DNA from: Candidatus Poribacteria bacterium
GTDB lineage: Bacteria; Poribacteria; WGA-4E; WGA-3G
Direction of reading: 5' to 3'
DNA length: 64,000 nt
Assembly: GCA_965261435.1 (NCBI GenBank)
Contig: CBDHDL010000021.1
Span: forward strand, 4,379,950 to 4,443,949
Shown: piece by piece, positions 1 to 64,000 of the stretch
How the letters are laid out: the number at the start of each line of letters is the position of its first letter
Numbering within the stretch: the first letter of the stretch is position 1
The notes under the pieces: generated by a model
What the model saw: the letters and a program-made list of their open reading frames with translations, nothing else
The model's database searches: none
What the model was told of the DNA's origin: nothing
Made by a program: the position numbers and the translations under genes

Positions 1-318
1 TTTGTTTAAGCAGAAGAAATCTATCTATATTCGGTCCCACCATTTGGTAGGCGATCAGTATATCCTCAATTGCATTTTCAGCAAGCATTTCTGCCTCACG
101 TAAAGTCGCACATTTATGCTTGAGAATCCCAGCGTCAAGTTCCATTGCAATTATTTCTGCAGTCTTATGGGTTTTGGCATGAGGTCTCAACTTAGAGACA
201 TTACCACCAACCGTAGTGATCGCTTGTTCTATATTCTGTCTAACAAGATCAAGGTACACAACAAGCGAAGGACTTGGTATAACTTCAACGTTCTGTATTA
301 GGTACTTCTTTTCCATAT
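1..318 (-). CDS. PLP-dependent alanine-racemase-N-like (D-threonine aldolase / D-serine deaminase-like DSD1 family) enzyme, N-terminal part (gene runs off the window start)
   Basis: Reverse-strand translation from the ATG at 318 gives MEKKYLIQNVEVIPSPSLVVYLDLVRQNIEQAITTVGGNVSKLRPHAKTHKTAEII... The 'RPHAKTHK' motif resembles the PLP-lysine motif of alanine-racemase-N-terminal-domain proteins. The ORF is open to position 1. Confidence 0.5.
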
Positions 319-397
319 CAGACTCTATTTATGAATAGCCAATTTTCCCAATGATGTATTAATAAACAACATTAGAGAAAATATGTAGTATTTTCAA

Positions 398-985
398 TTA
401 TTTCATACCATTAAACCGATTCATAGCTGTAAGAATATCTTCTTTAAGAATCGTTTCAACTGCATCTACGGCTCGAGAAACTACATTTTCAATTTCGTTC
501 TCTTCCTCATCTGAAAATTCTGAGAGTACATAATCAATTAAGTCTCCTACAGGTTCACCAATACCAATACGGATCCGGGGCACCTCATCTGTTCCCAAAC
601 GTTGAATGATTGAGTGCATACCTTTCTGTCCGCCATCACTACCTTTCTGTCTGATACGAAGTACACCTAATTCAATATAAACATCATCATATATCACGAT
701 GATATCTGAAAAAGCGATATCAAACCTGTTGACAAGTGGAGCCACCGCTGCGCCACTATTGTTCATATATGTCATCGGTTTGGCAAGAATAATATCCGAT
801 TTGTGCCAATTTGTCTGTATAACAAGTGAATTAAAAATCGAACTGACTTGTCCGTACTTTGTCTGTTGGTTCTTGTCCGTTAACTGTATTTTATCATAGA
901 TTGCATCAACCACGCGAAAACCGATGTTATGTTTCGTCTTGTGATAGCGAATTCCGGGATTACCTAATCCGACGATAAGCTTCAA
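398..985 (-). CDS. pth: peptidyl-tRNA hydrolase
   Basis: MKLIVGLGNPGIRYHKTKHNIGFRVVD... is the canonical Pth N-terminus (GLGNPG, HN.G) at the usual ~195 aa length. Confidence 0.9.
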   Translation of the reverse strand: MKLIVGLGNPGIRYHKTKHNIGFRVVDAIYDKIQLTDKNQQTKYGQVSSIFNSLVIQTNWHKSDIILAKPMTYMNNSGAAVAPLVNRFDIAFSDIIVIYDDVYIELGVLRIRQKGSDGGQKGMHSIIQRLGTDEVPRIRIGIGEPVGDLIDYVLSEFSDEEENEIENVVSRAVDAVETILKEDILTAMNRFNGMK

Positions 986-1027
986 GTTATGCTCCGTAAC
1001 AATTCAAAGAATAAAGGATTGTATATT

Positions 1028-1615
1028 TCAATCACGCAGAGGTTGTGATAAATCTATGTGACCACTTATCTCTTCTACCTCTTGTCCATCAATAAGTATC
1101 TGAATATACTTAATTTCATCAGGAAATGCGTCAAATACCGTCTTAAGAATTGCTGAAACAGTTATATATTCTGCCGTTGTTCCACCAATATGTCCACTTA
1201 CCAGGTGATGTGTAAAGTCAATATATGCTGTCTTCTGACTATCTATATAAACACCGTTTAGTGTTGTCCCTCGTGGAATTGGGTTTTGAAAGTTAGTAGG
1301 TGTCGCTTTTATCAATGCGGTGACTATACTCTTCAACCTACTAATTATATCACGATTTAGTTGAAGTTCCACTTTGTATGCCTTGGTCTCTAATGAATCT
1401 GGATCAAATAGAAATAAGTTCACTCGTTCAGGTTGAGGGAGTTGGTCAGATCGATTGGCAGTGTCAGGGAGTTTTGGTGGAGCATCAATAAACTCTGTCT
1501 GTTTGGAAGTAGCAATTAGCACGAGTGTAGCTGCAATTGCAATTACAATAACAACGAACGTGAAACCCCAAATCATGAAAAGTCTTGATTGGATGATCCG
1601 TTTTAGTATTTTCAC
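1028..1615 (-). CDS. membrane-anchored GerMN-domain protein
   Basis: N-terminal transmembrane helix, and the C-terminal region resembles GerMN (Gmad2) domain proteins. It sits beside a cell-wall amidase, as is common for this family. Confidence 0.45.
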   Translation of the reverse strand: MKILKRIIQSRLFMIWGFTFVVIVIAIAATLVLIATSKQTEFIDAPPKLPDTANRSDQLPQPERVNLFLFDPDSLETKAYKVELQLNRDIISRLKSIVTALIKATPTNFQNPIPRGTTLNGVYIDSQKTAYIDFTHHLVSGHIGGTTAEYITVSAILKTVFDAFPDEIKYIQILIDGQEVEEISGHIDLSQPLRD

Positions 1616-1706
1616 GATAATGCTCCAATGTACCCAAATTACAACGAAAGAAGAGCCAAAGCAACGAAGTTCTTTACAGAGATATAGGACTATACCGATT
1701 GTTTTT

Positions 1707-2867
1707 CTATTCTTCTTGATTGAGACCGGTTGTATCGGATGTATTGTGATGTTTTAGTGTGTAAGTTTTTAATGCACGTGTAATAGCAGTGGCAAGTTCG
1801 GTGATATGGTCTTGATTTGAGAGTAATGTTGCATCATCTATATTTGTAAGATAACCTAATTCTAACAGTATTGCTGGCATATATACTTCTGACAATGCTA
1901 TTATAGGGAATTCAGATATAGGTATAGGATTTGCTGCAATAAAATTCATCTCTTTCTGAAGAATTCCTGCGAATTCTTTACTCTTTATCAAAAAGTTGGA
2001 TTGAGTTCGGATGTTAAGACGTTTCTTTGCAAAAGCTGGCATAGCAGCAGTTCTGAATTGAAGTTGTCCGCTTGGATTGTTGACATAAATGTGCATGCCT
2101 TTATGTTTCTGTGAAAACGAAGCATTGCAGTGTAAACTTAGAAATAGCTCTCCTCTAAGTTGGTTAGAAGATTGAACTCGTTGAACGCGAGTCCTTTTAA
2201 TATCTTCACTCCGTGTAAGATTTATTTTGTAACCATACTGTTTACTAAGTTTCTGAATTTCTTGAGCAACCCTTAGGACTACATCTTTTTCAAGCAGTCC
2301 ATTTTGAGCTTTACATCCAACGTCGTCCTCACCACCGTGTCCTGGATCGATTACGATAATCCACTCTTGGTCGGTTTCTTCAGGATCGGAAATCCACGCA
2401 GTCTTGGGCATGAACCGTATTCTTTGAAGGTCTGGATTATAAAGTACTTCAATGTCATCAATACTTGGAAGAATCTCAGTAAAGAACTCTATTGGTAACA
2501 TGGGGTGCGTATTTATAGCGAGAGGAGGTTTTGAAAGTGTGAAAGTCTGATTATCAGCAGTGTTCTTTACAGTAGTATTACCTATACTGAAATCAAGTTC
2601 CTTCCCCTTGATTTTAATCTTTAGTTGTTTTCTTGGTCTATTGTAGAGTGTTGAGACATCCTCTTTAAAGATATCTTCTAATTCTTCAGCAGGAATGTAA
2701 ATTGATTCTTTATGTAATGTGTATACAACTTCAGTGAGGATGTTACCTTCTTTATCAACGAAACGCACGGTAGGTGCTTGTGCATTACCGTGCGTAAAAA
2801 ACGTAATATAAATGAGTGTTATGATAGGCAGGATTGTGAGTAAAGATTTTTCTCGCCGTAACCACAT
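1707..2867 (-). CDS. N-acetylmuramoyl-L-alanine amidase (Amidase_3, AmiC-like)
   Basis: Signal peptide present. 'IIVIDPGHGGEDDVG...LSLHCNAS' matches Amidase_3 zinc-binding motifs. Confidence 0.8.
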   Translation of the reverse strand: MWLRREKSLLTILPIITLIYITFFTHGNAQAPTVRFVDKEGNILTEVVYTLHKESIYIPAEELEDIFKEDVSTLYNRPRKQLKIKIKGKELDFSIGNTTVKNTADNQTFTLSKPPLAINTHPMLPIEFFTEILPSIDDIEVLYNPDLQRIRFMPKTAWISDPEETDQEWIIVIDPGHGGEDDVGCKAQNGLLEKDVVLRVAQEIQKLSKQYGYKINLTRSEDIKRTRVQRVQSSNQLRGELFLSLHCNASFSQKHKGMHIYVNNPSGQLQFRTAAMPAFAKKRLNIRTQSNFLIKSKEFAGILQKEMNFIAANPIPISEFPIIALSEVYMPAILLELGYLTNIDDATLLSNQDHITELATAITRALKTYTLKHHNTSDTTGLNQEE

Positions 2868-2874
2868 GTTTTAG

Positions 2875-3597
2875 TTATTCCGCGTCTTCGTCTTTACTGC
2901 GTCTACGTGAAATTAGCTCAGGTTCTGTTCTTTCTTCTTCTTCTTCGGTAGTATCTTCAGTTCCTTCTTCAGTTCCTTCACCTTCTTCGCCTTCCTCACC
3001 CTCTTCGCCTTCTTCAGGTTCTTCTACCTCTTCAATCTGTACCCGTGGGTGACTGACAGACACAATCATTCGGTTCGGTTCATCTAAGACTTCAATTTCT
3101 TCGTCCAATTCAATATCTTGAACATAGATGATGTCACCTACTTCCATGTTTGTCACATCAACAGTTATGTCGTTAGGCATAATTGCTGGTAGGCAATTAA
3201 GTGTTAAGTTCCGGAGAGGAAATTCAATTACACCGCCATCTTGAGCACCCGCAGGTGTACCAACCAATAGGAGCGGAACTGTGGAGGTCACAGGTTCATC
3301 TAAAGAGATGCGAACGAAATCAGCATGTAATAAAACATGCTTCTCTACCGGATCGCGTTGTATCTCTTTAATGAGAACTGGTTCAGTCCTACCCTCTTCA
3401 ACTTCTATGTTTATGATGACATTTTCACCATATTTTCTTAGGAACTGTTTGAACAAACGCTCATTGACCTGTAGTGCGATAGAGTCCTGTTTCCGTCCAT
3501 ACACGACCGCAGGTACATCGCCTGCCCGACGGATCGCCCGGGCGTTCTGTTTGCCAAATACATTCCTATGCTGAACTTCTAAGTTTGCTTGTTGCAT
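2875..3597 (-). CDS. rplY: 50S ribosomal protein L25 / general stress protein Ctc, with an acidic Glu/Gly-rich C-terminal tail
   Basis: MQQANLEVQHRNVFGKQNARAIRRAGDVPAVVYGRKQD is the L25/Ctc N-terminal domain. The last ~60 aa are poly-E/G ('EEGEEGEEGEEGEG'). Ctc lying next to pth and ispE is a conserved arrangement. Confidence 0.85.
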   Translation of the reverse strand: MQQANLEVQHRNVFGKQNARAIRRAGDVPAVVYGRKQDSIALQVNERLFKQFLRKYGENVIINIEVEEGRTEPVLIKEIQRDPVEKHVLLHADFVRISLDEPVTSTVPLLLVGTPAGAQDGGVIEFPLRNLTLNCLPAIMPNDITVDVTNMEVGDIIYVQDIELDEEIEVLDEPNRMIVSVSHPRVQIEEVEEPEEGEEGEEGEEGEGTEEGTEDTTEEEEERTEPELISRRRSKDEDAE

Positions 3598-3628
3598 TGT
3601 TCTTCAAAACCCTTAATCTAAAGTGAAA

Positions 3629-3700
3629 CAGGGCGGGTAGGATTCGAACCTACGCATGCAGGTTCCAAAGACCTGTGCCTTACCGCTTGGCCACCGCCCT
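3629..3700 (-). tRNA. tRNA-Gln (anticodon UUG)
   Basis: The reverse complement folds as a cloverleaf: acceptor AGGGCGG/CCGCCCT, anticodon stem CAGGT/ACCTG with loop CTTTGGA (anticodon TTG), T-arm GTAGG-TTCGAAT-CCTAC. CCA is not encoded. Confidence 0.8.
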
Positions 3701-4591
3701 TCAATTGTAAATATGCACGCCAACTGGACTGGTTTTTGTTGTCATGCAAAAACTATATGTACTATTGAAGTGTGTTTGACAACGATCAGCAGCTGAAATG
3801 TCTCGCATAAGAGCAAAAATGGTACTACCACTCCCTGACATCAAAGCACCTAAAGACCCAACTTGCGTAGAGAGTTGAGTTTTAAGTTCCAAAAGTACTG
3901 GATGCTTTGAAAAAACTGGTATTTCAAGGACATTAAATAAAGTGTTACCTATCCCGTCAATATCACCCTTCTCAACACAATTCTTAATAATTATACTTTC
4001 TTTTGTTTGCTTTGTCAAGGGAATATGCAAGTTGCTGAATATGTCAGCAGTGGATATAGGTAATCCAGGATTTATGAGCACGAGAGGAATGTCTGGGATT
4101 GATTGCAACGGAGTCAAAATGTCACCTATCCCAGTTCCAAATGCAGTGCCACCGAGTATGCAAAATGGGACATCAGCCCCTAAATATGAGCCAATATCCA
4201 TCAAAGTATCTATTCCGATTTTGAATGAAAACAACTCATTAATACCGAGTAGAACTGCAGCGGCATTCGCGCTGCCACCACCAAGACCAGCAGAAACAGG
4301 AATCCGTTTCTCAATCGATATCTCAACACCACTGAAACCCCCCACAATATCATTTAATGATTGTGCTGCTTTATAAGCAAGGTTCTTCTGTCCAGACGGT
4401 ACATCAGGATGATTACATTGAACTATTATACCTTTATTTGGTCGTTCAGATATGATTATATCATCATACAACCCAATGGACTGGAAAACAGTTTCAAGGT
4501 TGTGATAACCATCTTCACGCTTTCCGATGACATTGAGAAATAAATTTACTTTAGCATAGGCGCGTATACGTAAGTCCTGCAGTTTCCGCAT
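3701..4591 (-). CDS. ispE: 4-diphosphocytidyl-2-C-methyl-D-erythritol kinase
   Basis: 'RAYAKVNLFLNVIGKREDGYHNLETVFQSI' is the IspE / GHMP-kinase N-terminal signature, with GHMP motifs downstream (PVSAGLGGGSANAAA). Confidence 0.85.
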   Translation of the reverse strand: MRKLQDLRIRAYAKVNLFLNVIGKREDGYHNLETVFQSIGLYDDIIISERPNKGIIVQCNHPDVPSGQKNLAYKAAQSLNDIVGGFSGVEISIEKRIPVSAGLGGGSANAAAVLLGINELFSFKIGIDTLMDIGSYLGADVPFCILGGTAFGTGIGDILTPLQSIPDIPLVLINPGLPISTADIFSNLHIPLTKQTKESIIIKNCVEKGDIDGIGNTLFNVLEIPVFSKHPVLLELKTQLSTQVGSLGALMSGSGSTIFALMRDISAADRCQTHFNSTYSFCMTTKTSPVGVHIYN

Positions 4592-5460
4592 TAAGTTCCA
4601 TCTGACCCAAACAGTTCTGAAAATGGCATAATGTTAATATCCGAATCTAAGAAAGGATCAATATCAAATTTACTATCTGGAATTTCAACGTTTAATTCAA
4701 TCTTTCCGATATTCACAACAACTCTTGTTTGATCAGGTGGACGTTCAATTACGACTTTATGTGGTCTGAGTATTCCATCTACCCCGCCACCGCGATAGTT
4801 TGAGAAGAAAATCCTTTGCTGGAGTTTTCCCTTATCATTGAGGATACGCCATTCTGTGATATACGGATCATTACCACTTATCAATAGAGTGATGATTTCT
4901 GTATGGCCGACTTCTATTCCTGGACGGTAAACTATGAACTTACTACCAGAACCTTCTATTTTTAGATTCTCTATCCGACCGTCAAGAAATGGATTTGCAA
5001 ATATTGCACTTAATATATCTGAAACACGCAAATCTATACCAAAAATCTTATGCAATACACCATCAGATAATTTCCCCAAGTATCCTTCGTATTCATCCCA
5101 TAAAATCAGGAGAAATTGATCTCTGTTTGCAATTGCAGCTGCTCTGGGATCGTTGAAAGCACCTAATGCTTGTATATGTAAAAGATTAGAACCATCTTCA
5201 GTTTTCTTATACCATAGTAATTCACGCAGTTCTTCAGGATCTCGATTGGCTTCCTGAATGGAAACTTTCATCTCCTTGGTTTTTAAAGTACGCGTTAAAT
5301 CGTATCTAACTTGTAATGTTTCAAGATGCGGGAGAAATTCACCATGATCAATTGATGCAAAGTTACCGCCATTATTCTTAGCAGGATACTTGGTAGCACA
5401 ACTTGTTAGAGACAAGACTACTAAGAGTACAGAAAAAACTATTGCCAGTTGAAGTCTCAT
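4591..5460 (-). CDS. hypothetical lipoprotein (possibly LolA-like)
   Basis: Signal peptide with lipobox LTSC. No confident family assignment from sequence alone. Confidence 0.4.
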   Translation of the reverse strand: MRLQLAIVFSVLLVVLSLTSCATKYPAKNNGGNFASIDHGEFLPHLETLQVRYDLTRTLKTKEMKVSIQEANRDPEELRELLWYKKTEDGSNLLHIQALGAFNDPRAAAIANRDQFLLILWDEYEGYLGKLSDGVLHKIFGIDLRVSDILSAIFANPFLDGRIENLKIEGSGSKFIVYRPGIEVGHTEIITLLISGNDPYITEWRILNDKGKLQQRIFFSNYRGGGVDGILRPHKVVIERPPDQTRVVVNIGKIELNVEIPDSKFDIDPFLDSDINIMPFSELFGSDGT

Positions 5461-6650
5461 TAATAGACCTCTGACATAGATTTCTCAACTATGTTAACAG
5501 CTTCCTCCACATGTGCCGCATTGATGTTTAATGGAGGGAGGAATCGTAGCACATAGTCGTTAGTACATATTGTAACCAATCCGTTTTCAATACACTTTGT
5601 AGCAAGTGGCTTGGCATCCTCTTCCATCACCAGTCCTCGTAATAAACCTTTCCCGCGTACCTCTTTTATTGGATATTTGTCCTTAAGCTCCATAAGTCCG
5701 CCTGCCAAATAGTTCCCCATTTTCACAGCATTGACTGCAAGATTTTCTTCAAAAATCGTTTTGATGGTTGCGACCGCAGCGGCACTTGATAGGAAATTAC
5801 CGCCAAAAGTGGCTGCATGCGTACCAGGAACAAAACTATCAGCTACATTTTGCTTTGCTAACATTGCGCCGATTGGTACACCACTGCCAAGAGCCTTTGC
5901 CATTGTTATTACATCCGGCACTACTCCATAACTTTGGTAACCGAAGAATGTACCTAATCTCCCCATTGCAGTCTGGACTTCATCAAAAATAAGCAGCAGA
6001 TTGTGTTTATCGCAAAGTTCGCGCAACCCTTGAAGGTATCCATCGCTTGGAATATTCACTCCACCTTCAGACTGGATGGGTTCAACTAATAAAGCACAAG
6101 TCTTTTCACTGATAGCATTTTCAGTAGCCTCAAGGTCATCAAATGGAACATATTTAAATCCGTCCAACATCGGTTCAAAACCGATATGATATTTTGTCTG
6201 GGCTGTAGCAGTAATCGTAGCCATCGTTCTCCCATGAAATGAGTTATCCATTGTAATGATTTCATAGGAATCGTTTCTACCACTGTCTTTAGCGTATTTA
6301 CGCGCTATTTTTATCGCCGCTTCATTTGCTTCCGCACCACTATTACAGAAGAAACACTGATCCATATCTGAGTTTTCAATCAACAACTTTGCTAATTCTG
6401 CTTGTGGTTCAATATAGTATAAGTTAGAAGTATGTAGCACTTGACCTGCTTGTTCGCGTATTGCTTCAACAACTTTTGGGTGTGCATGTCCTAAGCCGTT
6501 GACAGCCAACCCGCCCAAGAAGTCAAGATACTTTTTTCCATCTGCATCCCAAAGGTAAGGTCCTTCACCTTTAACAAATGCTAAACTTCTATCACCATAA
6601 GTATTGATGATATATTTTGTTGCAACTGCTTTTATTTCTGATATTGTCAT
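5460..6650 (-). CDS. argD: class III PLP aminotransferase, acetylornithine aminotransferase-like
   Basis: 'GEGPYLWDADGKKYLDFLGGLAVNGLGHAHPKVVEAI...' and 'LIFDEVQTAMGRLG' are typical ArgD/class-III aminotransferase motifs. Confidence 0.75.
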   Translation of the reverse strand: MTISEIKAVATKYIINTYGDRSLAFVKGEGPYLWDADGKKYLDFLGGLAVNGLGHAHPKVVEAIREQAGQVLHTSNLYYIEPQAELAKLLIENSDMDQCFFCNSGAEANEAAIKIARKYAKDSGRNDSYEIITMDNSFHGRTMATITATAQTKYHIGFEPMLDGFKYVPFDDLEATENAISEKTCALLVEPIQSEGGVNIPSDGYLQGLRELCDKHNLLLIFDEVQTAMGRLGTFFGYQSYGVVPDVITMAKALGSGVPIGAMLAKQNVADSFVPGTHAATFGGNFLSSAAAVATIKTIFEENLAVNAVKMGNYLAGGLMELKDKYPIKEVRGKGLLRGLVMEEDAKPLATKCIENGLVTICTNDYVLRFLPPLNINAAHVEEAVNIVEKSMSEVY

Positions 6651-6701
6651 AAGTTATTCTCCTTGTTTCTGTCGCTTCATTTTAAAAAATATGATGCATT
6701 T

Positions 6702-7856
6702 TTACCAATTCGTATAGGAACCGTCATCTCTTTGATAGCCATGGGGCGGTCCATATTCCTGAGTAGTTACATTCTTTAGTGCTTCTTCGTTGAACTCAAT
6801 GCCAAGACCTGGTAATTCTGGAGGCAGTAAATAACCAGATTCAAATGGCACTTGCACAGGGAAAACATCTGTCAGAGATGACATCGGAGCACGTGGTAGT
6901 TCCTGCACGCCAACAAGTGACGAGGCTAAACAGAGATGTAGACACGCCGCAGTAGATACCGGACCAAGTGGATTGTGGGGTGCTAAATGGATATAATGTG
7001 TTTCACACCACCCAGCGATTTTTCGCGCTTCTGTCAGTCCACCTGCAATGCATAAATCTACACGACAGTAATCTAATAGATCCTCTTCAATGACTTCTCT
7101 GAAAGTCCATTTGCTATCAAACTGTTCTCCTACTGCAATCGGGACAGAGGTCTGTTGTCGCAGTCTTCTCAAACTCGCGGGATTCTCACTTCGAAGTGGA
7201 TCTTCTATAAAAAATGGATTGTAAGGTTCAACCATCTTACAGAAATCAAGACTATCCGCTGGATCAAGTCGAGTATGAACATCAACCAGGATGTTGATGT
7301 CATCCCCTAATGCTTCACGAACTGCCTTTACTTGTTCTAATCCATAAGCTACAGCGCGTCTCGGTTCAAAAGTACCTGAGCCACTACCGTCTGCTAATCC
7401 CCATCGTGCAAACTTCCAACCTGCTTCGTATGTTTGTCGACAACTTTCAACAAGTTGCTCAATTGATCCACCACCATTATGTGGATAACAGACTACCTTA
7501 TCCCTCGTCTGTCCACCTAACAATTCATATACAGGAACATTGAGTGCTTTTCCTTTGATGTCCCACAAAGCGATGTCAACAGCACTGACTGCTGCTGATT
7601 GAACTACACCGCCAGGGAAAAAACCGCCACGAAACATTACTTGCCATAGATGTTCAATTTGGAAGGGATTTGCCCCAATGAGAATTGGTTCAAACGAACG
7701 CACAACTTCAGCCAATGCAACTGCCCGTCGTCTAATTCCACCCTCACCGACACCGAAAATACCAGCATCAGTTTCAACTTTAACAAAGAAATGTCCAGAT
7801 GAGGAAACAAAAGACTTTACATTTGTGATTTTCATATAAGATTCCGATTTTACCAT
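6702..7856 (-). CDS. enolase-superfamily enzyme (mandelate racemase / muconate lactonizing enzyme family, sugar-acid dehydratase-like)
   Basis: The 'MKITNVKSFV...VKVETDAGIFGVGEGG' N-terminal capping domain and the barrel-domain acidic residues fit the MR/MLE family. Confidence 0.7.
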   Translation of the reverse strand: MVKSESYMKITNVKSFVSSSGHFFVKVETDAGIFGVGEGGIRRRAVALAEVVRSFEPILIGANPFQIEHLWQVMFRGGFFPGGVVQSAAVSAVDIALWDIKGKALNVPVYELLGGQTRDKVVCYPHNGGGSIEQLVESCRQTYEAGWKFARWGLADGSGSGTFEPRRAVAYGLEQVKAVREALGDDINILVDVHTRLDPADSLDFCKMVEPYNPFFIEDPLRSENPASLRRLRQQTSVPIAVGEQFDSKWTFREVIEEDLLDYCRVDLCIAGGLTEARKIAGWCETHYIHLAPHNPLGPVSTAACLHLCLASSLVGVQELPRAPMSSLTDVFPVQVPFESGYLLPPELPGLGIEFNEEALKNVTTQEYGPPHGYQRDDGSYTNW

Positions 7857-7863
7857 TCAACAG

Positions 7864-8682
7864 TTAAACTGCATCTAAAGTGGGTGTGTTGTCCTGACAA
7901 TAAACAGGTCGGAAGAGTGTCTGCCTCTTGAAGTGCATTTCTTCAACATGCATCGGATGAGGCTTCCATTTGTGCCATTTGTTACCAACGGTGTTATAGC
8001 AGTTGAAAATTGCGACACGATCATAAGTATCATCAGTCCATTTTGCACCTGTATGCGTAATCGCTTCAGTGAAAACTAACATTGAACCTGCTGGACAACT
8101 GTAATCTTCCCACAAGGGTGAAGTCCTGTCTGCTGTTGATTGTGGTGCAGGAAAAGCTCCTTTATGACTCCCGGTTAAGAACATTGTTCCTCCACCACCC
8201 TCTTTAACAGGATTGAGTTCCCAAACAACTCGAGTTAGACCACTATGTGCTCTGTCATGATGTAGGTGATAGGTATGTGAATTACCCGGAAAATTTAGCA
8301 TGCCACGACCACCGTGTGGACGGAAGTTATCGTGACCGTTTCCACGTATGGTAAGAAATGTACCCTCAAACCTAAAACCATAACAATTCTCATTAGAATA
8401 ACCCGATGTTAGGAATTCGTTCATGAAACCTAACACAACAGGATGATCTGTCAAGGATTCTAACGGACCACCGATTGAAGACCGATGATGTTCAGGAATT
8501 GTATCTGGTTCCTTCTGCAATTGATAACAGAACTCACGCATTTCTTTGGTTTCAGTTTCACTTAAGACACCTGGGAATAGAAGCCATCCGCGGGTATCAA
8601 ATAAGAAACGTTGCTCTTCCGAAAGTGGGATTGGTGGAAGATTATCAGCATTCGTCGTAGGATTTGGCATAGAATACTCCAA
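7864..8682 (-). CDS. Fe(II)/2-oxoglutarate dioxygenase, phytanoyl-CoA dioxygenase (PhyH)-like
   Basis: The 'HLHHD' H-x-D motif and overall size are similar to PhyH-family proteins, but the match is weaker than for the other two paralogs in this window. Confidence 0.45.
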   Translation of the reverse strand: MEYSMPNPTTNADNLPPIPLSEEQRFLFDTRGWLLFPGVLSETETKEMREFCYQLQKEPDTIPEHHRSSIGGPLESLTDHPVVLGFMNEFLTSGYSNENCYGFRFEGTFLTIRGNGHDNFRPHGGRGMLNFPGNSHTYHLHHDRAHSGLTRVVWELNPVKEGGGGTMFLTGSHKGAFPAPQSTADRTSPLWEDYSCPAGSMLVFTEAITHTGAKWTDDTYDRVAIFNCYNTVGNKWHKWKPHPMHVEEMHFKRQTLFRPVYCQDNTPTLDAV

Positions 8683-8734
8683 CTAATTTCATTCATTAGA
8701 TTTGCAAATTGAATTGTGTTATACATTCTAATTT

Positions 8735-9898
8735 CTATTTCTGTCCATATAATCGTTCAGTTTCTTGATTCAACCAAGTTCCATAATCTCGTGGCATTTC
8801 TTTTATTGGACCGAGTCCATGATCTTCGCGCCACTTAAGCAAAGGATGCTCACGATTTTTCTGCGGTAAATCTATCCGTTTTCCGTGAATCGCAGATTCA
8901 AAAATACCCATTAGTATCTCCATAACATGCCGTCCTTCTTCGCCACTGCACTCATGCTCGCGATCTTCATCAAGAGCATTCACATATTCATCAACAATAC
9001 AATAGTCGTCAGCATCTGCCCCTCTTTCTTTGTCAAAATGATCAGGAAAGATAGGAGTTAGTTTCTCCCAACGGTCATGAGTACCGTCTGGAATAAAATG
9101 TGGTGTAGGCAACCACCAAGATCCTCTGAGTTCAGACCAAAACAATCTACCTTCGCTTCCGTATAGTTCAAGAACATAAGCATCGCTACTAACTTTTGGA
9201 AAGCGCTGTTGTATTAATGTACCAGTAACATTCCCATCAAATTGCAGTGTTGAAGTAGTATATTCACCTACTACAGTCCCCATACCAGCGGGTGATGGAA
9301 TTACATCCTCAGGTATAAGTTGTCTACCACCAGCAGTTGCTTGTGTTACAATACTTCTACAGTGTCCACCGAAACGAAGCATATTGTTGACGACATGTGT
9401 TCCGATGTTCATAAGTCCGTATCCAGCATAATATCCTTTCCCACAAGCATACATATAACGCAATTCACCGATTTTTCCTTCATCAAGGAGCTTAGAAATT
9501 GCTTGCAAGGTTGGACTCACTCTACGTTGATGATGTACAACGATACGAGCATTTTTCTCTTTTGCTTTTGCCAATATAGCATCCGCTTGAACCAAATCAA
9601 CACACAAGGGTTTTTCAACTTCTATGTTCACACCATACTCAAGGACCCGCATACATAGAGGATAGTGCATCTCTGTCGCCGTGGGTATAGCAACAATATC
9701 TGGTGAAGTCTTCTGTATCATTTCATCTAAATCACTGAAATGCGTCGAGACATTAACTATCTTACCAAGTGCTTCTAACCTGTCCTTAACAAGGTCACAG
9801 AGTGCTACGATTTCAGTGCGCGGGTGTGCATAGTATGCTTTCGCTGCTGAAGTTCCTCTACTTCGGCATCCCAATATTGCAACGCGATAAGTCTTCAT
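8735..9898 (-). CDS. Gfo/Idh/MocA family NAD(P)-dependent oxidoreductase
   Basis: 'MKTYRVAILGCRSRGTSAAKAY...EIVALCD' is the Rossmann N-terminus. 'EKPL' motif present. Confidence 0.8.
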   Translation of the reverse strand: MKTYRVAILGCRSRGTSAAKAYYAHPRTEIVALCDLVKDRLEALGKIVNVSTHFSDLDEMIQKTSPDIVAIPTATEMHYPLCMRVLEYGVNIEVEKPLCVDLVQADAILAKAKEKNARIVVHHQRRVSPTLQAISKLLDEGKIGELRYMYACGKGYYAGYGLMNIGTHVVNNMLRFGGHCRSIVTQATAGGRQLIPEDVIPSPAGMGTVVGEYTTSTLQFDGNVTGTLIQQRFPKVSSDAYVLELYGSEGRLFWSELRGSWWLPTPHFIPDGTHDRWEKLTPIFPDHFDKERGADADDYCIVDEYVNALDEDREHECSGEEGRHVMEILMGIFESAIHGKRIDLPQKNREHPLLKWREDHGLGPIKEMPRDYGTWLNQETERLYGQK

Positions 9899-10088
9899 AG
9901 TTGTAAAACCAAATTCCTTTATTTATAAGCGTCAAATCACAATCAAAATTATATTTAATATTAACCTATTGTGCTGATGCTGTCAAGAATTTTGTTTTAT
10001 AAGCAAAAAATAATCTGATTATGCAACATTACACACCCACCGCCATTTTCCCTTTGACTCCCACCGCAAAACCTGCTAACATACCCCC

Positions 10089-10277
10089 ATGCCACAACTC
10101 AAGCTAAAACCGACTCACAAACCAGTCCGAGACTACTACGCCACTTTACAACAATACGAACAGCACGGTGTGACACACGAAGGCGCAGTCAGCGCGCCTT
10201 TTGAAACGTTTCGATTTTACCAGACGCAACAATATACAGTAGAAAAAATGTTACTATTTTTTATTGATATAGTATAA
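10089..10277 (+). pseudogene. N-terminal remnant (~41 aa) of a large Type IIG/ISP-like helicase/methylase restriction-modification enzyme
   Basis: 'KPTHKPVRDYYATLQQYEQHGVTHEGAVSAPFETF' resembles the conserved N-terminus of large N6-methylase RM fusion proteins. The frame then degenerates ('RFYQTQQYTVEKM...*') around 10212. A TTGACT-17-TAACAT promoter-like sequence lies just upstream. Confidence 0.4.
10253..10273 (+). repeat. 21-bp direct repeat ACTAyTTTTTATTGATATAGT (left copy)
   Basis: 20 of 21 nt identical to 14425-14445. The two copies bracket the RM pair, the IIG C-fragment and the GmrSD pseudogene. Confidence 0.75.
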
Positions 10278-10334
10278 TATGATAATGGATAATTGACTGA
10301 AGTCATTATCAAAAATGTCAAGTAGAGGGGAATT

Positions 10335-11252
10335 ATGTCAATACATAACAGCGAAAATAAAAAAACAGATCTTAATAGAGAAAGAAAAGTTAAGAACCGA
10401 AAAGAAAAAGAAGCCACTCGCGGAAAGCATTATTACGCAAATGCCAACGACTTTAGTAAGAAAAATAATCTGCTACCTGCCGAGTTTACAAATGAAATTA
10501 TCTGTGGCGATTCACAGGTCGTCCTCAAGCAACTACCAGACAATTGTATTGATCTTATTTTTACTTCACCACCCTACAATTTTGGATTGGATTACGAACA
10601 AACCGAAGATGCCTTTGCATGGGATTCCTACTTCAAGTTATTGTTCAGTATCTTTGACGAATGTATCAGAGTCCTAAAATATGGGGGACGGATAATCGTT
10701 AACGTTCAACCCTTATATTCAGACTATATCCCAACACATCATCTAATTTCACAGTACTTTATGCGTAAAAAACTGATATGGAAAGGTGAAATTTTGTGGG
10801 AAAAAAATCATTACAATTGTAAATATACTGCTTGGGGAAGTTGGAAAAGCCCGTCAAGTCCCTATTTAAAATATTCATGGGAATATTTGGAAATCTTTTG
10901 CAAAGGGTCTTTGAAAAAATCGGGTGATCCGAAAAATGCAGATATTGACGCTGATTCTTTCAAAGAGTGGGTATATGGAAAATGGACAATAGCACCTGAG
11001 CATAAGATGAAACAGTTTGGACATCCTGCTATGTTCCCTGAGGAATTAGCAGACCGAGTGCTGAAACTTTTCAGTTTCAAAGGGGATGTCATTTTAGATC
11101 CGTTTGCAGGTGTTGGAACAACCTGTCTTTCGGCACTAATGAATCAGCGTTGTTATTTGGGTATAGATATTTCACCAGAATACTGCGAAACTGCAGAAGA
11201 TAGGCTACGAATCTTGATTAGCGCACCTACATCTACAGAGTCTTGTTTGTAG
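10335..11252 (+). CDS. beta-class DNA N4-cytosine / N6-adenine methyltransferase (Type II modification methylase)
   Basis: Motif IV 'IFTSPPY' comes before motif I 'ILDPFAGVGTT' (the PF01555-type order). Lys-rich N-terminus. Confidence 0.8.
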   Translation: MSIHNSENKKTDLNRERKVKNRKEKEATRGKHYYANANDFSKKNNLLPAEFTNEIICGDSQVVLKQLPDNCIDLIFTSPPYNFGLDYEQTEDAFAWDSYFKLLFSIFDECIRVLKYGGRIIVNVQPLYSDYIPTHHLISQYFMRKKLIWKGEILWEKNHYNCKYTAWGSWKSPSSPYLKYSWEYLEIFCKGSLKKSGDPKNADIDADSFKEWVYGKWTIAPEHKMKQFGHPAMFPEELADRVLKLFSFKGDVILDPFAGVGTTCLSALMNQRCYLGIDISPEYCETAEDRLRILISAPTSTESCL

Positions 11253-11265
11253 ATAATACATCCAG

Positions 11266-12006
11266 ATGAACATCCAAATGAAACTTTTCGAAACAAACAA
11301 CAATTCAGAATATGGGTCAGTAGACAATTTGGATTATGAGTCAGTCGTAGATATCTATACAGATAGTATACATTCAATGTATACTATGACTGCAGGACAA
11401 ATTCGAGGCGCAAAAGGTGATCTTGTAGAAAATTTAGTTGATGTTATTGTCAAATTAGCATGGCATGAAATTGGCGGTGAGAAGGACCGGTTAGATATAA
11501 AAAAACACACAGGAAGAATTTCTATTGATGAAGACTATGTAGAAGCCCTAACGCCTGAATATGTTAGAGATCACATTGAACAGAATAAGGGTAAATATAT
11601 TTATAAAGTTGAACTTGATAGAGCGGTTGAGATAGACAATAAGATAATTTTAGGTATAGAATGTAAGTCCTATATAGAAAATGCAATGTTCAAAAGGACT
11701 TTAAAGGATTTTGAATTGATCGTGAAACTGCTTTATCCAGATTTGCTTTTTTGTGTGTTTCAATTTGAAAATAGTCTGGGAGGGGACTACGGAAAAGTAA
11801 GTGAACAAAGACAATTAGGAAGCGAATCAACACATACGTTACTTTCTCACACACCATCGGTAGATTTAGAAATTATAACACTTCTTGATGGTGATAGAAA
11901 ATCAGATAGGCCAATACATAAACGGGAATATTTTAAGGAACTTCCAGTGGAAAACATAGAAATTTGTGTAAATAAATTTAGGAATATACTTAAACCTTTT
12001 GTTTAG
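11266..12006 (+). CDS. putative Type II restriction endonuclease (PD-(D/E)xK-like), partner of the upstream methyltransferase
   Basis: It starts 14 bp after the MTase stop. 'KVELDRAVEIDNKIILGIECKSY' fits a D...(E)xK nuclease core. No other family signal. Confidence 0.4.
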   Translation: MNIQMKLFETNNNSEYGSVDNLDYESVVDIYTDSIHSMYTMTAGQIRGAKGDLVENLVDVIVKLAWHEIGGEKDRLDIKKHTGRISIDEDYVEALTPEYVRDHIEQNKGKYIYKVELDRAVEIDNKIILGIECKSYIENAMFKRTLKDFELIVKLLYPDLLFCVFQFENSLGGDYGKVSEQRQLGSESTHTLLSHTPSVDLEIITLLDGDRKSDRPIHKREYFKELPVENIEICVNKFRNILKPFV

Positions 12007-12011
12007 CTGAA

Positions 12012-12644
12012 AAAACTTTCCTTCCCTTCTACACCTACAACGAAAACGGTACAAACCCAAAAGAGAATATCACCGATTGGGCATTGGCAGAATTCCGAAA
12101 ACACTACGGTGATGATACCATCAGCAAGTGGGACATCTTCCACTATACCTACGGCATCCTGCACCATCCGGAATATCGGGAAAAGTATCAAGCGAACCTT
12201 AAGCGTGATCTGCCGCATATCCCGTTTGCACCAGATTTTTGGGGTTTTGCTAACGCAGGCGCACAATTAGCAGACATACACGTTAACTACGAGTCGCAAC
12301 CGAAATATGATGGTCTCAAATATATTGAAACACCAGACATGCCGATAGATTGGCGCGTTGAAAAGATGAAACTCTCTAAAGACAAAACGCAGTTGGTATA
12401 CAATGATTTCCTGACGATAGACGGTATTTCTGCGGAGGCGTTTGACTATCGACTCGGCACGCGTTCTGCGTTAGAGTGGATTGTAGATCAGTATCGCGTC
12501 AAAACGGATAAACGGAGCGGAATTGTGAACGATCCGAATCGTGCGGATCAGCCACGGTATATTGTGGATTTGATAGGGCGGGTTATCACCGTCAGTTTGC
12601 AGACGGTTGATATTGTGGGCGCATTACCAGATTTAGGTGTCTGA
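12012..12644 (+). pseudogene. C-terminal ~210 aa remnant of the Type IIG/ISP-like RM enzyme (MTase-C / target-recognition region)
   Basis: The frame opens at 11994 inside the end of the preceding gene. 'ENITDWALAEFRKHYGDDTISKWDIFHYTYGILHHPEYREKYQANLKRDLPHIPF' matches the conserved post-methylase region of PglX/MmeI/Type ISP enzymes. The middle of the ancestral gene is missing. Confidence 0.6.
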
Positions 12645-12660
12645 ATCGCGGATTTTCACA
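12383..12660 (+). repeat. direct repeat copy 1 (3' end of the Type IIG-like gene plus 13 bp past the stop)
   Basis: Read directly from the sequence: about 91% identical to 14458-14737, and near-identical over the last ~110 bp. Confidence 0.85.
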
Positions 12661-12743
12661 GATTTCGTAGGTTTTTGTTGGGTTTCGTAAACTCAACCTA
12701 TTGGTGTAAACTTAAGGAAATTAAATCCATTTTTGGATGTCTT

Positions 12744-12773
12744 CAGTCCGGTAGGGACGATATGTTTATAGAA
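12744..12773 (+). repeat. short repeat element GTAGGGACGATATGTTTATAGAAA (copy 1 of 3)
   Basis: 'cagtccggtagggacgatatgtttatagaaa'. The same ~24-nt core recurs at 50843 and 50930. It contains the small hairpin GTCC(C/G)GTAGGGAC. Confidence 0.7.
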
Positions 12774-12824
12774 AGGTTCCTTTGGTAATTTCAATTTATG
12801 TCATAAATGGTTTATTGCGAAATT

Positions 12825-14350
12825 TCATATCTTATCACACTTCGCCATGTTACATGGTCTGCATAGCAGGGTTAAATTTTCCCATTCAGTTAATCCTCCT
12901 TGAGAATAAGGTTTAATGTGATCAGACTCAAGCTGCCGAAAACCTGCCACTCCTGAGAAAACTTGATCGCAGTCTGGGCATACATATCCACCACGGTTAT
13001 GGTTTAAATTTCTGCGAAAATATGATTCCTTCCATTCTATTGGAAAATATCGACTCTGGGGATCACATGTCGGAAGATTAGGGGGTTGTGAACTCAAGAA
13101 AGATTCCTTATTTAACAATCTTTGATAAAAGAAGTTTTGCCATGTCGCATTGTGTTTTTTGTCCTCGTTTACCTCCCCAACGACCCCTCTGTTCTGGATA
13201 ACCACCTTCTGTGCTAAGCCACTTAGTTCCAGCCTGTCGAGGTGCTCGGATAAACCCACCTATTGCATCCCATGCATCATGACTCAGATTCTTAGGGTCA
13301 AGTTCCAATTCAACAGCGGAACCTATCAACAAGGCAGTTTGTTTATATTTATCAACGCTCACTCCTGACAATCCGCTTCCAAGTATTACTTCAATCCACT
13401 TAGCAAAATTTTCAAAATCCTTTTCAAGTCCATTTCCGTATGTAGGGAAAATATTTTCTTTATTTTTTGTGTCGGTAAATTGTAGCTGCGCACAAAAAGT
13501 ATCAAGTGCTTGTTCTGTAGAACCATTAAACGTCATTGCAAGATGTTTCATCGTATCGGGAGTTGAAATTAGGTTGTTCAATTTTTCTCTATGAGAGAAT
13601 GCAAGATACCACAGAAACATTGCTGACGGAGTTTGTCCTTTTGCCTGTGCTTTTCCATCCCACCAGTCAATCCAATATTGTTCGGCGGCAGGAAATTGTC
13701 CCCAAGGATTTTCAACACCCTTTTCACGAGCAGCTTGCTATCATTCGTTGAGCAGATGACGTATCTGCATAAATACCCGCGAGTCGCACAAAATAAACAG
13801 ACTTAGACTCGCTGTAATATGATAGCCTTATATCTTGGGCGGTTAGAGGTGTGCCCCCTTCGTTGATACGTCTGAATATCTCAAGTTTTGTCCCAAGATC
13901 CAGACGCGGTGGTAAGTAAATAATTGTAAGTGGATAATCATTAAAAACTGTTTTAAATTTCTCGGGAAGCTCCGAGAACTTTTTCCCACTATAGTGGACA
14001 CTTTGTGGCGAAAGATAGTTGATGTCATCATCTGCGTCTAAACTAAATTCATCGTTTTCAAATTTCCGAATTGTATTCAAACGTTGCTGTCCATCAATGA
14101 CTTCAATTTTACGACTCTCTTGATCTTCTAAAAAAAAGAGGGCAGGCGTTGTCAGATTATTCAATAACGATTCAATAAATAGAGATTCTTTCCGCTGATC
14201 CCACTGTTCTGCATCACGCTGGTAATCGGGAATGATAATTCGTTTATTCTTTACACGACTATAATTGTTTCTACATTCTCGCTTTGCGTTCGAGTCGCGT
14301 CGCTAACGATTGGGGCAATGTTTTCAACGTTTAAACTCTCTGTGCTCATA
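12825..14350 (-). pseudogene. GmrSD-like Type IV restriction endonuclease (DUF262 + HNH/DUF1524), broken into at least 3 frames
   Basis: The ATG at 14350 gives MSTESLNVENIAP...VV* and then shifts frame to 'KRIIIPDYQRDAEQWDQRKESLFIESLLNN...DGQQRLNTIRKFE' (DUF262 motifs). A middle piece spans 13108-13620. The C-terminal piece 12825-13259 carries the HNH motif 'DHIKPYSQGGLTEWENLTLLCRPCN'. A TTGACA-18-TATTAT promoter lies at 14381-14410 on the minus strand. Confidence 0.65.
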
Positions 14351-14380
14351 ATCCTCTCCATTATATAAATTTCTCTTTAT

Positions 14381-14410
14381 ATAATACTATCTCTGGTTAT
14401 CGTGTGTCAA
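14381..14410 (-). promoter_or_regulatory. sigma70-like promoter (TTGACA-18 nt-TATTAT) for the GmrSD-like gene
   Basis: Minus-strand reading: ttgacacacgataaccagagatagtattat. RBS ggagagg precedes the ATG at 14350. Confidence 0.5.
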
Positions 14411-14424
14411 TCAAAAAGTTGGAA

Positions 14425-14445
14425 CTACTTTTTATTGATATAGTG
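14425..14445 (+). repeat. 21-bp direct repeat ACTAyTTTTTATTGATATAGT (right copy)
   Basis: See left copy. This copy lies 12 bp before the duplicated IIG 3' end. Confidence 0.75.
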
Positions 14446-14457
14446 CAAATTATCTAA

Positions 14458-14737
14458 AGACAAAACGCAGTTGGTATACAACGATTTTCTGACAATAGCA
14501 GGTATTCCAGCGGAGGTGTTTACCTATCGGCTTGGCACGCGTTCTGCGTTAGAGTGGATTGTAGATCAGTATCGCGTCAAAATGGATAAACGCAGCGGTA
14601 TTGTGAACGATCCGAACCGCGCAGATCAGCCGCGGTATATTGTGGATTTGATAGGGCGGGTTATCACCGTCAGTTTGCAGACGGTTGATATTGTGGGCGC
14701 ATTACCAGATTTAGATGTCTGAATCTCGGATTAGGCG
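14458..14737 (+). repeat. direct repeat copy 2: a second, diverged copy of the last ~88 codons of the Type IIG-like gene, plus stop and 13 bp
   Basis: ORF 14471-14722 'MVYNDFLTIAGIPAEVFTYRLGTRSALEWIVDQYRVKMDKRSGIVNDPNRADQPRYIVDLIGRVITVSLQTVDIVGALPDLDV' matches the end of 12084-12644 with several substitutions. Confidence 0.85.
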
Positions 14738-15027
14738 GGTTTCACCAAATCAAAGGTATGAATTTCATTAGGCATTCCCTGGATTTATTGGATTCCCCAA
14801 ACTCAACCTAACCTACACACGAAACTTTGCACAAAGAATCAGGTGTTATGTTCATTTGTGATAAAAAGTGCCAAAAAACCGAAAACTAAATAACCCTGGG
14901 GTGTGTAAAGTTTTTGTCACAATATGATTCTGGTACATAAAGTTCTCGTCAATAGAAATGTGAAATTAGCAACCTTTTCTGTCCTTAGTTTACAGAGCAC
15001 CTAATGGTTATGAAAATACCTTGAAAT

Positions 15028-15110
15028 TCCCAAAACCCCCTTCCGCGTCTTCCGTGTTCTCCACGTAATCCGCCATTCAGACAAAAACGGTGACAATTAC
15101 AATACACACC
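15028..15110 (+). repeat. ~83-bp direct repeat, copy 1 (CAAAAACCCCCTTCCGCGTCTTCCGTGTTCTCC...TTCAGACAAA...ACACACCC)
   Basis: About 85% identical to 15224-15310. A third partial core (TAATCC-N5-TTCAGACAAA) at 15168-15189 gives ~100-bp periodicity. Confidence 0.75.
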
Positions 15111-15223
15111 CCTCTGGAGCTGCCGATTAAACCAAAATCCTCTTATCCTGTCTTTCCTGATAATCCTGGTTCAGACAAAGCACATCATCACACATAAATC
15201 CAAGTCATAATCAGAAACCTAAA

Positions 15224-15310
15224 ATACACAAAAACCCCCTTCCGCGTCTTCCGTGTTCTCCGCGATAATCCGCGATTCAGACAAATAGAGTGACAAAATA
15301 TTTACACACC
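15224..15310 (+). repeat. ~85-bp direct repeat, copy 2
   Basis: See copy 1. Confidence 0.75.
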
Positions 15311-15324
15311 CAAACCTTTACACA

Positions 15325-15358
15325 CTCTTGTGTTATAATGATTCTTGTGTTATAATGG
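15325..15358 (+). promoter_or_regulatory. tandemly duplicated extended -10 promoter elements (cTTGTGTTATAATg x2) upstream of the lipoprotein gene
   Basis: 'cttgtgttataatgattcttgtgttataatggg' contains two TGnTATAAT boxes 17 bp apart, ~60 bp upstream of the ATG at 15416. Confidence 0.5.
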
Positions 15359-15415
15359 GACACAGAACCCGACTGTGTGAAGTGCTAACGGTAATTATTT
15401 TGGAGGAAAAAACAA

Positions 15416-16027
15416 ATGATTAATCAGGTAGTTGACTGTAGAAAAAGCAGGAAACCTACAATGACATATAGAATTATCCTGATCTTCTGTGCTGCAATTC
15501 TATTTTATGGATGCAATCAAAATCAAAACAGTGATTTTGTAAAATTAGATGCTCCGTTGGAAGATTCTTTAAAGAAAATAACCCTCACTGTTCCAGATGA
15601 AGAGGACAAAGATGGAAAACCTTTGGAAATTACCGTTGGGGAAACACATAGCGGTAAGGCGGAATATTCAATTTCCGACGATGAAACAAGTGAGCTTGAA
15701 TATACTCTCTTGTCAAAACATGCAGTGGAAGGTAATAAGTATGTCTTTACGATTGCTTCCTATAGCTTTGGTGGTACAGGTACATTCTATTATCTAACTG
15801 CAGTTGATAAATCCACACTAAAGAGTGTCAATGAAGTTCTACTCGGAGATCGAGTAAGGATTAACAGTCTGAAGTTGGATTTACCGAATACCGATACTGT
15901 TACTGTCAACTATATGGACAGAGATACCGGAACTGCTTTTGCACAAGATCCTGATAAAGATGTAACAAAACTCTTTAGTATGGAGCAAACTAAACTAATT
16001 CAAATAGTGATTGAGAAGCTGGAATAG
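15416..16027 (+). CDS. hypothetical lipoprotein
   Basis: Signal peptide with lipobox 'LFYGC'. Preceded by GGAGG-like RBS 'ttggaggaaaaaacaa'. Confidence 0.5.
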   Translation: MINQVVDCRKSRKPTMTYRIILIFCAAILFYGCNQNQNSDFVKLDAPLEDSLKKITLTVPDEEDKDGKPLEITVGETHSGKAEYSISDDETSELEYTLLSKHAVEGNKYVFTIASYSFGGTGTFYYLTAVDKSTLKSVNEVLLGDRVRINSLKLDLPNTDTVTVNYMDRDTGTAFAQDPDKDVTKLFSMEQTKLIQIVIEKLE

Positions 16028-16270
16028 TTCAACCCAATAGACACGGTAGGTGCGGTTTCCTAACCGCACCGGATTCCACAAGAAACTGAAAATTACCCGA
16101 TTAAATTTTTAAACTTCATATTTGATTGAGAAGTTGGAATAATTCAATCTAATAATGCTTTGTCAAGTCATAAATGATTTGTATATCGGGCGGGGAAACC
16201 CCGCCCCTACGAACAGATCTACTCATCATTTGAGTGTAGACAGAACATTAGGATGGAATTTACCGGATGA

Positions 16271-17542
16271 TTACCATGTTCCATGCACAGGTGTTTCCAA
16301 TGCCTTCTCATATAGGTCTGACCATTCTTTTGTACCATCATCAAAAGTAAGTTCAAGCCGTGCTCCTGCAACATACGCCTCGCCGTTTCCAGCATTAAAA
16401 TAACTCAATCCATCACCAGCCATGTGGATACAACTGCCATCTGGATAAACTGCAGTTTTTATTATTCTCGGATGTGGGTGAATTGTGTATCCATCATCAT
16501 CCAATTCTTCTGATGGCACTCTATATTTTTCAATAGCATTCTCATCTAATTCAACACCTAAGCCAGGGACATCAGGTACAGAATGACAACCTTCTGTTAC
16601 TAGAATCGGTTCTGTCAGTAGATGATCACTGTAGAGATTTATGCAGGTAATTGCAGGCCAAGTTGCATGTGTCAGGACACTACCAAGGTGTGCTGCCCAA
16701 GTTGTCGTCAAACCGTTCCCAACTATCTGCAACCAGAACGGCATATCAGCTGCAGCACTGAGGTATCCATCATACATCGTCCGAGATTTACCGCCTCCAA
16801 TGACAAATCCATCACAGGCACCTTCACGAATAACAGTCGTATATGGCGGTGATCCGAAGTGCATTGCTATTGGACAGTCAACAACACTACGTATTGCATT
16901 ATTTCCTTCTACATCACCCTGGGGTATAGGAGATTCAAAAATTGCTACATTCGGGTGTGCGGCAAGTTTTTTCAATACTGGTATGGCAGTATCAGCATCG
17001 CGCAATGAACTGTTAGGATCCAAATCCAGTTTGAAGTCAGATGGAACAACTTCTGCCACTGCGTCTACCTGTTCAACAATATCCCACCATGGACGCGGTT
17101 TATTCTTAAAACTCGTATAGCCGTTCTCAACAGCCTCAGCAGCTTCTGCTGCCCAATTTTCCGGAGAAGAATCAATACTCCACCAAGAAATTGGTACATC
17201 ATCACGACACTTGTTCCCAAGAATTTGGTAAACGGGTACTTCCATGATCTTTCCAACAACATCAAAGAGTGCCATTTGCAAACCAGCACCCAAAGAATCA
17301 TCATTCATGAGTTCGGCAGGACTTTCTCCGAGAACGCGATTCACGCTGTTTTCTGACACGCGACTATAGGTATAATGAATTACAGTCTCACCCCAACCGA
17401 TATGTCCAGTATCTGTTGTAACCTTACACAATTCAAGTAGAGACCAGTTGTAAACTGTTGAGACACTTTGAGTCGTGATTTCTTGTTGACGCGGTGTAAA
17501 TGGAACATCAACTAAAGTACGTTCAATATTAGTAACTTTCAT
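16271..17542 (-). CDS. enolase-superfamily enzyme (MR/MLE family), extended 423-aa form
   Basis: N-terminal capping domain, a 'FKNK' KxK motif and a barrel-domain acidic triad pattern. Confidence 0.65.
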   Translation of the reverse strand: MKVTNIERTLVDVPFTPRQQEITTQSVSTVYNWSLLELCKVTTDTGHIGWGETVIHYTYSRVSENSVNRVLGESPAELMNDDSLGAGLQMALFDVVGKIMEVPVYQILGNKCRDDVPISWWSIDSSPENWAAEAAEAVENGYTSFKNKPRPWWDIVEQVDAVAEVVPSDFKLDLDPNSSLRDADTAIPVLKKLAAHPNVAIFESPIPQGDVEGNNAIRSVVDCPIAMHFGSPPYTTVIREGACDGFVIGGGKSRTMYDGYLSAAADMPFWLQIVGNGLTTTWAAHLGSVLTHATWPAITCINLYSDHLLTEPILVTEGCHSVPDVPGLGVELDENAIEKYRVPSEELDDDGYTIHPHPRIIKTAVYPDGSCIHMAGDGLSYFNAGNGEAYVAGARLELTFDDGTKEWSDLYEKALETPVHGTW

Positions 17543-17790
17543 AAAAGACTCCTTAAACAGTGAAATAATGACTTAGTAATATCAGAAGTAGTCGTAACAG
17601 GAATTTATCAGAGAATAAGACTGATGTCAAGGTGTGTTATAGCAAAGAATGTGAAAATTATTAAGCTTTAAGAACTTCGGCTTGCTGGTTTAGATAAGAA
17701 AGAAGCAAACATACCAAGATTGAACTATCAACAGGGTTATTTAGTTTTCGGTTTTTTTGGACTTTTTATCACACCTGTAAATATCAGTTG

Positions 17791-17870
17791 TAGGTCGGGT
17801 AGAGCGAAGCGAAACCCGACACATTTGGTTTCTGTCGGGTTTCGCTTCGCTCTACCCGACCTACGTTATT
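17791..17870. repeat. long perfect hairpin / palindromic element (32-bp arms GTAGGTCGGGTAGAGCGAAGCGAAACCCGACA, 11-nt loop)
   Basis: The arms are exact reverse complements. Each arm also contains GTCGGG...CCCGAC. Related to 47883-47963. Confidence 0.85.
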
Positions 17871-18075
17871 TACTATCAGTAATAGAGAGCAACTGATAAT
17901 TCTTAAAACTAAATAACCCTGAACTATCAAAATCCTATATTGACAGAATCCAAATTCTATGGTATTTTGCAGGAGTAGCAAATAGAAAAGGTGCTTTTAG
18001 GTAGGCAAGTAAATATCAACCGCAGAGCAGAATCATTAAGATCTGCCCTGCACATTGTTATAAAATTGTTAGGAT

Positions 18076-18594
18076 TTAGTTGTTCTCAGCACCATTATCA
18101 ATCCAATCTATGAATAGTTGGATATGTTCTGCGTTGAGTGGGTCACGGCCTATAGGCATTTGTGGTGGACTTGAGCCATCAATACGTTTTACAACAAGAC
18201 TCCCTTCAGCATCATCAGCCATGAATGCTGCTCCGCTATCGCCACCATTGCTGAAGGAGTCGTAGTCTGACAGGTCAAGACCACCCGCTGGTTGACCACC
18301 TACATGGCACCCAGCAAGAGCACAACTTTCAGCAAAAATTGGAAAGATATCGTTTTTAAAGGTAACAACAGGCGATACTGGTTCATCCGGGTCTTGTGGG
18401 GGTACATCAATTACTTGCTCATGATCATGATCGGTATGGTCATGATCATCAGGGTCGTCCATTTCAGATACCATATCAGTTGGAGGATCACCTTCATCAC
18501 CACAACCCATCATAAATCCTGTTAAGAGGATTAAAGCAATAGAAAACAACGAGAGGATGATAGCTATCAAACGATTTGAATCTATGTTTACCAA
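18076..18594 (-). CDS. secreted His/Asp-rich protein with a C-terminal PSCyt-like (planctomycete cytochrome-c-like) domain
   Basis: Signal/TM region, then the metal-binding-looking stretch 'DDPDDHDHTDHDHE'. The C-terminal 'FPIFAESCALAGCH...GGLDL...PPQMPIGRDPLNAEHIQLFIDWIDNGA' resembles PSCyt1, but with CX4CH instead of CXXCH. Confidence 0.4.
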   Translation of the reverse strand: MVNIDSNRLIAIILSLFSIALILLTGFMMGCGDEGDPPTDMVSEMDDPDDHDHTDHDHEQVIDVPPQDPDEPVSPVVTFKNDIFPIFAESCALAGCHVGGQPAGGLDLSDYDSFSNGGDSGAAFMADDAEGSLVVKRIDGSSPPQMPIGRDPLNAEHIQLFIDWIDNGAENN

Positions 18595-18675
18595 GATATT
18601 TACCTCCTTTGAGTGAATACTTGGGATAGTAATATAATTTGTTTATAGCATAACACTTAATGGAGAATAAGTCAA

Positions 18676-19620
18676 ATGAAAATACTTATCAACTCAAAGA
18701 TTACATCGGAACAACAGCATCAGATTGAAGATATTTCAGATTTGTTACAGATTGTAACTCCTAATAACTCTGCAGAAGCATTACAAGAAATTGTTGATAC
18801 GGATATAGTGTTCGGAGGATTTAACCGTTCTCTCTTTGAAAATGCACAACAGCTAAAATGGGTACAAGTTTGGGCAGCTGGGGTTGATGGTATCCTTTTC
18901 ACAGAATTCGTTGAAAGTGATATAATCCTTACCAGTGCAAAAGGATTTGTCGGTACACATTTGGCTGATCAAGCGTGGGGATTAATTCTCGGTCTAATTC
19001 GAGGTATAGGTCGGTCAGTCCGAGAAAGAACATGGGACAACAAAATGTCTATACGAAACGAGACTTGGGAACTTGGTGATAGAACACTTGGTATTATTGG
19101 ACTCGGAGGAACAGGGATTGAAGTTGCACGAAGAGCACAAGGTTTTGAAATGAATGTTATCGCCGTTGATCCTGAAACAATAGATCCCCCCTCATTCGTC
19201 CATGAAGTTTGGAAGATGGACAAACTTCATGCACTGCTCGCTCAGTCCGACATAGTCTGTATCTGTGCCCCATTGACACCTGAAACAAATGGACTGTTTG
19301 ATGATCTCGCATTCCAAAACATGCAATCACATGCACTCTTAATAAATGTCACACGCGGAAAAATCGTTGACGGACCCTCACTTCTACGTGCCTTGAGAAA
19401 TGCACAGATCGGTGGCGCAGGATTAGATGTTACTCCTGAAGAACCACTACCATCCGATAGTCCACTTTGGGATATGCCAAACGTGATCGTTACGCCTCAT
19501 GTCGCTGGTGGATCACCTCTTCGTATGGATCGAACAGTCTCACTTTTCTGTGACAATTTGGAACGGTTCCTGGTCGGTAAACCACTTCTTAGTGTTATTG
19601 ACAAACAGAAAGGATACTAA
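18676..19620 (+). CDS. D-isomer-specific 2-hydroxyacid dehydrogenase family protein
   Basis: NAD-binding 'GIIGLGGTGIEVARRAQGFEMNVIAVD' and the catalytic-domain order typical of the family. Confidence 0.8.
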   Translation: MKILINSKITSEQQHQIEDISDLLQIVTPNNSAEALQEIVDTDIVFGGFNRSLFENAQQLKWVQVWAAGVDGILFTEFVESDIILTSAKGFVGTHLADQAWGLILGLIRGIGRSVRERTWDNKMSIRNETWELGDRTLGIIGLGGTGIEVARRAQGFEMNVIAVDPETIDPPSFVHEVWKMDKLHALLAQSDIVCICAPLTPETNGLFDDLAFQNMQSHALLINVTRGKIVDGPSLLRALRNAQIGGAGLDVTPEEPLPSDSPLWDMPNVIVTPHVAGGSPLRMDRTVSLFCDNLERFLVGKPLLSVIDKQKGY

Positions 19621-19627
19621 ATTGACT

Positions 19628-20677
19628 TCAACTAATATCTGCGATTTTAACCAACTGTTTTCCGATATTACCACCTTTTAGCATACTAATGAATGCCGTA
19701 GGTGCTTGCTCAATACCACCGTCTGCAATTGTTTCTCTATATTTCAGTTTTCCTTGTTGTATCCATTCCGACATCTCTTTCAGTGCAACTTCATACCTGT
19801 CTGTAAATTCAAAGACGAGGAAACCCTCAATTCGTGCGCGTTGAGTTATCAGATGCCATAAGAACCGTGGTCCAGTTTCTGGGCTTTCTAAGTTATATTG
19901 CGAAATCTGACCGCAAATTACAACGCGTCCTTTTACTCTCAAATTAGGAAAAACTGCATCTGTAATCTGTCCACCAACATTGTCAAAATAGACATCAATT
20001 CCATCAGGACAAAGCTCAGATAACTTCGCATGATAGTTAGATACATCTTTGTAGTTAAAAGCTGCATCAAATCCAAGTTCATCAACGATATACGAAATCT
20101 TCTCATTTGTACCAGCAGAACCAACTACGCGACATCCTTTGATCTTCGCGATCTGACCTACGACTGATCCAACTGCTCCAGCAGCCCCTGAAACAAACAC
20201 GGTTTCTCCCTGCTGCAATTTCCCTACCTCAAGAAGTCCAAAATATGCTGTTAATCCTGGCATCCCCAAAATCCCAATGCCGGTTGAGATAGGGGCAATT
20301 GACGGATCAATTTTACGTAAACCGTCACCACCAGAAACACCATATTCTTGCCAACCGATGTTCGCATTTACTATATCACCAACCTCAAAATTTGGGTGTT
20401 TAGATTCAATGACTTCTGCAATAACACCACCAACCATCACTTCATTATGTTCAACATTCGCAGCATACGAGCGGGAAGCGTTCATACGTCCACGCATATA
20501 TGGATCAACTGAAAGATAGAGGGTTTTCAAAAGTACTTGTCCATTTTCAGGTTGTGGGATGGGTGTTTCAATAAGTTTGAAATCCGTTTCTTTTGGATAC
20601 CCAACAGGACGTTCAGCTAATGTTATTTGTCTATTCATACTAACTCCTATTATTGATTTGTACTGGGTCATTACCAT
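19628..20677 (-). CDS. NADP-dependent oxidoreductase, MDR family (YncB/CurA/LTB4-dehydrogenase-like)
   Basis: 'LAERPVGYPKETDFKLIETPIPQPENGQVLLKTLYLSVDPYMRGRM' is characteristic of this subfamily. 'GAAGAVGSVVGQIAK' is the cofactor site. Confidence 0.75.
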   Translation of the reverse strand: MVMTQYKSIIGVSMNRQITLAERPVGYPKETDFKLIETPIPQPENGQVLLKTLYLSVDPYMRGRMNASRSYAANVEHNEVMVGGVIAEVIESKHPNFEVGDIVNANIGWQEYGVSGGDGLRKIDPSIAPISTGIGILGMPGLTAYFGLLEVGKLQQGETVFVSGAAGAVGSVVGQIAKIKGCRVVGSAGTNEKISYIVDELGFDAAFNYKDVSNYHAKLSELCPDGIDVYFDNVGGQITDAVFPNLRVKGRVVICGQISQYNLESPETGPRFLWHLITQRARIEGFLVFEFTDRYEVALKEMSEWIQQGKLKYRETIADGGIEQAPTAFISMLKGGNIGKQLVKIADIS

Positions 20678-21365
20678 GAATTACCAACAGTTCGTGATTT
20701 GGCGAATCCCAATTAAAAACCTTGACGATAGGTACTATCACTCGAACAGCCAACCCGATTCGTCTCTTGTTTGATCTGTTTGCTTCAGAATGATGTAATG
20801 TACGTTCATTAAATAATACAAACTCTCCAGGTTGCATCTCCAGATTGACATAGTTGGATGCATCAATGAAATTTAGATCACCCATCAGACCGAATGCCAT
20901 ATCTGACGTAGCTTTAACATGCGGAATTACTTTTCGATGGGAACCCGGTACAATTTGCAGACAACTATTTTCAAGTGTTGCCGAATCTACTGCAATCCAT
21001 GCTGAAGCGATAATTGGTGGTTCCAGAGGCCAATAATTGAAATCTTGATGCCATGGAATCTCCTTCGCGCCAGGTTCCTTCACAAAAAAGTTTGTCCGCC
21101 AAAGCAACAAGTCGGGTCCATACAGACTCGCCATACGTTTAACGATAGATGGGTGCGTAGCAAGTTCATTTATCAACGGAAAATCAAGATGCCGATTATG
21201 TACCCTATTTTCATGATCAGGGGCATCCGTCTCAAGTATTTTCTCAATTTCAGGTTGCATCTTAATCATCTCATCAGAACTACAAAGAGTATAGGGTCCG
21301 AGATAACCTTGATGTCTAAAATGATCTATCTCATCTTGGCTTAACTTATGATTATGTGTTGCCAT
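20640..21365 (-). CDS. phytanoyl-CoA dioxygenase (PhyH) family Fe(II)/2OG dioxygenase
   Basis: The 'IPWHQDFNYWP' WHQD motif and a downstream His. Confidence 0.75.
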   Translation of the reverse strand: MATHNHKLSQDEIDHFRHQGYLGPYTLCSSDEMIKMQPEIEKILETDAPDHENRVHNRHLDFPLINELATHPSIVKRMASLYGPDLLLWRTNFFVKEPGAKEIPWHQDFNYWPLEPPIIASAWIAVDSATLENSCLQIVPGSHRKVIPHVKATSDMAFGLMGDLNFIDASNYVNLEMQPGEFVLFNERTLHHSEANRSNKRRIGLAVRVIVPIVKVFNWDSPNHELLVIHGNDPVQINNRS

Positions 21366-21390
21366 AGTCTTCTCCTATTATGGATTTTTT

Positions 21391-22986
21391 CTATTCAGAC
21401 TCAATCAACTTTTTCAAGATAGCATTCTTATCAGTTTTACCAACACTTGTCTTCGGTATTTCATCAACAGCAATAAATTCATCAGGTATCCAAAATTTTG
21501 GAAACTCACCGATAAGATGTTCAGTCAAAATCTTCGATAAATCTTCAATAGTGTTCTTTGAAAGTGCAACAACTGCAATTGGACGTTCACCCCATTGCTT
21601 ATCTGGGATCCCTAATACAGCAACATCTCTTACCATTGAATGTTGTAAAAGAACTGATTCTATTGCTGTTGTTGAAATAGATTCACCACCGCTTATAATT
21701 AGTGATTTCAGACGATCAACTATCTGCATATAACCATCACGGTTTACGGTCGCAATGTCTCCAGTTCTTAACCAACCATCTGTAGTAAAATATTTAGTGG
21801 AAGGTTTAGACTTATAGTACTTTCCAGTTGTCCAAGGGCTTCTGACTTGAACCTCTCCAATTGCTGCACCATCCCAAGGCAAAATACTACCCTCTTCTGT
21901 CACCAAACGGATTTGTACACCTGGAATGGGTCTACCCTGCATTGATTTGATACGGATCTTTTCCGTGTCTGGTAGGTGTTGATGTTCTCTTCGGAGAGTT
22001 GAGAATGTACCTGTCGGGCACATCTCTGTCATTCCCCAAGCATGTCTCACCTCAACACCGAGATCATTTTCATATACCTCAATAAGTTCTGATGGCATCT
22101 GTTCTCCACCGACTATTATTCTCCGTAATGAAGATACATCCTGCTTTCTTCTTTGCAATTCTGGCAAAAGCCTACCCCATAACGTTGGCACACCTGCAGA
22201 TATTGTAACTCCCGTTTCGGATATGAGATCTACCACACATTCAGAATCGCTTCCATGCAAGACAATATCCGCACCAACAAACATAGCCGCATAAGGGAGT
22301 CCCCATGACAATGCATGAAACATTGGAACAAGCGGTAAAACGACATCTGACTCAGCAATACCGAAGACCTCAGTCTGATTAACTGCTAATGTATGCAAGA
22401 ATACTGACCGGTGTGTGTAGACGACACCTTTTGGTTCACTACTTGTGCCGCTGGTATAACATAATGCTAATGCACAATTCTCGTCCTGAATATCTGGAAT
22501 ACAAATATCTTCAACTCCATCAAAACAATCTTCATATTCATGTATAAATCTTGCAGAATCATGAACTTCACCAGTGTTAAAATGGATTGATTTGATAGTA
22601 TCAACTTCCTTCTGCAATTCTGAAAACCTATCAAAGTATTGATCATCTACAAAAAAAAGTTTGTCTTCTGCTTGTTGAACTATTTTCAGTTGCTGCTTTG
22701 ACGACAAACGAACATTAATTGGATGGATCACGCCTCCTGCAGCAGGAATAGCATAAAATAACTCCAGATGTTGGTACGTATTTGAGGCAAAAGTAGCGAT
22801 TCTATCACCCTGTTTTATTTCCAAATTGCAAATTGCCTTCGCCAGATTTACAACACGCTGACAGAATGTTGTGTAGTTGCATGAATATATCTTACCGTTA
22901 GGCAATAAAGTGTAGACGTTTTTGTCACCGTGTAGACTGCGGACGTGTTCAAAGATTAGATTCAGTGATAAAGGATAATTCAACAT
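21391..22986 (-). CDS. AMP-dependent synthetase/ligase (acyl-CoA synthetase)
   Basis: 'YTSGTSSEPKGV' AMP-binding motif. 'GWLRTGDIA' and 'GGESIS' downstream motifs. Confidence 0.8.
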   Translation of the reverse strand: MLNYPLSLNLIFEHVRSLHGDKNVYTLLPNGKIYSCNYTTFCQRVVNLAKAICNLEIKQGDRIATFASNTYQHLELFYAIPAAGGVIHPINVRLSSKQQLKIVQQAEDKLFFVDDQYFDRFSELQKEVDTIKSIHFNTGEVHDSARFIHEYEDCFDGVEDICIPDIQDENCALALCYTSGTSSEPKGVVYTHRSVFLHTLAVNQTEVFGIAESDVVLPLVPMFHALSWGLPYAAMFVGADIVLHGSDSECVVDLISETGVTISAGVPTLWGRLLPELQRRKQDVSSLRRIIVGGEQMPSELIEVYENDLGVEVRHAWGMTEMCPTGTFSTLRREHQHLPDTEKIRIKSMQGRPIPGVQIRLVTEEGSILPWDGAAIGEVQVRSPWTTGKYYKSKPSTKYFTTDGWLRTGDIATVNRDGYMQIVDRLKSLIISGGESISTTAIESVLLQHSMVRDVAVLGIPDKQWGERPIAVVALSKNTIEDLSKILTEHLIGEFPKFWIPDEFIAVDEIPKTSVGKTDKNAILKKLIESE

Positions 22987-23004
22987 TATCGGTTTCCTTG
23001 TTGG

Positions 23005-23307
23005 TTATTCCTCTATGTTGTTAATTCTGAACAACTCCGAAAGAGTTGGTGGTGGGTTTATTAGTTCTGCTATTGCATTATATAATCTGGTTTTACTGTC
23101 TATCGTATAAAGCAAAAACCATAGTAATAATGAAAATTCTAGCGTAATTGGATAAATGTACGACATTAAAAACTTTAATCCTATTGATAGGAGTACAATT
23201 ATGACAAACTCAAGTAAGTTCAAAAAAAGCATAGGTTTCCTTGTCGGTTGACGAGGATTCCTAACCTCGTCGGTTGGGGTTTTATGATTTCTACTACTAC
23301 TCTGCAA
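23005..23307 (-). CDS. hypothetical small membrane protein
   Basis: ORF with two predicted TM helices. No homology signal. Confidence 0.25.
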   Translation of the reverse strand: MQSSSRNHKTPTDEVRNPRQPTRKPMLFLNLLEFVIIVLLSIGLKFLMSYIYPITLEFSLLLWFLLYTIDSKTRLYNAIAELINPPPTLSELFRINNIEE

Positions 23308-23325
23308 TGCACATTAGTAAGAATG

Positions 23326-23625
23326 TCAATTTGACACCTCTTGGGTTGGTGCTGGTGAGGGAGGTTCTTCGTCTATGTATCCTAAAACCTTGTCTATACC
23401 ATCTTGCAGTTCAATGATATATACGAATTTGTTGCCTTGCCCTTTAAAGCGTGGGAGTTTCAGGGTTTGCATTGGATTGCATGATTCAAAGTGTTTTTCT
23501 ATGACGTTGTGGTTGTGCCTCTTCATTTCATGTTCCATGCTCTGACAAAATGTGTCCATTATTTCTAATCCGGTATCAAGTTGGTAGGAATCATGCTTTT
23601 TCAATCCGTGTTCAGTTTGTATCAT
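23326..23625 (-). CDS. hypothetical protein
   Basis: ORF only. Confidence 0.25.
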   Translation of the reverse strand: MIQTEHGLKKHDSYQLDTGLEIMDTFCQSMEHEMKRHNHNVIEKHFESCNPMQTLKLPRFKGQGNKFVYIIELQDGIDKVLGYIDEEPPSPAPTQEVSN

Positions 23626-23924
23626 TGTACCGTATCTTTGTTCTTTCTTTACTTTGGATTTTTATGCGGTTTCCTATCAACTCTGTATTGTAAAAATCCT
23701 AATATTGGACTGATGCACCACTTAGTTTAGCATAAAACTTAAGAAAGATGTTAAAGATTCAGCATTTACTGATGCAGATCTGTACTCTTTTAATTTAAAC
23801 TCACATTCCAAAATGTATTCGGTAACTAATTTTATTTGCATTTTCATATAATTTCAAAGCATAATTATATTATTCAGAGTGGTGTGACGATGAATATCAG
23901 GGTTCATCTAATCTGCTTTATTTT

Positions 23925-26768
23925 ATGAAAGTTTTCAAATTAGAAAATAATCCTAAGGAGTTAATAATGCCAATTTCAATGAATAATAGGTATCAATGGT
24001 TTTTTGTCGTATTACTCATCGGCATCATATCATTAGTACCCTTGACCGCCTATGCAAATTCGCTTAAGGTTGTTGTTGAAGATCAGAATGGTAATCCTGT
24101 GTCATCAGCAAATGTCGTCATTGGGACTGAAGAAAAGACAACGGATGATAACGGTACAACAATGTTTGATGAAGTAACAGGTACACAAGCAGTACAAATT
24201 ACTGCACTCGGTTTTTCAAGTAGTCGTGTAAACATTACTGCTGGACAGGAAGAGGTAAGAGTTGTGCTTGCACCATTGCAAACAATTGAATCCGTAGTGG
24301 TTGTTGGTACACGTAGTATTGGACGTAGAGCGTTGCAAGCACCAGTACCGATTGAAGTCGTTGAGAAAGAACAGCTGAGCTTAACTGGACAATCTGAAAC
24401 TGGACGAATACTACAGATGTTAGTACCATCCTTTAATTTCCCGAGTTCATCCATTAGTGATGGAACTGATGCGTTGCGACCAGCAACTTTGCGAGGTTTG
24501 GGGCCAGATCAAACATTGGTTCTTATAAATGGAAAACGAAGACATAAGAGTGCATTACTACACGTCAATACTTCTGTTGGACGTGGAACGGCTGGAACGG
24601 ATTTTAACGCGATTCCTTCATCTGCTATCAAGAGAATTGAAGTACTGCGCGACGGTGCAGCCGCTCAATACGGGTCTGATGCAATCGCGGGGGTAATAAA
24701 CATCGTGCTTAAGGATGATGTTGAAACCGGCGACGCAAACTTCTATTGGGGACAAAACTATGAGGGTGATGGAGATACGTGGATAGGAAACGCAAATTAC
24801 GGATTGAAAGTTGGCAAATCAGGTTACCTCAATCTCACTGCCGAATGGCGCGACAGATACCGCACAAACCGGGCAGGACTATCAGGAAACCAACAATATG
24901 GATTGGTTGAGAGAGATGTTTGGGAAAAAATTGGTGAAGATCCACCCGGTGACCCAATAGAAACAACTGAAATTGAAAATGAAGATGGGACTGTGACAAA
25001 GATACTGAAATGGTATGATCCGCGTGAATATACATTTGACCGTCAGAACTTCCGTATTGGGGATGCAGATTCCGCACAGAAAGTCGGATTTTACAACTTT
25101 GGTTTGCCAATTACACCTGGAGTTGAACTGTATTCATTTGGAGGATATTCAACACGTCAGAACAACAGTGCAGGGTTTTATCGTAGAGCAAACCAGACCG
25201 AAAGAACAGTTACTGAAATCTATCCTGATGGATTCCTACCGGAAATTAATACTGATATAGAAGATGTTTCACTCGCTTTAGGTGTTTCATGGACACACGA
25301 AGCAACTGAGCTAAATGTAGATGTCAGTTTAAATCACGGATTGAACACATTTGACTTTTTTATCTCAAATTCCATGAATGCTACCTATGGTGCGGCAAGT
25401 CCTACCGAAGCAGATGCTGGTGGATTTGAACTCTCTCAAACAGCGTTTAACGTTGATGTTACCTATCCATTAGAATTTCAAACATCGCTCATTAACTTAG
25501 CAGGTGGTATAGAATTTAGACGCGAAGGATATGGTATACATGCAGGTGAACAGGTCTCTTGGAATGACGCAGGACTTGGCGTAGAAGGTGCTGCTAAAGG
25601 TATACAAGTTTTTCCTGGTTTTAAACCTGAGAATGAAGTAGATGAAAGCAGAACCAATATCGCAGGTTATGCTGATTTTGAATCATATCTGAGTGGAGAA
25701 CCTGGTAGCGGCTTGCTCGTAGGGGCTGCAGTTCGCGGGGAACAATATAGTGATTTTGGGTCAACCATTACTGGTAAAGCAACTGCACGCTATGACCTAA
25801 TGCAACAAGTTGCCGTTCGTGCCGCAGGAAGCACCGGTTTCCGTGCTCCTTCTCTCCAACAACAGTATTTCAATAACATCAGTACACAATTCAAACGAGA
25901 CGAAGACACTGGTGAACAGATAGCTCTTGAAGTTGGTACTTTCCGTAATGACAGTGAAGCAGCACGCGCACTCGGAATTCCAGATTTAAAACAGGAAACT
26001 GCTTTCAACGTTTCCGCTGGTGTTGTGTTAAAACCAGTTGATAGATTGTGGTTCACAGTAGATGGGTTCCTCATTCAGATAGATGATCGCATTGTTCTTA
26101 GCGGTAGCTTTAGTGCTGAAAACGTTGAGGGGTTAACAGAAGCTGGGGCAAGTAGTGCACAGGTCTTCACAAATGTAGCACAAACGCGAACACAAGGTGT
26201 TGATGTTGCGGCTGGATATTTACACGCTTTCGAAAATGAATCACTGCTAAATTTGAAGGCAGCATTTACTTTTGCAGACACAGAAGTTATCGGCGATGTG
26301 GATGCACCAGAGATTCTTGTTGGGTTGGAAAATACGCTTTTCCCATCACAAGAACGATCTATGATTGAAGAATGGCAGCCAAACACACGGATAAACATTA
26401 GTGCTGATTACATAGTCGGCGACCTGACAATTGGTGGGGCATTGCGATACTTCGGAGAATATACCGTACAGGAAGGGAGTGGAGAAGAACCTGCACGTCA
26501 AACCTACGGTGGTAAGTGGTTGACGGATATACAAGGGAACTATCAATTGAATGAAGGTCTTTCACTAACAATCGGTGCAAACAATATCTTAGATCAATTA
26601 CCAGATCCAAATAATGATGATATGAATGGAGCACGAGCAGGAACATTAGAAGACGGAACTGGAACTGTCATCGTCGATTCACCTGGAGTGTTCACATATT
26701 CAAGAAGATCTGCTCCGTTTGGTTTCAACGGTGGTTTATACTATGCGAAATTGACCTATAGTTTTTAA
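23925..26768 (+). CDS. TonB-dependent outer-membrane receptor with an N-terminal carboxypeptidase-regulatory-like domain
   Basis: Signal peptide. 'VVVEDQNGNPVSSANVVIG' is a CarbopepD_reg-like domain. The plug has 'DALRPATLRGLG...LVLINGKRRH'. C-terminal '...YAKLTYSF' ends in an aromatic residue. Confidence 0.85.
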   Translation: MKVFKLENNPKELIMPISMNNRYQWFFVVLLIGIISLVPLTAYANSLKVVVEDQNGNPVSSANVVIGTEEKTTDDNGTTMFDEVTGTQAVQITALGFSSSRVNITAGQEEVRVVLAPLQTIESVVVVGTRSIGRRALQAPVPIEVVEKEQLSLTGQSETGRILQMLVPSFNFPSSSISDGTDALRPATLRGLGPDQTLVLINGKRRHKSALLHVNTSVGRGTAGTDFNAIPSSAIKRIEVLRDGAAAQYGSDAIAGVINIVLKDDVETGDANFYWGQNYEGDGDTWIGNANYGLKVGKSGYLNLTAEWRDRYRTNRAGLSGNQQYGLVERDVWEKIGEDPPGDPIETTEIENEDGTVTKILKWYDPREYTFDRQNFRIGDADSAQKVGFYNFGLPITPGVELYSFGGYSTRQNNSAGFYRRANQTERTVTEIYPDGFLPEINTDIEDVSLALGVSWTHEATELNVDVSLNHGLNTFDFFISNSMNATYGAASPTEADAGGFELSQTAFNVDVTYPLEFQTSLINLAGGIEFRREGYGIHAGEQVSWNDAGLGVEGAAKGIQVFPGFKPENEVDESRTNIAGYADFESYLSGEPGSGLLVGAAVRGEQYSDFGSTITGKATARYDLMQQVAVRAAGSTGFRAPSLQQQYFNNISTQFKRDEDTGEQIALEVGTFRNDSEAARALGIPDLKQETAFNVSAGVVLKPVDRLWFTVDGFLIQIDDRIVLSGSFSAENVEGLTEAGASSAQVFTNVAQTRTQGVDVAAGYLHAFENESLLNLKAAFTFADTEVIGDVDAPEILVGLENTLFPSQERSMIEEWQPNTRINISADYIVGDLTIGGALRYFGEYTVQEGSGEEPARQTYGGKWLTDIQGNYQLNEGLSLTIGANNILDQLPDPNNDDMNGARAGTLEDGTGTVIVDSPGVFTYSRRSAPFGFNGGLYYAKLTYSF

Positions 26769-26800
26769 GCAAAACTTGCTTCATATGTTGAATAATTTAG

Positions 26801-26831
26801 GCGCGGATTCATATTTCGCGCCTTTTTATAT
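26801..26831 (+). terminator. putative rho-independent terminator
   Basis: ggcgcg-(11 nt)-cgcgcc followed by ttttta, immediately after the TonB receptor stop. Confidence 0.45.
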
Positions 26832-26886
26832 TGAAACTATTCTTGCAAAGTGATAAATTAAATCAGATGTTATCAAGATTTGAATA

Positions 26887-27468
26887 TTGAAAGGAGTAAA
26901 AATGAGAAAGAAAAAGATTGTTACATGTCTTGCGTTACTTGTATTCTCTATTGCAGCAATAATCACTATTCGTTCAGTTGATAGTCAGGAAGATATGGTC
27001 AAGCGTGGAAAATATCTTGTAGATGCAGTTGCAGCTTGCGGATTTTGTCATACACCTCGTGTCCGAGCAGAATATGATATGAATATGTATCTTGCAGGAC
27101 ACCCATCGGAAGCACCATTTCCACGATATAATTTCGATAATATGAGGGGACAAGACATCCTTATTTTATCCTCCACTAAGTTAAGTGCATTTTCTGGTCC
27201 ATTTGGATCGAGTTTTGCAACAAATCTAACACCAGATAAAGAGACGGGATTAGGGGAATGGACTGAGAAGATGTTTATTGATGCAATGCGGACTGGAAAA
27301 CACCAAGGTAATCCAGATAATCGTAGTATCTTTCCTCCGATGCCATTCAAGCATTATGCACAAATGACTGATGCCGATCTAAAGGCGATCTGGGCATACC
27401 TTAAATCCATTAAACCTATCAAGAATGATGTAAATCCAGTCTTAAATAGATTTGGAAGGCCTTTTTAA
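26887..27468 (+). CDS. mono-heme c-type cytochrome
   Basis: Signal/TM anchor. 'AACGFCHTP' is a CXXCH heme-binding motif. The spacing is typical of class I cytochrome c. Confidence 0.7.
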   Translation: MKGVKMRKKKIVTCLALLVFSIAAIITIRSVDSQEDMVKRGKYLVDAVAACGFCHTPRVRAEYDMNMYLAGHPSEAPFPRYNFDNMRGQDILILSSTKLSAFSGPFGSSFATNLTPDKETGLGEWTEKMFIDAMRTGKHQGNPDNRSIFPPMPFKHYAQMTDADLKAIWAYLKSIKPIKNDVNPVLNRFGRPF

Positions 27469-27527
27469 TTGTTTTTATTAACGAAACTATCTAAACTCAA
27501 TAACGTAAAACGGAGAATCCCAAAATA

Positions 27528-28592
27528 ATGCCATCAAAAGAGAAGCAAATACGTGTTGCTGTCGTGGGAATGGGCATCGGAATACCTAACGGTTCCGCCC
27601 TTTCACGCAATGCAAGAGGAAAAGTTGTTGCATTATGTGACCTTGACGAAGACCGTATGAAAGGTTTCGCAAAAGATTTGCCCGGAAAAATAAAGCTTTA
27701 TACGGATTACAAAGAAATGTGTAAAGATACAAACATAGATGCAGTTTTCGTTGGAACACCAAATCAGTGGCATGTACCGGTAGCACTTGAAGCAGTCCAG
27801 AACGGAAAACATGTCATGGTAACAAAACCTTTAGCAGATTCTGAGGATGCTGCAAAACAGTTGGTAGCTGAAGCCGAAGAAGCGGGTTTAGTAAATATGA
27901 TGTCTTTATCAACACGTTTCGGTCATAGCTGCCAACACCTCGGAGATCTTGCCAGAGAAAACTATTTCGGTGATATATATTATGCACGCGCACGAAGTGT
28001 TCGACGCAGTGGTATACCCGCATGGAATCTCGGATTCATTCAGAAAGGAGGCGGGGCATTTAGGGACATGGGTGTCCATGTACTTGATGCTGTTTGGTGG
28101 ATAATGGGTATGCCAAAACCAGTCGCTGTCCTTGGTGCTGCAGGAGCAAAATTCGGTCCAAAAGGTCTCGGTTATTGGAACCGTTCAAAACCACCTAAGT
28201 CAACTTATGAAAAGTATGATTCTGACGATTATGCTGGTGGATTCATCACATTTGAGAATGGTGTGGGTTTGCAAGTTGAAAGTTTTTGGGCATCACATCA
28301 ACCAGGAGAATTTCAGATAGAACTATTTGGTACAGAGGCAGGGGCAACACTGAGTCCGCTCAAAGCGTATAAGACGGATAAGGAAGGTGAGTTTGAAGAC
28401 ATTGATCTTAAATTACCAAAGAATAAGTATAATGAAGCTTGGGATGCTATCGCAGATCACTTTATTGAATGTATTTTAGATGGTGTAGAATGTAAAGCAC
28501 CACTTCGACACGGACTTATCGTTCAACAGATGATGGAAGGTCTACTCAAAAGCGGAGAAACTGGACGAGAGGTAGAAATTAAGGCAGATTAA
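27528..28592 (+). CDS. Gfo/Idh/MocA family oxidoreductase
   Basis: 'IRVAVVGMGIG...' N-terminal Rossmann fold. 'VTKPLA' motif present. Confidence 0.8.
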   Translation: MPSKEKQIRVAVVGMGIGIPNGSALSRNARGKVVALCDLDEDRMKGFAKDLPGKIKLYTDYKEMCKDTNIDAVFVGTPNQWHVPVALEAVQNGKHVMVTKPLADSEDAAKQLVAEAEEAGLVNMMSLSTRFGHSCQHLGDLARENYFGDIYYARARSVRRSGIPAWNLGFIQKGGGAFRDMGVHVLDAVWWIMGMPKPVAVLGAAGAKFGPKGLGYWNRSKPPKSTYEKYDSDDYAGGFITFENGVGLQVESFWASHQPGEFQIELFGTEAGATLSPLKAYKTDKEGEFEDIDLKLPKNKYNEAWDAIADHFIECILDGVECKAPLRHGLIVQQMMEGLLKSGETGREVEIKAD

Positions 28593-28594
28593 AT

Positions 28595-29296
28595 ATGAGT
28601 GTAAATATATCATCACTGAAGGAAGAGTTTACACAGAAAGGTTTCGCTATTGTACCGAATCTGTTTTCACGAAGCGAAGTTCAACAGCTTAAGATCGAAT
28701 GCATTGATATTTTGAAGGCAGTGAAAGCGGAAACAGGACATGAGGCAGGACACGGGGTGCATGTTGGGTTAGCAGCGCGAAGTACTGTCTTTCAAAATGC
28801 AGTCTGTGATGAACGTCTCCTTGATGTTTTGGAGGAGATTCTCTCACCAAACATTGAATTCCTAAGTGATAAAGTCGTTTTTAAAAGTCATTCAATGAAC
28901 TTTGCAAGTCCTTGGCATCAAGACTGGCACTATTGGCACGGTGCACACAAATACTCTATCTGGGTTGCACTTGATGATGCAACCGTCGAAAACGGGTGTC
29001 TAAAGTTATTTCCTGGTTCTCATAATTCTGCAATTGTTCACGATGGAGATGCAAGTGATGGACACGGATTTGGAAATCGTTTACGTCCTGACTCTGTTGA
29101 CGAGAGTCTCGCAATCACTGCAGAACTGGAAGCAGGAGGAGCAGTCTTCTTTCATGATCTTACCTTACACGCAAGCCATCCAAACATCTCCGGTGAAGAA
29201 CGATGGGTATGGATTCCAACGTATCGTGATGCTAAGGCTGAAGATAGTGAATATCCATGGGCAGTCGCTGCCAAAGTTGTCCGTGGTAAGAAGTAA
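28595..29296 (+). CDS. phytanoyl-CoA dioxygenase (PhyH) family dioxygenase
   Basis: 'SPWHQDWHYW' motif. Begins 3 bp after the upstream stop, so likely operonic. Confidence 0.75.
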   Translation: MSVNISSLKEEFTQKGFAIVPNLFSRSEVQQLKIECIDILKAVKAETGHEAGHGVHVGLAARSTVFQNAVCDERLLDVLEEILSPNIEFLSDKVVFKSHSMNFASPWHQDWHYWHGAHKYSIWVALDDATVENGCLKLFPGSHNSAIVHDGDASDGHGFGNRLRPDSVDESLAITAELEAGGAVFFHDLTLHASHPNISGEERWVWIPTYRDAKAEDSEYPWAVAAKVVRGKK

Positions 29297-29452
29297 TTGA
29301 TTCAGAAAACAATACCTGTTACAATGAACTCTTCTTAAAGCGCAGTCTACTGATCTCGATCTATTCTGTAAGAACGATATCTGTATCACGACTGTTTGTC
29401 TTTATCAGAAGAATCCTTGTAAACAAAATAACTGATTTGTTAGTGAGGAATT

Positions 29453-30307
29453 ATGTTTAAAAACCTAAGTACAGGAGCAATTGGTATTCACGCAAATATG
29501 AAAGAGGGATTAGCGTTAGCCAAAAATGCAGGATTTGAAGGGTTGGACCTAAATATAGGTGAAGCACACCAACTTGCTGAAGAACACTCTGTTGACTATG
29601 TTAATGATCTATGGCAAGAAGCAGATATAAAAATGGGAGGATGGGGTTTTGGGGTGAACTGGCGCGGTTCTGATGCAGATTACTACGCAGGCTTAGCACA
29701 GTTACCCGCACGTGCAGAACTTGCCGCAAAACTCGGTTGTTACCGATCTACTACCGTCGTTGGACCTGCCTCAAACGATATAACATTCAAGGAGAATTGG
29801 GATTTCTCTGTCAAACGTCTACGTCCAGTCGCTGAAATCCTTAACGAATATAATCATTCTATTGGGCTTGAATTCATCGGGCCTGCGACAAGTCGTAAGT
29901 CTGCTAAACATCTTTTCACCTATTCTATGGATGCAATGTTAGGACTGGCAGCTGCTATAGGAACAGGTAATGTAGGTTTGCTTTTTGATACTTGGCATTG
30001 GTACACATGTCGTTCAACAGTTGACGATGTGCGAAAACTTTCCGCGACAGATGTCGTTTATGTACACATCAATGATGCTCCCGCGGGGATTGATCCTTAT
30101 GAACAGATTGACAACATCCGTTGTCTTCCAGCAGAGACAGGAGTAATTCCACTCACTGAACTAATCAAAATACTCTCAGAAATTGGTTATGATGGACCAG
30201 TCACACCAGAACCGTTCAGTAAAAAAGTGAACGATATGGAACCCTCAGATGCTGCAAAAGCAACAGCAGAATCTCTTAATCAAGTCTGGGATAATGCGGG
30301 ATTATAA
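29453..30307 (+). CDS. sugar phosphate isomerase/epimerase (xylose-isomerase-like TIM barrel)
   Basis: AP_endonuc_2/TIM-barrel pattern ('LEFIGPA...', 'HINDAP'). Confidence 0.65.
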   Translation: MFKNLSTGAIGIHANMKEGLALAKNAGFEGLDLNIGEAHQLAEEHSVDYVNDLWQEADIKMGGWGFGVNWRGSDADYYAGLAQLPARAELAAKLGCYRSTTVVGPASNDITFKENWDFSVKRLRPVAEILNEYNHSIGLEFIGPATSRKSAKHLFTYSMDAMLGLAAAIGTGNVGLLFDTWHWYTCRSTVDDVRKLSATDVVYVHINDAPAGIDPYEQIDNIRCLPAETGVIPLTELIKILSEIGYDGPVTPEPFSKKVNDMEPSDAAKATAESLNQVWDNAGL

Positions 30308-30336
30308 ATCTATTTTCTAATGACTAAAAGGGAAAC

Positions 30337-31143
30337 GTGCAATTAATCAATAAAGAGAACATCCTTGCAATGACACATAGTTGGGAAGGGGATCGATTTC
30401 CTGATGGTCGTCCTCGTGTTCCTGATGACATCATTAAACGCATGAAAGCTATAAGTATTGAACAAGCATGGGGTGTTTTAAACGGAAATGGCTATAAGTT
30501 TCAATTTGCTGGTGATTGGGTAAATTTACATCCAGATAGAATTTTGGTCGGTAGAGCTGTTACATGTGCTTTCGTTCCAATACGTCCGGATCTAAACGAT
30601 GCTGTATCAACACAAGGTGAAAAGGACAAACGTGTTGGAGGACAGAATTCCTGGGTAATTGACACACTCGTTCAAGATGATGTTATTGTGGTTGACCTCT
30701 TTGGAAAAGTAAAAGATGGGACGTTTGCAGGTGATAATTTAGGAAATTCAATATACGCAAAAACTGGGACTGGTATGGTAATAGATGGAGGAATCCGTGA
30801 TTTAGATGGTATCTATGAGTTACCTAATTTCGCCACTTTTGTTAGAGGCGTTGATCCTACCGGTATCGCTAATGTAACATTAACCGGTATTAACATACCA
30901 ATACGCATAGGTGAAGCGACCGTTTTACCGGGGGATATTGTTTTGGGTAGACGAGGTGGTGTAATCTTTATTCCTCCGCACTTTGCACAGCAGGTGGTTG
31001 AGAGAGGGGAAGAGGTACAACTACGTGATCGATTCGGTCATCAACGATTACGTGAAGGTATATACACCCCTGGAGAGATAGATCGTAAATGGTCAGAAGA
31101 AATTGAGAAGGACTTTATTGACTGGAAGACTGCACAGGAATAG
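30337..31143 (+). CDS. RraA-family protein (4-hydroxy-4-methyl-2-oxoglutarate aldolase / oxaloacetate decarboxylase-like)
   Basis: 'DDVIVVDLFG...AGDNLGNSIYAKTGTGMVIDGGIRDLDGI' matches the RraA/MenG-like pattern. Confidence 0.55.
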   Translation: MQLINKENILAMTHSWEGDRFPDGRPRVPDDIIKRMKAISIEQAWGVLNGNGYKFQFAGDWVNLHPDRILVGRAVTCAFVPIRPDLNDAVSTQGEKDKRVGGQNSWVIDTLVQDDVIVVDLFGKVKDGTFAGDNLGNSIYAKTGTGMVIDGGIRDLDGIYELPNFATFVRGVDPTGIANVTLTGINIPIRIGEATVLPGDIVLGRRGGVIFIPPHFAQQVVERGEEVQLRDRFGHQRLREGIYTPGEIDRKWSEEIEKDFIDWKTAQE

Positions 31144-31179
31144 TATGCTATCAAGTATTAATGACAAAGGAATTGTATA

Positions 31180-31890
31180 TTGCGAGACTATGCAAGTATA
31201 ATTGAGAGAGTAAATCAATTACCCTATCCAGTGATTGAAATTGGAAAGATAGGGGATCTGCCAATATTTCAACTTAAAATTGAATCCATTTCTGATTCAT
31301 ACCAGGACATTCTAATCACCGCAGGAATACACGGAGATGAACCCGCCGGTGTTGAGGCAGCTTTACAATTTGTAGAACGTGACGTTTCTAAACTACAAGA
31401 AGATTTTAGTTTCCTTGTAATCCCTTGTATTAACCCTTACGGTTTTGTTCATGATATGCGTGAAAACTGTGAAGGTGAAGACATTAATCGCGCATTTGAG
31501 AAGGATAATGTTGAAGAGTCAGAAGTCGTAAAATGCACTTTAAATGGAAAACAGTTTGCATTTTCAGTAGATTTTCATGAAGACTATGATGCAAAAGGAT
31601 TTTATCTTTATGAAGGTAATCGGAATCAGCAATATATAGGTCCTAAACTTGTTAGAGCTTGTCTATCAATGGGTCAACTTGATCCTGATGATCCAGGTAA
31701 GGATGCACCTGAGATTTCTAAAGGTGTTTATAGAGTTGCTGAGCATTGGGGGACACAAGGTTTAGCACCGTACCTATTGCATCATCATAGTGCACATGTA
31801 CTGATCTCTGAAACTCCGACAATTTGGAATCTCCAGCAACGCGTTGACTTACATTTAACTTTATTGGATACCGTCTTGACACTGATTTGA
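31180..31890 (+). CDS. succinylglutamate desuccinylase / aspartoacylase (AstE/AspA, M14-like zinc hydrolase) family protein
   Basis: 'ILITAGIHGDEPAGVEAAL' zinc-binding H..E motif. 'DFHED' downstream. Confidence 0.7.
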   Translation: MRDYASIIERVNQLPYPVIEIGKIGDLPIFQLKIESISDSYQDILITAGIHGDEPAGVEAALQFVERDVSKLQEDFSFLVIPCINPYGFVHDMRENCEGEDINRAFEKDNVEESEVVKCTLNGKQFAFSVDFHEDYDAKGFYLYEGNRNQQYIGPKLVRACLSMGQLDPDDPGKDAPEISKGVYRVAEHWGTQGLAPYLLHHHSAHVLISETPTIWNLQQRVDLHLTLLDTVLTLI

Positions 31891-31905
31891 ATGAAAGGAT
31901 TTTGA

Positions 31906-33165
31906 ATGGATTCAGATGAGATTATCTCAAATGTGAATACCGCTTCACATCCATCAGAACTGAAAATTACCGACATGCGAATTGTCAGAACGCAGGTGGG
32001 TGGACCTATCCTTAGATTGGACACAAATCAGGATATACATGGTCTTGGAGAAGTGCGTGATGGGGGAAGTCCAACCTACGCTCTGATGCTGAAAAGTCGC
32101 ATCATCGGTGAAAATCCGTGCAATGTTGACAAAATATTTCGTAAGATAAAACAGTTCGGACACCACGCGAGACAAGGGGGAGGTGTCTGTGGAATCGAAA
32201 TGGCGCTAATGGATTTAGCAGGAAAAGCCTATGGTGTTCCATGTTACCAACTTGCAGGTGGAAAATTCAGAGACAAAATAAGATGTTATAGTGATACTCC
32301 TTCTTTAAAAGATGCAGAACAAATGGGGAAAAAACTCCAGGAACGCATTGACAAAGGATTCACATTTTTGAAAATGGATGTAGGTATTGGACTACTTAGC
32401 GGTATCCCGGGGACACTATCAGCACCTGAAGGAAACCTAAGTTCACATAATCTTAAGCATCCTTTTACAGGTATCAGACTGACAGAAAAAGGCATCAACA
32501 TTCTCTGTGAATATGTAGAAACTGTCAGAGAAATAATTGGATATGAAGTACCGCTTGCTGTGGATCATTTCGGTCATATCGGAATTGAAGATTGTATCCG
32601 ACTTGCAAGGTCATTGGAAAAATACAATCTTGCTTGGTTAGAGGATATGGTGCCGTGGCAATATACAGATCAATATGTACGTCTTTCAAACTCCTGTGCC
32701 ACCCCAATCTGTACAGGAGAGGATATCTACTGCAAAGAGGATTTTTTACCACTGTTTGAAAATAGAGCTATCGCAATTTGTCATCCTGATATAGCAACCT
32801 CGGGGGGCATACTGGAAACAAAGAAGATTGGTGATCTTGCGGAAGAACACGGTATTGCAATGGCACTACACATGGCAGGAACACCTGTATGTGCAATGGC
32901 AAGTGTTCATTGTGCTGCAGCAACATCTAATTTTATGGTCTTAGAAAATCATTCTGTAGACAATCCATGGTGGGATGAAATGGTGACCGGATTACCAAAT
33001 CCTATTATCCAAGATGGATACATTGAAGTACCTGAAACACCCGGATTAGGAATTGAACTCAACGAAGAAATAATCAAAGCACATCTTCATTCGGATGAAG
33101 AAGGTTATTTCTTGCCTACAACAGAATGGGATAACGAACGTTCACATGATAGGTTGTGGAGTTAG
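31906..33165 (+). CDS. enolase-superfamily enzyme (MR/MLE family)
   Basis: Capping domain 'LKITDMRIVRTQVGGPILRLDTNQDIHGLGE'. The barrel has 'FLKMDVG', 'LAVDHFG', 'WLEDMV' and 'CTGED'. Its stop (TAG 33163-33165) overlaps the stop of the convergent cassette gene. Confidence 0.75.
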   Translation: MDSDEIISNVNTASHPSELKITDMRIVRTQVGGPILRLDTNQDIHGLGEVRDGGSPTYALMLKSRIIGENPCNVDKIFRKIKQFGHHARQGGGVCGIEMALMDLAGKAYGVPCYQLAGGKFRDKIRCYSDTPSLKDAEQMGKKLQERIDKGFTFLKMDVGIGLLSGIPGTLSAPEGNLSSHNLKHPFTGIRLTEKGINILCEYVETVREIIGYEVPLAVDHFGHIGIEDCIRLARSLEKYNLAWLEDMVPWQYTDQYVRLSNSCATPICTGEDIYCKEDFLPLFENRAIAICHPDIATSGGILETKKIGDLAEEHGIAMALHMAGTPVCAMASVHCAAATSNFMVLENHSVDNPWWDEMVTGLPNPIIQDGYIEVPETPGLGIELNEEIIKAHLHSDEEGYFLPTTEWDNERSHDRLWS

Positions 33166-33734
33166 GTTAGGCCCCTCGCTTTTAGCAGGACATTTGCTAA
33201 ATTTCTTTCATCATTACATTTGCTTTTACTAATGACATATTCACTACCATTAAATCTAATTTTTTCATGCATTAGTTTCCTATATTGTGATTTGTGAGTA
33301 CCACTACCGTGGAATAGAACAGGCACACAAGTTATAATGATCTTTGCTGGAACAACACTTTTCGCGTAATCAGCGCCGCCACGTAGTTGATCTGCCACAT
33401 CTTTTGCGCTTTTAAAAGTACCACCTTTGTTTTCGATTAAAACTATAACAAGTTGATCGCTGTTCGGACAGATGTAAAAGAGTATTTTGTCACAATGTTT
33501 CCCAGTACTTCCACGTGCATTAAAAGCAAGATCAACATCCACTACTACACGCTCAATTGGTAGTCCACTCATGTCAACACTACATTTATTGCTACTGCAG
33601 GAAGATGTTAGATTTTCTTCACCTACCCTCCTTCGTATTTCATTGAGAGTTTCACTCATTTTTATTTTCTGCGTCCTCATTAAGGAATTGCCGTTCAAGA
33701 TCAACGAAAGTATTATATAAGTGATCAGCAACAT
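33162..33734 (-). CDS. small protein with a PD-(D/E)xK-like nuclease motif; putative effector of cassette 1
   Basis: 'RVVVDVDLAF...CDKILFYICPNSDQLVIVLIENKGG' is a D...ExK core. Its start overlaps the ATPase 3' end by ~80 bp. Its paralog at 35325-35873 has the same architecture. Confidence 0.45.
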   Translation of the reverse strand: MLLITYIILSLILNGNSLMRTQKIKMSETLNEIRRRVGEENLTSSCSSNKCSVDMSGLPIERVVVDVDLAFNARGSTGKHCDKILFYICPNSDQLVIVLIENKGGTFKSAKDVADQLRGGADYAKSVVPAKIIITCVPVLFHGSGTHKSQYRKLMHEKIRFNGSEYVISKSKCNDERNLANVLLKARGLT

Positions 33735-35121
33735 CTTCGTAATCTTTCGGCTCTATACCTTCAATGCGATCAAAAGGTATCTCTTCTACAGGTTTATTAG
33801 ATTGAAACCACCATACACCTACTTCTTCTTTTTGCAATTTGTATGGTATTGCACCCGATTCACCATTGTGTTCTTTCAGTTCACCTTCACGAATTAGATT
33901 GGCGATTTGCTGAAGAAGCCAATCGCTATGCGTTGTTATTATCACACGAACTCCAGCTCGGACCAATCGCGCAAGTGCAACAGCAACCTGTGTTTGTGCC
34001 CTTGGATGCAGATGCGCTTCAGGTTCTTCAATGATGAGTGTATCACCAGGATTAACTAAACTTCGAAGGAATATTACTAAGGGGGTAAGTTCTGATACCA
34101 TTGAGGATGTCCTATTCATCTGTATTGCTTGTTTTGAGTGTTTTGGACAGAAAATGAACTGTGGATATCCGACACCAGCATGTCTGTTTACCATTATTTC
34201 CCCTTGCAAGACCTCGTTTTCGAGTATTTTTGATATTTCAGTTATTTCACTTGAAGACCGTTCACGATCATTGTAATTGATGATATGTTTGAGAAAATCC
34301 GCGATCACGCCAGTAAGCATGGAAATTTCTTGTGAGTGTGCCAATCCAGAACGAGTCGCACGATCCACAAGGCCACTTGTTATTACGCCATGTGTTTCCA
34401 TAATTCCACCTTGAATAGAAGGTAGAAAAAATGTATGGTGTCTTGGCAATTCCGACATTGAAATGCCTAATCGTGAAACTAATTCCAATATATCTGCTTC
34501 ATCTTTTGACTTGTCATTATTGCAGTAAGTAAAGACCATATCTTCGTTAATTTTCTTATTCGTAATGATACCAGACGCAGAACTATAACAATTTATAGAC
34601 CACAGAAATTGGCTCTCATCACTAATTCTTACCTCAAAATTCATCTCATCTTCAGAATTATTCGTGAATCTTCTCAATTCTTCTATGAATTCAAGGTCAA
34701 AACACCTTTTGAGTTCGGTTTCAATCACTTTCGAATTTTCCATATCATCTTTCAACAGTTTCTTAACTATCTGAGGTAAATCTGAAAACTTGAATGTTCT
34801 TCCTATAGTATAGAGTTTGTGAAATGCATCATGAATTTCTTTTTTCACACTGTTTGGATTTGGTACGGATTGATCCTGACCGATGTATTTGGATTCAAAA
34901 CTATGTGGAGTAAAGGGTATCCAAGGAATTCTTGAAAATCCCTCAAATGTCTGTTGTAATGCATAGATTAGAGTAGCAAGATATGTCTTACCAGTATTGC
35001 TTTCACCGACAAACACCGTCAGTGGACGCAAATCTATCTCTGCCTTCTCAATTGGTCCAAAGTTCTCTACTGCTATGTTGATGTTTAGGGGTTTTTGCGC
35101 TATCTCTTCGTGCATTGGCAA
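33652..35121 (-). CDS. ABC-type (AAA_15/AAA_21-like, OLD/PtuA/AriA-like) ATPase of cassette 1
   Basis: Walker A 'VFVGESNTGKTYL'; Q-loop region; 'SSMVSELTPL' signature-like; Walker B/D-loop 'TLIIEEPEAHLHPRAQ'; H-loop 'IITTHSDW'. 489 aa. Confidence 0.75.
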   Translation of the reverse strand: MPMHEEIAQKPLNINIAVENFGPIEKAEIDLRPLTVFVGESNTGKTYLATLIYALQQTFEGFSRIPWIPFTPHSFESKYIGQDQSVPNPNSVKKEIHDAFHKLYTIGRTFKFSDLPQIVKKLLKDDMENSKVIETELKRCFDLEFIEELRRFTNNSEDEMNFEVRISDESQFLWSINCYSSASGIITNKKINEDMVFTYCNNDKSKDEADILELVSRLGISMSELPRHHTFFLPSIQGGIMETHGVITSGLVDRATRSGLAHSQEISMLTGVIADFLKHIINYNDRERSSSEITEISKILENEVLQGEIMVNRHAGVGYPQFIFCPKHSKQAIQMNRTSSMVSELTPLVIFLRSLVNPGDTLIIEEPEAHLHPRAQTQVAVALARLVRAGVRVIITTHSDWLLQQIANLIREGELKEHNGESGAIPYKLQKEEVGVWWFQSNKPVEEIPFDRIEGIEPKDYEDVADHLYNTFVDLERQFLNEDAENKNE

Positions 35122-35147
35122 TTCTCCTTTTCAACGTGTATGTAGAC

Positions 35148-35181
35148 TCTATTATACACGAAAAAAAGGGTAACTGCAAGG
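35148..35181 (-). promoter_or_regulatory. near-consensus sigma70 promoter (TTGCAG-17-TATAAT) driving cassette 1
   Basis: Minus-strand reading: cttgcagttaccctttttttcgtgtataatagag, ~30 bp upstream of the ATPase ATG. Conserved at 37308-37341. Confidence 0.6.
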
Positions 35182-35217
35182 TATGAGAATAGGGAATCAC
35201 CAACATGCGTGTTGGCC

Positions 35218-35328
35218 AAACTCAACGAAGAAGTAATCAAAGCACATCTTCACTCGGATGAAGATGGTTATTTCTTGCCTACAACAGATTGGGATTATGA
35301 ACGTTCACATGATAGGTTGTGGAGTTAA
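35218..35328 (+). repeat. ~108-bp diverged copy (~95% identity) of the 3' end of the enolase-superfamily gene (33058-33165)
   Basis: 'ctcaacgaagaagtaatcaaagcacatcttcactcggatgaagatggttatttcttgcctacaacagattgggattatgaacgttcacatgataggttgtggagttaa' versus 33058-33165. The stop overlap with the cassette-2 small gene is the same as at the 33162-33165 junction. Confidence 0.85.
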
Positions 35329-35873
35329 CTTAATAGTTTCTTCTGTAGTATCTTAGATAATTTTCCCCCGCAGCGGGCAGTAATAATTTCAGACGAGATA
35401 CCTTGAAAACTTATTTGTGATTTGATTTTTCTTAGATGTCTTATTTCGGCTCTACTTAAATGATTGTGATACAATATGGGAATGAAAATTGTTTTGATTC
35501 CTGATGAAACAAAACTTGCTGCATAAGCCGCTCCACTTTTTAATTGCATGACAGCCTTATCTGCCTCGGCATTCTTTCCACCTTTGAGTTCTATTGCTAC
35601 AACAACTAGTCTTTCGGATGAATCAAAATAAAAAATAATGCATTCACATTGACTCTTGCTTTGTTGTCCATGTGGAAATACTTTATCTAAATCTACTACA
35701 ACCCGTTCATTTTCTGATACTCCTGTCAAACCTACACTACAATTCCCTCTTTTGAATGAATTTTTTAAAAACAAGCTCTCTTTACCGATCTGTCCTCTTA
35801 TATTCTCTAATACCTCACTCTTGTTCACTCGTGTTAGCTCCTGCATTTTCTCTGAGTGAGGAACGAAGGTCAA
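35325..35873 (-). CDS. small protein with a PD-(D/E)xK-like nuclease motif; putative effector of cassette 2
   Basis: 'RVVVDLDKVF...CECIIFYFDSSERLVVVAIELKGGKN'. Likely true start at the internal Met (MQELTRVNK...). Overlaps the ATPase 3' end. Confidence 0.45.
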   Translation of the reverse strand: MTFVPHSEKMQELTRVNKSEVLENIRGQIGKESLFLKNSFKRGNCSVGLTGVSENERVVVDLDKVFPHGQQSKSQCECIIFYFDSSERLVVVAIELKGGKNAEADKAVMQLKSGAAYAASFVSSGIKTIFIPILYHNHLSRAEIRHLRKIKSQISFQGISSEIITARCGGKLSKILQKKLLS

Positions 35874-37278
35874 CAGAATGATTGTAGAGATCCTCTGCTA
35901 CATTTCCATAGTCAGGTGGTTCTATTCCATTAACAAGATCAAATTTAATCTCCTCTACAGGTTTGTCAGCATGAAACCACCATGCACCAACTTCTTCAGC
36001 AGTCAAATAAGTCGATGAATCTTGTTGTTTCTGCTCCATTCTCATCAATTCACCCTCGCGAACTAAATTACTAATTTGTTCAAGAAACCAATCACTATGT
36101 GTTGTAATTATAACACGAACTCCAGCTCGGACCAATCTCGAAAGTGCAATGGCAACCTGGGTTTGGGCTCTCGGATGCAGATGTGCTTCAGGTTCTTCAA
36201 TGATCAGTGTATCTCCGCATTTTACATATCTTCGCAGATACAAGACTAAAGGAGTAAGTTCTGATACCATTGAAGAGCATTGACTCATTCGAAGTGCAAT
36301 TTCTGATTGTTTTGGATAGTAGAGATACTCAGGATAACTAACTCCAGCAGGCTTGTTTATTTCAATTCTTCCTTGCAAGACTTCGGTTTCAAGGTATTTA
36401 GCAATGAAATCTATCTTATCTGATAAACCTCTAACTTCGTTATAATTGACGATCTGATTCAGAAAATCTACAATCATTCCCGAAAAAGTTGGTATTTCAG
36501 GGTAAAGTTCAAGTCCGACTTTAGTTGTCCGATTGTAGAGAGCCATAGTAATAATACCATGACTTTGCATGATACCACTTCGCGCAGCAGGTAGGTAGTG
36601 TGAACTTTTTTCTTCTCTTCTGTCTATTCGAAATATTCTTCTAAATTCGTCAAAATCAAGCGGCTCATGTCTACTTTTTCTGTTATCAGTATTAATAACC
36701 ATATCTCCGTTAATCAAACCGTATGCTGTGCTACCTGTCCCATTGTTCTGCATATCAAATGACCATAGAGTTTGGTTAACGTCACTAATATTTAGTGAGA
36801 AACTTAAAACATTGTTTGAGTCTCTTGCTGACCGAATTATCTCTGAAATTGTTTCTAAATCGTAATAGAGTCTAAGTTTCTCTTCAATAGAATCAGTTCT
36901 ATTAAGATCGGATTCCAACATAGTACGCACGCGCTCAGGTAAATCTGAGAATTTGAAGGGACGTCCATGAGTGTTTAATTTCTCAAGAATCTCAAAAATT
37001 TCTCTATCAAGTTTTTCCTGGTTTGATACTTTCCGAGCAACTGGACGGTAAGTAAAAGCTATATTTGATTGTAAACGGTGTGACGATGGAAATTGTGTGA
37101 AACCATCAAAACTTTTATGCAATGAATGAATTAGAGTAGCAAGATATGTCTTACCAGTATTGCTTTCACCGACAAACACCGTCAGTGGACGCAGATCTAT
37201 ATCTGCCTTCTCAATCGGTCCGAAGTTTTCAACTGATATGTTGATTTTAAGGGGTTTTTGATCTTTCTCTTCGTGCAC
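35815..37278 (-). CDS. ABC-type (AAA_15/AAA_21-like) ATPase of cassette 2; paralog of 33652-35121
   Basis: Same motifs ('VFVGESNTGKTYL', 'TLIIEEPEAHLHPRAQ', 'IITTHSDW'). N- and C-terminal thirds are ~90% identical at nucleotide level to cassette 1; the middle is diverged. Confidence 0.75.
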   Translation of the reverse strand: MHEEKDQKPLKINISVENFGPIEKADIDLRPLTVFVGESNTGKTYLATLIHSLHKSFDGFTQFPSSHRLQSNIAFTYRPVARKVSNQEKLDREIFEILEKLNTHGRPFKFSDLPERVRTMLESDLNRTDSIEEKLRLYYDLETISEIIRSARDSNNVLSFSLNISDVNQTLWSFDMQNNGTGSTAYGLINGDMVINTDNRKSRHEPLDFDEFRRIFRIDRREEKSSHYLPAARSGIMQSHGIITMALYNRTTKVGLELYPEIPTFSGMIVDFLNQIVNYNEVRGLSDKIDFIAKYLETEVLQGRIEINKPAGVSYPEYLYYPKQSEIALRMSQCSSMVSELTPLVLYLRRYVKCGDTLIIEEPEAHLHPRAQTQVAIALSRLVRAGVRVIITTHSDWFLEQISNLVREGELMRMEQKQQDSSTYLTAEEVGAWWFHADKPVEEIKFDLVNGIEPPDYGNVAEDLYNHSVDLRSSLRENAGANTSEQE

Positions 37279-37307
37279 TGCTAATCCTCCTTTACAAGGT
37301 GGAAGTA

Positions 37308-37341
37308 GATTCTATTATACACGAAAAATAGGGTAACTGCA
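37308..37341 (-). promoter_or_regulatory. near-consensus sigma70 promoter (TTGCAG-17-TATAAT) driving cassette 2
   Basis: 'ccttgcagttaccctatttttcgtgtataatagaatc' on the minus strand; paralogous to 35148-35181. Confidence 0.6.
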
Positions 37342-37359
37342 AGGTATGAGAATAGGAAA

Positions 37360-38328
37360 TTATATCAACGAAACAATCCTTTGATATAGATGTGGAACAG
37401 TGACAGAAAAGTCACCGGAAATATGATAACTTTCTCCACCATCCTTTACTGTTCGTATAAGGATAGTTTTCTTTGGTCGGTGATAGTAATGTGCATCAGT
37501 AGGATTCCCTTCATCCTGAAAATCTGGAAAATCTATGAGATCAAAATTCGCTGTTGTAAATTTTCGTATCTCTTCACCATCCTGTGCTGCAATGTTCCGT
37601 GCCATAGATAAACTCTTCAAATAAACTTCAGGTCCCATTACTGCAGAACCCAAATTAAGAAAGACACCACCTTCTAACTTTGAAATAGTCTCCGCGAAAA
37701 TCAGGAAGTCTCTGCCTGATGTCCAACCGATTGCAGCAAAATCTGCTGCAGGATGCTGATCAGTAATGTCAAATCCAATACCCTTATGGACAGTAATAGG
37801 TACTCCTAAACGATAGGCTGCAGCAAATATGCTCACTTCAAGATGAGGAAATTGAATTTTACTTTCTTGATTCTGTATGAGTCGTCCAATAGCATGACCA
37901 TAACCAATTTTGTCTTGGTGACCTCTAATTATTGCCTCATTCAAATACCTTCCTGTCTCTTCCCAGTTACCGAATTTCCCATCACGTATATAAACTTCAA
38001 CATCTTCAAGCGTTGCCCCTATATGTGCCATCTCAAAATCGTGTATCGCACATGCACCATTTGTTGCAATGTGGGTAATCATACCACGTTTCATTAGATC
38101 AATTATAAAGCGTGAATTACCACGACGCATCACATGTGCACCCATCATCCAAACAACCTGTTTTCTGTTCTGATAGGCTTTGACAATACATTCAGCGACG
38201 ATGTTGAGTCGTTCATTTTCATAACGTGGAATGTCACCATCTAACGCATAGATGTGTTCCACAGTCATCTTGTGTTTACGTTGCGATAGCGGTAGAATTG
38301 TAAGGTGAGAACGATCCAAGTAAGACAT
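37360..38328 (-). CDS. hypothetical protein, possibly deoxyhypusine-synthase-like (DHS-like NAD-binding fold)
   Basis: 'VWMMGAHVMRRGNSRFIIDLMKRGMITHIATNGACAIHDFE' is loosely reminiscent of DHS-family motifs. Weak assignment. Confidence 0.3.
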   Translation of the reverse strand: MSYLDRSHLTILPLSQRKHKMTVEHIYALDGDIPRYENERLNIVAECIVKAYQNRKQVVWMMGAHVMRRGNSRFIIDLMKRGMITHIATNGACAIHDFEMAHIGATLEDVEVYIRDGKFGNWEETGRYLNEAIIRGHQDKIGYGHAIGRLIQNQESKIQFPHLEVSIFAAAYRLGVPITVHKGIGFDITDQHPAADFAAIGWTSGRDFLIFAETISKLEGGVFLNLGSAVMGPEVYLKSLSMARNIAAQDGEEIRKFTTANFDLIDFPDFQDEGNPTDAHYYHRPKKTILIRTVKDGGESYHISGDFSVTVPHLYQRIVSLI

Positions 38329-38367
38329 GAACTCAGTATATAACTATAAGGATGGATAGAGAAAGTA

Positions 38368-41300
38368 TCATTCCCGAAACTTGTGCGAAAGTATCTTTGA
38401 CATACCAGCTTGTTCCATTGTTACACCATACATCACATCGGCGATCTCTGTAGTTCGATTGTTATGTGTAATAATTACAAACTGAGTGTTTTCGGAGTAC
38501 GCATTGATTAGATTTGAGAATCGCAAAACATTCGCTTCATCAAGTGCAGCGTCAACTTCATCAAGAACACAGAAAGGACTCGGTTTTAATTTGTAAACGG
38601 CAAAGAGTAATCCAATGGCTACAAGCGAACGCTCACCACCAGATAATTGTGTGATACTCTGTGGACGTTTCCCCGGAGGTCGCGCAATGATGTCTATACC
38701 AGATTCAAGTATATCTGATTCATCAGTTAACCTTAATTCTGTTTCTCCTCCACCGAAGAGTTGTGTAAATACTTCTTGAAAGTTAACTTTTACGATTTCA
38801 AACGACTTTAGGAACTCATCACGTGAAGTTTGGTTGATTTTCTTAATCGCTTGTTCTGTTGAGTGAATGGCATGTACAATATCATCACGTTGCTCAACTT
38901 GGTAATCTAATCTCTTTTGATGTTCTTTATGTGCTTCTATTGCTTTTAAATTTACTGGTCCTAATGCTGAAATTTCTGCTTTTAGTTTTTCAATTCTATC
39001 CATCAGATCAATTTCATCAAGTTCCAAACTTGCAAGTGCTGAAGATTTAGCTTCGTTTTCAGTATCATCATGATCAGAATCTGTCTTCTGTAATTCATCT
39101 ATAGACACTTGATACTTATCAAGAATACGATTTGTTATGTTTTTCAGTTGCATCTCAAGCTGCGTCGTTCTGACCTCAAGCTTCCTTCGATCCCGATTCT
39201 GTCTATCGAACTGATTTCGAGTCTTGCGTATTTCTTTCTGAAGATTCTCAATTTCCTGAAGTAGTGTTTCTCGATCCTCTTTTAATTCATCTAATTTTGC
39301 TTCTGCTTCTGCGCGATCCCCTTCAATCTGCAAAAATTCTCTTTGTGCTGCTTCTATTTTCTCTGATATATCGTGTTTTGATTGTTCATCAGAATCTATG
39401 ATCGCTTGTTGTTCTTCAATGATCTTAAGGATTTGCTGGTGTTGTTCATCAAAGTTAGAAATCTCCACTGTCATACTTTCAATCCTTTGGCGTTGTCCGG
39501 CAAGAAAGATTTCAACGCTTTGACATCTTTCTGTAACATCTTCAAGTTTACGCGTATCACTCTCCATCTGTTCAGACACCCTTTGAATCCAACGTTCTTT
39601 CTGATTCCGTTGTTTTGTCATTTCCTCAATTTCAGTTTTAAGTGTTTCGTATTCTGCACGTGTTGATTCAAACTTTTCCTGAAGTTCAAAGTTCTGTTTC
39701 TCTAATGCATTCAGTGCATTTCTTAGTCTTGTGATATTGTTGTCGGCTTGTTCAATATCTTTTAGGATTCCTGTCTTTTCAATCTGTTTGTCCTGTAATT
39801 GTCCAACAAGTTTTTGTCTGACAATTTGAGAATCGGCGATTATTGATGCATAAGACTTACTTTCTCTGTCCTTCTGATTCACAATTTTCTCTAACTCAAC
39901 AATCTTATCCTGAAGTCCTTCAAGTTCACGTGCGCGACGTAATAAACCACTCTTCTTTTTGTCGTTATATCCACCTGTAATATCCCCTAATGTGTTTATG
40001 AGTTCACCTTCAATTGTAACCAATCTGGCATTATGGCGAAATCTCTTAGTTAGTGCGATTGCATCATCAAGGTTTTCAATGACAAGCGTATTCCCCAATA
40101 AATGTTGTATAGCAATCTCGTAAATATAATCATACTCAACTAATTCTTCTGCAATACCGACTACACCAGGTTCATCAAGTAGTTTATCATCAGAGAATGT
40201 TCTACGTCGAAGGGTATCAAGTGGAAGGAAGGTAACGATACCGGCGCGATGCTTCTTTAGAAAGTCAATCCCACCTCTAACATCCTGAGCAGTTTCCGCA
40301 ATCACATTTTGGATTCGACTACCAAGAGCAACTTCAATCGCAACTTCAAAATCAGTATCCGTATTTATCAACTCTGCAACGACACCACAAATCCCGCTAA
40401 ATTGCTCAGGATAATGCTCTTTCGCTTGCATAATAGCACGAACACCAGCGTAATATCCTTCATAGGTTGATTGTAATTGCTCTAACGATCTATATAGAGA
40501 AGTACTACTTCCTAATTTCTCTTGGTAACCGCGCATCTCGGAATCTATTTTTCGCAGGGCATTTTCCGTTTCCTTTATTTTTTCTTCAATCTTTTCCTTT
40601 TCAGTAGTAATCTGGATTATTTCTGACTCAATTTTTGTTGCAGAACTTTGGATGACTTCCCTTTCATCTGTTGCTGTATTCAATTCTAATTTCAGCGATT
40701 CAGTGTTTTCTTGAAGTTTGTCAAGACTGTCCTGTGAGTTTTTAACACTGTCTTCTATTGATGATCGTCTATTTTCACGTTTAGACAGTTCTAAAGTAAT
40801 TTCCTGCATTTCAGTCTGAGCATTCTGAATAGACTGTTTAGTCTTTTCAACACTCGATGTTAATTCATTTAAGACCTGTCTACGAGCAGATAAACGACTA
40901 TCTTCAATCTTCAATGAAGACTCCAGCTTTTTCTGTTCTTGAATTCGTTGGCGTTTAAGAGACTGCAAGTCAGTAAGCTCACTATTTCTTTCTTCAAGTG
41001 CCTGTATTGCCCTCTGTCTCTGTTGATTAATATTCAGTTGTCGTTCTTTTTCAAGGACTATCTGTCTTTCAACTGTCTCACTTTTCTTGTTTATCTCTCT
41101 GATTTCTTCTTCAGCAGCAGATATCGCAGCGTCAAGTTCTGCTCTTCTATGGGTCTCACTCTCAATTTTCTCATCTGATTCTTGTATATGTTGATTTGCA
41201 TCGGAAACTTCGTTTTGAATAGCATCTAATTTTTTCTGTAATTCGTTATAATCCGAGGCATGTTGTGCATAGTTGCGATATGCTGAACCGAGTTCTAATT

Positions 41301-41970
41301 GTTTAAGTTCCTCTTTTAAGGATTGACTGTGCTCTGCTTGTTCTGCTTGTTCCTTAAGTGATAAATTCTCACGTTCTAATTCTTGAATAACATCATTGAT
41401 GCGAACTAAGTTTTGTTTTGTTGCTTCTAATTTTCGAATAGCAGTTTTTCTGTTATGCTTATATTTTGTGATACCTGCTACTTCATCAAATAGGAAACGT
41501 CTTTCCTCTGGACGAACGTTGAGAATCAAATCTATTTTACTTTGTTCCATAACAGAGTAAGCATCAACACCTACACCTGTATCCATAAAGAGTTCACTGA
41601 TATCTCTCAGTCTACAAGGAGTTTTATTTATTAGATAACTGCTCTCTCCATCACGAGTTAACTGTCGACATACCTCAACTTCTGGTGTTTCAAGAGAAAG
41701 ATTTTGGGTTATATTTGTAAATGAAAGAGTTACTGTTGCTTTCTGAGCGGGTTTAAAGTTTGCACCACCGTTAAACAGTAAGTCACGCATATTTGTAGAA
41801 CGAAGCGCACGTGCGCTCTGTTCACCAAGTACCCAACGTATTGCATCTGAGACGTTGCTTTTACCACATCCGTTTGGACCAACAATAGCAGTAATTCCGG
41901 GCTCAAGGATCAACTCAACCTCTTCAGCAAAACTTTTAAATCCACTAATTTTGATGCTTTTTAAATGCAA
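38368..41970 (-). CDS. smc: chromosome segregation protein SMC
   Basis: 'MHLKSIKISGFKSFAEEVELILEPGITAIVGPNGCGKSNVSDAIRWVLGEQS' is the Walker A head. 1200 aa with long coiled coils, a hinge, and the C-terminal 'LSGGERSLVAIGLLFA...VLDEVDAALD'. Confidence 0.9.
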   Translation of the reverse strand: MHLKSIKISGFKSFAEEVELILEPGITAIVGPNGCGKSNVSDAIRWVLGEQSARALRSTNMRDLLFNGGANFKPAQKATVTLSFTNITQNLSLETPEVEVCRQLTRDGESSYLINKTPCRLRDISELFMDTGVGVDAYSVMEQSKIDLILNVRPEERRFLFDEVAGITKYKHNRKTAIRKLEATKQNLVRINDVIQELERENLSLKEQAEQAEHSQSLKEELKQLELGSAYRNYAQHASDYNELQKKLDAIQNEVSDANQHIQESDEKIESETHRRAELDAAISAAEEEIREINKKSETVERQIVLEKERQLNINQQRQRAIQALEERNSELTDLQSLKRQRIQEQKKLESSLKIEDSRLSARRQVLNELTSSVEKTKQSIQNAQTEMQEITLELSKRENRRSSIEDSVKNSQDSLDKLQENTESLKLELNTATDEREVIQSSATKIESEIIQITTEKEKIEEKIKETENALRKIDSEMRGYQEKLGSSTSLYRSLEQLQSTYEGYYAGVRAIMQAKEHYPEQFSGICGVVAELINTDTDFEVAIEVALGSRIQNVIAETAQDVRGGIDFLKKHRAGIVTFLPLDTLRRRTFSDDKLLDEPGVVGIAEELVEYDYIYEIAIQHLLGNTLVIENLDDAIALTKRFRHNARLVTIEGELINTLGDITGGYNDKKKSGLLRRARELEGLQDKIVELEKIVNQKDRESKSYASIIADSQIVRQKLVGQLQDKQIEKTGILKDIEQADNNITRLRNALNALEKQNFELQEKFESTRAEYETLKTEIEEMTKQRNQKERWIQRVSEQMESDTRKLEDVTERCQSVEIFLAGQRQRIESMTVEISNFDEQHQQILKIIEEQQAIIDSDEQSKHDISEKIEAAQREFLQIEGDRAEAEAKLDELKEDRETLLQEIENLQKEIRKTRNQFDRQNRDRRKLEVRTTQLEMQLKNITNRILDKYQVSIDELQKTDSDHDDTENEAKSSALASLELDEIDLMDRIEKLKAEISALGPVNLKAIEAHKEHQKRLDYQVEQRDDIVHAIHSTEQAIKKINQTSRDEFLKSFEIVKVNFQEVFTQLFGGGETELRLTDESDILESGIDIIARPPGKRPQSITQLSGGERSLVAIGLLFAVYKLKPSPFCVLDEVDAALDEANVLRFSNLINAYSENTQFVIITHNNRTTEIADVMYGVTMEQAGMSKILSHKFRE

Positions 41971-42072
41971 AAGATGCCTCCTACAAGATTATCATTGGAA
42001 TCTGACACTTATATTAACGCTTTATTATCTTGTATTTAACCTATTATCTATTACGAATAAAGTCTGATAAGG

Positions 42073-42876
42073 TTACAATTCTGCGATTGGAGTTCGCGCA
42101 AGTGTCAACACATCAACCTCCGTTGGATCAGCACTCCAAAGTACATTCACGGCTTCACTCACTGTAGCACCTGTGGTGAATACATCATCAAAAAGAAGAA
42201 TCTTCTTACCTTGAATCTGCTCTTCATTAGATAATTCAAAGGCACCAATAATATTTTGCAAACGTTTGTCCCTATCAAGACTACTCTGTGGTGAGGTGTT
42301 CCTTCTCCGAATTAGCACATCTGTGCTAACTTCTACTTTATGCTTTTTTGAGATGCCTTTGGATAGGATATAGGATTGGTTAAAACCACGTTCATTCAAA
42401 CGCTGCTTATGGATTGGTATCGGTATGATGTAATCATAATCAGCAATGTTACAATCTGATGGGATATTATTGATTATTATCTGTATAAGAAACTTTGCTA
42501 AGTATATCCGTCTTTCAAATTTGAAAAGATGTATTGCCTGCTGTAATGCTCCTTCATAAAAAGCAATCGTTCGTAGCTTACCAAAACGTGGTGGTTTGTC
42601 ATTACAGTCAGCACATGTACCGTTTATCTTTGGTGTACCGCATAAATCACACCACGGTTGTAAGACAAAATCTATGTTATTCCAACATTTATCACACATA
42701 TATGGAACAGTCTCAAGGCCAATCTGATTCTTGCAGATTCGACATTGGGTTGGATAGAGGAAATTTATAGCGGTGTTGATTGTCTGATGAAGAATATCTG
42801 ATCGTAATAACATAAAAATGTAACTCGTTATTTTAGAGTGCAGAATTACTTTAACATAAGTAGGATAAGTTGTCAA
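42073..42876 (-). CDS. comF: ComF-family phosphoribosyltransferase-domain protein
   Basis: N-terminal Cys4 zinc ribbon (CRICKN...CDKCW...CDLCG...CADC). C-terminal PRTase motif 'KKILLFDDVFTTGATVSEA'. Confidence 0.7.
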   Translation of the reverse strand: MTTYPTYVKVILHSKITSYIFMLLRSDILHQTINTAINFLYPTQCRICKNQIGLETVPYMCDKCWNNIDFVLQPWCDLCGTPKINGTCADCNDKPPRFGKLRTIAFYEGALQQAIHLFKFERRIYLAKFLIQIIINNIPSDCNIADYDYIIPIPIHKQRLNERGFNQSYILSKGISKKHKVEVSTDVLIRRRNTSPQSSLDRDKRLQNIIGAFELSNEEQIQGKKILLFDDVFTTGATVSEAVNVLWSADPTEVDVLTLARTPIAEL

Positions 42877-42959
42877 GATGGTTAATTCCTATATTTTATC
42901 CCTTTTTTCAAGCATTAATTCTCATTACATGCTATGATATGGATTAAGAAAACAGAACC

Positions 42960-43754
42960 ATGAAGAAAATCATTCTTATCACTTGTCTATTGATATTATC
43001 TATAGTTAGTGTCATCTTCCTATACCATTATAGAGTTGAAACTGATTATCGTCATCATACAACGTTGAGTGATACACCATTTTCGCACGACCTATTCAAT
43101 CAGGTGCTGCAAGAAAACGTTGTTAGGAATTTGGTTGATTACACAAACATAAAAGAGAATCCAAAGAATTTTGAGGACTATTTAGACATATTGGCAAGTG
43201 CAGAACCAAATCAGATGTCTTTTTACGAACAGATGGCATTTTGGATAAATGCTTACAATGCACTTATCATCAAAGGTGTAATTGACCACTATCCAACAAA
43301 GAGCGTGCGAAGAGTTAAACTCTTTGGTGGTTTTTTCTCGCGTCTTAAGTTCAATGTGGCAGGTGAAATGTATACACTCAATCAGATAGAACACGACATC
43401 ATCAGGAAAGAATATGTTGATGCACGAGTCCACTTCGCGCTCGTATGTGCATCTAATAGTTGTCCGCCATTAGGAGATTCTGTCTTTCTACCAGATCAAA
43501 TTGAGGAACAGTTAGAGGAAGTTACGCTGAAATTTATATCCAACTCAGAAAAGGTTAGGTTAGATCGTGATAACCACATAGTATTTCTCTCAAAGATTTT
43601 CAAATGGTATAAAGAAGATTTTACTGAAGGATATGATGGAGTAAAGGATTTTCTCGCTGATTACCTACCACAAGAAGACGCTGATTTTGTATTAAGGGAA
43701 GATGTCAAGATTCAGTATTTAGATTATGATTGGTCACTTAATGACAAAAAATAG
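42960..43754 (+). CDS. DUF547-domain protein
   Basis: 'MAFWINAYNALIIKGVIDHYP' and 'HFALVCASNSCPPL' are DUF547 hallmarks. N-terminal TM/signal. Confidence 0.7.
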   Translation: MKKIILITCLLILSIVSVIFLYHYRVETDYRHHTTLSDTPFSHDLFNQVLQENVVRNLVDYTNIKENPKNFEDYLDILASAEPNQMSFYEQMAFWINAYNALIIKGVIDHYPTKSVRRVKLFGGFFSRLKFNVAGEMYTLNQIEHDIIRKEYVDARVHFALVCASNSCPPLGDSVFLPDQIEEQLEEVTLKFISNSEKVRLDRDNHIVFLSKIFKWYKEDFTEGYDGVKDFLADYLPQEDADFVLREDVKIQYLDYDWSLNDKK

Positions 43755-43799
43755 AAAGGTGATATGTCGGTAATTTCTTGATGCCGACATTGAATAAAT

Positions 43800-44834
43800 A
43801 TGATTAATACCGCTGTTATTGGTTATGGATACGCTGGTCGTGCATTTCATTCCTATCTTATCGGTTTAGCAGATGGGTTGAATTTACATGCAATCGCAAC
43901 ACGAAATGAAGAACGTAGGGAAGCTGCACGGGAAGCCTATCCTAACGCAAAGATATATAACACAATTGATGAAGTCATAGCAGATGATGCTATTGACCTC
44001 GTCGTTTTGGCAACTCCACACGACACCCATGCAGAACTTGGTATTAAAGCAATGGACGCAGGGAAACACCTTGTCACAGACAAAATCATTGCAATGAACA
44101 CTGCAGAAGTCGATGCTATGATTGAGTCAAGTGAACGTAACGATGTCATGTTAAGCGTTTTCCACAATCGCCGATGGGATTGGGACTACCTAACAGTGAA
44201 AAAAGTCATCGCTGATGGTTTGCTCGGAACACCATACCTATTTCAAGTAGGAATCATGCGGTACGGAGCACCAGGCGGTTGGCGGGGTGTCAAGAACCAG
44301 AGTGGCGGAATCCTATATGATTGGCCTGCACATTTCGTGGATCAAGCATTGCAATTCGGTGAAGTACCTGTGGAATCCGTTTACTGTGATATTCATTACA
44401 ACACAAAATGGGATACAGACATTGGTAATTATGGAAATCTATACATAAAATTTGAGAATGATCTCAGGTATCAAATTGAGATTAGCAATCTATCTAAGGC
44501 AGAGAAACCCCGTTGGTATGTAATCGGTGATGAAGGCGGTCTAATTAAATATGGCTTGGACCCACAAGAAGGTCCAATGCGTGATGGTGATATAGACTCC
44601 GCAGAAGAAGACCCGGCAAATTATGCTAAAGTCTGGACTGAAGCTGGTGGTGAAAGACGTGAACTTGTCATAGAAAGTGTGCGCGGTACTTGGAAGTCTT
44701 ACTATCAAAATATATCTGATGTATTAAACAGTGGTGCAGAATTGGTTGTCAAACCGGAAGAAATGCGGAGAGTCATGCAGGTTTATGATGCTGCAATGGA
44801 ATCCGCAGAAACTGGTCAAGCAGTCCAATTTTAG
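43800..44834 (+). CDS. Gfo/Idh/MocA family oxidoreductase
   Basis: 'MINTAVIGYGYAGRAFH' N-terminal Rossmann fold. 'TDKIIA' motif present. Confidence 0.8.
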   Translation: MINTAVIGYGYAGRAFHSYLIGLADGLNLHAIATRNEERREAAREAYPNAKIYNTIDEVIADDAIDLVVLATPHDTHAELGIKAMDAGKHLVTDKIIAMNTAEVDAMIESSERNDVMLSVFHNRRWDWDYLTVKKVIADGLLGTPYLFQVGIMRYGAPGGWRGVKNQSGGILYDWPAHFVDQALQFGEVPVESVYCDIHYNTKWDTDIGNYGNLYIKFENDLRYQIEISNLSKAEKPRWYVIGDEGGLIKYGLDPQEGPMRDGDIDSAEEDPANYAKVWTEAGGERRELVIESVRGTWKSYYQNISDVLNSGAELVVKPEEMRRVMQVYDAAMESAETGQAVQF

Positions 44835-44954
44835 TTCCTTTCTGTTGGATTTCATCGCATTCTTGTGAATTGAGGGAATGATTCATCGCTTATGTTCCTA
44901 CTGAGGGCACCTACCTGACTGCATCTAAGTCTGTATTGTACATATACCAGTTTC

Positions 44955-47747
44955 ATGTTGACTTATATTTTGAGGTATACAGTGAAAAAAGCAACATATT
45001 TTCTGCTAATTCAAGTACTCGTCTTTGTATTCTCTTTATCCATTACATTTGGAGAAGATCCATCAAATTGGCATTTACCTGACGGTACAATAGCACGTCT
45101 TGGTAAAGGTAACATCAATAAAATCCAATATTCTCCAGACGGTAAAATCTTGGCTGCGGCAACAGATATAGGAATCTGGTTATATGAAACAGATACATAT
45201 AAAGAAATTGCTTTGCTCGGTGCCCATACTGAAAGTATTAAGACTATAGATTTTAGTGCTGATGGCAGTATACTTGCTTATGATAGTTCTACAAAGGTTG
45301 TATTATGGGATATGGTGAAGCAATCCCAAAAATCAGTCATAGAAGTTTCTAATGATAGGGATGAACTCTGTGTGGCAATTAGTCCTGATGGAAAAACAAT
45401 TGCGTGTGGATCTTATTATGGGACGACAAATCTATATGATGTAGATACAGGTATAATGAAAGCAACATATAGCAGCGAACATAATGTTACGGGTGTAGAT
45501 TTCAGTCCTGATGGTCAATTTCTACTCATAGAAGACACTGACAGTTTAAGAAGTAAATCAATTAGTTTACGCAACGTTTTGACAGGTAAAGAAATCCACA
45601 GTATAAACGTGTCTGATGATGATGTAAACGGTGTTGCGTTTAGTCCGGATGGAAAACTTATTGCATCCACAGGTGAGAAAAAAGATCAACTCTTATTGTG
45701 GAATGCAGAACATGCTTCAGACGATGAACAGAAAAAGATAGTATATTGTTACACATCGTACAGCTTGACATTTAGTCCGGATAGTAAAATGCTTGCTATT
45801 GGACAGTTAGGTGAAGTTTCACTCATTGATCCGAATACTGGCAAACGAATCGGATTCCACACTCCAAATACTGAAGAAGTCATCAGTGTTGCATTTAGTC
45901 CAGATGGCAAAACGCTTGCAAGTGCCACCGACCATCAAATCTATTTATGGGATATTGTCAGGGCACAACCGATAGCTACTTTTAACTCTGAAAGTGATAA
46001 GAATGTAAAAAGTATAGCAATTAGTCCTGATGGCAGTATTATTGCAAGCGGCGGATTTGACGACAGTTTAACACTATGGGATGCTGTAACCAGAGTTAAG
46101 AAGAACAAATTTGAATTTGAAACAGGTGCTGTCAATAATATTGCATTCTCACCAAACGGCAATACAGTTGCAGTTGCAACAAAAGGGGTTGTGCATTTAT
46201 TGGATAGACCTACAGGACAGATGAACCCCTTACGACTTCCACATTTAGGTAGAATTTTTAGTTTGATGTATAGTCCGGATGGGAAAACTCTTGCTTGTAG
46301 TGGTCACAACGGTTTAGTAATCATAATTGATGTTGCTACAGGTAAACAGAGGATGACATTGCGGGGACATGATGATAACGTCAATAGAGTAGTATTTAAT
46401 CCAGAAGGCACTCTACTTGCATCTGGCGGAGACGATGAAAAAGTCATTCTGTGGGACGCTATGACTGGAGAAAAACTACACGTGCACACTGCTTATGATT
46501 CTGAAGTCTGGAGTCTAACATTCAGTCCTGATGGAAACACGATTGCAGTTGGTGGAAGAAGTTATAAAATCGGTCTTTTGGATGTCAAAACGCATGAATA
46601 TTCTAAGATTTCAGACAGAATATCCTCAATAACAGACATGTCATATAGCTCCGATGGAAAAAGTTTAGTAACTTCAAGCATGCGTGGATTACACTTGTGG
46701 GATATGGAAAAAGGAAGGACGATAGCAGCATTTATCGGACACGAAGGCACTGTTACATGTGCAAGATTTAATCCTATAGACGGATCAATCGTCAGTGGAG
46801 GGGTAGATGGAACAGTACGTATGTGGAACAGCATAGGTGGAGGATTCAGAGACATTGCAATAGGTTTCATTGAAGATGTCTCAAGTGTTGCCTACCATCC
46901 AGATGGAAAAACTTTCGCAACGACCGGCGGAAAACATGCTGTAAGACTATGGGATTCAACAACCAATCAACTAAAATCTGTATTTGGATGGGAATGGGCA
47001 CCACAAACAATCGCTTTTAGTCCTAACGGCAATCAGATAGCAACTGCTGGATTGTCAGACGAGGTTAGATTATGGGATGCAAATACAGGAGAACAACTTG
47101 CTGTATTTAAAGAACATACAAAGGCTATTGAAAGTCTTGATTTTAGTCCTGATGGAAAAACTATCGTAAGTGGTGATCGAGATGGATTGGTTGTGATTTG
47201 GGATTTAACCAAGAATGAACAACTCCATATCTTTAAGGGACATCAGAGAGGAAACCGCATTAACTTCTATGAATGGGTAAATGGTGTAGCATTTACTCCT
47301 GATGGACAAAAACTTGCTACTGCAAGTCATGAAGTAATCTTGCTGTGGAACACCACTGATAGAGAATACATAGAAATCAAAGCGGAAAAACCTGGAAATC
47401 AATGTATTGACATCCACCCTTATGGAAGTCTACTTGCTGTTGGCCACTATGATGGAGTCTTTTTGTGGCATGCGACAACTGGCAAGAAAATTGCAAAATT
47501 AGAAGGACACAGCGGCACGGTAATTTCTGTTGCTTTTAGTCCTGATGCAAGATTCCTTGCCAGTGGTGGAGGGGGTTCTGACAATAAGATAATCCTATGG
47601 GATATCACAACGACTCAGGAAATCACTAAATTGTCTGGACATACAGACGGCGTCAGATCTGTTGCATTCAATCCGGATGGTAACACGCTCGTAAGTGGCA
47701 GTTGGGATGGAACAGCACTTATATGGGATATTTCTAAATACAGGTAG
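44955..47747 (+). CDS. WD40/beta-propeller repeat protein (930 aa, ~20 repeats), secreted or membrane-anchored
   Basis: N-terminal hydrophobic segment. Iterated '(A)FSPDGKTLAS...LWD' WD-repeat units throughout. Confidence 0.8.
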   Translation: MLTYILRYTVKKATYFLLIQVLVFVFSLSITFGEDPSNWHLPDGTIARLGKGNINKIQYSPDGKILAAATDIGIWLYETDTYKEIALLGAHTESIKTIDFSADGSILAYDSSTKVVLWDMVKQSQKSVIEVSNDRDELCVAISPDGKTIACGSYYGTTNLYDVDTGIMKATYSSEHNVTGVDFSPDGQFLLIEDTDSLRSKSISLRNVLTGKEIHSINVSDDDVNGVAFSPDGKLIASTGEKKDQLLLWNAEHASDDEQKKIVYCYTSYSLTFSPDSKMLAIGQLGEVSLIDPNTGKRIGFHTPNTEEVISVAFSPDGKTLASATDHQIYLWDIVRAQPIATFNSESDKNVKSIAISPDGSIIASGGFDDSLTLWDAVTRVKKNKFEFETGAVNNIAFSPNGNTVAVATKGVVHLLDRPTGQMNPLRLPHLGRIFSLMYSPDGKTLACSGHNGLVIIIDVATGKQRMTLRGHDDNVNRVVFNPEGTLLASGGDDEKVILWDAMTGEKLHVHTAYDSEVWSLTFSPDGNTIAVGGRSYKIGLLDVKTHEYSKISDRISSITDMSYSSDGKSLVTSSMRGLHLWDMEKGRTIAAFIGHEGTVTCARFNPIDGSIVSGGVDGTVRMWNSIGGGFRDIAIGFIEDVSSVAYHPDGKTFATTGGKHAVRLWDSTTNQLKSVFGWEWAPQTIAFSPNGNQIATAGLSDEVRLWDANTGEQLAVFKEHTKAIESLDFSPDGKTIVSGDRDGLVVIWDLTKNEQLHIFKGHQRGNRINFYEWVNGVAFTPDGQKLATASHEVILLWNTTDREYIEIKAEKPGNQCIDIHPYGSLLAVGHYDGVFLWHATTGKKIAKLEGHSGTVISVAFSPDARFLASGGGGSDNKIILWDITTTQEITKLSGHTDGVRSVAFNPDGNTLVSGSWDGTALIWDISKYR

Positions 47748-47882
47748 TTCTACTTTATTGGATTTATTGAGAAACAAGATAAACTGTTCAAATTATGGTC
47801 AATACTGTCCAAATTGTGACATAGTGTGTGATATTGAGATTGTTTAATGTTATAACACTTGTGGACTGTCCAATCTTAACTT

Positions 47883-47963
47883 GTAGGTCGGGTAGAGGAA
47901 CGAAACCCGACATGATAGACATAATCATTACGTGTCGGGTTTCGTTCCTCTACCCGACCTACT
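47883..47963. repeat. long perfect hairpin / palindromic element (30-bp arms GTAGGTCGGGTAGAGGAACGAAACCCGACA, 20-nt loop); paralog of 17791-17870
   Basis: The arms are exact reverse complements. They differ from the 17791 copy by compensatory changes on both arms (CGAAGCG versus GAACG). Confidence 0.85.
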
Positions 47964-48058
47964 TATTTAGTCTGGACTATCCATTAGACATTATACTGTT
48001 TTCGCTTTTGGCATCAGATTTGCTCAGACATGAGCACATACATTAGAGGAGATACAAA

Positions 48059-49180
48059 ATGAAAATCAAAAAACGGTTTGGAATTATCATCGTATTTATG
48101 TCGCTCATAACGACTGTGACAGTTTTCGCACACCAACATGCGGAAGATGCTTCAACTAAATATGACGAATTAAACAAACGTGTCATCACCAGTATTGACA
48201 AAGGATTAGAGTGGTTAAAAGGTGAACAGGGAGAAGATGGGTTATTTGCCGATCATCCTGGGATAACAGCACTTACTATCACTGCTTTTTTACGACACCC
48301 AGAAGGAAAATACAGTGAAGAAAAACATCCTTTTATTCAGAAAGCACTAAAACGATTAGTTGACATGCAACAGGAAAACGGTGCAATCTACGATATTAGT
48401 AAACAACCCGCTCTGCCAAACTACAACACCTCTATTTCAGTGTTGGCACTTTCTTCAACAAAAAATCCGAAATATGATGAAGTCATAAGAAAGGCACAAG
48501 GTTTCATTAAAAGCTTACAAGTACAAGATGAAGAGAGTGAATATTACGGTGGCATCGGTTACGGTAGTCGTGAATCAGTCCATGATCTGTCAAACCTAAA
48601 CCTTGCAATACAAGCCTTAAAGGAAAGTGGTTCAGATGACGATGAAGTCTGGAAAAAAGCAGTCAAGTTTTTAGAACGGACACAGAACCGTAGTGAAAGT
48701 AATGACCAGTCATGGGCTGGGAACGACGGCGGTTTTATCTATTCACCAGATGGTGAAAGCAAAGCAGGAGTTGACAAAGAAGGAAAACCCCGCTCTTATG
48801 CAAGTATGACTTATGCCGGTTTACTAAGTTTTATCTACGCGAATGTTGACAAGGATGATGACCGTGTCAAGGCTGCTGTTCAGTGGATTGGAAGACATTT
48901 CACAATTGAAGAAAACTACGGCATGGGGGCACAAGGTCTTTACTATAACTATCATACAATGGCTAAGGCATTAAGACTATACGGCAAAGATATCATCATG
49001 GATGCGAAAGGTGTATCCCACGATTGGTATCAAGAACTCGCGGAGAAATTAATCAACGTACAGAAACCTGAAGGCTTTTGGGCGAATGAGAATAGTCGCT
49101 GGATGGAAGCACTTCCTGTACTGGCAACCAGTTATGCCATTCTATCTCTTGATACAGCCTACTACAAAAAGAAGAAATAA
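48059..49180 (+). CDS. secreted hypothetical protein (possible prenyltransferase / squalene-oxidase-like repeat fold)
   Basis: Signal peptide. Low-confidence repeat-fold resemblance only. Confidence 0.3.
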   Translation: MKIKKRFGIIIVFMSLITTVTVFAHQHAEDASTKYDELNKRVITSIDKGLEWLKGEQGEDGLFADHPGITALTITAFLRHPEGKYSEEKHPFIQKALKRLVDMQQENGAIYDISKQPALPNYNTSISVLALSSTKNPKYDEVIRKAQGFIKSLQVQDEESEYYGGIGYGSRESVHDLSNLNLAIQALKESGSDDDEVWKKAVKFLERTQNRSESNDQSWAGNDGGFIYSPDGESKAGVDKEGKPRSYASMTYAGLLSFIYANVDKDDDRVKAAVQWIGRHFTIEENYGMGAQGLYYNYHTMAKALRLYGKDIIMDAKGVSHDWYQELAEKLINVQKPEGFWANENSRWMEALPVLATSYAILSLDTAYYKKKK

Positions 49181-49195
49181 TTAACAACTCCTTAG

Positions 49196-49228
49196 GAAAA
49201 GGCGGATCTTAGTATCCGCCTTTTTTAT
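49196..49228 (+). terminator. rho-independent terminator
   Basis: aaaaggcggat-cttagt-atccgcctttttt, 16 bp after the stop. Confidence 0.75.
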
Positions 49229-49328
49229 TTGCATAATCGATTCAACACAAAAGACGAAATAAACTAATTCTTCTCAATGACGTTTAACATGTGTTTTTTT
49301 GTGTTTTATAGAAAGTTGAGAAGGTTGT

Positions 49329-50630
49329 ATGAGTTTATTTGATGGATTCTCAATCGGTATAGCAGCAATTCGCGCAAATAAAATGCGATCACTGCTTACA
49401 ATACTCGGAATAATCATCGGAATAGCGGCTGTCCTTGCAATGATAGCCATAGGGGATGGAGCAAAAGAAATCGTATTACAAGATGCACAAAAACTCGGAG
49501 GTGCAAACCAATTTACAATTTATCGTCGGTCACACAAAAAACTCGGAAAACACAACATTCCAATCAGAACGAAAGAATATCTGAATTATGATGATGTACT
49601 CGCGATTGAGACAGAATGTCCAACGGTTCGAAATGTGACACCACGTATTAGAGATTGGAAAGGTGCTTTGATTTTAGGCCCCAATGGAGGACAAACACGG
49701 GCAGGGTATAATGGTGTAGATACTGCATTTCATACTGCCTTGGACTGGAAAGTAAAAGTAGGTCGATTTATCACTGACGAAGATGTCATTAATGCAATGA
49801 CAGTTTGTGTACTCGGCTCAGAAGTTGCATCGGATCTCTTTGGAACAAAATCCCCGTTGGGTGAAGAGATAAAAATAGTCAGAAATGTTAGATACTATAA
49901 TCAACACGGTAAGAGACGCACAAGAAGAATTACTGAGAGATTTACAGTTGTCGGAACAATGATTTCGCGCGGAAGAAGTCTAAGGTTCGGATGGAGCTTT
50001 GACAGCATGGTCTTTTTCCCAATTACAACGACACAAGAACGATTTACAGGAGATGATAAGATTCAGGAGATTGTCGTCTATGCAAACTCTGTGGAAAACG
50101 TACCTAACGCTGTTAGAGAAGTAAAGGAAGTAATCCGAAATCGACACAAAGGTGAGGACAACTTTGTCAAAATATATGAGATGCGTAAAGGTATAAGACA
50201 ATTAGAGAAAATAAGCAAAATGATTAAAATCGCACTCGGGAGTATTGCGGGTTTTTCGTTGCTTGTTGGCGGTATTGGAATAATGAACATGATGCTTGTT
50301 GCTGTAACAGAACGCACACGTGAAATCGGTCTTAGAAAAGCACTCGGTGCAAAACCTCTTGACATAATTTACCAATTCCTTTCTGAGTCTGTGACGATGT
50401 GTGTCATAGGCGGCATTATCGGTATCTGTTTAGGTACAATTGTTGCTGAAGGAATGTCAGTTATCGCTGTCAGAATAGCAAAATTAGTACCAGAATGGCC
50501 CTCAGTCGTTTCTCCACAATGGATTTTCATGTCTGTCTTATTCTCTGCTGTGGTCGGAATATCCTTCGGTTTGTATCCTGCCATCAAAGCGTCAATGTTA
50601 CCTCCGATTGAAGCACTGAGAAAAGAATAA
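49329..50630 (+). CDS. MacB/FtsX-family ABC transporter permease (MacB_PCD + FtsX domains), paralog 1
   Basis: 'AIRANKMRSLLTILGIIIGIAAVLAMIAIGDGAKEIV' is the N-terminal TM1. 'TERTREIGLRKALGAK' is the conserved cytoplasmic motif. Four TM helices. Confidence 0.8.
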   Translation: MSLFDGFSIGIAAIRANKMRSLLTILGIIIGIAAVLAMIAIGDGAKEIVLQDAQKLGGANQFTIYRRSHKKLGKHNIPIRTKEYLNYDDVLAIETECPTVRNVTPRIRDWKGALILGPNGGQTRAGYNGVDTAFHTALDWKVKVGRFITDEDVINAMTVCVLGSEVASDLFGTKSPLGEEIKIVRNVRYYNQHGKRRTRRITERFTVVGTMISRGRSLRFGWSFDSMVFFPITTTQERFTGDDKIQEIVVYANSVENVPNAVREVKEVIRNRHKGEDNFVKIYEMRKGIRQLEKISKMIKIALGSIAGFSLLVGGIGIMNMMLVAVTERTREIGLRKALGAKPLDIIYQFLSESVTMCVIGGIIGICLGTIVAEGMSVIAVRIAKLVPEWPSVVSPQWIFMSVLFSAVVGISFGLYPAIKASMLPPIEALRKE

Positions 50631-50842
50631 AACACTTATCAAAATTACACACCTACCGAATATATTCGTATATTTACCATAAAACCATAAACCATCTCAA
50701 TTTTACACGTCTAAAATTTAATACAAACAAAGTTGTAATTCTAAACTGATAGTAACGACTTGTGCTAAATAACTTATTGTACAATTTTTTTCACATAAGT
50801 CCAATATTCAGTGAGTTTTCCTTATGACAGATAGGTTCTTTA

Positions 50843-50872
50843 GTCCCGTAGGGACGATATGTTTATAGAAAA
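50843..50872 (+). repeat. short repeat element GTAGGGACGATATGTTTATAGAAA (copy 2)
   Basis: 'agtcccgtagggacgatatgtttatagaaaaa'. Confidence 0.7.
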
Positions 50873-50929
50873 ACATTGAATACCCTCTCTTCAGTCCCGA
50901 CAAATGCCAAACGCGCATTTGGCGTTGAT

Positions 50930-50955
50930 TTGGTAGGGACGATATGTTTATAACA
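50930..50955 (+). repeat. short repeat element (copy 3, truncated)
   Basis: 'tggtagggacgatatgtttataacatt'. A palindrome gccaaacgcgcatttggcg lies between copies 2 and 3. Confidence 0.65.
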
Positions 50956-51105
50956 TTAAGTCCACGTGTGTGAAAAGGATACAAACAAATTGTTAACTAA
51001 CACAACTCATGATAATAGTATAATTAGCAGAAATTTCACTTTGAATAATTTATACAGTTGGCAATTCTTATCTGTCAAATTACGCCAATACCTTGGTACA
51101 ATTAA

Positions 51106-52408
51106 ATGAGAGTATTTGAAGCATTAGTTGTTGGTCTTACTGCAATTCGTTCAAATAAGATGCGATCATTGCTAACAATGCTTGGTATTATCATCGGTGT
51201 TGCTTCCGTTCTGGCAATGATTTCCATTGGTGATGGTGCTAAGGAAATCGTCATGCGCGATGCACAAAAACTCGGTGGTGCAAACCAATTCACAATCTAT
51301 CGGACATGGCATAAACAGGTCGGAACTCGGTGGGTGAGAATTCGTAGCAATGAATACATGAAGTACGGTGATGTATTGGCAATAGCAAGCTGAATGTCCC
51401 TCTGTAAAGGCAGTGGCTCCAAGAATACCTGAATGGAGAGGGACTTTAATTGAAGCATCAAGAGGAAGACAAATGCGCGCCGGATATAATGGTGTAGATG
51501 CAACATATCATACAGCAATGGATTGGAAGGTACAAGAAGGCAGATTTATCACAGACGAAGAAGTTGAAAATGCTTCAAGTGTTTGTGTACTCGGTGATGA
51601 GGTCGCTACTGCACTATTTGGTGAAGAATCCCCTATTGGACAAGAAATAAAAATTGCACGAGGAGATGGACGTTATGACAGATGGGGGAGAAGAGACAAC
51701 AAGAGACACACAGAACGTTTTACTGTCGTAGGTACTATGACACGCAGAGGTAGAAGTCTAAGATTCGGATGGAGCTACGATTTCCTCGTCTTTATGCCAT
51801 TAACAACTACACAAGAACGATTCACTGGTGACGACAGAATTCAAGATATTGTCGTCTATGCAAATACTGTTGAAGATGTGCCAAAAGCAATCGAAGAAGT
51901 CAAAGCAGTCATCCGTAAACGTCATAGAAATCAAGACGACTTCATCAGGGTTTTTGATATGCGGCAAGGTATGGCACAATTAGAGAAAATCAGCAAAGTC
52001 ATAAAGATCGCACTGGGTAGCATTGCAGGTTTCTCGCTACTTGTAGGAGGAATCGGGATAATGAATATGATGCTTGTCGCTGTAACAGAACGCACACGTG
52101 AGATAGGACTACGTAAAGCATTAGGTGCTACACGGTTAGATATTCTGACCCAATTCTTAATGGAAGCTGTATTCATGTGTGGTTTAGGTGGGTTAATAGG
52201 TGTATTTGTCGGTATATTTGCAGGCCAAGGCATGGCAATACTTGCAGTGAAGATCGCCAAGATTGTCCCTGAATGGCCCTCCGTTGTTTCCACAGAATGG
52301 GTATTAATATCTATCGCATTCTCCGCAGTAATAGGAATCTCATTCGGTCTGTATCCAGCAATAAAAGCCTCAGTACTTTCCCCCATAGAAGCATTGCGGA
52401 CAGAGTAA
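51106..52408 (+). pseudogene. MacB/FtsX-family permease paralog 2, interrupted by a +1 frameshift near 51390-51412
   Basis: ORFs 51106-51393 and 51413-52408 together align colinearly with paralogs 1 and 3. There is one extra nucleotide in 'gcaatagcaagctgaatgtcc' relative to paralog 3's 'gcaattgaagcagaatgtcc'. Confidence 0.65.
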
Positions 52409-52552
52409 TAAACCTGAATCAGAATTCAACGTCAAAAATCAATAAAATCCATAAGAAAGAAGTTAATAACATTTCCCGAACCTTTTTGACAAATTTCTGT
52501 CTTAATTTCATGTATAAAAGTATCTTCTTTTTGTCGAAATTGGAGACATGAA

Positions 52553-53854
52553 ATGCGCTTTTTTGAAGGATTTTCAGTCGGATTATCTGCAATCCGAAGC
52601 AACAAACTCCGATCATTGTTGACAATGCTTGGAATCATCATTGGAGTCGCTTCTGTCCTTGCTATGATATCAATCGGAGATGGGGCAAAAGAAATCGTAC
52701 TACAAGATGCACAAAAATTAGGTGGAGTCAACCAATTTACTATGTTTCGGAGCAGCTATAGACGTGTCGGAAGTCGATGGATGCCGAACAGAAGCAACGA
52801 ACACTTTGAGCTTGATGATGTGTTAGCAATTGAAGCAGAATGTCCTTCTGTGAAGGTCGCTGTGCCAAGAATACCAGAATGGCGTGGCGTCCTTATTCAG
52901 ACGAATGACGGTTCTGAAATTCGCAGCGGTTACAACGGAGTCAATCATTCATTCTCCGATGCTATGGATTGGGACATTCAAGAAGGAAGATTCATATCAG
53001 AAGAAGATATTGAAAATAAGGAAAAAGTCTGTGTTATTGGAACTGAAGTTGCATTAAACCTCTTCGGAACCAAATCACCTTTAGATAAAGAAATAAAAAT
53101 TGGTAGAGGTGGCGACCGATATGACAGGTGGGGAAGAAGAGATAAGGCTCGGATTGCTGAACGATTCACTGTGATAGGGGTCATGAATCCACGGGGTAGA
53201 AGTCTACGATTCGGATGGAACCTTGACGATATGGTATTTATGCCTCTTACAACAGCACAGGAACGTTTTACTGGTAACGACTATATTTCAATGCTTTCGG
53301 TTCATGCAAATACCGTTGAGGAAGTGCCGAAAGCAATAGAAGAAGTAAAGGAAGTAATAAGAAAACGACACAACAATCAGGATGATTTCTTTGATGTCAG
53401 AGATATGCGTGAGGGTATGGCACAATTAGAAAAAATTAGTAAAGTCATTAAAATTGCCTTGGGGAGTATAGCAGGTTTCTCGCTACTTGTCGGTGGGATC
53501 GGTATCATGAATATGATGTTGGTAGCAGTAACTGAACGGACACGTGAGATAGGACTGCGAAAAGCTCTCGGAGCAAAACGACTTGATATATTGATACAGT
53601 TCTTGATTGAATCTATCGCAATGTGCCTTATCGGCGGTGCAATTGGAGTAGGCGTAGGAATGCTCGCCGGTGAAGGTATGGCAGTGCTTGCAGTCAACAT
53701 CGTAAAAATGGTTCCTGAATGGCCCTCTGTCATTTCCATGCAGTGGATTATTATTTCAGTGTCTTTTTCCGCTTTAATAGGGATTTCTTTTGGCCTATAT
53801 CCAGCTCTGAAAGCATCAGCACTATCACCAATTGAAGCGCTAAGAACAGAATAA
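52553..53854 (+). CDS. MacB/FtsX-family ABC transporter permease, paralog 3
   Basis: Same architecture and motifs as paralog 1. Confidence 0.8.
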   Translation: MRFFEGFSVGLSAIRSNKLRSLLTMLGIIIGVASVLAMISIGDGAKEIVLQDAQKLGGVNQFTMFRSSYRRVGSRWMPNRSNEHFELDDVLAIEAECPSVKVAVPRIPEWRGVLIQTNDGSEIRSGYNGVNHSFSDAMDWDIQEGRFISEEDIENKEKVCVIGTEVALNLFGTKSPLDKEIKIGRGGDRYDRWGRRDKARIAERFTVIGVMNPRGRSLRFGWNLDDMVFMPLTTAQERFTGNDYISMLSVHANTVEEVPKAIEEVKEVIRKRHNNQDDFFDVRDMREGMAQLEKISKVIKIALGSIAGFSLLVGGIGIMNMMLVAVTERTREIGLRKALGAKRLDILIQFLIESIAMCLIGGAIGVGVGMLAGEGMAVLAVNIVKMVPEWPSVISMQWIIISVSFSALIGISFGLYPALKASALSPIEALRTE

Positions 53855-53866
53855 TTGGAGAGGTAT

Positions 53867-55183
53867 ATGAACCTTTTTGAATGTATTATTTTAGGAGTTA
53901 CAAGTCTCAGACGCAACCCACTTCGGTCAAGTTTGACAATATTGGGAATAATTGTCGGTGTTGGTTCTGTAGTAAGTATGGTATCTGTAGGGGATGGTTC
54001 AGCCGCAATGGTGTTGCGTGAAATTGAACGTACAGGTGGAACAAAAATCGTCGAAATCTACAAAGATGATTGGGATAGACAATCTGGCACATTAAGCCGT
54101 GCGGCGGGTCAAGCTGTTCGTGGAAAAAGCCGATGGCGGAGAAACCGTGCTGAACATCTGGAAACTGACGATGCATTTGAAATCTGGAGAAACGCCAGCG
54201 GCGTGGTTAATGTTGTCGCAGAAGATGATATGCCAGGTTGGAGCGTCAGCTATAAAGGACGTAGAAAAGAATCGCGTATTGTTGCATCAACGGCTGGATA
54301 CGATAGATCCTATAATTGGTATACCGCATACGGGAGATTCTTCAATGCAGATGAGGTCGAATCAGCAAGTAGTGTAGCGGTAATCGGTTCAAAAATCGCT
54401 GAAGAAGTTTTTATTAATGAGGATCCGGTAGGAAAAGAAATCAAAGCCTCAAGACCCTCTTACTGGCGGGGAAGGAGCGGGTTGTATGAAGTACGTCTAA
54501 AAGTTATCGGAGTTATGGAAGAAAAAGGAGACGCAATGGATACAACCGGATGGGATGATAGGTTCATAATTCCAATCACAACCCTACAAGACCGATTTAA
54601 AGGACGACAGGATGTTGAAAGAATTCGAGTAGAAGCAATAGATGTAGATACTATTCCACGAGTCATAGAAGATGCAAAACATATTTTAGGGAGAATACAT
54701 AAGAATTCTGGTGAGGAATATAACTATTGGACAGCAACTGAAGAATTAGCGACAGCAAATAAAGTCGGGTTAGTTATGAAAGCGCTCATGGGAGGTATCG
54801 CAGGTATTGCCTTAATGGTTGCTGGAATCGGAGTAATGAATATCATGCTTGTATCCGTAACAGATCGCACACAGGAAATCGGACTACGTAAAGCATTAGG
54901 GGCAACTTTCAACGATATCATTACACAATTCCTTATTGAGGCATCCGTCTTAACCTTGGCAGGTGGCATTCTTGGGTCTTTCTTAGGAATCTTTATGGGT
55001 AAAGGCACTGCAGCTCTCATTTCAAAATTTGTATGGGAAGGGAGTAACTGGCCCTCTGTTGTTTCATTTGAAACTATGTTCATAGCTTTGCTTGTCTCAG
55101 TTGCAATCGGTGTGTTCTTCGGTCTTTATCCTGCACATAAAGCTGCAAAACTTACACCTGTAGAAGCATTGCGATCCGATTAA
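53867..55183 (+). CDS. MacB/FtsX-family ABC transporter permease, divergent paralog 4
   Basis: ATG at 53867 preceded by the ggagag RBS. 'TDRTQEIGLRKALGAT' motif. FtsX C-terminal domain. Confidence 0.75.
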   Translation: MNLFECIILGVTSLRRNPLRSSLTILGIIVGVGSVVSMVSVGDGSAAMVLREIERTGGTKIVEIYKDDWDRQSGTLSRAAGQAVRGKSRWRRNRAEHLETDDAFEIWRNASGVVNVVAEDDMPGWSVSYKGRRKESRIVASTAGYDRSYNWYTAYGRFFNADEVESASSVAVIGSKIAEEVFINEDPVGKEIKASRPSYWRGRSGLYEVRLKVIGVMEEKGDAMDTTGWDDRFIIPITTLQDRFKGRQDVERIRVEAIDVDTIPRVIEDAKHILGRIHKNSGEEYNYWTATEELATANKVGLVMKALMGGIAGIALMVAGIGVMNIMLVSVTDRTQEIGLRKALGATFNDIITQFLIEASVLTLAGGILGSFLGIFMGKGTAALISKFVWEGSNWPSVVSFETMFIALLVSVAIGVFFGLYPAHKAAKLTPVEALRSD

Positions 55184-55287
55184 ATCCTGTTTTTGTAAAA
55201 AATGTAGAAAGTCATAAAACACAATGAAATGAGAAAATGAATAGGTGTCAAAACTCATACCATTTCATCTTTTAGGAGGAAAAGACT

Positions 55288-57174
55288 TTGAGAAAATTAA
55301 TTATTACTGTTGCTATCATCGTTGTACTTGTGGGGGCGGTCGGTTGGGTTGTTCTGAGTCGTGGCAAAAACGGCGCAGATACGCAAGTCACCCAAAAAAT
55401 TGAGGTGGCAAAACTTGGTGATTTTCGAAACACCATACGCGCTACCGGAAATTTAGAACCACTCCTTGATGTGGAAGTTAAATCAAATGTTGACGGGGAA
55501 GTAGTTGAGCTGCTTGTAAAAGATGGAGACTTTGTAGAAAAAGACCAAATCTTAGTTAAATTAGACCCTGAAATATATCAAGAAGAACAGAAACAAGCAA
55601 AGGCAGATGTAAACGCTGCAGCAGCACAACTCAAGCAAGCAGAATTAAATATAGAACTCAAGAAAGATCGCTTAAACAGTGATCTCACTCAGAAAGAAGC
55701 TGCTGTTAAAATCGCAAGAGCAAATTTGGAAACAGTGAAAGCTACAACCCTAACTCAAGTTAGTAGTGCTGAAACTAATCTACAAGCAACAAGAAATGAG
55801 TTGGAGCAAGATAAGATCGCAGTAGAACAAGCAAATATTTCACTTGAACAAGCTAACCTTACTCTCACAGAATATGAGACCTCATTAGCATCCGCAAAGG
55901 TTTCTTTAGACACAGCAAAGTCAGAATATGATAGAAACAAATCTTTATTTGATGAAGAATTAGTATCCAAAAAATCTTTGGAAGATGCAGAATCTCGCCA
56001 CGCGAGTGCAGACTCAGCATACAAGAATGCTAATAAACGTGTAGAATCACAAAAGAAAACAATAGTTTCGCAAGAACGAACTATTCTTGCAAGAAAAACG
56101 GGTATAAAAACACGTGAATCACAACTGGAATACCAGAAACTGAGTTTAGAAAATTTGAAGAAAATGCGGAAGAAATCTGAAGAAGAGAGTCAGATTCGTC
56201 TGGATAACGCAGTAACACAATTGCAGGAACTCAATCTCACCATCGACAATGAAAAACTACATACTGAACAATCAAGAGTTAGTGCTGACGCAAATTTACT
56301 TCGCAGACAAAGTAGTTTGAAGAATCAAGAAGAACGTCTTGAATGGACAGTAATAAAAGCTCCTATGACCGGAACAGTTACGCAACTGGTTATTGAAGAA
56401 GGAGAAATTGTCACTTCTGGACGCTCAGCATTTTCACAAAGTCCACCCATAATGACAATTGCAGACCTATCAAGAATGGTTGTAAAAACCTTCATAAATG
56501 AAGTTGATATGGAAAGGCTTGAAGAAGGACAGACAGCAGATATCAAAGTTGATGCGTTTCAGACGCACAAATTCAAGGGTAAAGTATATGAGATCTCACC
56601 CAGTGGACGACAACAAGACAACATCATCTCCTTTGAAGTGATGATCGAAGTTGATGACACTTCTGGAGATATTCGACCAGGAATGAGTGCTGATGTTGAC
56701 ATCATTACTTATGAAGAAAAGAACGTCTTGCTTGTACCGATAGATGCCGTTATATCAAAGAATTCTGCCACCGTTGTAGCACAGGTCGGTAACACTTCTC
56801 CCTTCAAAGTTGACAAAAGGGTTGAAATGCAAACAATCAGCGAAAAAATATTCTACGGCACAATAAAAAGTATCGCAAATGGAAGTGTTACTATTGACTT
56901 AGATGCTAAGCAACGCGGAATAATGCCAGGACCAGCAACTGTTTCTCTCTTAATAAATGGCGATAAGAAAGCTGATGGTGTCGAAGCACAAATTAGTATC
57001 TCAAAGGGTAAGTTCGTCATGTTAGACAAAGGTGATGGTAGTAAAGGTATTGAAACGCCTATTGAGACAGGTATGCAAAACGAAACCGAAGTGATTGTCA
57101 AGAGCGGGATTACTGATGGTGACAGAGTTATACTTCAACGCAGACAAAGATCACAAGGCGGCTGGGGTAAATAA
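55288..57174 (+). CDS. efflux periplasmic adaptor (HlyD/MacA-like membrane fusion protein) with a long coiled-coil hairpin
   Basis: N-terminal TM anchor. Biotinyl/lipoyl-like 'ILVKLDP'. ~250 aa of coiled coil. C-terminal beta-barrel/MP domain. Confidence 0.8.
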   Translation: MRKLIITVAIIVVLVGAVGWVVLSRGKNGADTQVTQKIEVAKLGDFRNTIRATGNLEPLLDVEVKSNVDGEVVELLVKDGDFVEKDQILVKLDPEIYQEEQKQAKADVNAAAAQLKQAELNIELKKDRLNSDLTQKEAAVKIARANLETVKATTLTQVSSAETNLQATRNELEQDKIAVEQANISLEQANLTLTEYETSLASAKVSLDTAKSEYDRNKSLFDEELVSKKSLEDAESRHASADSAYKNANKRVESQKKTIVSQERTILARKTGIKTRESQLEYQKLSLENLKKMRKKSEEESQIRLDNAVTQLQELNLTIDNEKLHTEQSRVSADANLLRRQSSLKNQEERLEWTVIKAPMTGTVTQLVIEEGEIVTSGRSAFSQSPPIMTIADLSRMVVKTFINEVDMERLEEGQTADIKVDAFQTHKFKGKVYEISPSGRQQDNIISFEVMIEVDDTSGDIRPGMSADVDIITYEEKNVLLVPIDAVISKNSATVVAQVGNTSPFKVDKRVEMQTISEKIFYGTIKSIANGSVTIDLDAKQRGIMPGPATVSLLINGDKKADGVEAQISISKGKFVMLDKGDGSKGIETPIETGMQNETEVIVKSGITDGDRVILQRRQRSQGGWGK

Positions 57175-57284
57175 GCAGAATACTTATTTCCATGCATCAA
57201 TACGATACTGTGCACAACACCGAAACCGTTTGGGATTTCGGTGTTGATTACTTTAATCACACTCTTAGTTGACAATAGATGTAT

Positions 57285-58079
57285 TTACAACGCAATCACC
57301 TGTCCATCATAAGCAAGGTATGCATTATCTGGAAGTTCAATGTCCTGTTCAGCGCACTGATCCTTAAAATACCTATGATCAAGACGATGCATAATGTGAG
57401 TAAAATAAGTCTCTTTCGGTTTTAGTCTATGACTGATCTCTAATGCTTGTCCTACTGATTGATGCGTTGGATGTCCTGGATTAAAGCTCAATGCATCAAT
57501 CACCAACACGTCTATGCCTTCAAGAAAACTATAAGATGATTCTGGCAAGAATTTAACATCGGGTATATACCCAAAGTTGTCAATCCTATACCCGAATGTG
57601 TCGATAGTACTATGCTCAACAGTGATAGGGGTTATATCAAAACCGTGTAATTGAAACCTACCCTCAACAACATTTGGTAGAAGGTGGCCAACACCACCCC
57701 CTTGAAATGTCTCTTTTGTAAACATATAATCGTAATTGCGCTGTAGGATTTTGAGCGTCTGTTCAGGACCATAAATTGGCATATCAACTCCCTGCTTTCT
57801 GCAAGGCATGACAATATCGTTTGTACCGCTTATATGGTCAGAATGACAGTGTGTATAGATGACAGCATCAATCCATTCAATACTGTTCTTATTTATCTGA
57901 TCCATGAAGTTTGGACCAAGGTCGAATTGTAGATGTTTTCCGTCCTTTTCAATATGAATTGATGAACGAGTTCGGTAGTTTTTTGATCCGACTTGCATTG
58001 CATCTTGACAAGTCTCACATTGACATTTATACTCAGGTACACCCGTTGAAGTTCCTGAACCTAATATCGTAATCTTCAT
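57285..58079 (-). CDS. MBL-fold metallo-hydrolase (PhnP/PqqB-like)
   Basis: 'ILGSGTSTGVP', the 'HCHSDH' HxHxDH motif, and the overall beta-lactamase fold pattern. Confidence 0.7.
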   Translation of the reverse strand: MKITILGSGTSTGVPEYKCQCETCQDAMQVGSKNYRTRSSIHIEKDGKHLQFDLGPNFMDQINKNSIEWIDAVIYTHCHSDHISGTNDIVMPCRKQGVDMPIYGPEQTLKILQRNYDYMFTKETFQGGGVGHLLPNVVEGRFQLHGFDITPITVEHSTIDTFGYRIDNFGYIPDVKFLPESSYSFLEGIDVLVIDALSFNPGHPTHQSVGQALEISHRLKPKETYFTHIMHRLDHRYFKDQCAEQDIELPDNAYLAYDGQVIAL

Positions 58080-58118
58080 CCACTATGATTCCTTTCAATA
58101 ATTAGGATCAACTTTACA

Positions 58119-59378
58119 TTATCCCAAGGCATCGTCAACTTTATTGATTGCTGCAGCCATCAATCTTGCATGTTCCTCCTGCATATTCACATTAAATCCA
58201 AATCGTAATGCACGTCCCAGAATAGACAAAGTCTGCGGACACATATCCCGTGAATACTCAACTTCACCTTTATATCTTGGATCACTCCAGGGATAACCTG
58301 CCTTATTAGGTGAATGTTTAAACAGAATTGAATCCCAATATGTGTATATATGTCTGTCAGGGAATCCTTCGTTGTAAGCAGTACCGGCACCTAAACCTTC
58401 TGCTCTCAGTGCTTCAGTATATTTCTGCGCAAGTTCTTTGTCTCTAACTATAATAGCAGCACTTATCCCACACTCACCAGCCGGATCGTCAACGTGCTGT
58501 CGTACATAACCTTTAGGATTATCTGAGAGCTCGGACAAGAATGCTTTCTTAATTAAACGAGTATGTCCAAGAATATCGTCCAACTTAGACAATTGTACAC
58601 GTGCAATTGCACCCAATATCTCACCAGCGCGATAGGTCTGACAAGAGAAAGGATCGTTCTGCCACTCCGAGCCACTCATCCACATAGGTAAACCAGGTTC
58701 AGATGCAAAGGCAGCACGTTCATAAGTGTCATAGTCATCAGAGAAGAATAAACCACCTTCTCCACACGTTATCACCTTATAGTAGTTGAGACTCCAAGCG
58801 CCAGCATCTCCCCAAGTACCAGCATACTTTCCTTGATATTGTCCCCCGACACATTGGCAACAATCTTCAACAACTTTTAGGTTGTGATCTTTTGCAATGG
58901 TAAGTATCTCTTCCACTCGACATGGAACACCTTGCATGTGTACTGGTAATATCGCCTTAGTATGTGGGGTTATTTTTCGTTCTACATCTGCGGGATCTAA
59001 CCCAAGTGATTCATCAATTTCTGCAATTATCGGTATTGCACCGACACCCACAATTGCCGCTGCAGTTGCAATAAAGGTATACCCGGGTAATATCACCTCA
59101 TCACCAGGCCCGATACCCACACCTGTAAGTGCACATATAATTGCAGATGTGCCAGAATTCACCATTAATGCATGCTTTACACCAAGTCTTGCAGCAGCTT
59201 CTTGTTCAAAAGCTGCAACATTAGAATCTTCAACAAAACGAAAAAGTTTACCGGTCCGCAACACCTCGGTCACAGCATCAATTTCTCTCTCATCAATTAC
59301 ACTCGGTCCATGCATTCCTCCAGGAATAGATTCACTGATAATAGGAGTTCCACCATCTACTGCTAAACGCTCAGACAT
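58119..59378 (-). CDS. DegT/DnrJ/EryC1/StrS-family PLP-dependent aminotransferase (sugar/cyclitol aminotransferase)
   Basis: 'VNSGTSAIICAL' and the rest fit the family. Probable start at MSERLAVDGG; the ORF track extends 23 codons further to 59447. Confidence 0.75.
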   Translation of the reverse strand: MSERLAVDGGTPIISESIPGGMHGPSVIDEREIDAVTEVLRTGKLFRFVEDSNVAAFEQEAAARLGVKHALMVNSGTSAIICALTGVGIGPGDEVILPGYTFIATAAAIVGVGAIPIIAEIDESLGLDPADVERKITPHTKAILPVHMQGVPCRVEEILTIAKDHNLKVVEDCCQCVGGQYQGKYAGTWGDAGAWSLNYYKVITCGEGGLFFSDDYDTYERAAFASEPGLPMWMSGSEWQNDPFSCQTYRAGEILGAIARVQLSKLDDILGHTRLIKKAFLSELSDNPKGYVRQHVDDPAGECGISAAIIVRDKELAQKYTEALRAEGLGAGTAYNEGFPDRHIYTYWDSILFKHSPNKAGYPWSDPRYKGEVEYSRDMCPQTLSILGRALRFGFNVNMQEEHARLMAAAINKVDDALG

Positions 59379-59697
59379 CTTTCGCCTCCAAATCAATTCA
59401 CTCATCAGACTTTGCCATACTTTAAACCATACACCCATTTTTGTCAAGGTGATTCTCTTTGATTCATTAAATGATGCATATATCTTCTCTTGACTATCCT
59501 ACAAGACCTCAAACATTTAAAGTCATAGAACCATATAATGAAAACCACGGATATTACCGTTTGTGAAAATTTCTAAGCAAAGAGGTAAAAAACAGAACAC
59601 TCTTGATACACTACAATTTTATATTGACAGTGAACAACAACATTGGTATCATATCGGATTAGTATAGCAAAACAACAGTTGACTCAGGAGCAAGCGA

Positions 59698-60708
59698 ATG
59701 AAGGGTAAACAGATCATAATACCAGAACAGCGGAAAGCAACACTTGAGGATTTTGAGTTGGATGAAAACTTAGCACCAAACCAAATTCTGCTTAAGACAC
59801 ATTATAGTCTGATAAGTCCAGGCACTGAAGGAGCAGGATATACAGGTTTGCAATCTGGTACGCGATATCCACACGGATCAGGTTATACCGCATTTGGAGA
59901 AGTACTAAAGGTTGGTGAACAGGTTACAAAGTGTGAAGCAGGTGATTATGCATTCTGTTACAGTTCACATGCATCTGTTGTCAAAACTGCATCGGTGATG
60001 CTTACATTTAAATCCCCATTAGAAATTAATCCAAAACTTATACCATTTATCAGAATGGCAACTGTGGCAATGACATCACTCCGAGTGTCATCAGCAGAAT
60101 TCGGTGATAGTATTGTCATTATCGGTTTAGGTTTAGTAGGTAATTCTGCATCTCAATTGTTCAACATAGCAGGAATGAATGTCATCAGCATAGAAAAAGT
60201 TCCAGAACGTATCGAAATCGCACGCAAATGTGGTATAAAACATCTAATAAACCCTGAGGATGTAGATGCTGTTGAAACCGTCAAAGAAATAACAGATGGT
60301 CGTAAAGCAGAAGTTTCGGTTGAAGCTATTGGGAATCCACGACTTGTTGAATTGGCATATCAGACAACTCGGACAAAAGGGGAAGTCATCCTACTCGGAT
60401 CACCTCGTGGGGAATACATCACGAATGCAACAGATTTACTCAATTACACGCATCTAATCGGATTAGGAGCCATCACATTACGTAGCGCACATGAATGGGT
60501 ATATCCTACAATGCATTCTGGTGAATCCAAACATTCTCTTGAACGAAATTCACAGATCGTATATTCATTGATGAAGGAAGGCAAGTTCAAAGTACAGGAA
60601 TTACTGACGCACGTCATAAATCCTAAAGATGCACAATCCGCCTATGATGGCTTATCAGACAAAAAGAATGAATACTTAGGTGTCATTATGGATTGGACTC
60701 AGATCTAA
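59698..60708 (+). CDS. MDR-family (alcohol/polyol dehydrogenase-like) oxidoreductase
   Basis: GroES-like N-domain and Rossmann 'IIGLGLVGNSASQL'. No clear catalytic-zinc GHE, so a non-classical member. Confidence 0.6.
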   Translation: MKGKQIIIPEQRKATLEDFELDENLAPNQILLKTHYSLISPGTEGAGYTGLQSGTRYPHGSGYTAFGEVLKVGEQVTKCEAGDYAFCYSSHASVVKTASVMLTFKSPLEINPKLIPFIRMATVAMTSLRVSSAEFGDSIVIIGLGLVGNSASQLFNIAGMNVISIEKVPERIEIARKCGIKHLINPEDVDAVETVKEITDGRKAEVSVEAIGNPRLVELAYQTTRTKGEVILLGSPRGEYITNATDLLNYTHLIGLGAITLRSAHEWVYPTMHSGESKHSLERNSQIVYSLMKEGKFKVQELLTHVINPKDAQSAYDGLSDKKNEYLGVIMDWTQI

Positions 60709-60815
60709 GAGTAGTAGGTACACTCCGTTTGCCGTTCTGCAACATTTGAATCATAAATTAGCAAAATATATTCCAAAAATTAGCATAAGTTTAGATACTT
60801 CAAGAAAATCAATCT

Positions 60816-61313
60816 ATGAAAACCCTCCTCATCCTCCGCCATGCCAAATCAAGTTGGGACAATCCAGACCTTGCGGATTATGATCGGCCTCTCAACAAAC
60901 GTGGTAAACGTGACGCGCCACGCATGGGTAAACATATATTTGAACAAGGTTTAGTACCAGATCAAATTCTCACTTCATCTGCAAAACGTGCAAGAAAGAC
61001 AGCAAACAAAATCGCGAAAGCATGCAGTTTTGCCGGAAAAATCAAACGGATAGACAAATTCTACCATGCACCACTCGGTGTATATTTAGAAACATTACAG
61101 ACAGTTTCAGAGAAGCATCAATGCGTTATGGTAGTAGGTCACAATCCCACAATGGAACTACTTGTAAGGCAGCTGACCAGAGAAATTGCAACAATGCCAA
61201 CTGCTGCGCTGGCACATATCGAACTTCCAATACAGAATTGGAGATTACTTGATATAAATACCAGAGGAATACTGGTCAATTTATGGAAACCAAAAACACT
61301 CTTCACCGAATAA
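60816..61313 (+). CDS. sixA: phosphohistidine phosphatase SixA (histidine phosphatase family)
   Basis: 'LLILRHAKSSWDNPDLADYDRPLNKRGKRDA' is the RHG-type catalytic motif. ~165 aa. Confidence 0.75.
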   Translation: MKTLLILRHAKSSWDNPDLADYDRPLNKRGKRDAPRMGKHIFEQGLVPDQILTSSAKRARKTANKIAKACSFAGKIKRIDKFYHAPLGVYLETLQTVSEKHQCVMVVGHNPTMELLVRQLTREIATMPTAALAHIELPIQNWRLLDINTRGILVNLWKPKTLFTE

Positions 61314-62683
61314 TTTCTACTTCAATACAGCATACATTACTGCTATCTTTTACTATATTCCTACTGCTACAATTTACTATTGCATCGGAGCAAACATTCG
61401 TTACTACTGCAAAGGATGGACAACTATTTCCTATAGCGGCAAGTGATGGACAAGGAGGTGTCATAGTCATGTGGGAAGACTATCGCACAGGTAAAGATTG
61501 GGATGTATACGCACAAAGATTAAGTGCAACAGATAGTTCACTATGGAAACAGAACGGTATTCCCATTTCAATAGCAGATAGAAATCAACGTCGTCTACGA
61601 ATGACAGGTAATGATACACATGCTATCACTGTCTGGAATGACAAACGGGGGAGCAGCAGCTGGGATATCTATGCACAAGCGGTAGACTTTGAGGGTAAAG
61701 TCTTGTGGCAGAAGGACGGAATCCCTGTCTGTACGAATAGTGCTGACCAATCTACACAAGCAATTATGAGCGATGGTGATGGAGGTGCAGTCTTTGTATG
61801 GGAGGATGAACGACGCAGTTCTGAATTTCAAGACTTATATATCCAACGAATCAATTCAGCAGGATTACCTATGTGGAAATCGGACGGTATTCCTGTCTAC
61901 ACATCAGAATCCTTACAGAGCAATCCGAATTTGATTCCCGACAAATCTGGTGGGTTTTATGTCGTATGGTGGGATGTCATCGGCTATGAATCATGGCATA
62001 TTATGGTATATAGACTCTCTTTAGATTCAACACCTATTTGGGATGAACCTATATCTGTAACCCCTAAAGAAAAAATGCACGGTGAACCACGAGTCGTCGC
62101 AGATGGTGAAGGTGGAATCATTATTGTCTGGCAAATATACGATAACTTCATAAATGATCAACTATATACACAACGAATCTCATCTGATGGAAAGAAACTA
62201 TGGGGAGAATCTGAAATCTCAATTTGTACGGAAGAAGGAATACAGAAGAATGCTGCAATTGTCAGTGATGGCAAAGGTGGTATTATTGCTGTATGGCGTG
62301 ATGAACGGGATATATATTCCGATCTTTATATGCAACATATACAAGCTGATGGAATGATAGCGTGGGAAAAAGATGGTATCCCACTATGCATCGTCGGAGG
62401 ACATCAAGACCAACCATTTATAGTTAAATCCAATGATGAACAGTTCTTCATAGCATGGTTAGATTTCAGAGGTGATTTCGGTGAGAAAAGTAAACATGCC
62501 ATCTATTGTCAAAAGATAGATATAAGTGGCAATCTACTATGGAATGAAGATGGTGTTCCCGTATCCACAAGTGATGGTGAGCATTTCCCACCTTATGTTG
62601 TTTCCGTTGGCAATGGACAGTGTGTTGTAATTTGGAGTAATAGTAATCAAGACAATGGTGATATATATCTCAAACGATTTTAA
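61283..62683 (+). CDS. secreted protein built from ~8 tandem ~52-aa repeats (DG.GG.I.VW.D.R....D.Y.Q.I...G...W...GIP)
   Basis: N-terminal hydrophobic signal. The repeat unit can be read directly from the translation. Confidence 0.4.
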   Translation: METKNTLHRIISTSIQHTLLLSFTIFLLLQFTIASEQTFVTTAKDGQLFPIAASDGQGGVIVMWEDYRTGKDWDVYAQRLSATDSSLWKQNGIPISIADRNQRRLRMTGNDTHAITVWNDKRGSSSWDIYAQAVDFEGKVLWQKDGIPVCTNSADQSTQAIMSDGDGGAVFVWEDERRSSEFQDLYIQRINSAGLPMWKSDGIPVYTSESLQSNPNLIPDKSGGFYVVWWDVIGYESWHIMVYRLSLDSTPIWDEPISVTPKEKMHGEPRVVADGEGGIIIVWQIYDNFINDQLYTQRISSDGKKLWGESEISICTEEGIQKNAAIVSDGKGGIIAVWRDERDIYSDLYMQHIQADGMIAWEKDGIPLCIVGGHQDQPFIVKSNDEQFFIAWLDFRGDFGEKSKHAIYCQKIDISGNLLWNEDGVPVSTSDGEHFPPYVVSVGNGQCVVIWSNSNQDNGDIYLKRF

Positions 62684-62687
62684 GAAT

Positions 62688-63641
62688 CTATTTTTTCCTG
62701 CGCCACCAACGTTTCTGTTCTTGATACCCATTTAGTAGTTTAGAAATTACTTTGTTCTGTTTCTCCAATCTGAGTACTTTCTCACATGCTTCAATGACTC
62801 TGTCTTTCATGCCATCATCACCTGTTTCTTTATATATATTGTGATAACTCTCCGCCACAGCACTGTGAAATGCAACAGCATCTATCTCTTTTGGTAAGTC
62901 AGTTGAAAGTTCGTTAATTTCGCTTACAGCCTTGCTCCATTCCTCAAGTGCAGCATGACATATCACTTTTTGATACAGTGGTAGCAATTGAGAACTGTCC
63001 AACCAAATTGCCTGATCCAAACATTCAACGGCTTCCGCAAACGCCAAATTGTCAATATGTAGTCTCGCCAGTTCAGTATAAAAAACATACAATCCGCTAT
63101 CTGTTATGGAATAAAGTTCAGCACTGTTATCCGCTAACCATCCTTTCTCTATAAGAAACTCAATAGCAGTATTTCTTTCATCCTCTGTTATACTAATATC
63201 TGACAACAGATGTTTTGCAACTGCAGCGTTAGGAAATATCTTTGTCCGACTTTTCATTAGCGGATATGCCTGCGTAGGCTTATCCATTGACAAGAGTTTG
63301 ATACCGGTGGCAATTCGAAAAAGTGAGACAATCTGATCACTATTTTTCCTTGACATCTGGTCAGCAATTGTGTCTCTATTTTCAGCAAAGTGTTCGTTTA
63401 GACTGTCAATAGACTTGCGTATATCAATGTTATGCGGATCGTGTTGGTGTGCTTGTGACAGAAACTTTTGAGCAGCGAAAAGTTCATCCCATTCTCTATA
63501 GATTTCTCCCAAACGATATGTTGCAATGGCAAGCGTCTCAGATTCTGATCCGTCCCGAATTAGATCTTCATACACTTGAATTGCTTGAGGAATTCGCTGT
63601 TCAGTCTCTAAAGTTTGCGCTCGACTAAGTAAATCTGACAT
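62688..63641 (-). CDS. TPR-like repeat protein
   Basis: Helical-repeat pattern with TPR-like A/Y/L periodicity. No catalytic motif. Confidence 0.45.
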   Translation of the reverse strand: MSDLLSRAQTLETEQRIPQAIQVYEDLIRDGSESETLAIATYRLGEIYREWDELFAAQKFLSQAHQHDPHNIDIRKSIDSLNEHFAENRDTIADQMSRKNSDQIVSLFRIATGIKLLSMDKPTQAYPLMKSRTKIFPNAAVAKHLLSDISITEDERNTAIEFLIEKGWLADNSAELYSITDSGLYVFYTELARLHIDNLAFAEAVECLDQAIWLDSSQLLPLYQKVICHAALEEWSKAVSEINELSTDLPKEIDAVAFHSAVAESYHNIYKETGDDGMKDRVIEACEKVLRLEKQNKVISKLLNGYQEQKRWWRRKK

Positions 63642-63738
63642 CTTGTATGGTCAAACCTGTTTGTGAATTATGTAAATTGACATTGGAAAAGAAAAAACTT
63701 AACAAGTCAATTCATTGATACTGACAAGTACCAATGGA

Positions 63739-64000
63739 TTAAGCAATAACATCATGAGTTGTTTTAAAGTGTAGTTTTGCGACCTTACCAAGTGCTTCTT
63801 TTCCATGCATTCTGACAAAGCCTCTACCTGCTTCTTTAACTTGATATGCACCTCTTGGTAAGTCAATATCATAAGTGTTTGATAAAAACTGAATTTCAGT
63901 CAAAAAAGTATCTCGTGCAATTATGGATGCAGCTGCAACCGCAATATCTCTCTCGGCATTGGTTACCTGTTTAATTCGCAATTCTTGATTTCTCAATAAT
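63739..64000 (-). CDS. rnhB: ribonuclease HII, C-terminal part (gene continues beyond the window end)
   Basis: 'NAERDIAVAAASIIARDTFLTEIQFLSNTYDIDLPRGAYQVKEAGRGF' matches the RNase HII C-terminal region. The ORF is open at 64000. Confidence 0.7.
   Translation of the reverse strand, partial: LLRNQELRIKQVTNAERDIAVAAASIIARDTFLTEIQFLSNTYDIDLPRGAYQVKEAGRGFVRMHGKEALGKVAKLHFKTTHDVIA

Follow-up and report, generated by a model that had tools for sequence, protein, structure and literature searches.

What history leaves the two ends of one restriction gene on either side of a different restriction-modification (RM) system, together with a broken third defence gene? The question is raised by an island in the genome of a sponge-symbiont Candidatus Poribacteria, at positions 10036-15330 of the window (the 64,000-nucleotide stretch of DNA that was analysed), where an RM cassette sits in a hollowed-out restriction gene. 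The initial annotation had described a ~41-amino-acid N-terminal remnant (10089-10211) and a ~210-amino-acid C-terminal remnant of a large 'helicase/methylase-type', 'Type IIG/ISP-like' enzyme, flanking a Type II methyltransferase (MTase) and restriction endonuclease (REase) pair and followed by a decayed GmrSD-like gene. These features were confirmed at their coordinates, the C-terminal fragment being delimited to 12009-12644 (about 212 codons), and the interpretation placed on them was partly supported. Three features had been overlooked: a second copy of the gene's 3' end (14447-14732), a scrap of its interior (10212-10242) and a junction motif that occurs twice. The island is laid out as follows.

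10036-10088, plus strand: conserved block 5' of the DrdV-like gene, with its promoter; homology with paralogous and allelic loci reaches no further left
10054-10082, plus strand: promoter of the DrdV-like gene, TTGACT-N17-TAACAT (consensus match only)
10089-10211, plus strand: N stub, first 41 codons of the resident gene (DrdV-like, Type IIL/IIG); 97.6% amino acid identity to locus L090
10212-10242, plus strand: frameshifted interior scrap, about residues 229-239 ('FERSDFTRRN'); exact 16-20-nt matches to intact genes
10243-10273, plus strand: junction motif copy a, ACTATTTTTTATTGATATAGT core; overlaps a promoter-like site, TTGATA-N18-GATAAT, at 10264-10293 (consensus match only)
10335-11252, plus strand: Type II beta-class DNA methyltransferase, 305 amino acids; PF01555 E 8e-41, PADLOC MTase_II E 4e-65
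11266-12006, plus strand: Type II restriction endonuclease candidate, 246 amino acids; PADLOC REase_II PDLC03499 E 2e-58
12009-12644, plus strand: C stub 1, end of a DrdV-like gene, ~212 codons (residues ~811-1023); Type_ISP_C E 2e-62
12645-12824, plus strand: 3' flank belonging to C stub 1; differs from the resident flank
12825-13259, minus strand: HNH endonuclease open reading frame (ORF), 144 amino acids, open; PF01844 E 3e-12
13108-14361, minus strand: DUF262 pseudogene (GmrSD_N-only); two frameshifts, near 13735 and 14260
14381-14410, minus strand: promoter-like site for the DUF262 gene, TTGACA-N18-TATTAT (11/12, consensus match only)
14414-14444, plus strand: junction motif copy b; directly abuts C stub 2
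14447-14722, plus strand: C stub 2, 3'-terminal 91-92 codons of the resident gene (residues 933-1023); collinear with the L090 gene end
14723-15330, plus strand: resident 3' flank with interspersed repeats; common to L090

A scan of the island for promoters and terminators found sites no commoner than in shuffled sequence. The 3' flank of C stub 1 also holds a small interspersed repeat (12740-12774) and a diverged copy (12674-12700) of a motif that lies downstream of the resident gene as well. An inverted repeat, TTACACACCC / GGGTGTGTAA, brackets the island (10025-10038 and 14899-14912); it was considered as a pair of transposon ends and set aside, because its arms lie in interspersed repeats and are present in the sister-strain flank too.

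The displaced gene belongs to a family whose intact proteins have ~1022-1023 amino acids, and the two pieces that frame the Type II pair are its two ends. Of 80 related Poribacteria loci, about 70 have these ends in one open ORF of ~1022 codons, in the same frame and 2430-2475 nt apart, which bears out the proposal to the extent that both pieces belong to one RM gene family, not to unrelated protein families; in the window they are 1920 nt apart. DrdV is a single-chain RM enzyme of Type IIL (Shen et al., bioRxiv 10.1101/2021.01.06.425610). Residues 22-1018 of the full-length protein of locus L002 align with its residues 15-1025 (PDB 7LO5, E 2e-198), and the L002 protein covers positions 6-1012 of 1024 of the PADLOC model REase_MTase_IIG (PDLC03621). 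The intact alleles of L002 and L090 and DrdV (PDB 7LO5/7LVV) are alike end to end (1022 versus 1029 amino acids), whereas the window holds only stubs of what in DrdV is a whole enzyme. By Pfam, intact alleles comprise a coupler, an N6-adenine MTase and a Type_ISP_C recognition domain, with no helicase domain found; their N-terminal region looks like a nuclease domain, judging from a D...EAK pattern in the translation. Homology to the Type ISP enzymes LlaGI and LlaBIII extends over the coupler, the MTase and the C-terminal recognition domain (E 1e-143 to 9e-158), but the alignment begins only at residue 575 or 740 of those proteins, past the N-terminal Mrr-like nuclease and helicase-like ATP motor, and the Poribacteria family is without the helicase domain. 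The description 'helicase/methylase-type' is therefore not sustained, and of 'Type IIG/ISP-like' the first half stands: the family is Type IIL/IIG, DrdV-like throughout, and with no helicase it is not Type ISP.

The N stub matches residues 1-41 of L090 (tblastn E 2e-21) and is 88-95% identical to many other full-length genes. Protein identity to L090 is 93% for C stub 1 (over residues 817-1023) and 94.5% for C stub 2 (over residues 933-1023); against Type_ISP_C, C stub 1 covers profile positions 146-342 of 342, and C stub 2 scores E 4e-17. Residues about 42-810 are absent from the window except for the ~10-codon scrap, so that about 2.3-2.7 kb of the interior is missing, where a loss of roughly 1 kb had been estimated. 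Since only stubs are present (residues 1-41, about 229-239, about 811-1023 and 933-1023), no Type IIL enzyme would be made here. A gene of this type would encode nuclease, coupler, N6-adenine MTase and recognition domains in one uninterrupted ORF; the window locus has none and is a carcass, not a gene.

A stand-alone Type_ISP_C (PF18135) family had been suggested by the best 120 protein matches to the C fragment, all of 186-369 amino acids. This idea was dropped because the five contexts inspected consisted of three frameshift-split full-length genes and two composite stubs. Short 'Type_ISP_C-only' ORFs annotated in Poribacteria are thus stubs or split genes and no new protein family. Many other short Type_ISP_C-only matches sit on short contigs.

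Between the N stub and C stub 1 lies, as initially annotated, a Type II pair that is apparently intact. The MTase covers positions 1-220 of 221 of PF01555, has SPPY and FAGVGT motifs in its translation, includes both N4-cytosine and N6-adenine MTases among its PDB relatives, and has a dN/dS of 0.07 against L008. The REase candidate, co-oriented with the adjacent MTase, covers positions 19-238 of 241 of PDLC03499 and has about 150 relatives; at least some come from Poribacteria assemblies, and NCBI names two 'restriction endonuclease'. PADLOC is the only library to recognise it, with no sequence match in Pfam, NCBIfam or PDB, and by eye it appears to be PD-ExK-type. The same MTase family is its partner in L008, L083-L086 and L088, and in L083-L086 the module lies outside any shell. 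The predicted Type II system is probably active at this locus, and both the Type IIL enzyme and the DUF262 gene would be dead.

The decay of the GmrSD-like gene was borne out: the DUF262 gene is collinear with an intact 415-amino-acid relative (P0242) in three pieces in frames -2/-1/-2, and has therefore suffered two frameshifts. Its DUF262 domain (PF03235, E 1e-14) has IPDYQR and DGQQR motifs, and its best PADLOC model is NsnA. With the GmrSD (DUF262-DUF1524) Type IV systems it has in common the N-terminal DUF262 domain with its DGQQR motif; in GmrSD a DUF1524 His-Me nuclease is fused in the same protein, whereas in the window an HNH nuclease is encoded by a separate open ORF that overlaps the end of the DUF262 gene. 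The intact relatives P0242, P0244 and P0245 (~410-415 amino acids) are likewise GmrSD_N only, and DUF1524 is absent from all three. Among the loci compared, the DUF262/HNH segment was seen in the window only. HNH and DUF262 were the only domains found in 12645-14446, with no transposase or integrase.

What stood at this site beforehand was addressed through orthologous loci. None of the first 80 loci had the window flanks, and orthologous loci were reached only via the neighbouring Gfo/Idh/MocA gene. They establish a series of three alleles: an empty site in a more distant relative (L092), where the same two neighbouring genes are just 240 nt apart; one intact 1023-amino-acid gene in a sister strain (L090), whose flanks are 97-98% identical to those of the window; and the composite of the window itself. 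The comparison upholds the view of the locus as a hotspot of turnover. Window positions 9924-10212 and 14447-15337 align collinearly with the L090 gene ends and flank, with 93-100% identity per 60 nt from 14522 on; in the resident 3' flank the window has an extra 55-nt repeat (14843-14897) and is without 120 nt at 15332. The alignment shows C stub 2, judged by its collinearity into the L090 flank, to be the resident gene's own 3' end in its original position, a role that had been given to 12009-12644. The carcass therefore spans 10089-14722, with the DUF262 gene inside it and not directly after it, and the L090 and L092 comparisons indicate that 10212-14446 is all nested imported DNA, 12009-12644 included.

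The DUF262/HNH segment is bracketed by a direct repeat of 286 nt, 14447-14732 being a second copy, 92% identical, of 12369-12654; the repeat is the last 286 nt of the DrdV-like gene and is present once in L090. C stub 1 has only ~90% nucleotide identity to L090, against 97-98% for the flanks, and per 60 nt it is a patchwork, 82-98% identical. Within the repeat the site patterns change (Fisher p = 0.0007); beyond it comes a third switch, which involves three sites. Because of the patchwork, a crossover inside the repeat is suggestive only.

The composite of N stub, MTase, REase and C stub recurs, junctions included, at two further loci that are not orthologous to this one and at which relatives have the gene intact. 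In L088 it is 95% identical over window positions 10036-12631, with identical joints, and is orthologous to the intact gene of L002 (flanks 93% identical); identical joints are also found in L087. The composite of L008 has the same right joint, and only its downstream flank is in common with the intact-gene loci L019 and L025. The window flanks are unrelated to those of L088 and L008. Identity between the window and L088 is mosaic, at 98-100% in the cassette, 93-96% on the N side and 85-91% in C stub 1, with the drop at the junction. Between lineages overall, the stubs reach 85-94% identity, against 98-100% for the cassette.

At the left joint the interior scrap is joined to the N stub at the microhomology TTTGAA and is followed by short cassette-side sequence; its exact matches lie about 700 nt into intact genes. 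The joint of N stub and scrap is repeated in L088, and the same breakpoint is found in L004. Left joints fall at gene residues about 210 (L006), 236 (window, L004 and L088) and 267 (L008), in each case followed by the same motif, of 21-31 nt, which occurs twice in the window versus 0.02 expected occurrences. At the right joint C stub 1 begins 2 nt past the REase stop. A scan of metagenome_contigs for the motif gave one match, in unrelated coding sequence.

These observations are probably best explained by a strain-variable defence locus at which the interior of the resident gene was replaced by nested imported DNA via homologous recombination. A single-chain DrdV-like gene for ~1023 amino acids would have stood here, of which only the promoter, the first 41 codons and the last ~92 codons are left in place. 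About 2.7 kb of it would have given way to 4.2 kb of imported DNA in three parts, namely the Type II system, with its own promoter-like site in the conserved 31-nt junction motif; the last 212 codons and 3' flank of another DrdV-like copy, travelling with the Type II system; and the convergent, dead DUF262 gene with its open HNH ORF. As mechanism we infer homologous recombination (allelic replacement or ectopic gene conversion), with the ends of DrdV-like genes as arms; each exchange may have run from intact to composite or the other way. These genes are present in many diverged copies per Poribacteria genome, and such multi-copy arms would account for the Type II cassette lying in no fewer than three DrdV-like shells that are not orthologous. 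Next, the DUF262/HNH segment would have entered by an insertion with long target duplication, which doubled 286 nt at the 3' end of the gene, and the differing left breakpoints would reflect nested decay. A search for donor sequence for C stub 1 or the DUF262/HNH segment found none.

The local event initially envisaged, in which the Type II unit was inserted by illegitimate recombination, the interior was deleted and 12009-12644 is the resident 3' part, is right in placing the pair between the ends of the gene, and accords with the resident character of the N stub (96% nucleotide identity to L090) and with microhomology at the joints (TTTGAA and CAAC). As a one-off it is nevertheless very unlikely, since other genomes have, at other loci, identical joints (L088 and L087) or the same right joint (L008), the 3' end of the resident gene lies at 14447-14722, and C stub 1 falls below the flanks in identity to L090. 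That repeats falsely joined two loci in a chimeric assembly is scarcely conceivable: the 286-nt repeat, with 92% identity within the island, and the restriction of the DUF262/HNH segment to the window would fit such an error, but three independent assemblies show the composite joints, a single sister-strain contig is collinear with both outer flanks, and the repeat copies differ at about 8% of sites.

The motif at every left joint and beside C stub 2 could instead point to a site-specific process, the 31-nt motif being the attachment or recombination site of a mobile cassette delivered, integron-like, by a recombinase encoded elsewhere. Its two occurrences in the window, its presence at the left joints of L006, L008 and L088 (with the left half in L004) and against C stub 2, and its A5...T5 near-palindrome agree with this reading, which is improbable all the same: there is no recombinase gene in or beside any composite, shell-free modules have a similar sequence, 230 nt upstream of their MTase, that reads like a -35 region, the gene-side breakpoints vary as nested deletions would make them, the right joint (REase stop/residue ~811) has no motif, and the one metagenome scan yielded no related match. 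It is also quite unlikely that C stub 1 has been kept for a function, as a ~186-amino-acid protein (TTG start at 12084) that aids the Type II system or decoys DrdV-like enzymes, even though all four composites have its frame open up to the natural stop, over 186 codons or more, dN/dS is 0.08-0.11, and gene callers annotated ORFs of 186-189 amino acids there. The low dN/dS was rejected as evidence of function because the 92-codon stub 2, which is certainly dead, gives a similarly low value of 0.13. The stubs, moreover, do not cluster by composite status and are mosaics of paralog-like tracts, as conversion from intact paralogs would give; the piece amounts to the last ~200 profile positions of a target-recognition domain; and a scan for a promoter or ribosome-binding site found neither.

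RM replacement at a fixed locus is well known, and it is usually from flanking housekeeping genes that its mechanics are deduced. In the present case, under the replacement by homologous recombination favoured above, the homology on either side of the incoming cassette is provided by the remains of the displaced gene, a member of a large paralogous family. Both allelic substitution of RM genes and insertion with long target duplication have been described (Furuta, Abe and Kobayashi 2010, PMC2853133). As in the former, close relatives of the window have the same flanks and differing RM content; as in the latter, defined by direct repeats >30 bp that are single-copy where the insert is absent, the insert is bracketed by a fitting repeat, of 286 nt. 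The inserts of that study are without mobility genes, and so is 12645-14446. The survey took both R and M genes to be in the insert, however, whereas the window insert holds a DUF262 pseudogene and an HNH ORF and no MTase. Unlike those cases, too, the substituting DNA lies inside the shell of the gene that was destroyed, and because this shell comes from a multi-copy family, the same composite appears at several non-orthologous loci. The locus is thus one of ordinary immune-gene turnover, the new twist being the same filled shell at other copies of the gene family.

A more speculative reading, possible but somewhat doubtful, is that the Type II cassette is a parasite of a rival restriction gene family, hopping between DrdV-like paralogs or alleles by gene conversion. 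The stubs of the destroyed gene would serve as portable homology arms, so that each intact family member would be a potential landing site. If true, this would be a homing-like mobility of RM systems that needs no recombinase of its own, and if the cassette spreads by paralog conversion, a defence system would move within and between genomes while knocking out its competitors. Sponge symbionts are rich in defence genes (PMC5649159) and, if so, paralog conversion could help explain the fast turnover of their RM systems.

The elements that the initial annotation had named for this island were all found in the ORF listing and domain scans of the window, as listed here.

10089-10211, + strand: N stub of the large RM gene, a 41-codon ORF start (ORF listing)
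10335-11252, + strand: beta-class DNA methyltransferase (MTase; PF01555, E 8e-41)
11266-12006, + strand: restriction endonuclease (REase) candidate, 246 aa (PADLOC REase_II model PDLC03499, E 2e-58, the sole match)
12009-12644, + strand: C stub 1, a 212-codon open frame aligned to the final 197 positions of Pfam Type_ISP_C (E 2e-62)
12825-14361, - strand: DUF262 (GmrSD_N) and HNH matches (domain scans)
12825-13259, - strand: HNH ORF, 144 aa, separate and open

That inventory was correct as far as it went, and lacked a repeated C-terminal end, a 31-nt motif and a scrap of gene interior. C stub 1 begins 2 bases past the REase stop codon, and the 286 nt at its end recur at 14447-14732 with 92% identity (repeat search). 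The 31-nt motif (core ACTAYTTTTTATTGATATAGT) occurs twice, against 0.02 occurrences expected by chance: right after the N stub (10243-10273), and directly before the second C-terminal copy, C stub 2 (14414-14444). The 31 nt from the N stub to the first motif open with a frameshifted scrap, 'FERSDFTRRN' (residues ~229-239), which has exact 16-20-nt matches about 700 nt inside intact copies of the stubs' parent gene. The MTase has a basic N-terminal extension of about 50 aa, and a palindrome just 3' of its promoter-like site (TGACT-GA-AGTCA, 10299-10310) might be an operator for autoregulation; it is not kept in the related locus L008.

A scan with the C-terminal fragment, covering one genome per species, confirmed at least 574 relatives, with more than one copy in several genomes. 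The 80 loci that were kept include 74 with Poribacteria in the title and a further five from MAG records labelled uncultured bacterium or Owenweeksia. At about 70 of these loci, the N-terminal fragment lies 2430-2475 nt upstream of the C-terminal fragment and in frame with it, and a single open frame of about 1022 codons contains both; the fragments therefore belong to one gene family, as had been proposed, and not to unrelated ones. The full-length protein has ISP_coupler, N6_Mtase/Eco57I and Type_ISP_C domains, and a domain scan found no helicase domain in it. Its alignment with the Type IIL enzyme DrdV runs from one end to the other (PDB 7LO5, E 2e-198), whereas the Type ISP enzymes LlaGI and LlaBIII align with the family only from their residue 575 or 740, past their motor. 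DrdV, which consists of a single chain, methylates one strand, and it cuts DNA once several bound copies have assembled (bioRxiv 10.1101/2021.01.06.425610). Because a helicase domain is absent and the alignment with DrdV is end to end, the decayed gene is, judged by its sequence, a DrdV-like Type IIL/IIG gene; the earlier Type IIG/ISP helicase/methylase label holds for a large single RM gene and not for a helicase-type ISP enzyme. Short Type_ISP_C-only proteins, dominant in the protein search, were considered as a separate family; those whose context was inspected proved to be full-length genes split by frameshifts or stubs of composites, and many others are on short contigs. The family is large and multi-copy in Candidatus Poribacteria: chromosome OY282383.1 has at least eight DrdV-like genes, including a tandem array of four (~1022-aa genes at L044:4147-17575, L047:7547-13819 and L077:4223-10630). 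A promoter block of about 50 nt is common to all these genes, with a -10 box ending about 7 nt before the ATG, and this short distance may reflect leaderless transcripts.

The orthologous locus was reached in two relatives through the neighbouring Gfo/Idh/MocA gene (8735-9898). In a sister strain (L090), with flanks 97-98% identical to the window, a single intact 1023-aa DrdV-like gene stands between the same two neighbours; in a more distant relative (L092), where the neighbour is 86% identical in protein, only 240 nt are present at the site. The locus thus has three allelic states, empty, intact and composite, and the immune-gene turnover first suggested here is borne out by this series. By alignment to L090, the promoter and the N stub belong to the resident gene (96% nucleotide and 97.6% amino acid identity), and C stub 2 (14447-14722) is collinear into the L090 downstream flank, with 93-100% identity per 60 nt from 14522 on. 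C stub 1, in contrast, reaches only about 90% identity to L090, and the flank on its 3' side differs. The N stub and C stub 2 are therefore what remains of the resident gene, and C stub 1, previously taken for its C terminus, is not; 4.2 kb (10212-14446, including C stub 1) stands in place of about 2.7 kb of resident interior. Another variable RM site is found 3 kb away from the island, with nothing in it in the window (6664-6701); it holds a solitary BglII-like endonuclease ORF in L090 (13198-13989) and an N6_N4 MTase, a 309-aa ORF and a 2OG-Fe(II) oxygenase in L092 (13305-15987).

The two copies of the 286-nt repeat mark the limits of the DUF262/HNH segment. Intact DUF262 relatives of 410-415 aa came out of an exhaustive HMMER search; with one of these, the database protein P0242 (68% identical), the gene is collinear in three pieces (14349-14260, 14260-13739 and 13731-13111) in frames -2/-1/-2. 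It therefore has two frameshifts, neither in a long homopolymer, and we infer that it is dead. The initial description of a decayed GmrSD-like gene was right as to decay; however, unlike GmrSD, the intact relatives have GmrSD_N only, with no DUF1524 in a domain scan, the HNH domain is in a separate ORF, and the top PADLOC model is NsnA. At informative sites among L090 and the two repeat copies, copy 1 sides with L090 at 8 sites versus 2 in columns 33-100, and copy 2 at 9 versus 0 in columns 101-203 (Fisher p = 0.0007). This partner switch is suggestive of a reciprocal crossover in the repeat, and so of the type of insertion with long target duplication already described for RM genes (PMC2853133), but a further three-site switch and the patchwork of copy 1 weaken that reading.

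The block of N stub, scrap, motif, MTase, REase and C stub recurs in other assemblies, and a misassembly is extremely improbable. The composite at L088 is 95% identical across 10036-12631 with identical joints; that at L087, at a contig end, is 93% identical; and that at L008 is 80-88% identical, with the same right joint and a left joint at a different gene residue. Intact counterparts exist: L002 is orthologous to L088 (flanks 93% identical), and L019 and L025 have their downstream flank in common with L008. The window flanks are unrelated to those of L088 and L008, the upstream oxidoreductases being just 23% identical, so that identical joints recur at non-orthologous loci; a purely local insertion is very unlikely. 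Homology between the loci starts about 53 nt 5' of the ATG and stops about 13 nt short of the stop codon, and its limits are those of the DrdV-like gene. L004 and L006 have scars of that same left joint 3' of intact genes. On the gene side the breaks are at residues ~210, 236 and 267, each followed by the same motif, as would be expected from nested deletions in a decaying 5' part. A site-specific cassette system acting at the motif would also place it at the joints, and is unlikely; the MTase and REase occur without any shell of the DrdV-like gene in L083 and L084, and in such modules motif-like sequence reads as a promoter -35 region, 230 nt upstream of the MTase. L085 (3762-7693) and L086 (3145-6309) show an unusual Type II layout, in which a member of this MTase family precedes three or four REase-like paralogs in tandem (each of 229-230 aa, with 53-76% identity to the window REase).

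Identity along the composite is mosaic. When the window is compared with L088, identity is 98-100% in the cassette (10640-12010), 93-96% on the N side and 85-91% in C stub 1, and the drop is located at the joint of REase stop and C stub. The C stubs of the composites do not group together, each being about as near to intact paralogs as to other stubs, and C stub 1 is a patchwork with 82-98% identity to L090 per 60 nt. Such a pattern would be produced by exchange with intact paralogs, which can extend as far as the joint and no further. Retained function of the C stub might be read from the low dN/dS of C stub 1 (0.08-0.11), but the dead 92-codon C stub 2 is equally low (0.13), so this value is uninformative, and a functional C stub is improbable. 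The Type IIL enzyme of this locus is presumably dead. For the Type II pair, open frames and a low dN/dS (MTase 0.07, REase 0.20) make activity probable.

Several short interspersed repeats of the window (12740-12774; 14843-14897; 15032-15111 / 15231-15311; 16044-16075; 17788-17864) are common to many Poribacteria loci at 80-100% identity, often beside DrdV-like genes; the sister strain lacks the 55-nt copy at 14843-14897. Pieces with the end TTACACACCC form an inverted pair around the island (10025-10038, 14899-14912). A sequence of about 25 nt, TATAATAACGTGAGTTTGATAATTATA, is present at several loci in inverted pairs with a spacing of about 150 nt (L006:11236-11270; both strands of L003, L007, L010, L017 and L039), resembles a miniature inverted-repeat element, and in L006 adjoins the junction motif. 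The region just 3' of DrdV-like genes is variable (L002:10816-12096; L087:1528-3543; L004:10912-11943; L053:10863-12296), containing a TnpB/Cas12f-like gene, an OLD/GajA-like ATPase, a NucC-like PD-DExK nuclease or an LmuA/protease-like gene; the L053 insert likewise lies between copies of a 143-nt repeat of the DrdV-like gene 3' end.

The composite probably had a single origin through illegitimate joins (the left joints show the microhomologies TTTGAA and CAAC), and would later have been handed between DrdV-like genes by homologous recombination via the gene ends; the DUF262/HNH segment could have entered through a crossover in the gene 3' end. RM genes are known to be abundant in sponge symbionts, Poribacteria among them (PMC5649159), and the process is of a kind already known, defence-gene turnover through allelic substitution (PMC2853133). 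What is unusual is that the shell of the displaced gene is itself the framing homology and that, because this gene is multi-copy, the composite is at three or more paralogous loci. Homing of an RM cassette into rival restriction genes by gene conversion is a tentative possibility.

Follow-up and report, generated by a model that had tools for sequence, protein, structure and literature searches.

When a gene end is found on both sides of a defence cassette, is the repeat the footprint of an integrative element or the scar of another kind of recombination? The question arises at a locus in the window, the 64,000-nt stretch of Candidatus Poribacteria DNA that was analysed. The geometry reported in the first-pass annotation is correct as a description: after a gene 3′ end comes a minus-strand defence cassette, convergent with the gene and equipped with a promoter of its own, and then a diverged copy of the same 3′ end. 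The interpretation attached to it, integration of mobile cassettes at gene 3′ ends, is largely not supported. The repeat is best read as a recombination scar in a defence-gene hotspot, not as a pair of attachment sites. The locus is composed of the following parts, in window coordinates.

10089..10209, + strand: resident N-terminal remnant (41 codons) of an ISP-like methyltransferase/TRD gene, 79% protein identity to the L002 N-terminus
10210..10334, + strand: start of the putative imported block, an L009-like junction sequence homologous to L009 ~8225-8330
10242-10273, + strand: promoter "module 1" ahead of the type II methyltransferase, lying within the start of that block
10335..11252, + strand: type II N4/N6 DNA methyltransferase, ORF intact (PF01555 8e-41; PADLOC MTase_II 4e-65)
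11266..12006, + strand: type II restriction endonuclease, ORF intact (PADLOC REase_II PDLC03499 2e-58)
12006..12644, + strand: ISP-family C-terminal 212 codons (Pfam Type_ISP_C 3e-55, profile positions 176-342), including copy A of the repeat (12369-12654)
12655..12818, no strand: family-type spacer downstream of copy A, with the hairpin-like GTTGGGTTTCGTAAACTCAAC
12819..14417, − strand: two-gene DUF262-HNH cassette, limits set by comparison with L082, L083, L084 and L085
12825-13259, − strand: HNH ORF (PF01844), separate from the DUF262 gene and overlapping it
13108-14350, − strand: DUF262 pseudogene (PF03235) with two 1-nt frameshifts
14413..14444, + strand: "module 2", a truncated type II RM promoter region (UP, −35 half) fused directly to copy B
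14447..14732, + strand: copy B of the repeat, the stranded resident 3′ end, 92 codons in open frame plus 10 nt

The repeat is real, with limits slightly different from those first given (12383-12660 and 14458-14737, ~91% identity). Alignment with MAFFT and blastn places the direct repeats at 12369-12654 and 14447-14732, where 263 of 286 positions are identical (92.0%) and no gaps are needed; faint similarity may extend out to 12363/14441. The TGA stop codons lie at 12642-12644 in copy A and 14720-14722 in copy B. Beyond the stop the repeat continues for 10 nt, not the 13 nt originally counted, and the divergence there is as abrupt as described, the flanks of the two copies being unrelated. The uneven distribution of differences, with a near-identical 3′ part, is likewise borne out: the copies agree at 97 of 102 positions over 12556-12657 and at 166 of 187 (88.8%) over 12369-12555. 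Third codon positions hold 14 of the 22 coding differences (binomial P = 0.0035), and 12 of the 18 changed codons are synonymous. This third-position-biased, mostly synonymous divergence argues that the copies diverged within working genes, not in a dead fragment after duplication.

Two copies of a gene end can also be produced by an assembly that mis-joins or expands a repeat, and the junction of cassette, module 2 and copy B (14412-14447) is indeed known only from this window. The copies, however, differ at 23 positions and sit in unique flanks. Moreover, three of the four junction types are independently present in other assemblies: the restriction enzyme–ISP_C junction in L009, the copy A–spacer–cassette junction in L082 and also in L083, a separate Logan contig, and the copy B–flank junction in L086. 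A 186-aa product on record from a 4.83-Mb contig is 99% identical to the copy A ORF. We therefore regard an artefact as barely credible.

What lies upstream, the "RM gene", is no longer an intact host gene. Only its first 41 and last 212 codons are left, and a type II methyltransferase and restriction enzyme lie between them. These fragments belong to a family with at least 574 relatives across Poribacteria species genomes (tblastn), which occupies several loci per genome and forms tandem arrays of 2-4 genes. Full-length members (1026 aa in L002, 1084 aa in L047) match only ISP_coupler, N6_Mtase, Eco57I and Type_ISP_C, and no nuclease or helicase domain is found in these two proteins. The family thus differs from Type ISP RM enzymes of the LlaGI/LlaBIII type, where a nuclease and a helicase-like ATPase share a single polypeptide. 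The family is multi-copy and mosaic: paralogs range from 57 to 100% identity along their length, with 84-98% at the 3′ ends. Among 48 full-length genes, the last ~660 nt form a conserved block (76-81% mean identity), preceded by a hypervariable TRD region (59-66%). Family homology is present in the first ~120 nt and in the last ~660 nt.

The type II pair has a counterpart elsewhere. The methyltransferase gene is of low GC (0.33-0.40), its promoter (TTGATA-18-GATAAT, 10264-10293) scores 10/12 in the promoter scan, and its protein is 92% identical to that encoded at L009 8395-9279. The restriction enzyme shares 67% protein identity with L009 9315-9989. Its stop codon is joined to ISP position −640, and the same junction is present in L009. 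The whole composite of N-terminal remnant, promoter, methyltransferase, restriction enzyme and ISP_C is found there in another genome and context, at 75-87% identity. Exact-protein look-ups for four window proteins or near-identical relatives (the restriction enzyme, MR_MLE, PhyH and P0002) returned nothing on record.

The cassette had been labelled GmrSD-like. The GmrSD type IV enzyme is one protein that combines DUF262 (GmrSD_N) with a DUF1524 nuclease domain, whereas the DUF262 gene here matches PF03235 only and is followed by a separate, overlapping HNH ORF, so the label does not hold. The best PADLOC match is NsnA. Two frameshifts, one from a 1-nt insertion at 13736 and one from the loss of 1 nt at ~14262, make the DUF262 gene a pseudogene; intact homologs measure 410-417 aa. 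A single GmrSD-like protein of 508 aa was considered and rejected, the homologs being ~413 aa long with HNH as an ORF of its own. The claim that the cassette has its own minus-strand promoter is upheld by a strong sigma-70-like TTGACA-18-TATTAT at 14410-14381, which matches at 11 of 12 positions. Over ~1600 nt the cassette is 92.6% identical at the DNA level to L082 7496-9094, to L084 9934-11520, and to L083 and L085. This homology begins just 5′ of the −35 element and stops ~5 nt past the HNH stop codon, so that the cassette has sharp ends, identical across three different flanks.

These ends do not coincide with those of the repeat. The inner repeat edges are 12654 and 14447, and the cassette edges are 12819 and 14417. 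On the left the gap is filled by ~165 nt of family-type spacer, which also follows ISP-family genes in L011, L082 and L083. In L082 and L083 it can be aligned, once indels are allowed, with the 51 nt that separate the ISP gene from the cassette; in L011 the stretch 3′ of the ISP-family gene shows 76% identity to window 12672-12773. A 35-nt dispersed repeat lies at 12740-12774. On the right, 30 nt of truncated promoter separate the cassette from copy B. The 21-mer ACTAYTTTTTATTGATATAGT in module 2 occurs in the window only at 10253 and 14424 (0.02 expected by chance) and is found also in L009 and L007.

The sister strain L086 has flanks 96-98% identical to the window. There a single intact gene of 1023 aa occupies the same spot, and the L086 locus has no type II RM genes, no DUF262-HNH cassette and no repeat. 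From the promoter region of the N-terminal remnant, which begins at ~9924, the window follows L086 at 96.2% (9924-10212). Identity ends at 10209/10210 with the microhomology GAAAC(C)G, and the sequence then turns into the L009-type composite. Copy B and its flank are again collinear with L086 (window 14447-15337 corresponds to L086 6896-6053), with 115 of 128 nt matching after the stop codon. The difference between the strains is thus a replacement of ~2.7 kb by ~4.2 kb over 10210-14446, not a precise cassette insertion. The resident gene is bordered by a GFO/IDH/MocA oxidoreductase gene on one side and by a 203-aa gene and an MR_MLE gene on the other. In L089 the same intergenic slot is filled by unrelated genes, which marks the locus as a hotspot.

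Which of the two copies belongs to the resident gene? A derived block (the equivalents of 12439, 12444, 12445 and 12455) and post-stop bases are common to copy B and L086 only, and copy A has the family-consensus states at the derived-block sites. Because copy B runs into the L086 downstream flank and shares this unique block, sequence comparison identifies it as the stranded resident 3′ end; its orthology to L086 rests on the short derived block and the flank, the left 187 nt being only 90.4% identical. In the same 187 nt, copies A and B are 88.8% identical and copy A and L086 89.3%. Copy A is therefore no nearer to the resident allele than to genes of other genomes (L004, for example, also at 89.3%), in line with the earlier proposal that one copy is not resident. 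The entire ISP_C segment (12006-12644) is 91% identical to L086, against 96-98% in the flanks.

The assignment of the copies bears on a Campbell-type single crossover, an "insertion with long target duplication". A circular fragment comprising an ISP 3′ end from −278, the spacer, the cassette and the promoter stub would have recombined in the 3′ end of a resident composite. The order G-H-C-H-D is the exact product of a single crossover, the near-identical last ~100 nt would be the favoured crossover zone, and RM and type IV genes between direct repeats of 46-423 bp with no mobility gene are documented (PMC2853133). Such a crossover, however, predicts that the left part of copy B derives from the donor and the left part of copy A from the resident. 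What is observed is a copy B whose left part has the L086-type derived block and whose right side borders the resident flank. The spacer of copy A is foreign, yet its last 100 nt are resident-like, so that a hybrid donor would be required. A true target duplication starts with identical repeats, whereas the left 187 nt here differ by 11%, mostly at synonymous sites. No circular form and no second instance of the same junction were found. We consider this route distinctly improbable.

The cassette keeps similar company in other genomes. The order of ISP gene 3′ end, spacer and convergent DUF262-HNH genes recurs in L082 and L083. At the ffh locus, a cassette lies convergent to an ISP-like gene in L084, L170 and L171; in the latter two it is a more distant relative (85% protein identity), with the gene order of L084. 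No flanking repeat surrounds the cassette in L082 or L084, where its DNA is 92-93% identical. Judged from these shared gene orders, copy A, spacer and cassette form a neighbourhood that existed beforehand.

The first-pass annotation had gone further, seeing in two loci of the window an argument for a common integration mechanism and possibly a cassette family mobilised in trans. The second is its "enolase locus", where a comparable 3′-end copy does exist; the gene is a mandelate racemase/enolase-superfamily member (MR_MLE).

33056..33166, + strand: MR_MLE gene 3′ end (H1)
33162..35200, − strand: ATPase cassette 1, with a 190-aa ORF, a 489-aa AAA_15 ATPase (PD-T4-4_A / PDC-M47-like) and a promoter
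35201..35332, + strand: orphan copy H′ of the MR_MLE 3′ end, clear from 35219, ~94% identical to H1
35325..37363, − strand: ATPase cassette 2, with a 182-aa ORF and a 487-aa ATPase

The two loci do not share one geometry: the order is G-H-C-H-D at the RM locus and G-H-C1-H′-C2-D, with no terminal H, at the MR_MLE locus. The two ATPases are just 51% identical as proteins, and their 5′ ends and promoters are 87-95% identical. In L091 the ATPase cassette is a single insertion without an MR_MLE 3′-end copy, and against L090 it is a clean indel that takes up the space from the MR_MLE stop codon to the next gene. The generic process that we propose below for the RM locus also fits the MR_MLE/ATPase locus.

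A small integrative element bearing a copy of its target's 3′ end, moved by a site-specific recombinase acting in trans, with the ATPase cassettes as members of the same family, would account for several of these features. Both loci pair a gene-end copy with a convergent defence cassette that has its own promoter, the ends of the DUF262-HNH cassette are sharp and identical in three different flanks, and the ATPase cassette is a clean indel between L091 and L090. Several observations speak against it. A Pfam scan of window ORFs of at least 100 aa matched no integrase or transposase family within the 64 kb. In the alignments of the RM-locus and MR_MLE-locus junctions, no common motif was seen that could serve as a crossover core. 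The repeat edges mismatch the cassette edges, L086 differs by block replacement, the geometry of the two loci is unlike, and no repeat flanks the cassette at L082 or L084, nor the ATPase cassette in L091; the target, in addition, is a multi-copy mosaic family. The proposed common mechanism and mobilisation in trans are thus not supported, and we hold such an element to be very unlikely.

Further "3′-end-copy" signatures were sought in 85 Poribacteria loci and the window, the first copy being the 3′ end of a long ORF and the spacing 0.7-9 kb. Apart from the two window loci, the matches inspected were explained by ordinary tandem paralogy or by C-terminal sorting domains in common, and none was a cassette bracket. 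L054 is the sole other ISP-family case in that scan. Viral contigs contained no close relative of the ISP C-terminal fragment or of the cassette DUF262 protein, for which the query was P0121, 96% identical to the reconstructed window protein. Two further candidates were discarded. The sole tRNA (Gln, 3629-3700) lies far from both loci and was rejected as a target, and the 55-nt inverted repeats (14844-14898 and 17732-17786), considered as transposon ends, belong to a short repeat that is dispersed; they flank the MR_MLE gene and the 203-aa gene, both conserved in the sister strain.

A wider possibility is that in Poribacteria "promoter-to-stop" defence cassettes are moved to sites just downstream of particular genes, by a route that is either independent of recombinases or encoded in trans and that sometimes copies the gene end; we think this doubtful. 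Observations of a kind that would fit it are the sharp cassette ends in three unrelated flanks, the clean ATPase indel and the presence of two gene-end copies within 64 kb.

The tandem arrays of the family offer another origin for the repeat. Two family units, either ISP-like genes or two composites of promoter, methyltransferase, restriction enzyme and ISP_C, would have stood with the cassette between them, and the second would have been deleted down to a promoter stub and its last 278 nt. In the arrays of 2-4 family genes in L047, L050 and L081, identity between 3′ ends is 84-98%, a range that includes the value for copies A and B, and the truncated type II RM promoter of module 2 sits exactly before copy B. 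The synonymous-biased divergence fits two once-functional paralogs, and L054 has an ISP gene, a convergent Trypsin-TPR gene and then a partial ISP 3′ fragment (124 nt, 77%). This decay is hard to reconcile with L086, which has a single gene between flanks of 96-98% identity; a tandem ancestor would imply that the array collapsed recently in the L086 lineage. The L086 3′ end, moreover, is no simple derivative of copy A or copy B, and the model calls for several independent deletions that all end at functional boundaries. We rate a decayed array as unlikely, if clearly worth keeping in mind. It overlaps with the explanation that we prefer and differs only in how the units became adjacent.

We favour, with moderate confidence, a recombination between family members, partly homologous and partly illegitimate, that imported a block of ~4.2 kb and displaced the resident 3′ end. 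The block (10210 to ~14446) would have arrived from a paralogous or allelic family locus. It would already have carried the type II methyltransferase–restriction pair inside its own gutted ISP-like gene, together with the last 640 nt of that gene, the downstream spacer and the convergent DUF262-HNH cassette. On arrival it would have replaced ~2.7 kb of the resident gene interior. The last 278 nt of the resident gene, joined to the resident flank, would have been shifted downstream to become copy B, and copy A would be the 3′ end brought along with the block. The resident-like state of the last ~100 nt in copy A is probably due to a short patch of gene conversion that followed.

Both junctions look illegitimate or microhomology-mediated: the left one has GAAAC(C)G at 10209/10210, and at the right one the truncated type II promoter fragment is fused at −278. 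Microhomology amounts to 5-6 nt on the left, and the right junction lacks extended homology; because both show only microhomology, a long homologous anchor is not demonstrated. The event would therefore resemble a recombination guided by family homology with at least one illegitimate end, of the type called homology-facilitated illegitimate recombination (HFIR) or "displacement". Two illegitimate junctions in a single event would be unusual. A one-step import does not predict module 2 beside copy B; its presence hints at an extra step, a second composite losing its methyltransferase–restriction pair by deletion. No donor locus with near-identical sequence was found; how many events took place, in what order and by which recombination pathway, is inferred, as is the donor. 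Two strains do not fix the direction of change, and a later replacement could also have produced the intact L086 gene.

For an uncultured phylum of sponge symbionts, the locus provides a worked example of defence-island remodelling. A mosaic methyltransferase/TRD family with many copies would supply the recombination substrates, on which defence modules overwrite each other and leave stranded ends as datable scars. It also carries a caution, in that a gene-end copy beside a cassette is not always the signature of an attachment site. Should the minority reading, cassette transfer to gene ends, prove true, it would represent an undescribed way to mobilise minimal defence cassettes.

How does this event compare with known systems? 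Integrases insert elements into gene 3′ ends and supply an element-borne replacement end, as for e14 and phage 21 in icd, and cis-mobilisable elements are mobilised in trans. Elements of the e14/phage 21 type use their own or a relative's recombinase, and have identical att cores at the element ends and precise empty sites. As in icd, a diverged, synonymous-rich copy of a gene end flanks the inserted DNA here, but no recombinase, att cores at the element ends or precise empty site were found at this locus.

A closer match is the displacement/HFIR model, which covers orphaned 3′ ends of Rhs, CdiA-CT and T6SS effector-immunity arrays (Kirchberger et al. 2017, PMC5361080; de Vries & Wackernagel 2002, as cited there). 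There, as proposed here, a homologous module replaces part of a gene without a recombinase, the old 3′ part is orphaned and joined to the resident flank, and the copies found in one genome cluster with alleles from elsewhere, not among themselves. Those systems have a conserved 5′ anchor with variable toxin tips and immunity genes. In our case the orphan is a conserved methyltransferase/TRD 3′ block, the cargo consists of restriction and DUF262-HNH genes, and a homologous anchor remains hypothetical, both junctions showing only microhomology.

"Insertion with long target duplication" has been described for RM and type IV genes flanked by repeats of 46-423 bp (Nobusato et al. 2000; Furuta, Abe & Kobayashi 2010, PMC2853133). 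The present locus shares with it the defence genes, repeats longer than 30 bp (here 286 nt), the lack of a transposase or integrase, and a related genome in which the repeated sequence occurs once. The published repeats both stem from the target, to which they are near-identical, whereas here the resident allele is linked to copy B alone; the published cases are also simple insertions, whereas our related genome differs by block replacement.

Within single genomes, RM paralogs exchange domains or segments (Furuta & Kobayashi 2012, PMC3467074). The system there likewise is a multi-copy RM-related family with conserved blocks around a variable recognition region, and mosaic paralogs, there and here, imply frequent recombination between copies. 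The difference is that whole foreign genes, a type II methyltransferase and restriction enzyme, take the place of the variable region in our locus, not just recognition domains. On these comparisons, the event appears to be of a known kind, that of orphan 3′ ends and of insertions flanked by long direct repeats.

The direct repeat described in the first-pass annotation is real, and its context is informative. MAFFT, a repeat finder and blastn agree on two copies, A (12369-12654) and B (14447-14732), that align over 286 nt without gaps at 92.0% identity, with edges slightly shifted from those first proposed. Both copies run 10 nt (not 13 bp) beyond their TGA stops (12642-12644 and 14720-14722), after which the flanks of the two sides are unrelated. 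The uneven divergence also noted earlier is confirmed, at 88.8% identity over the left 187 nt and 95-99% over the last ~100 nt. The "RM gene" that had been taken as the host gene is broken up. What survives is an N-terminal stretch of 41 codons (10089-10209) and a 3'-terminal one of 212 codons (12006-12644), with a type II methyltransferase (M) and a restriction enzyme (R) between them:

10335-11252, type II methyltransferase (PF01555, low GC), between the two ISP-gene pieces
11266-12006, restriction enzyme (PADLOC REase_II), between the two ISP-gene pieces
12006-12644, ISP-family C-terminal piece (Type_ISP_C profile positions 176-342)

Full-length relatives of the gutted gene (~1026 aa) carry ISP_coupler, N6_Mtase, Eco57I and Type_ISP_C domains and no nuclease or helicase domain, which makes the family one of ISP-like methyltransferase/TRD proteins and not of true Type ISP enzymes. 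Candidatus Poribacteria, to which homologs assign the window, is a phylum of sponge symbionts in which this ~1026-aa family is strongly expanded, with a hypervariable TRD region lying between conserved blocks. A scan with one genome per species found at least 574 relatives of the 212-aa fragment across the phylum, and several genomes hold three or four family loci. Tandem arrays occur, with four genes in L047 (4114-17584) and two each in L050 and L081. These tandem paralogs are patchworks, ranging from 57 to 100% identity along their length, with 3' ends 84-98% identical. Among 48 full-length genes, the first 120 nt (78%) and the last ~660 nt (76-81% mean identity) are conserved, and the TRD region preceding the 3' block falls to 59-66%. 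Given such similarity among paralogous 3' ends, a 92% repeat is ordinary for this family. A second family locus with a bracket-like layout (L054, 7529-14631) comprises a full-length gene, a convergent Trypsin_2-TPR gene (477 aa), a 124-nt 3'-end fragment (gene positions -185 to -62, 77% identical) and an AAA_35/PDDEXK gene.

Coding differences between copies A and B fall at third codon positions in 14 of 22 cases (binomial P = 0.0035), and 12 of the 18 changed codons are synonymous. This bias argues that the copies accumulated their differences while each belonged to a working gene, rather than after duplication in place. A Campbell-type single crossover or long-target-duplication event is improbable, and an assembly artefact is the least credible account we considered.

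An ENA scaffold from a sister strain (L086) carries a 99% identical homolog of the neighbouring oxidoreductase gene, and its flanks match window 1-21400 at 96-98% DNA identity. At the corresponding site, L086 has one intact ISP-like gene of 1023 aa; the type II RM genes, the DUF262-HNH cassette and the repeat are all absent there. The window follows L086 as far as 10209/10210, where a GAAAC(C)G microhomology marks the switch to sequence homologous to a composite in L009, a locus from another species. Resident sequence restarts exactly at copy B, with a collinear downstream flank (window 14447-15337 vs L086 6896-6053). Derived states common to copy B and L086 also occur at four sites, 12439, 12444, 12445 and 12455 (numbered as in copy A), as well as in the post-stop bases; copy A lacks them, as do six further family sequences in the comparison. 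The common flank and derived states mark copy B as the resident 3' end, the direction of change between window and L086 resting on this one sister strain.

Over its left 187 nt, copy A is 89.3% identical to L086 and equally 89.3% to L004, from another genome. Toward its 3' end it approaches the resident sequence, with 95-99% identity over the last ~100 nt and 98.9% over the last 89 coding nt, where no other locus exceeds 90%. We read this resident-like end as a putative conversion patch. In L089, a more distant relative, two unrelated LTD-domain genes occupy the corresponding slot, which makes the slot a hotspot. A BglII-like type II RM system between the aminotransferase and MR_MLE genes varies in presence: it is missing from the window (a ~36-nt gap, 6664-6701), reduced in L086 (13198-13989) to the endonuclease with a 37-aa remnant ORF upstream, and represented by both methyltransferase and endonuclease in L088 (3545-5143) and L089 (13966-15503).

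The explanation that we rank first, with moderate confidence, is import of a ~4.2-kb block (10210 to ~14446) by recombination between loci, which would have displaced the resident 3' end and kept it as copy B. The block is built from pre-existing neighbourhoods. The composite of N-terminal remnant, promoter, M, R and last 640 nt recurs in L009 in a different context at 75-87% identity, with the restriction-enzyme stop again joined to position -640. Both block junctions show microhomology only, and no near-identical donor was found. Block import leaves one feature out of account. Precisely between the end of the cassette and copy B sits a 32-nt sequence (14413-14444) that repeats, in truncated form, the promoter region before the methyltransferase (10242-10273). 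Its 21-nt core occurs at two places only in the window (0.02 expected by chance) and also in L009 and L007. The stub points to a second unit of promoter, M, R and ISP_C, once present before copy B, that lost M-R by deletion; this would add one more step to the history of the locus. A decayed tandem array, which overlaps block import and differs solely in how the two units became adjacent, is a less likely but sizeable alternative.

The minus-strand cassette consists of a DUF262 (GmrSD_N) gene, whose intact homologs encode 410-417 aa, and an HNH ORF that is separate from it but overlaps it. In the window, one nucleotide of the DUF262 gene is deleted near 14262 and one is inserted at 13736, both outside long homopolymers; with these two frameshifts the gene is a pseudogene. 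The cassette promoter, TTGACA-18-TATTAT (14410-14381), was the best consensus match in a promoter scan of the region. Homology to L082, L083, L084 and L085 (92.6% identity across ~1600 nt) extends from just upstream of the -35 to ~5 nt past the HNH stop, placing the cassette limits at 12819-14417. In L082 and L083 the cassette also lies convergent to the end of an ISP-family gene, across a 51-nt spacer. This spacer can be aligned to the 165 nt that follow copy A, which in turn resemble the region downstream of the L011 family gene. The cassette at the ffh locus (L084, L170 and L171) is again arranged convergently with a full-length ISP-like gene. With spacer and neighbourhood thus pre-existing elsewhere, the abrupt divergence of the repeats marks the start of two paralogs' own downstream flanks, not an insertion junction. 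Direct searches of the L082 and L084 copies found no repeat on the promoter side of the cassette (L170 and L171 have the gene order of L084). The integrative cassette mobilised in trans that was first proposed is, with the L082 and L084 copies lacking that repeat, quite improbable.

The order ffh, DUF262-HNH cassette, variable gene and convergent full-length ISP-like gene (L084 9934-16439; L170 and L171 6001-11949) is conserved across several Poribacteria species and may be the home locus of the cassette. It raises the question of whether nuclease-less ISP-like methyltransferases and DUF262-HNH work together. An 83% identical DUF262 homolog lies in a different defence island (L172, 1-13236), with T5orf172, a DDE_3 transposase, a 590-aa N4/N6 methyltransferase, a ResIII helicase, an AAA_15/DUF3696 pair and a C5 methylase.

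A second locus had been cited as sharing this geometry and hence a common integration mechanism at gene 3' ends. Its supposed enolase gene belongs to the MR_MLE family. The last ~110 nt of this gene (33056-33166) are repeated at 35219-35332 (~94% identity), between two cassettes, each of which pairs an AAA_15 ATPase (PD-T4-4_A / PDC-M47-like) with a ~185-aa ORF. The ATPases are 51% identical in protein, with 5' ends and promoters 87-95% identical. No third gene-end copy follows cassette 2, so that the arrangement is G-H-C1-H'-C2-D, unlike the RM locus. Of the orthologous loci, L090 is empty, the MR_MLE stop being 25 nt from the next gene, and L091 carries one 1950-nt cassette without a gene-end copy. 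The locus would fit import of a second cassette allele with a piece of its left flank, the same generic process as at the RM locus and not a dedicated integration mechanism.

The window ORFs of at least 100 aa that were scanned against Pfam gave no match to an integrase or transposase family. The sole tRNA in the window is remote from the loci, and no close relatives of the cassette DUF262 protein or ISP fragment were found on viral contigs.

Several other repeats are present. A 35-nt dispersed intergenic repeat (TCTTCAGTCCGGTAGGGACGATATGTTTATAGAAA; 12740-12774 and 50837-50871) occurs in at least 10 other Poribacteria loci, often just downstream of ISP-family genes, and at many loci short tandem or inverted repeats begin at the family gene's stop codon. 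Inverted 55-nt repeats (87% identical; 14844-14898 and 17732-17786) surround a 203-aa gene and an MR_MLE gene and belong to a dispersed element with further copies in L007, L009, L017 and L026; the same intergenic region holds a 66-nt direct repeat (91%; 15032-15096 and 15231-15296). A near-perfect palindrome (47862-47983; 51-nt arms, 84% complementary, 20-nt spacer) contains the GGGTTTCG motif of the short repeats. Four tandem MacB/FtsX-type permease paralogs (67-81% DNA identity), one apparently N-terminally shortened (51413-52408), precede an HlyD-family gene at 49329-55183.

The repeat is best seen as one more recombination scar of a type already known, here in a defence hotspot of a multi-copy gene family; a dedicated route moving promoter-to-stop cassettes is doubtful. 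One published analogue is the displacement model (homology-facilitated illegitimate recombination), which concerns 3' ends orphaned in T6SS, Rhs and CDI loci (PMC5361080). The other is the 'insertion with long target duplication' described for RM and type IV genes (PMC2853133).

Follow-up and report, generated by a model that had tools for sequence, protein, structure and literature searches.

The two long hairpins found in a 64-kb stretch of DNA from a Candidatus Poribacteria bacterium (the window; 64,000 nucleotides) are very probably inverted doublets of REP sequences, comparable to REPINs or BIMEs: non-autonomous elements whose arms would serve as substrates of a REP-associated tyrosine transposase (RAYT), an enzyme of a Y1/HUH clade related to the TnpA of IS200/IS605. 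As inverted pairs of REP sequences, the hairpins add a new, poribacterial example to a kind of small mobile DNA that is already known, and no new mechanism is involved. An earlier note on this DNA had listed, among several readings, a REP/MITE-like element and a hairpin recognized by an IS200/IS605-type recombinase. Both were essentially right: the arms match RAYT-type REPs, copy 1 is bounded by MITE-type terminal inverted repeats (TIRs) and a target-site duplication, and the RAYTs form a Y1 clade related to the IS200/IS605 enzymes.

A 1.26-kb section of the window (10046–11307) is 96.6% identical to a contig of the Poribacteria MAG p16x63bins.62. This identity, together with a fitting gene content of WD40 proteins, a planctomycete-type cytochrome c and many MR_MLE, PhyH and GFO/IDH/MocA paralogues, indicates that the window derives from a close relative of that MAG. 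Both hairpins, copy 1 and copy 2, are intergenic, each located 3′ of one stop codon and 5′ of the start of the next co-directional gene; the genes flanking copy 1 are on the minus strand. Pfam scans of the 53 open reading frames (ORFs) of the window detected no integrase, tyrosine or serine recombinase, transposase or TnpB. The hairpins are made up of the following parts, with bit scores from R1, a covariance model of one arm.

17790–17821, plus strand: forward REP arm of copy 1, composed of GTAG, GTCGGGT, AGA, GC(GAA)GC, GAA, ACCCGAC and A (55.7 bits at 17790–17820).
17822–17832, no strand: spacer of copy 1, forming the loop of the long hairpin, CATTTGGTTTC, 11 nt; a similar spacer is present in locus L005, which has the same type of outer shell.
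17833–17864, minus strand: reverse REP arm (iREP) of copy 1, ending on the plus strand in ACCCGACC/TAC (55.7 bits at 17834–17864, minus strand).
47883–47912, plus strand: forward REP arm of copy 2, composed of GTAG, GTCGGGT, AGA, G(GAA)C, GAA, ACCCGAC and A (41.5 bits at 47883–47911).
47913–47932, no strand: spacer of copy 2, TGATAGACATAATCATTACG, 20 nt, retained in locus L037 at 6535–6616, with variants in L037 (166), L047 and L108.
47933–47962, minus strand: reverse REP arm (iREP) of copy 2 (41.5 bits at 47934–47962, minus strand).

The 32-nt arms of copy 1 are 100% complementary and enclose the 11-nt loop, confirming the perfect 32-bp inverted repeat first described there. The element at 47883, with which copy 1 had been said to share its termini, does share them (TTGTAGGTCGGGTAGAG on the left and CTCTACCCGACCTAC on the right) and is itself a perfect inverted repeat, with 30-nt arms and a 20-nt loop, that continues at 84% complementarity out to 47862–47983. 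The right terminus is followed by GTTATTTA in copy 1 and by TTATTTA in copy 2, written jointly as (G)TTATTTA. The internal difference between the copies, AGAGCGAAGCGAA in copy 1 versus AGAGGAACGAA in copy 2, is mirrored on both arms, as originally observed. Folded as single-stranded DNA (ssDNA), the elements reach −43.3 to −39.7 kcal/mol, with −43.3 and −39.9 kcal/mol for the long hairpins; their z-scores are −13.5 to −15.0, and none of 200 shuffles was equally stable. The motif GTCGGGT-N(5–30)-ACCCGAC is present four times in the window, where 0.00 occurrences are expected, placing both inverted repeats far beyond chance. R1 detects exactly four strong arms in the window, at 55.7, 55.7, 41.5 and 41.5 bits. 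Comparison with Rfam yielded only sub-threshold matches of the elements to eukaryotic miRNA precursors, a generic signal of long hairpins, and no family applies.

Each arm, 29–31 nt long, is an imperfect palindrome in its own right, with unpaired positions in its stem. Its GTAG is followed by a stem of 7 bp (GTCGGGT/ACCCGAC), which encloses a WGA/GAA internal loop and, at the apex, a small stem-loop; in the window the interior reads AGA, GC(GAA)GC (copy 1) or G(GAA)C (copy 2), and GAA. Read on this two-tier hairpin, the CGAAGCG/GAACG difference between the copies corresponds to the loss of one apical-stem base pair within each arm. The apical sequence of copy 1, d(GCGAAGC), is a well-known and unusually stable DNA mini-hairpin. 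GTAG lies 5′ of the hairpin foot in all four window arms; its conservation in the wider family is not independent of the search, all family-wide arm sets having been selected or anchored on GTAG. The sequence GACC/TAC, a putative cleavage site of the C/T type, is present at 17858–17864 and 47956–47962.

The stems of the single arm covary. When arms were anchored by their left half only, leaving the right-hand partner unconstrained, the variable position of the basal stem was paired as C-G in 98 arms and as T-A in 173, with mismatches in 2. The apical closing pair, which can be G-C, A-T or C-G, is of the Watson–Crick type in 98 of 107 distinct arm types (shuffles: mean 31, maximum 44). On the 3′ side of the internal loop GAA is found in 90 of the 107 types; WGA on the 5′ side was set by the anchor used to collect the arms. 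In an alignment of 44 arm sequences, 98.2% of cells are paired, a value reached by 0 of 500 shuffles, and sliding the partner by 1–3 columns lowers pairing to 19–46%.

Fourteen inverted doublets, from the Poribacteria loci and the window, allow the arm to be compared with the long hairpin. Identical arms are present in four of them (both window copies, L057 and L098), and the other ten combine different arm subtypes. The doublet at L037 6535–6616 is the clearest example: its outer flanks and spacer are those of window copy 2, but with GTTGGGT...ACCCAAC on the left and GTCGGGT...ACCCGAC on the right, the change is compensated inside one arm and mismatched across the long stem. Given that only 4 of 14 doublets have identical arms and that the arm's own hairpin covaries, the conserved structure is the arm hairpin, not the long hairpin, as expected for a RAYT substrate. 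Even so, the two arms of one doublet resemble each other somewhat more than arms that have been re-paired, with a mean edit distance of 3.08 versus 4.37 (P = 0.0036) and 4 identical pairs versus 0.8 expected (P = 0.002), in a control in which arms of different genomes are mixed. When both window doublets are left out, the edit distance is 3.64 versus 4.79 (P = 0.022), and the excess of identical pairs, of which two are left, is not significant (P = 0.16). Within one shell type, both arms can differ at once, with GCGAAGC twice in the window and GCGGAGC twice in L005, or GGAAC twice in L057 and GTTTAC twice in L098. The arms within a doublet therefore show partial concerted behaviour.

These results bear on the earlier argument that compensatory substitutions in the arms indicate selection on structure or replication through a hairpin intermediate. 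The mirroring is real and is accompanied by partial concert; the argument nevertheless needs correction, since 10 of 14 doublets have non-identical arms while the stems of the single arm covary. The mirrored difference between the window copies reflects the sharing of one REP subtype by the two arms of a doublet. Similar behaviour has already been reported for REPINs, in which changes on one side of the hairpin are commonly compensated on the other and an alternative clover fold gives each REP a hairpin of its own (Bertels & Rainey 2011, PMC3116915).

The arm family is common and extragenic in Poribacteria MAGs. The covariance arm model gave 51 matches in approximately 149 kb of Poribacteria loci, and hundreds of arms occur elsewhere, bearing out the proposal of a repeated family as opposed to a mere two copies. 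The 64-kb window holds four arms, forming only two intact doublets, and two relics, and seven loci from the MAG RHO2_bin_17 are among the matches listed. Of 46 arms, 43 lie outside ORFs of at least 150 residues, though such ORFs cover 80% of the sequence. Scanning one genome per species for the pattern GTAGGTCGGGT-N(9–17)-ACCCGAC identified at least 119 loci; approximately 23 of those listed are from Candidatus Poribacteria MAGs with 39–47% G+C, and the others listed are mostly from Proteobacteria, Nitrospirota and Binatia.

Mobility of the doublets is inferred, not observed, because no empty and filled versions of one orthologous site were found in the loci compared (L037 and L046). At L037 the doublet abuts the block that is 96.6% identical to window 10046–11307, and synteny breaks there, leaving no clean insertion polymorphism; at L046 the doublet lies 5′ of a gene that is only paralogous (50–56% amino acid identity) to the MR_MLE gene of the window. 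Two further observations were set aside. L039, on a high-coverage contig, contains two identical doublets 1.74 kb apart, and the 307-residue ORF between them has no Pfam match and is not a RAYT. The sequence shared 3′ of the copy-2-type spacer in L037, L047 and L108 contains no transposase and belongs to a variant doublet whose right arm carries an insertion.

The link to RAYTs comes from other lineages. RAYTs were sought with a sequence of E. coli RayT, validated by cluster P0041, which is named RayT. In three proteobacterial loci RAYT homologues lie beside REPs of this core, and in two they lie between them; the proteobacterial ORFs score 188–198 bits against NF047646 (NCBIfam equivalog, REP_Tyr_transpos; cut-off 80). 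With a spacing set around the 150–162 nt measured in three proteobacterial cases, metagenomes were scanned for the Poribacteria-type arm GTAGGTYGGGTWGAG at 120–180 nt from the reverse-complemented RAYT motif NPV[KR]HG, and at least 120 loci with an arm near the motif were recovered, spanning 34–70% G+C. One of these (L127) has a 31-nt arm identical to that of copy 1 adjoining the RAYT motif, and the copy 2 arm with a T/A stem variant adjoins RAYT genes in at least eight contigs. Seven sampled metagenome ORFs all exceed the NF047646 cut-off, at 189–206 bits; with the IS200 model the RAYT ORFs reach 24–28 bits, below its cut-off of 55.

REPs of the same type flank RAYT genes in L034, L081, L240–L244 and at least 100 metagenome contigs. 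The usual metagenomic order is a forward REP, a RAYT of approximately 180 residues and a reverse REP; in L240, L241, L243 and L244 approximately 35 nt separate the end of the forward arm from the ATG, and 5–13 nt lie between the stop codon and the reverse arm. The flanking arms are oriented with GTAG outward, as in the window doublets. With the same arms in the same orientation, the doublet looks like a RAYT locus in which a short spacer stands in place of the gene. Among the matches listed, the named members of the clade belong to Desulfobacterota, Planctomycetota, Brocadiaceae and several cyanobacteria. The RAYTs of L034 and L081 are 45–52% identical to E. coli RayT, a level that suggests a placement of the clade in Group 2; in the scheme of Bertels et al. 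2017 (PMC5581495), this group and one other are those associated with abundant REPs.

Neither the homology search nor Pfam analysis of the 53 ORFs identified a Y1_Tnp domain or RAYT encoded in the 64-kb window, and tblastn found no RAYT in 20 Poribacteria loci (approximately 150 kb). Among the 120 RAYTs listed of approximately 8,000 per protein search, none was named as poribacterial. Tetranucleotide composition did not separate candidate Poribacteria RAYT contigs from negative controls; L144, the best of the long candidates, encodes a chemotaxis receptor and a ribonucleotide reductase and is not evidently poribacterial. With RAYTs lacking from both the window and these Poribacteria loci, the elements may be orphans in this lineage, or inactive.

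By analogy with E. coli TnpA-REP, a RAYT would bind the arm hairpin together with its GTAG on ssDNA, cut at C/T, for example in the GACC/TAC of the inverted arm, and then transfer strands, which would spread and recombine the doublets. The E. coli enzyme binds its imperfect hairpin on ssDNA only with the 5′ GTAG, and mismatches in the stem are needed; it cuts at C/T, including CC/TAC of the inverted arm, and strand transfer has been proposed to spread and recombine BIMEs (PMC3333891, PMC3479197). Activity of this kind could, speculatively, account for identical-arm doublets copied as a unit and, through recombination at the arms, for mixed-arm doublets and the occurrence of several shells. On the REP reading the long perfect hairpin is the alternative fold available to two like arms, and effects on transcripts, such as a barrier at 3′ ends, would be possible but secondary.

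The elements share with REPINs two inverted REPs around a short, less-conserved spacer, a long predicted ssDNA hairpin and an extragenic location (PMC3116915), as well as singlets beside doublets, mirrored changes, an alternative fold with one hairpin per REP and a REP type that also flanks a RAYT gene. They differ in their poribacterial host, in the lack of a RAYT in the loci of that lineage, in the non-identical arms of 10 of the 14 doublets, and in the nesting of copy 1 in a shell with TIRs and a target-site duplication, not described for REPINs. With the REPs and BIMEs of E. coli they have in common an imperfect palindrome of approximately 30 nt that has unpaired stem positions and a GTAG directly 5′ of its foot (PMC3333891, PMC3479197), and a REP joined by a linker to an iREP whose CC/TAC end is of the mapped cleavage-site type GACC/TACA. 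The RAYTs of L034 and L081 and those accompanying arms of the window type match the same NCBIfam equivalog model as E. coli RayT/YafM. In contrast to the E. coli elements, the stem is GTYGGGT/ACCCRAC rather than of the GCCGGAT type, a WGA/GAA internal loop and an apical mini-hairpin are present, and the window contains no tandem BIME arrays. IS200/IS605 elements and their miniature, palindrome-associated derivatives resemble the arms in having a hairpin with a 5′ guide tetranucleotide, recognition on ssDNA by a Y1 HUH enzyme and no terminal inverted repeats; they differ in that here no tnpA or tnpB lies in or near the elements, the spacers are only 11–20 nt and the associated enzymes score as RAYTs.

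To our knowledge, nearly all work on REP/RAYT systems concerns Enterobacteria and Pseudomonas, and we know of no biochemistry for this RAYT clade. Our searches found no report of REP or REPIN elements in Poribacteria, and a literature search with the arm sequence returned only unrelated primers. A REP-type element in these uncultivated sponge symbionts extends the known range of such repeats. The arms offer a ready marker for strain typing and for spotting points of rearrangement in Poribacteria MAGs, and the arm model is a compact definition of the substrate for a RAYT clade that is apparently widespread in environmental bacteria.

Outside the arms, each window copy is enclosed in a larger unit, and the two units belong to different shell types.

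17732–17921, no strand: full unit of copy 1 with shell 1, 190 bp, bounded by perfect 17-bp TIRs (CAGGGTTATTTAGTTTT at 17732–17748 and its complement at 17905–17921), aligned with L005, L057, L098 and L111.
17723–17731, no strand: left 9-bp direct repeat (target-site duplication), AACTATCAA.
17922–17930, no strand: right 9-bp direct repeat (target-site duplication), AACTATCAA.
47857–47987, no strand: full unit of copy 2 with shell 2, approximately 131 bp, with imperfect outer inverted repeats CTTGTGGACTGTCCA and TGGACTATCCATTAG.

Termini of shell 1 are paired around REP doublets in five loci: the window and L057, L098, L005 and L111, where the units measure 207–623 bp. The direct repeat is exact at copy 1 (9 of 9 positions) and matches at 8/9, 8/9, 7/9 and 2/9 positions in the other four units; the resulting 34 matches over 45 flank positions were reached by none of 20,000 random placements. 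Shell 2 is common to window copy 2, L037 and L097, the copy 2 unit being 90% identical to L037 6509–6641, which occupies another locus in a closely related genome. L046, L037 and L047 carry a third type of shell, TAACGTGAGTTTGATAAAT. Comparison of flanks revealed no convincing target-site duplication at shells 2 and 3. REP arms thus occur in at least three unrelated shells, and also as singlets.

ISAs1 elements have direct repeats of approximately 8–10 bp in ISfinder. Published descriptions of the family give inverted repeats of 14–22 bp starting with CAGGG (PMC11946415) and list direct repeats of approximately 10 bp among its hallmarks (PMC11946415, PMC6305408). TIRs combined with a target-site duplication are characteristic of DDE-type insertion. 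Movement of the IS200/IS605 and RAYT type leaves no duplication (PMC3333891). With 17-bp TIRs beginning with CAGGG and direct repeats of 9 bp, against 10 bp in the ISAs1 examples, shell 1 has the features of an ISAs1-type MITE, and at 190 bp it is too small for a transposase gene. It differs from such MITEs in its core, a RAYT-type REP doublet. The unit as a whole resembles an ISAs1-type MITE built around that doublet; we know of no description of a RAYT-type REP doublet as the core of a MITE. The TIRs and target-site duplication suggest that an ISAs1-type DDE transposase, and not a RAYT, probably made the last insertion of copy 1 by acting on its shell. No full-length partner combining shell-1 termini with an ISAs1 transposase was present in the loci compared.

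The elements could on these grounds be ordinary DDE-type MITEs, the outer shell with its TIRs being the relevant unit and the REP-like core a passenger or coincidental palindrome in a lineage with no RAYT. The 17-bp CAGGG TIRs, the exact 9-bp duplication, the match of 7–9 of 9 positions in four of the five shell-1 units and the lack of a RAYT in the Poribacteria sequence (window plus 20 loci) all agree with this reading. We nonetheless consider it unlikely, as the core arms are far more conserved than the shells, recur in at least three unrelated shells and as singlets, and bracket RAYT genes across phyla; shells 2 and 3 have no convincing duplication, and covariation of the arm's two-tier hairpin is not required of a passive passenger.

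If the nesting of a REP doublet in a shell with TIRs and a target-site duplication is general, it would show how two classes of small mobile DNA can combine. A more far-reaching proposal would make REP doublets modular cores, captured by or repeatedly inserted into at least three unrelated palindromic shells and movable both by a Y1 RAYT through the arms and by a DDE transposase through the shell, and would add an unusually frozen RAYT–REP code or horizontal spread; taken as a whole we regard it as doubtful. Nearly the same arm accompanies RAYTs on contigs of 34–70% G+C, and RAYTs of this clade are named from cyanobacteria, Desulfobacterota and Planctomycetota; once Poribacteria are included, a range this wide would imply either such a code or such spread. 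RAYT/REP systems are held to be inherited almost only vertically, and a frozen recognition code or horizontal spread of RAYTs and REPs would, if true, run against that view. The nesting of one copy in an ISAs1-like MITE shell and the near-identical arms beside RAYTs in DNA of differing composition are of modest added interest.

Both intact copies lie between a stop codon and the next co-directional gene, their hairpins are very stable and a T-rich TTATTTA follows the right arm, features that would suit elements kept primarily as transcription terminators or stabilizers of mRNA 3′ ends; in E. coli, REPs can stabilize upstream mRNA. This explanation is very improbable, and the bidirectional terminator raised in the earlier note finds no support: no terminator-like site is called at either element, no Rfam family applies, and the 30–32-bp stems with 11–20-nt loops contrast with the short G+C-rich stem, 3–8-nt loop and T-run of a terminator, TTATTTA being the only tail and not a proper T-run. 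Moreover, the genes flanking copy 1 are transcribed from the minus strand, where the tail is AACTGATATTTACAGG, and conservation tracks the GTAG foot and the arm hairpin, 10 of the 14 doublets having no perfect long stem.

That the hairpins are attC-like or other site-specific recombinase sites tied to the insertion of gene cassettes in the window, also envisaged previously, is extremely unlikely: two decayed REP arms do border an inserted or duplicated segment (below), but the 53 ORFs include no integrase, tyrosine or serine recombinase or TnpB, the termini GTAGGT/ACCTAC are not attC core sites, and no cassette-like ORFs border either of the intact copies. Hairpins of this type are best annotated as REP/REPIN-type repeats, not as terminators or attC sites.

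The REP doublets at copies 1 and 2 are accompanied in the window by two decayed relatives, one of them listed together with its arm.

Approximately 14700–14898, minus strand: decayed third copy, with a shell-1 terminus and left flank, CAGGGTTATTTAGTTTTCGG, at 14879–14898 on the minus strand (R1, 6.9 bits).
14787–14816: degenerate arm of the decayed third copy, GTAGGTTAGGTTGAGTTTGGGGAATCCAAT.
12674–12712, plus strand: relic consisting of one truncated reverse arm that stands alone, GTTGGGTTTCGTAAACTCAACC/TAT (R1, 9.0–10.6 bits); the flank next to it is also present in L105.

A possible RAYT remnant at 14189–14281 (RAYT residues 53–85, E = 0.04) was rejected because it has no HUH histidines and because the neighbouring weak RAYT matches fall in a duplicated remnant of a Type ISP restriction gene. 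The relic at 12674–12712 is the direct-repeat partner of 14784–14810, and the two decayed arms lie at the edges of a 2.1-kb duplication or insertion inside a patch of restriction-gene fragments.

Window positions 10335–14900 are occupied by a mosaic of restriction and defence gene fragments, in which the following were recognized:

10335–11252, N6/N4 DNA methylase
12084–12644, Type ISP enzyme, C-terminal half only
12825–13259, HNH endonuclease
13724–14164, GmrSD N-terminal fragment

This region contains a 286-nt direct repeat, the two copies of which (12369–12654 versus 14447–14732) share 92% identity. Each copy is followed by a decayed REP arm, at 12674–12700 and 14784–14810, respectively, beyond which the two are no longer alike; a duplication or insertion of 2.1 kb is thus bordered by REP arms. 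This border is possibly a REP-mediated recombination junction.

REP sequences were also noted in other Poribacteria. The MAG RHO2_bin_17 carries two identical REP pairs at a spacing of 1.74 kb (locus L039, 2711–4528), each with its arms in tandem and bracketed by GTAG...CTAC; a 307-residue open reading frame between the pairs (3183–4106) had no Pfam match. The coverage of this contig, as given in its name, is approximately 4 times that of other RHO2_bin_17 contigs, and the locus may therefore be a multi-copy element with REPs as its bounds. In the MAG p16x63bins.62, a REP doublet of two inverted arms (L046, 2678–2762) was observed approximately 235 nt upstream of a gene (3192–4013) that is a paralogue, 50–56% identical in amino acids, of the window MR_MLE gene (16271–17542), the start of which is itself preceded, at a distance of approximately 250 nt, by the first doublet of the window. 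The location of doublets upstream of both paralogues could be either a coincidence or a preferred position.

Several loci from other bacteria and metagenomes carry REPs beside a gene for the REP-associated tyrosine transposase (RAYT). A gammaproteobacterial MAG (L034, 785–1729) has four forward REPs, spaced 59–60 nt apart, upstream of the RAYT gene (1031–1567) and two reverse REPs after it; the array resembles a REPtron and shows tandem amplification of the BIME type. On one metagenome contig (L138, 1401–2591), the RAYT cassette is duplicated in tandem as a whole, giving two RAYT-plus-REP matches approximately 990 nt apart, an unusual arrangement given that RAYT genes are described as mostly single-copy. 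Several RAYT genes beside REPs are broken by frameshifts: that of the proteobacterial locus L081 (1158–1695) is split into open reading frames of 67 and 129 residues, and in L124 and L220 the HUH region is out of frame. Either the genes are decaying or the assemblies are in error.

Single arms with brackets on either side (GTAGGTCGGGT...ACCCGACCTAC) were seen at L049 (570–604) and L067 (4735–4769); these singlets are symmetric, with an 11-bp stem, and constitute a REP whichever strand is read.

Another small repeat family is found at window positions 50839–50953, in the gap behind the first of four successive MacB/FtsX-type permease paralogues, after which comes an HlyD-type membrane-fusion protein:

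49329–50630, MacB/FtsX-type permease
51413–52408, MacB/FtsX-type permease
52553–53854, MacB/FtsX-type permease
53855–55183, MacB/FtsX-type permease
55288–57174, HlyD-type membrane-fusion protein

The repeat unit, CTT(C/T)AGTCCCGTAGGGACGATATGTTTATA, is present twice, the second copy being interrupted exactly within its hairpin, between GTCCCG and TAGGGAC, by a 34-nt palindrome, ACAAATGCCAAACGCGCATTTGGCGTTGATTTGG. At four loci (L035, L060, L111 and L119), REP arms enclose this 34-nt motif. The GTCCC-GTA-GGGAC unit recurs at window positions 12713–12790, where it comes after a REP relic, and likewise in L105. The palindrome looks like a further tiny mobile element with a precise insertion site.

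Elsewhere in the window (33652–41970), two adjacent AAA_15/AAA_21 ATPase genes on the minus strand (33652–35121 and 35815–37278) adjoin a 1,200-residue SMC protein (38368–41970); ATPases of this kind are frequent in abortive-infection or OLD-type defence systems.

Follow-up and report, generated by a model that had tools for sequence, protein, structure and literature searches.

The window analysed here, a 64-kb stretch of DNA from a Candidatus Poribacteria bacterium, contains four open reading frames on the minus strand that form two tandem units, each consisting of an ABC ATPase (A) and a small partner (B). The original prediction read these as paralogous cassettes, and they are: A1 shares 51% identity with A2 over 486 aa (E 9e-167), and B1 shares 31-35% with B2 (E 8e-24).

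37314..37342, minus strand: promoter-like element of cassette 2 (TTGCAG, 17 nt, TATAAT), read from the sequence and of putative function
37286-37292, minus strand: Shine-Dalgarno AAGGAGG of cassette 2
35815..37278, minus strand: A2, 487-aa ABC ATPase of cassette 2, GTG start
35325..35828, minus strand: B2, 167-aa PD-(D/E)xK-like putative nuclease, 'B2 type', GTG start
35219..35327, no strand assigned: 109-bp copy of the 3′ end of the MR_MLE (enolase-superfamily) gene, 93-94.5% identical to the original at 33056-33164
35198..35218, no strand assigned: 21-nt junction TGGCCAACACGCATGTTGGTG (minus strand), boundary of duplicated gene fragment and duplicated promoter
35151..35179, minus strand: promoter-like element of cassette 1, the duplicated copy (TTGCAG, 17 nt, TATAAT, then AAGGAG)
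33652..35115, minus strand: A1, 487-aa ABC ATPase of cassette 1, ATG start
33162..33659, minus strand: B1, 165-aa PD-(D/E)xK-like putative nuclease, 'B1 type', ATG start

For A1, B1 and B2 the gene limits agree with public gene calls. A1 starts at ATG 35115, not at TTG 35121, and its 487-aa product is identical to public call P0215; B1 (MSETL...) starts at ATG 33659 and B2 (MNKSEV...; P0002) at GTG 35828. The ATPases had been put at about 488 aa, close to the final figure, but the partners at about 185 aa, which is too long for both, and the overlaps of 60-80 bp between partner and ATPase stop were an artefact of taking the longest reading frame. B1 overlaps the A1 stop by 8 nt (ATGAGTGA) and B2 the A2 stop by 14 nt; overlaps of this size still allow translational coupling. 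At its other end B1 converges on the MR_MLE gene, and the two stops overlap by 4 nt.

Each repeat unit measures 2163-2169 bp. The duplication includes the cassette start (35197-34937 is 87% identical to 37360-37100), the MR_MLE fragment copy sits between the cassettes with a terminator-like hairpin at 35245-35266, and the 21-nt junction is where repeat units join. A strong dedicated promoter had been proposed; what stands is a putative element in front of each cassette with a perfect -10, but the -35 matches at only three of six positions in both, which is why a consensus promoter scan did not list the element. Conservation of the upstream promoter segment does not extend to the loci of other species, which gives the regulatory element no comparative support.

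The ATPase and its partner

Walker A GESNTGKT (aa 37-44), the Walker B/D-loop IIEEPEAHLHP and the H-loop ITTHS can be read in both A1 and A2, and Pfam matches to AAA_15/AAA_21 (AAA_15 E 1.1e-27 for A1 and 1.7e-23 for A2) put both in the ABC class, as first proposed.

37147-37170, minus strand: A2, Walker A
36574-36597, minus strand: A2, YLPAARSG
36259-36276, minus strand: A2, signature-like SSMVSE
36172-36204, minus strand: A2, Walker B/D-loop
36094-36108, minus strand: A2, H-loop
34984-35007, minus strand: A1, Walker A
34405-34428, minus strand: A1, deviant FLPSIQGG
34090-34107, minus strand: A1, SSMVSE
34003-34035, minus strand: A1, Walker B/D-loop
33925-33939, minus strand: A1, H-loop

In the PADLOC model library, which holds defence proteins only, the best matches of A are PD-T4-4_A (PDLC04033; 1.3e-40 for A1 and 3.8e-37 for A2, in two stretches each that cover the head domains), PDC-M47A (3.5e-32 and 4.3e-31), AriA and NsnB. 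The best NCBIfam matches are likewise the defence ATPases PtuA and MAD3, all far under their cut-offs. A structure model of A1 (pLDDT 74.6) finds PtuA of Septu and retrons as the closest solved fold (Foldseek E 5e-11), followed by SMC heads, and PtuA is also the sole sequence relative of A in the PDB (E 1.5e-4).

The partner has a restriction-endonuclease-like fold in its structure model (pLDDT 92), with an alpha-beta-beta-beta-alpha-beta core in which beta3 carries (D/E)xK and an acidic residue stands at the beginning of beta2, so that the structure prediction suggested earlier as a check on a nuclease fold came out in its favour. The core residues of B1 are D43, C56-D57, E76-N-K78 (33420-33437) and Q91, read as HCD57...IE76-N-K78; those of B2 are C61-E62, E80-L-K82 (35577-35594) and Q95, read as QCE62...IE80-L-K82. 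Across 61 homologues of B K78 is invariant and E76 at least 90% conserved, while across 94 wider, diverse relatives E76 is invariant, conservation is 90% or more both at K78 and at the acidic position 57, and Q91 is invariant or nearly so. The core noted from the letters as D...E(L/N)K is D/E...ExK, with D57, E76 and K78 in B1 and E62, E80 and K82 in B2.

Clustered at 50% identity, the B family falls into about 1,300 clusters. It is covered by neither Pfam nor NCBIfam, and a sequence-profile search of the PDB returned nothing meaningful. Neither B1 nor B2 matches PD-T4-4_B in PADLOC at E <= 1, and among the 94 relatives its models are matched by three (PDLC04037) and one (PDLC04034), at E 3e-5 to 6e-4. 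PDC-M47B is matched weakly by B1 (2.4e-4) and B2 (1.9e-4) over 79 of 158 profile positions, and by 42 of the 94, with 2e-8 as the best value in the whole family. For WonA and WonB the comparison set was 15 homologues from Supplement Tables 4 and 5 of PMC12137116. Against these 15 WonB/'novel REase' sequences the B-family profile aligns with 95% probability (hhalign, E 3.9e-8) over 73 core columns only, and hmmsearch scores them at just 12-14 bits. Judged by these profile comparisons, the B family is a divergent sister family of the PD-T4-4, WonAB and PDC-M47 nucleases and a remote homologue of WonB.

Comparison with described systems

The combination of an ABC ATPase with a stand-alone PD-(D/E)xK nuclease was originally thought to be undescribed, but it is the make-up of PD-T4-4 (2022), WonAB (2025), an operon of Krishnan et al. 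2020 and PDC-M47. PD-T4-4 emerged from a selection for anti-phage function in E. coli (Vassallo et al. 2022, PMC9519451), and a review citing that work gives it as an AAA_15 ATPase with a PD-(D/E)xK nuclease (PMC10952713). WonAB, from the V. cholerae WASA-1 prophage, has been dissected experimentally (Adams et al., Nat Microbiol 2025, PMC12137116) and consists of an OLD-family ABC ATPase and a 16-kDa PD-(D/E)xK nuclease, both of which are needed for an abortive, lysis-independent defence with translation shut-off. The operon of 'OLD-ABC ATPase + novel REase' is an in-silico prediction by Krishnan et al. 2020, which PMC12137116 relays. PDC-M47 is a phage defence candidate of PADLOC-DB v2 obtained by guilt-by-embedding and is computational only (Payne et al. 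bioRxiv 2024.01.29.577857).

PD-T4-4_A is the top PADLOC match of both A1 and A2, and the two systems share their domain classes. A confident PADLOC match to a described system had been named at the outset as refuting the proposal; the ATPase gives one and the nuclease does not, B being a divergent relative. PD-T4-4 also lies in an ICE-like defence locus, where the Poribacteria pair does not. DNA cleavage by PD-T4-4 was not seen in vitro, so that even in this closest validated relative DNA nuclease activity is putative. PDC-M47 is the only catalogued system with models for both A and B that match these proteins, but the weak, partial matches of B indicate a sister family, with no clear membership.

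WonAB resembles the cassettes in being a two-gene operon in which the gene for a small stand-alone PD-(D/E)xK protein of about 140-170 aa comes after that for an ABC ATPase of about 450-500 aa. The ATPase motifs G..GK(S/T), (I/L)PAxRS, (I/F)IEEPEAHL.P and (I/L)TTHS agree, and all WonA-type motifs are found in A2 and, except for one arginine, in A1 (as compared with the WonA homologues of PMC12137116 Suppl. Table 4). The hhalign alignment superposes the same nuclease core, CD...(I/V)ELKG...Q, with the Cys that precedes the catalytic Asp, and K78 of B1 falls on the ExK lysine at the position of WonB K71, where K71A is an inactivating substitution (PMC12137116). With the low scores given above, B probably stands outside WonB at the sequence level, however, and it has an extra N-terminal helix and conserved C26, H117 and C148 and lacks the WonB 'VDGC' motif. 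The signature is SSMVSE here and SSGQQE there, the inserts of A are unrelated, and WonAB is prophage-borne, whereas the pair belongs to the chromosome of a sponge-symbiont lineage, where it is syntenic, and occurs here as two types in tandem.

Other known pairings were rejected. Septu and retron PtuAB also join an ABC ATPase to a separate small nuclease, but that nuclease is HNH, whereas B has the restriction-endonuclease-like fold and no HNH match in Pfam, and the NCBIfam PtuA model gives 30.6 bits, the cut-off being 500. OLD, Gabija and PARIS fail on the lack of a Toprim or DUF4435 match in A or B (Pfam), the matches to Old, GajA and AriA spanning the ATPase head only. HEC-02 (NERD) has a mismatched partner domain, and a retron-type arrangement finds no Rfam RNA family in the region and no reverse transcriptase or ncRNA nearby. 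The locus is very probably of an already described system type (PD-T4-4/WonAB) and no new kind.

Conservation and variation of the locus

A lies directly upstream of B in all 33 loci from Poribacteria and Alphaproteobacteria MAGs, and also in two distant metagenomic members, so that the gene-neighbourhood check called for at the outset shows the pair to be co-conserved. A scan of 185,579 species genomes gave 32 loci, the family being confined to a subset of genomes. The MR_MLE/M14/RraA block adjoins the pair in about 20 of 33 loci, and a common upstream block in 17. Many Poribacteria have the pair at a largely syntenic position, which is uncommon in mobile defence genes. A tblastn search with A1 gave no plasmid match, and in phages only a marginal match to the ATPase head, in three Vibrio phage records.

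One or two cassettes are found between the same flanks, and the copy number differs among close relatives. Copies are decayed in L001, L019 and L021, being pseudogenised or disrupted by IS; in L001 A is broken and B apparently intact. A is about 50% identical between species in which the flanking MR_MLE and RraA are about 90% identical, and the inserts of A are highly divergent, at 25-45% identity. In copy number, decay and the divergence of A relative to its flanks the locus varies as conflict systems do. The neighbours are all housekeeping or metabolic genes in the window, and housekeeping, metabolic or repeat proteins in other species; no further defence or mobile-element genes were found within the 64 kb. 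The neighbourhood is not a defence island. Of the hypervariable insertion hotspot that had been proposed, the copy-number variation and synteny breaks hold, but the neighbours do not fit.

The two B types are alternatives at one site in Poribacteria. Among 35 A-B pairs co-variation with B type is confined to residues ~400-487 of A (+0.10 to +0.16), as against +0.00 to +0.04 for residues 1-400. Two natural chimeras are reciprocal: L038 has an A2-like body with an A1-like tail and B1, and L037 has an A1-like body with an A2-like tail and B2. Their breakpoints fall at A residues ~360-400, and tail and B stay together, which shows that sensor bodies and tail-plus-nuclease modules reassort. Both observations fit the model of WonAB, in which WonB is docked on the C-terminal extensions of WonA (PMC12137116), and are indirect evidence that B may be attached to the C-terminal extension of A.

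Interpretation

We think it probable that each cassette is a two-gene system against phages or other mobile elements, of the class in which an ABC-ATPase sensor governs a PD-(D/E)xK nuclease effector (PD-T4-4, WonAB). The anti-phage link first suggested for the locus is strengthened in that the top family matches of the pair, among the PADLOC defence models, are anti-phage proteins. By analogy with WonAB, A would dimerise through its ABC head and hold nuclease B by its C-terminal ~95 residues, and the variable inserts of A, at about residues 46-345, would sense an infection cue. ATP binding or hydrolysis by A would then license B to cut nucleic acid, possibly RNA and not chromosomal DNA, and growth of cell and virus would halt in an abortive infection. 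The two cassettes would represent two long-separated nuclease types, B1 and B2, and recombination in the conserved stretch from Walker B to H-loop would reassort ATPase bodies with modules of tail and nuclease.

A housekeeping pair for DNA maintenance or repair, in which the ATPase recruits a structure-specific nuclease in the style of SbcCD, RecF/RecN or NucS and is inherited vertically in Poribacteria, would suit the conserved adjoining blocks, the position of the pair beside SMC in the window, the lack of mobile-element or defence neighbours, and the SMC heads and NucS among the fold-search matches. We consider it quite improbable, because copy number changes between close relatives, copies are pseudogenised or IS-disrupted, the inserts of A diverge strongly, one site takes two alternative nuclease types, only a subset of the scanned genomes has the family, and the leading PADLOC (from its defence-only library) and NCBIfam matches are defence ATPases, those of NCBIfam far under cut-off. 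A selfish toxin-antitoxin or addiction module, with a nuclease toxin restrained by the ATPase and no role in phage defence, seems very improbable, even though Pfam names AAA_21 a 'putative AbiEii toxin, Type IV TA system', the overlapping reading frames are tightly coupled, and over-production of WonB is highly toxic (PMC12137116). That toxicity needs WonA and its ATPase activity, contrary to an antitoxin role (PMC12137116); the pair is chromosomal and syntenic and not on plasmids or prophages; and the L001 copy would be lethal in a simple model of this kind.

It is also conceivable, if unlikely, that only cassette 2 functions and that A1-B1 is decaying or neofunctionalised through loss of the essential PAxRS arginine. 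The position is Q in A1 (FLPSIQGG), R in 59 of 65 homologues, and R or K in all 34 other locus orthologues, and the aligned substitution R182A in WonA abolishes WonAB defence (PMC12137116), so cassette 1 may be impaired; second cassettes are decaying in L001, L019 and L021. Against this, A1 and B1 are full-length with all other motifs intact, cassette 1 retains its own promoter-like element and Shine-Dalgarno, and the same Q in P0216 (FLPAIQGG), a 76%-identical relative, suggests that it is tolerated. Q is the canonical residue of the ABC Q-loop, with which we take the A1 motif to coincide.

A bolder extension of the sensor-effector reading, which we hold tentatively and with some doubt, is that the locus is a mix-and-match array and the B family a distinct, uncharacterised effector clade. 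Two old modules, B1 or B2 with its matching ~95-residue tail, may have recombined repeatedly with different sensor bodies through crossovers in the near-identical Walker B-to-H-loop segment, and B, with its conserved Cys/Cys/His/Cys, may be metal-binding, with RNA and not DNA as its possible target. If true, tandem arrays would be a generator of new sensor-effector combinations.

As a probable anti-phage pair, the locus widens the PD-T4-4/WonAB immune class, which would now take in uncultivated sponge symbionts and a sister family of nucleases that is large and unannotated. The natural chimeras place the border between sensor and effector-docking tail at A residues ~360-400, a boundary that helps the study of how sensing is coupled to the nuclease and the engineering of swaps.

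Gene layout and the mosaic repeat

Two cassettes, each an ABC ATPase gene (A) followed by the gene of a small PD-(D/E)xK-like partner (B), lie head to tail on the minus strand, flanked by the gene of a 322-aa protein (37360-38328) and by an MR_MLE gene (31906-33165). The original prediction is confirmed with corrections: every motif that it quoted is present in the sequence, but its ATPase/partner overlaps of 60-80 bp were a product of longest-ORF starts. Our lengths for the A1 and B genes are exactly those of public calls P0215, P0001 and P0002 for the same sequences, so the overlap between B gene and ATPase stop is 8 nt (ATGAGTGA) in cassette 1 and 14 nt in cassette 2.

31906-33165, plus strand: MR_MLE (enolase superfamily), convergent to the cassettes
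33162-33659, minus strand: B1, 165 aa, partner of cassette 1
33652-35115, minus strand: A1, 487 aa, ABC ATPase of cassette 1
35325-35828, minus strand: B2, 167 aa, partner of cassette 2
35815-37278, minus strand: A2, 487 aa, ABC ATPase of cassette 2
37360-38328, minus strand: 322-aa ORF of unassigned function, directly upstream of cassette 2

The stops of B1 (minus strand) and MR_MLE (plus strand) share 4 nt, 33162-33165 (TTAG/CTAA); there is therefore no intergenic terminator between these convergent genes.

A1 and A2 are 51% identical and B1 and B2 31-35%, and this divergence is distributed unevenly. The repeat unit, of ~2165 bp, holds a promoter-like TTGCAG-17-TATAAT, which is a putative promoter in each cassette, and a strong Shine-Dalgarno sequence (87% identity between copies), and it includes the first ~60 codons of A and the C-terminal third of A (70% nucleotide identity). 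Between the two cassettes no nucleotide similarity can be detected in the middle of A or anywhere in B. Such a mosaic is not what simple duplication in place with uniform drift thereafter would leave; it fits the recombination of two alleles, long separated, with conserved ends in common. As a further part of the unit, the inter-cassette spacer (35198-35327) carries a 109-bp copy of the MR_MLE 3′ end (94.5% identity) beside a 21-nt junction, and possibly arose when a circularised or unequal-crossover allelic segment integrated through homology in the promoter and 5′ part of A. The 21-nt junction is partly palindromic.

Distribution, synteny and decay

A word-indexed search yielded 65 B homologues, the few with a source name being from Candidatus Poribacteria. 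A genome scan placed 32 loci in 27 Poribacteria, four Alphaproteobacteria and one unclassified MAG; with L001, a further Poribacteria locus, 33 were examined, and an A homologue directly precedes B in every one (33/33). Two distant B members could be located on contigs; there too an A homologue lies directly before B, the genes overlapping by 4 nt and 1 nt.

Neighbours in the window are genes for SMC, a ComF-like phosphoribosyltransferase, a DUF547 protein, a GFO/IDH oxidoreductase, a 930-aa WD40 protein, a TonB-dependent receptor, MR_MLE, an M14 peptidase and an RraA-like protein; the cassettes have no further genes of defence or mobility around them, so the term 'defence island' does not apply. 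The 930-aa protein (44955-47747) consists almost entirely of WD40 beta-propeller repeats; eukaryote-like repeat proteins of this kind are common in sponge symbionts. At the loci of other species the neighbours are TPP enzymes and Laminin_G, TPR, LRR and glycosidase-like proteins. The WD40 protein and the LRR, TPR and Laminin_G genes of these related loci agree with an origin in Poribacteria. The 322-aa ORF has no Pfam match and recurs only in a close relative (locus L038), between SMC and the cassette, all other loci having a different upstream neighbour.

The cassette site is a synteny breakpoint, where loci retain one flanking block, upstream or downstream, and seldom both, and copy number varies among loci. 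In species pairs whose flanking MR_MLE and RraA are ~90% identical, the identity of A and of B is ~50-60%, the M14 peptidase likewise being just ~57% identical. Decaying copies, either second or only ones, are found at three other Poribacteria loci: a B1-type gene split by insertion of an IS605-family TnpB (OrfB_IS605 + Cas12f1-like TNB; L019, 8229-9592), a second ATPase broken into two ORFs (L001, 8679-10665) and a frameshifted B gene (L021, 8001-8640).

The ATPase, its partner and related defence systems

A matches Pfam AAA_15/AAA_21, its best PADLOC match is PD-T4-4_A (1e-40), followed by PDC-M47A (3e-32), AriA and NsnB, and its structure model (pLDDT 74.6) is nearest to PtuA of Septu/retrons, with SMC heads second. 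A1 deviates from the family at residues 230-237 (34405-34428), where it reads FLPSIQGG in place of the consensus YLPAARSG. The arginine of this motif is present in 59/65 homologues, and the position is R or K in 34/34 other locus orthologues; the Q that replaces it in A1 aligns with R182 of WonA, the ATPase of the WonAB system, and R182A abolishes WonAB defence (PMC12137116). Because A1 has lost the counterpart of an essential residue, cassette 1 may be altered or impaired. The Q is also kept in P0216, a 76%-identical relative.

B has no match in Pfam or NCBIfam, and its sole PADLOC match is PDC-M47B at 2e-4. A confident model built from 61 homologues (pLDDT 92.1, pTM 0.90) bears out the predicted PD-(D/E)xK-like fold: in C56-D57 (C-E in the B2 type) an invariant Cys precedes the acidic residue, which stands at the beginning of a strand, E76-x-K78 of B1 lies on the next strand and Q91 in the helix that follows. 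E76 does not vary in a set of 94 diverse relatives, and conservation reaches at least 90% at residue 57, K78 and Q91. All 61 homologues carry C26 and C56, and conservation in them is at least 90% for H117 and C148; in the wider set of 94, C26 is again invariant, with at least 90% conservation of C56 and C148. This pattern hints at a candidate structural metal site (C26/C56/H117/C148 of B1). An exhaustive profile search extends the B family to 1317 clusters at E ≤ 1e-3 and 703 at E ≤ 1e-10.

The combination had been taken as undescribed, with partners of such ATPases limited to HNH (Septu) or Toprim (PARIS/OLD) nucleases. PD-(D/E)xK partners are in fact also in the literature, and PD-T4-4 and WonAB share the architecture of this locus. 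PD-T4-4, an AAA_15 ATPase with a PD-(D/E)xK nuclease, came from a functional selection in Escherichia coli (PMC9519451; PMC10952713). WonAB of Vibrio cholerae is an OLD-family ABC ATPase with a 16-kDa PD-(D/E)xK protein, both genes being required; WonB toxicity requires WonA, activation halts translation while genomic DNA stays intact, and WonB was modelled on dimerised C-terminal extensions of WonA (PMC12137116). Its authors link WonAB to an operon that Krishnan et al. 2020 had predicted, 'OLD-ABC ATPase + novel REase', which occurs in 0.96% of genomes (PMC12137116).

We compared the B family with 15 WonB/REase sequences from the supplementary tables of PMC12137116. Profile-profile comparison aligned the catalytic core with 95% probability (E 4e-8), CD...ELKG...Q of B matching the same core of WonB/REase, and the Cys immediately preceding the catalytic Asp is common to both families; profile-sequence scores, however, were only 12-14 bits. 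PDC-M47B models matched 42 of the 94 wider relatives (best 2e-8) and PD-T4-4_B only three. Given this core alignment with low sequence scores and partial matches, B appears to be a divergent sister family inside the same nuclease lineage, and the system looks to be of a known kind, membership of any one named family not being demonstrable. RNA deserves serious consideration as the substrate of B, since PD-T4-4 left DNA uncut in vitro and genomic DNA stays whole under WonAB. A predicted defence role for the cassettes is well supported, as judged from homology and evolutionary behaviour.

Partner types and the ATPase tail

Poribacteria have two B types, named after B1 and B2, with 48-65% identity within a type between species and ~35% across types. 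The same site beside MR_MLE can hold either; four genomes, this one included, have both, the B2-cassette coming before the B1-cassette. Across 35 A-B pairs, A is more similar within than between B types only at residues ~400-487 (identity difference +0.10 to +0.16, against +0.00 to +0.04 for residues 1-400).

Two loci are chimeric. L038, the close relative, has the same flanks (86-88% nucleotide identity) and a single cassette (6551-8498), whose A is A2-like to residue ~390 and A1-like beyond and is followed by a B1-type gene; L037 (112-1735) is its reciprocal, in which a body resembling A1 is joined to an A2-like tail and followed by a B2-type gene. Both breakpoints fall at residues ~360-400, inside the near-invariant IIEEPEAHLHP...ITTHS stretch, and each chimera retains the tail matching its downstream B type. 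One crossover in a tandem array like that of the window, deleting the A2 tail, B2 and the A1 body, could give L038. In tandem loci elsewhere the nucleotide identity of the A copies is 81-97%, while between the B genes no similarity can be detected at the nucleotide level.

Together, the B types, the co-varying tail, the chimeras and the tandem loci identify 'A tail + B' as the unit of inheritance and show that the ATPase bodies are exchangeable. They also lend indirect support to a physical contact between A tail and B, of the kind modelled for WonAB. This natural reassortment of sensor and effector is a modest extra point of interest.
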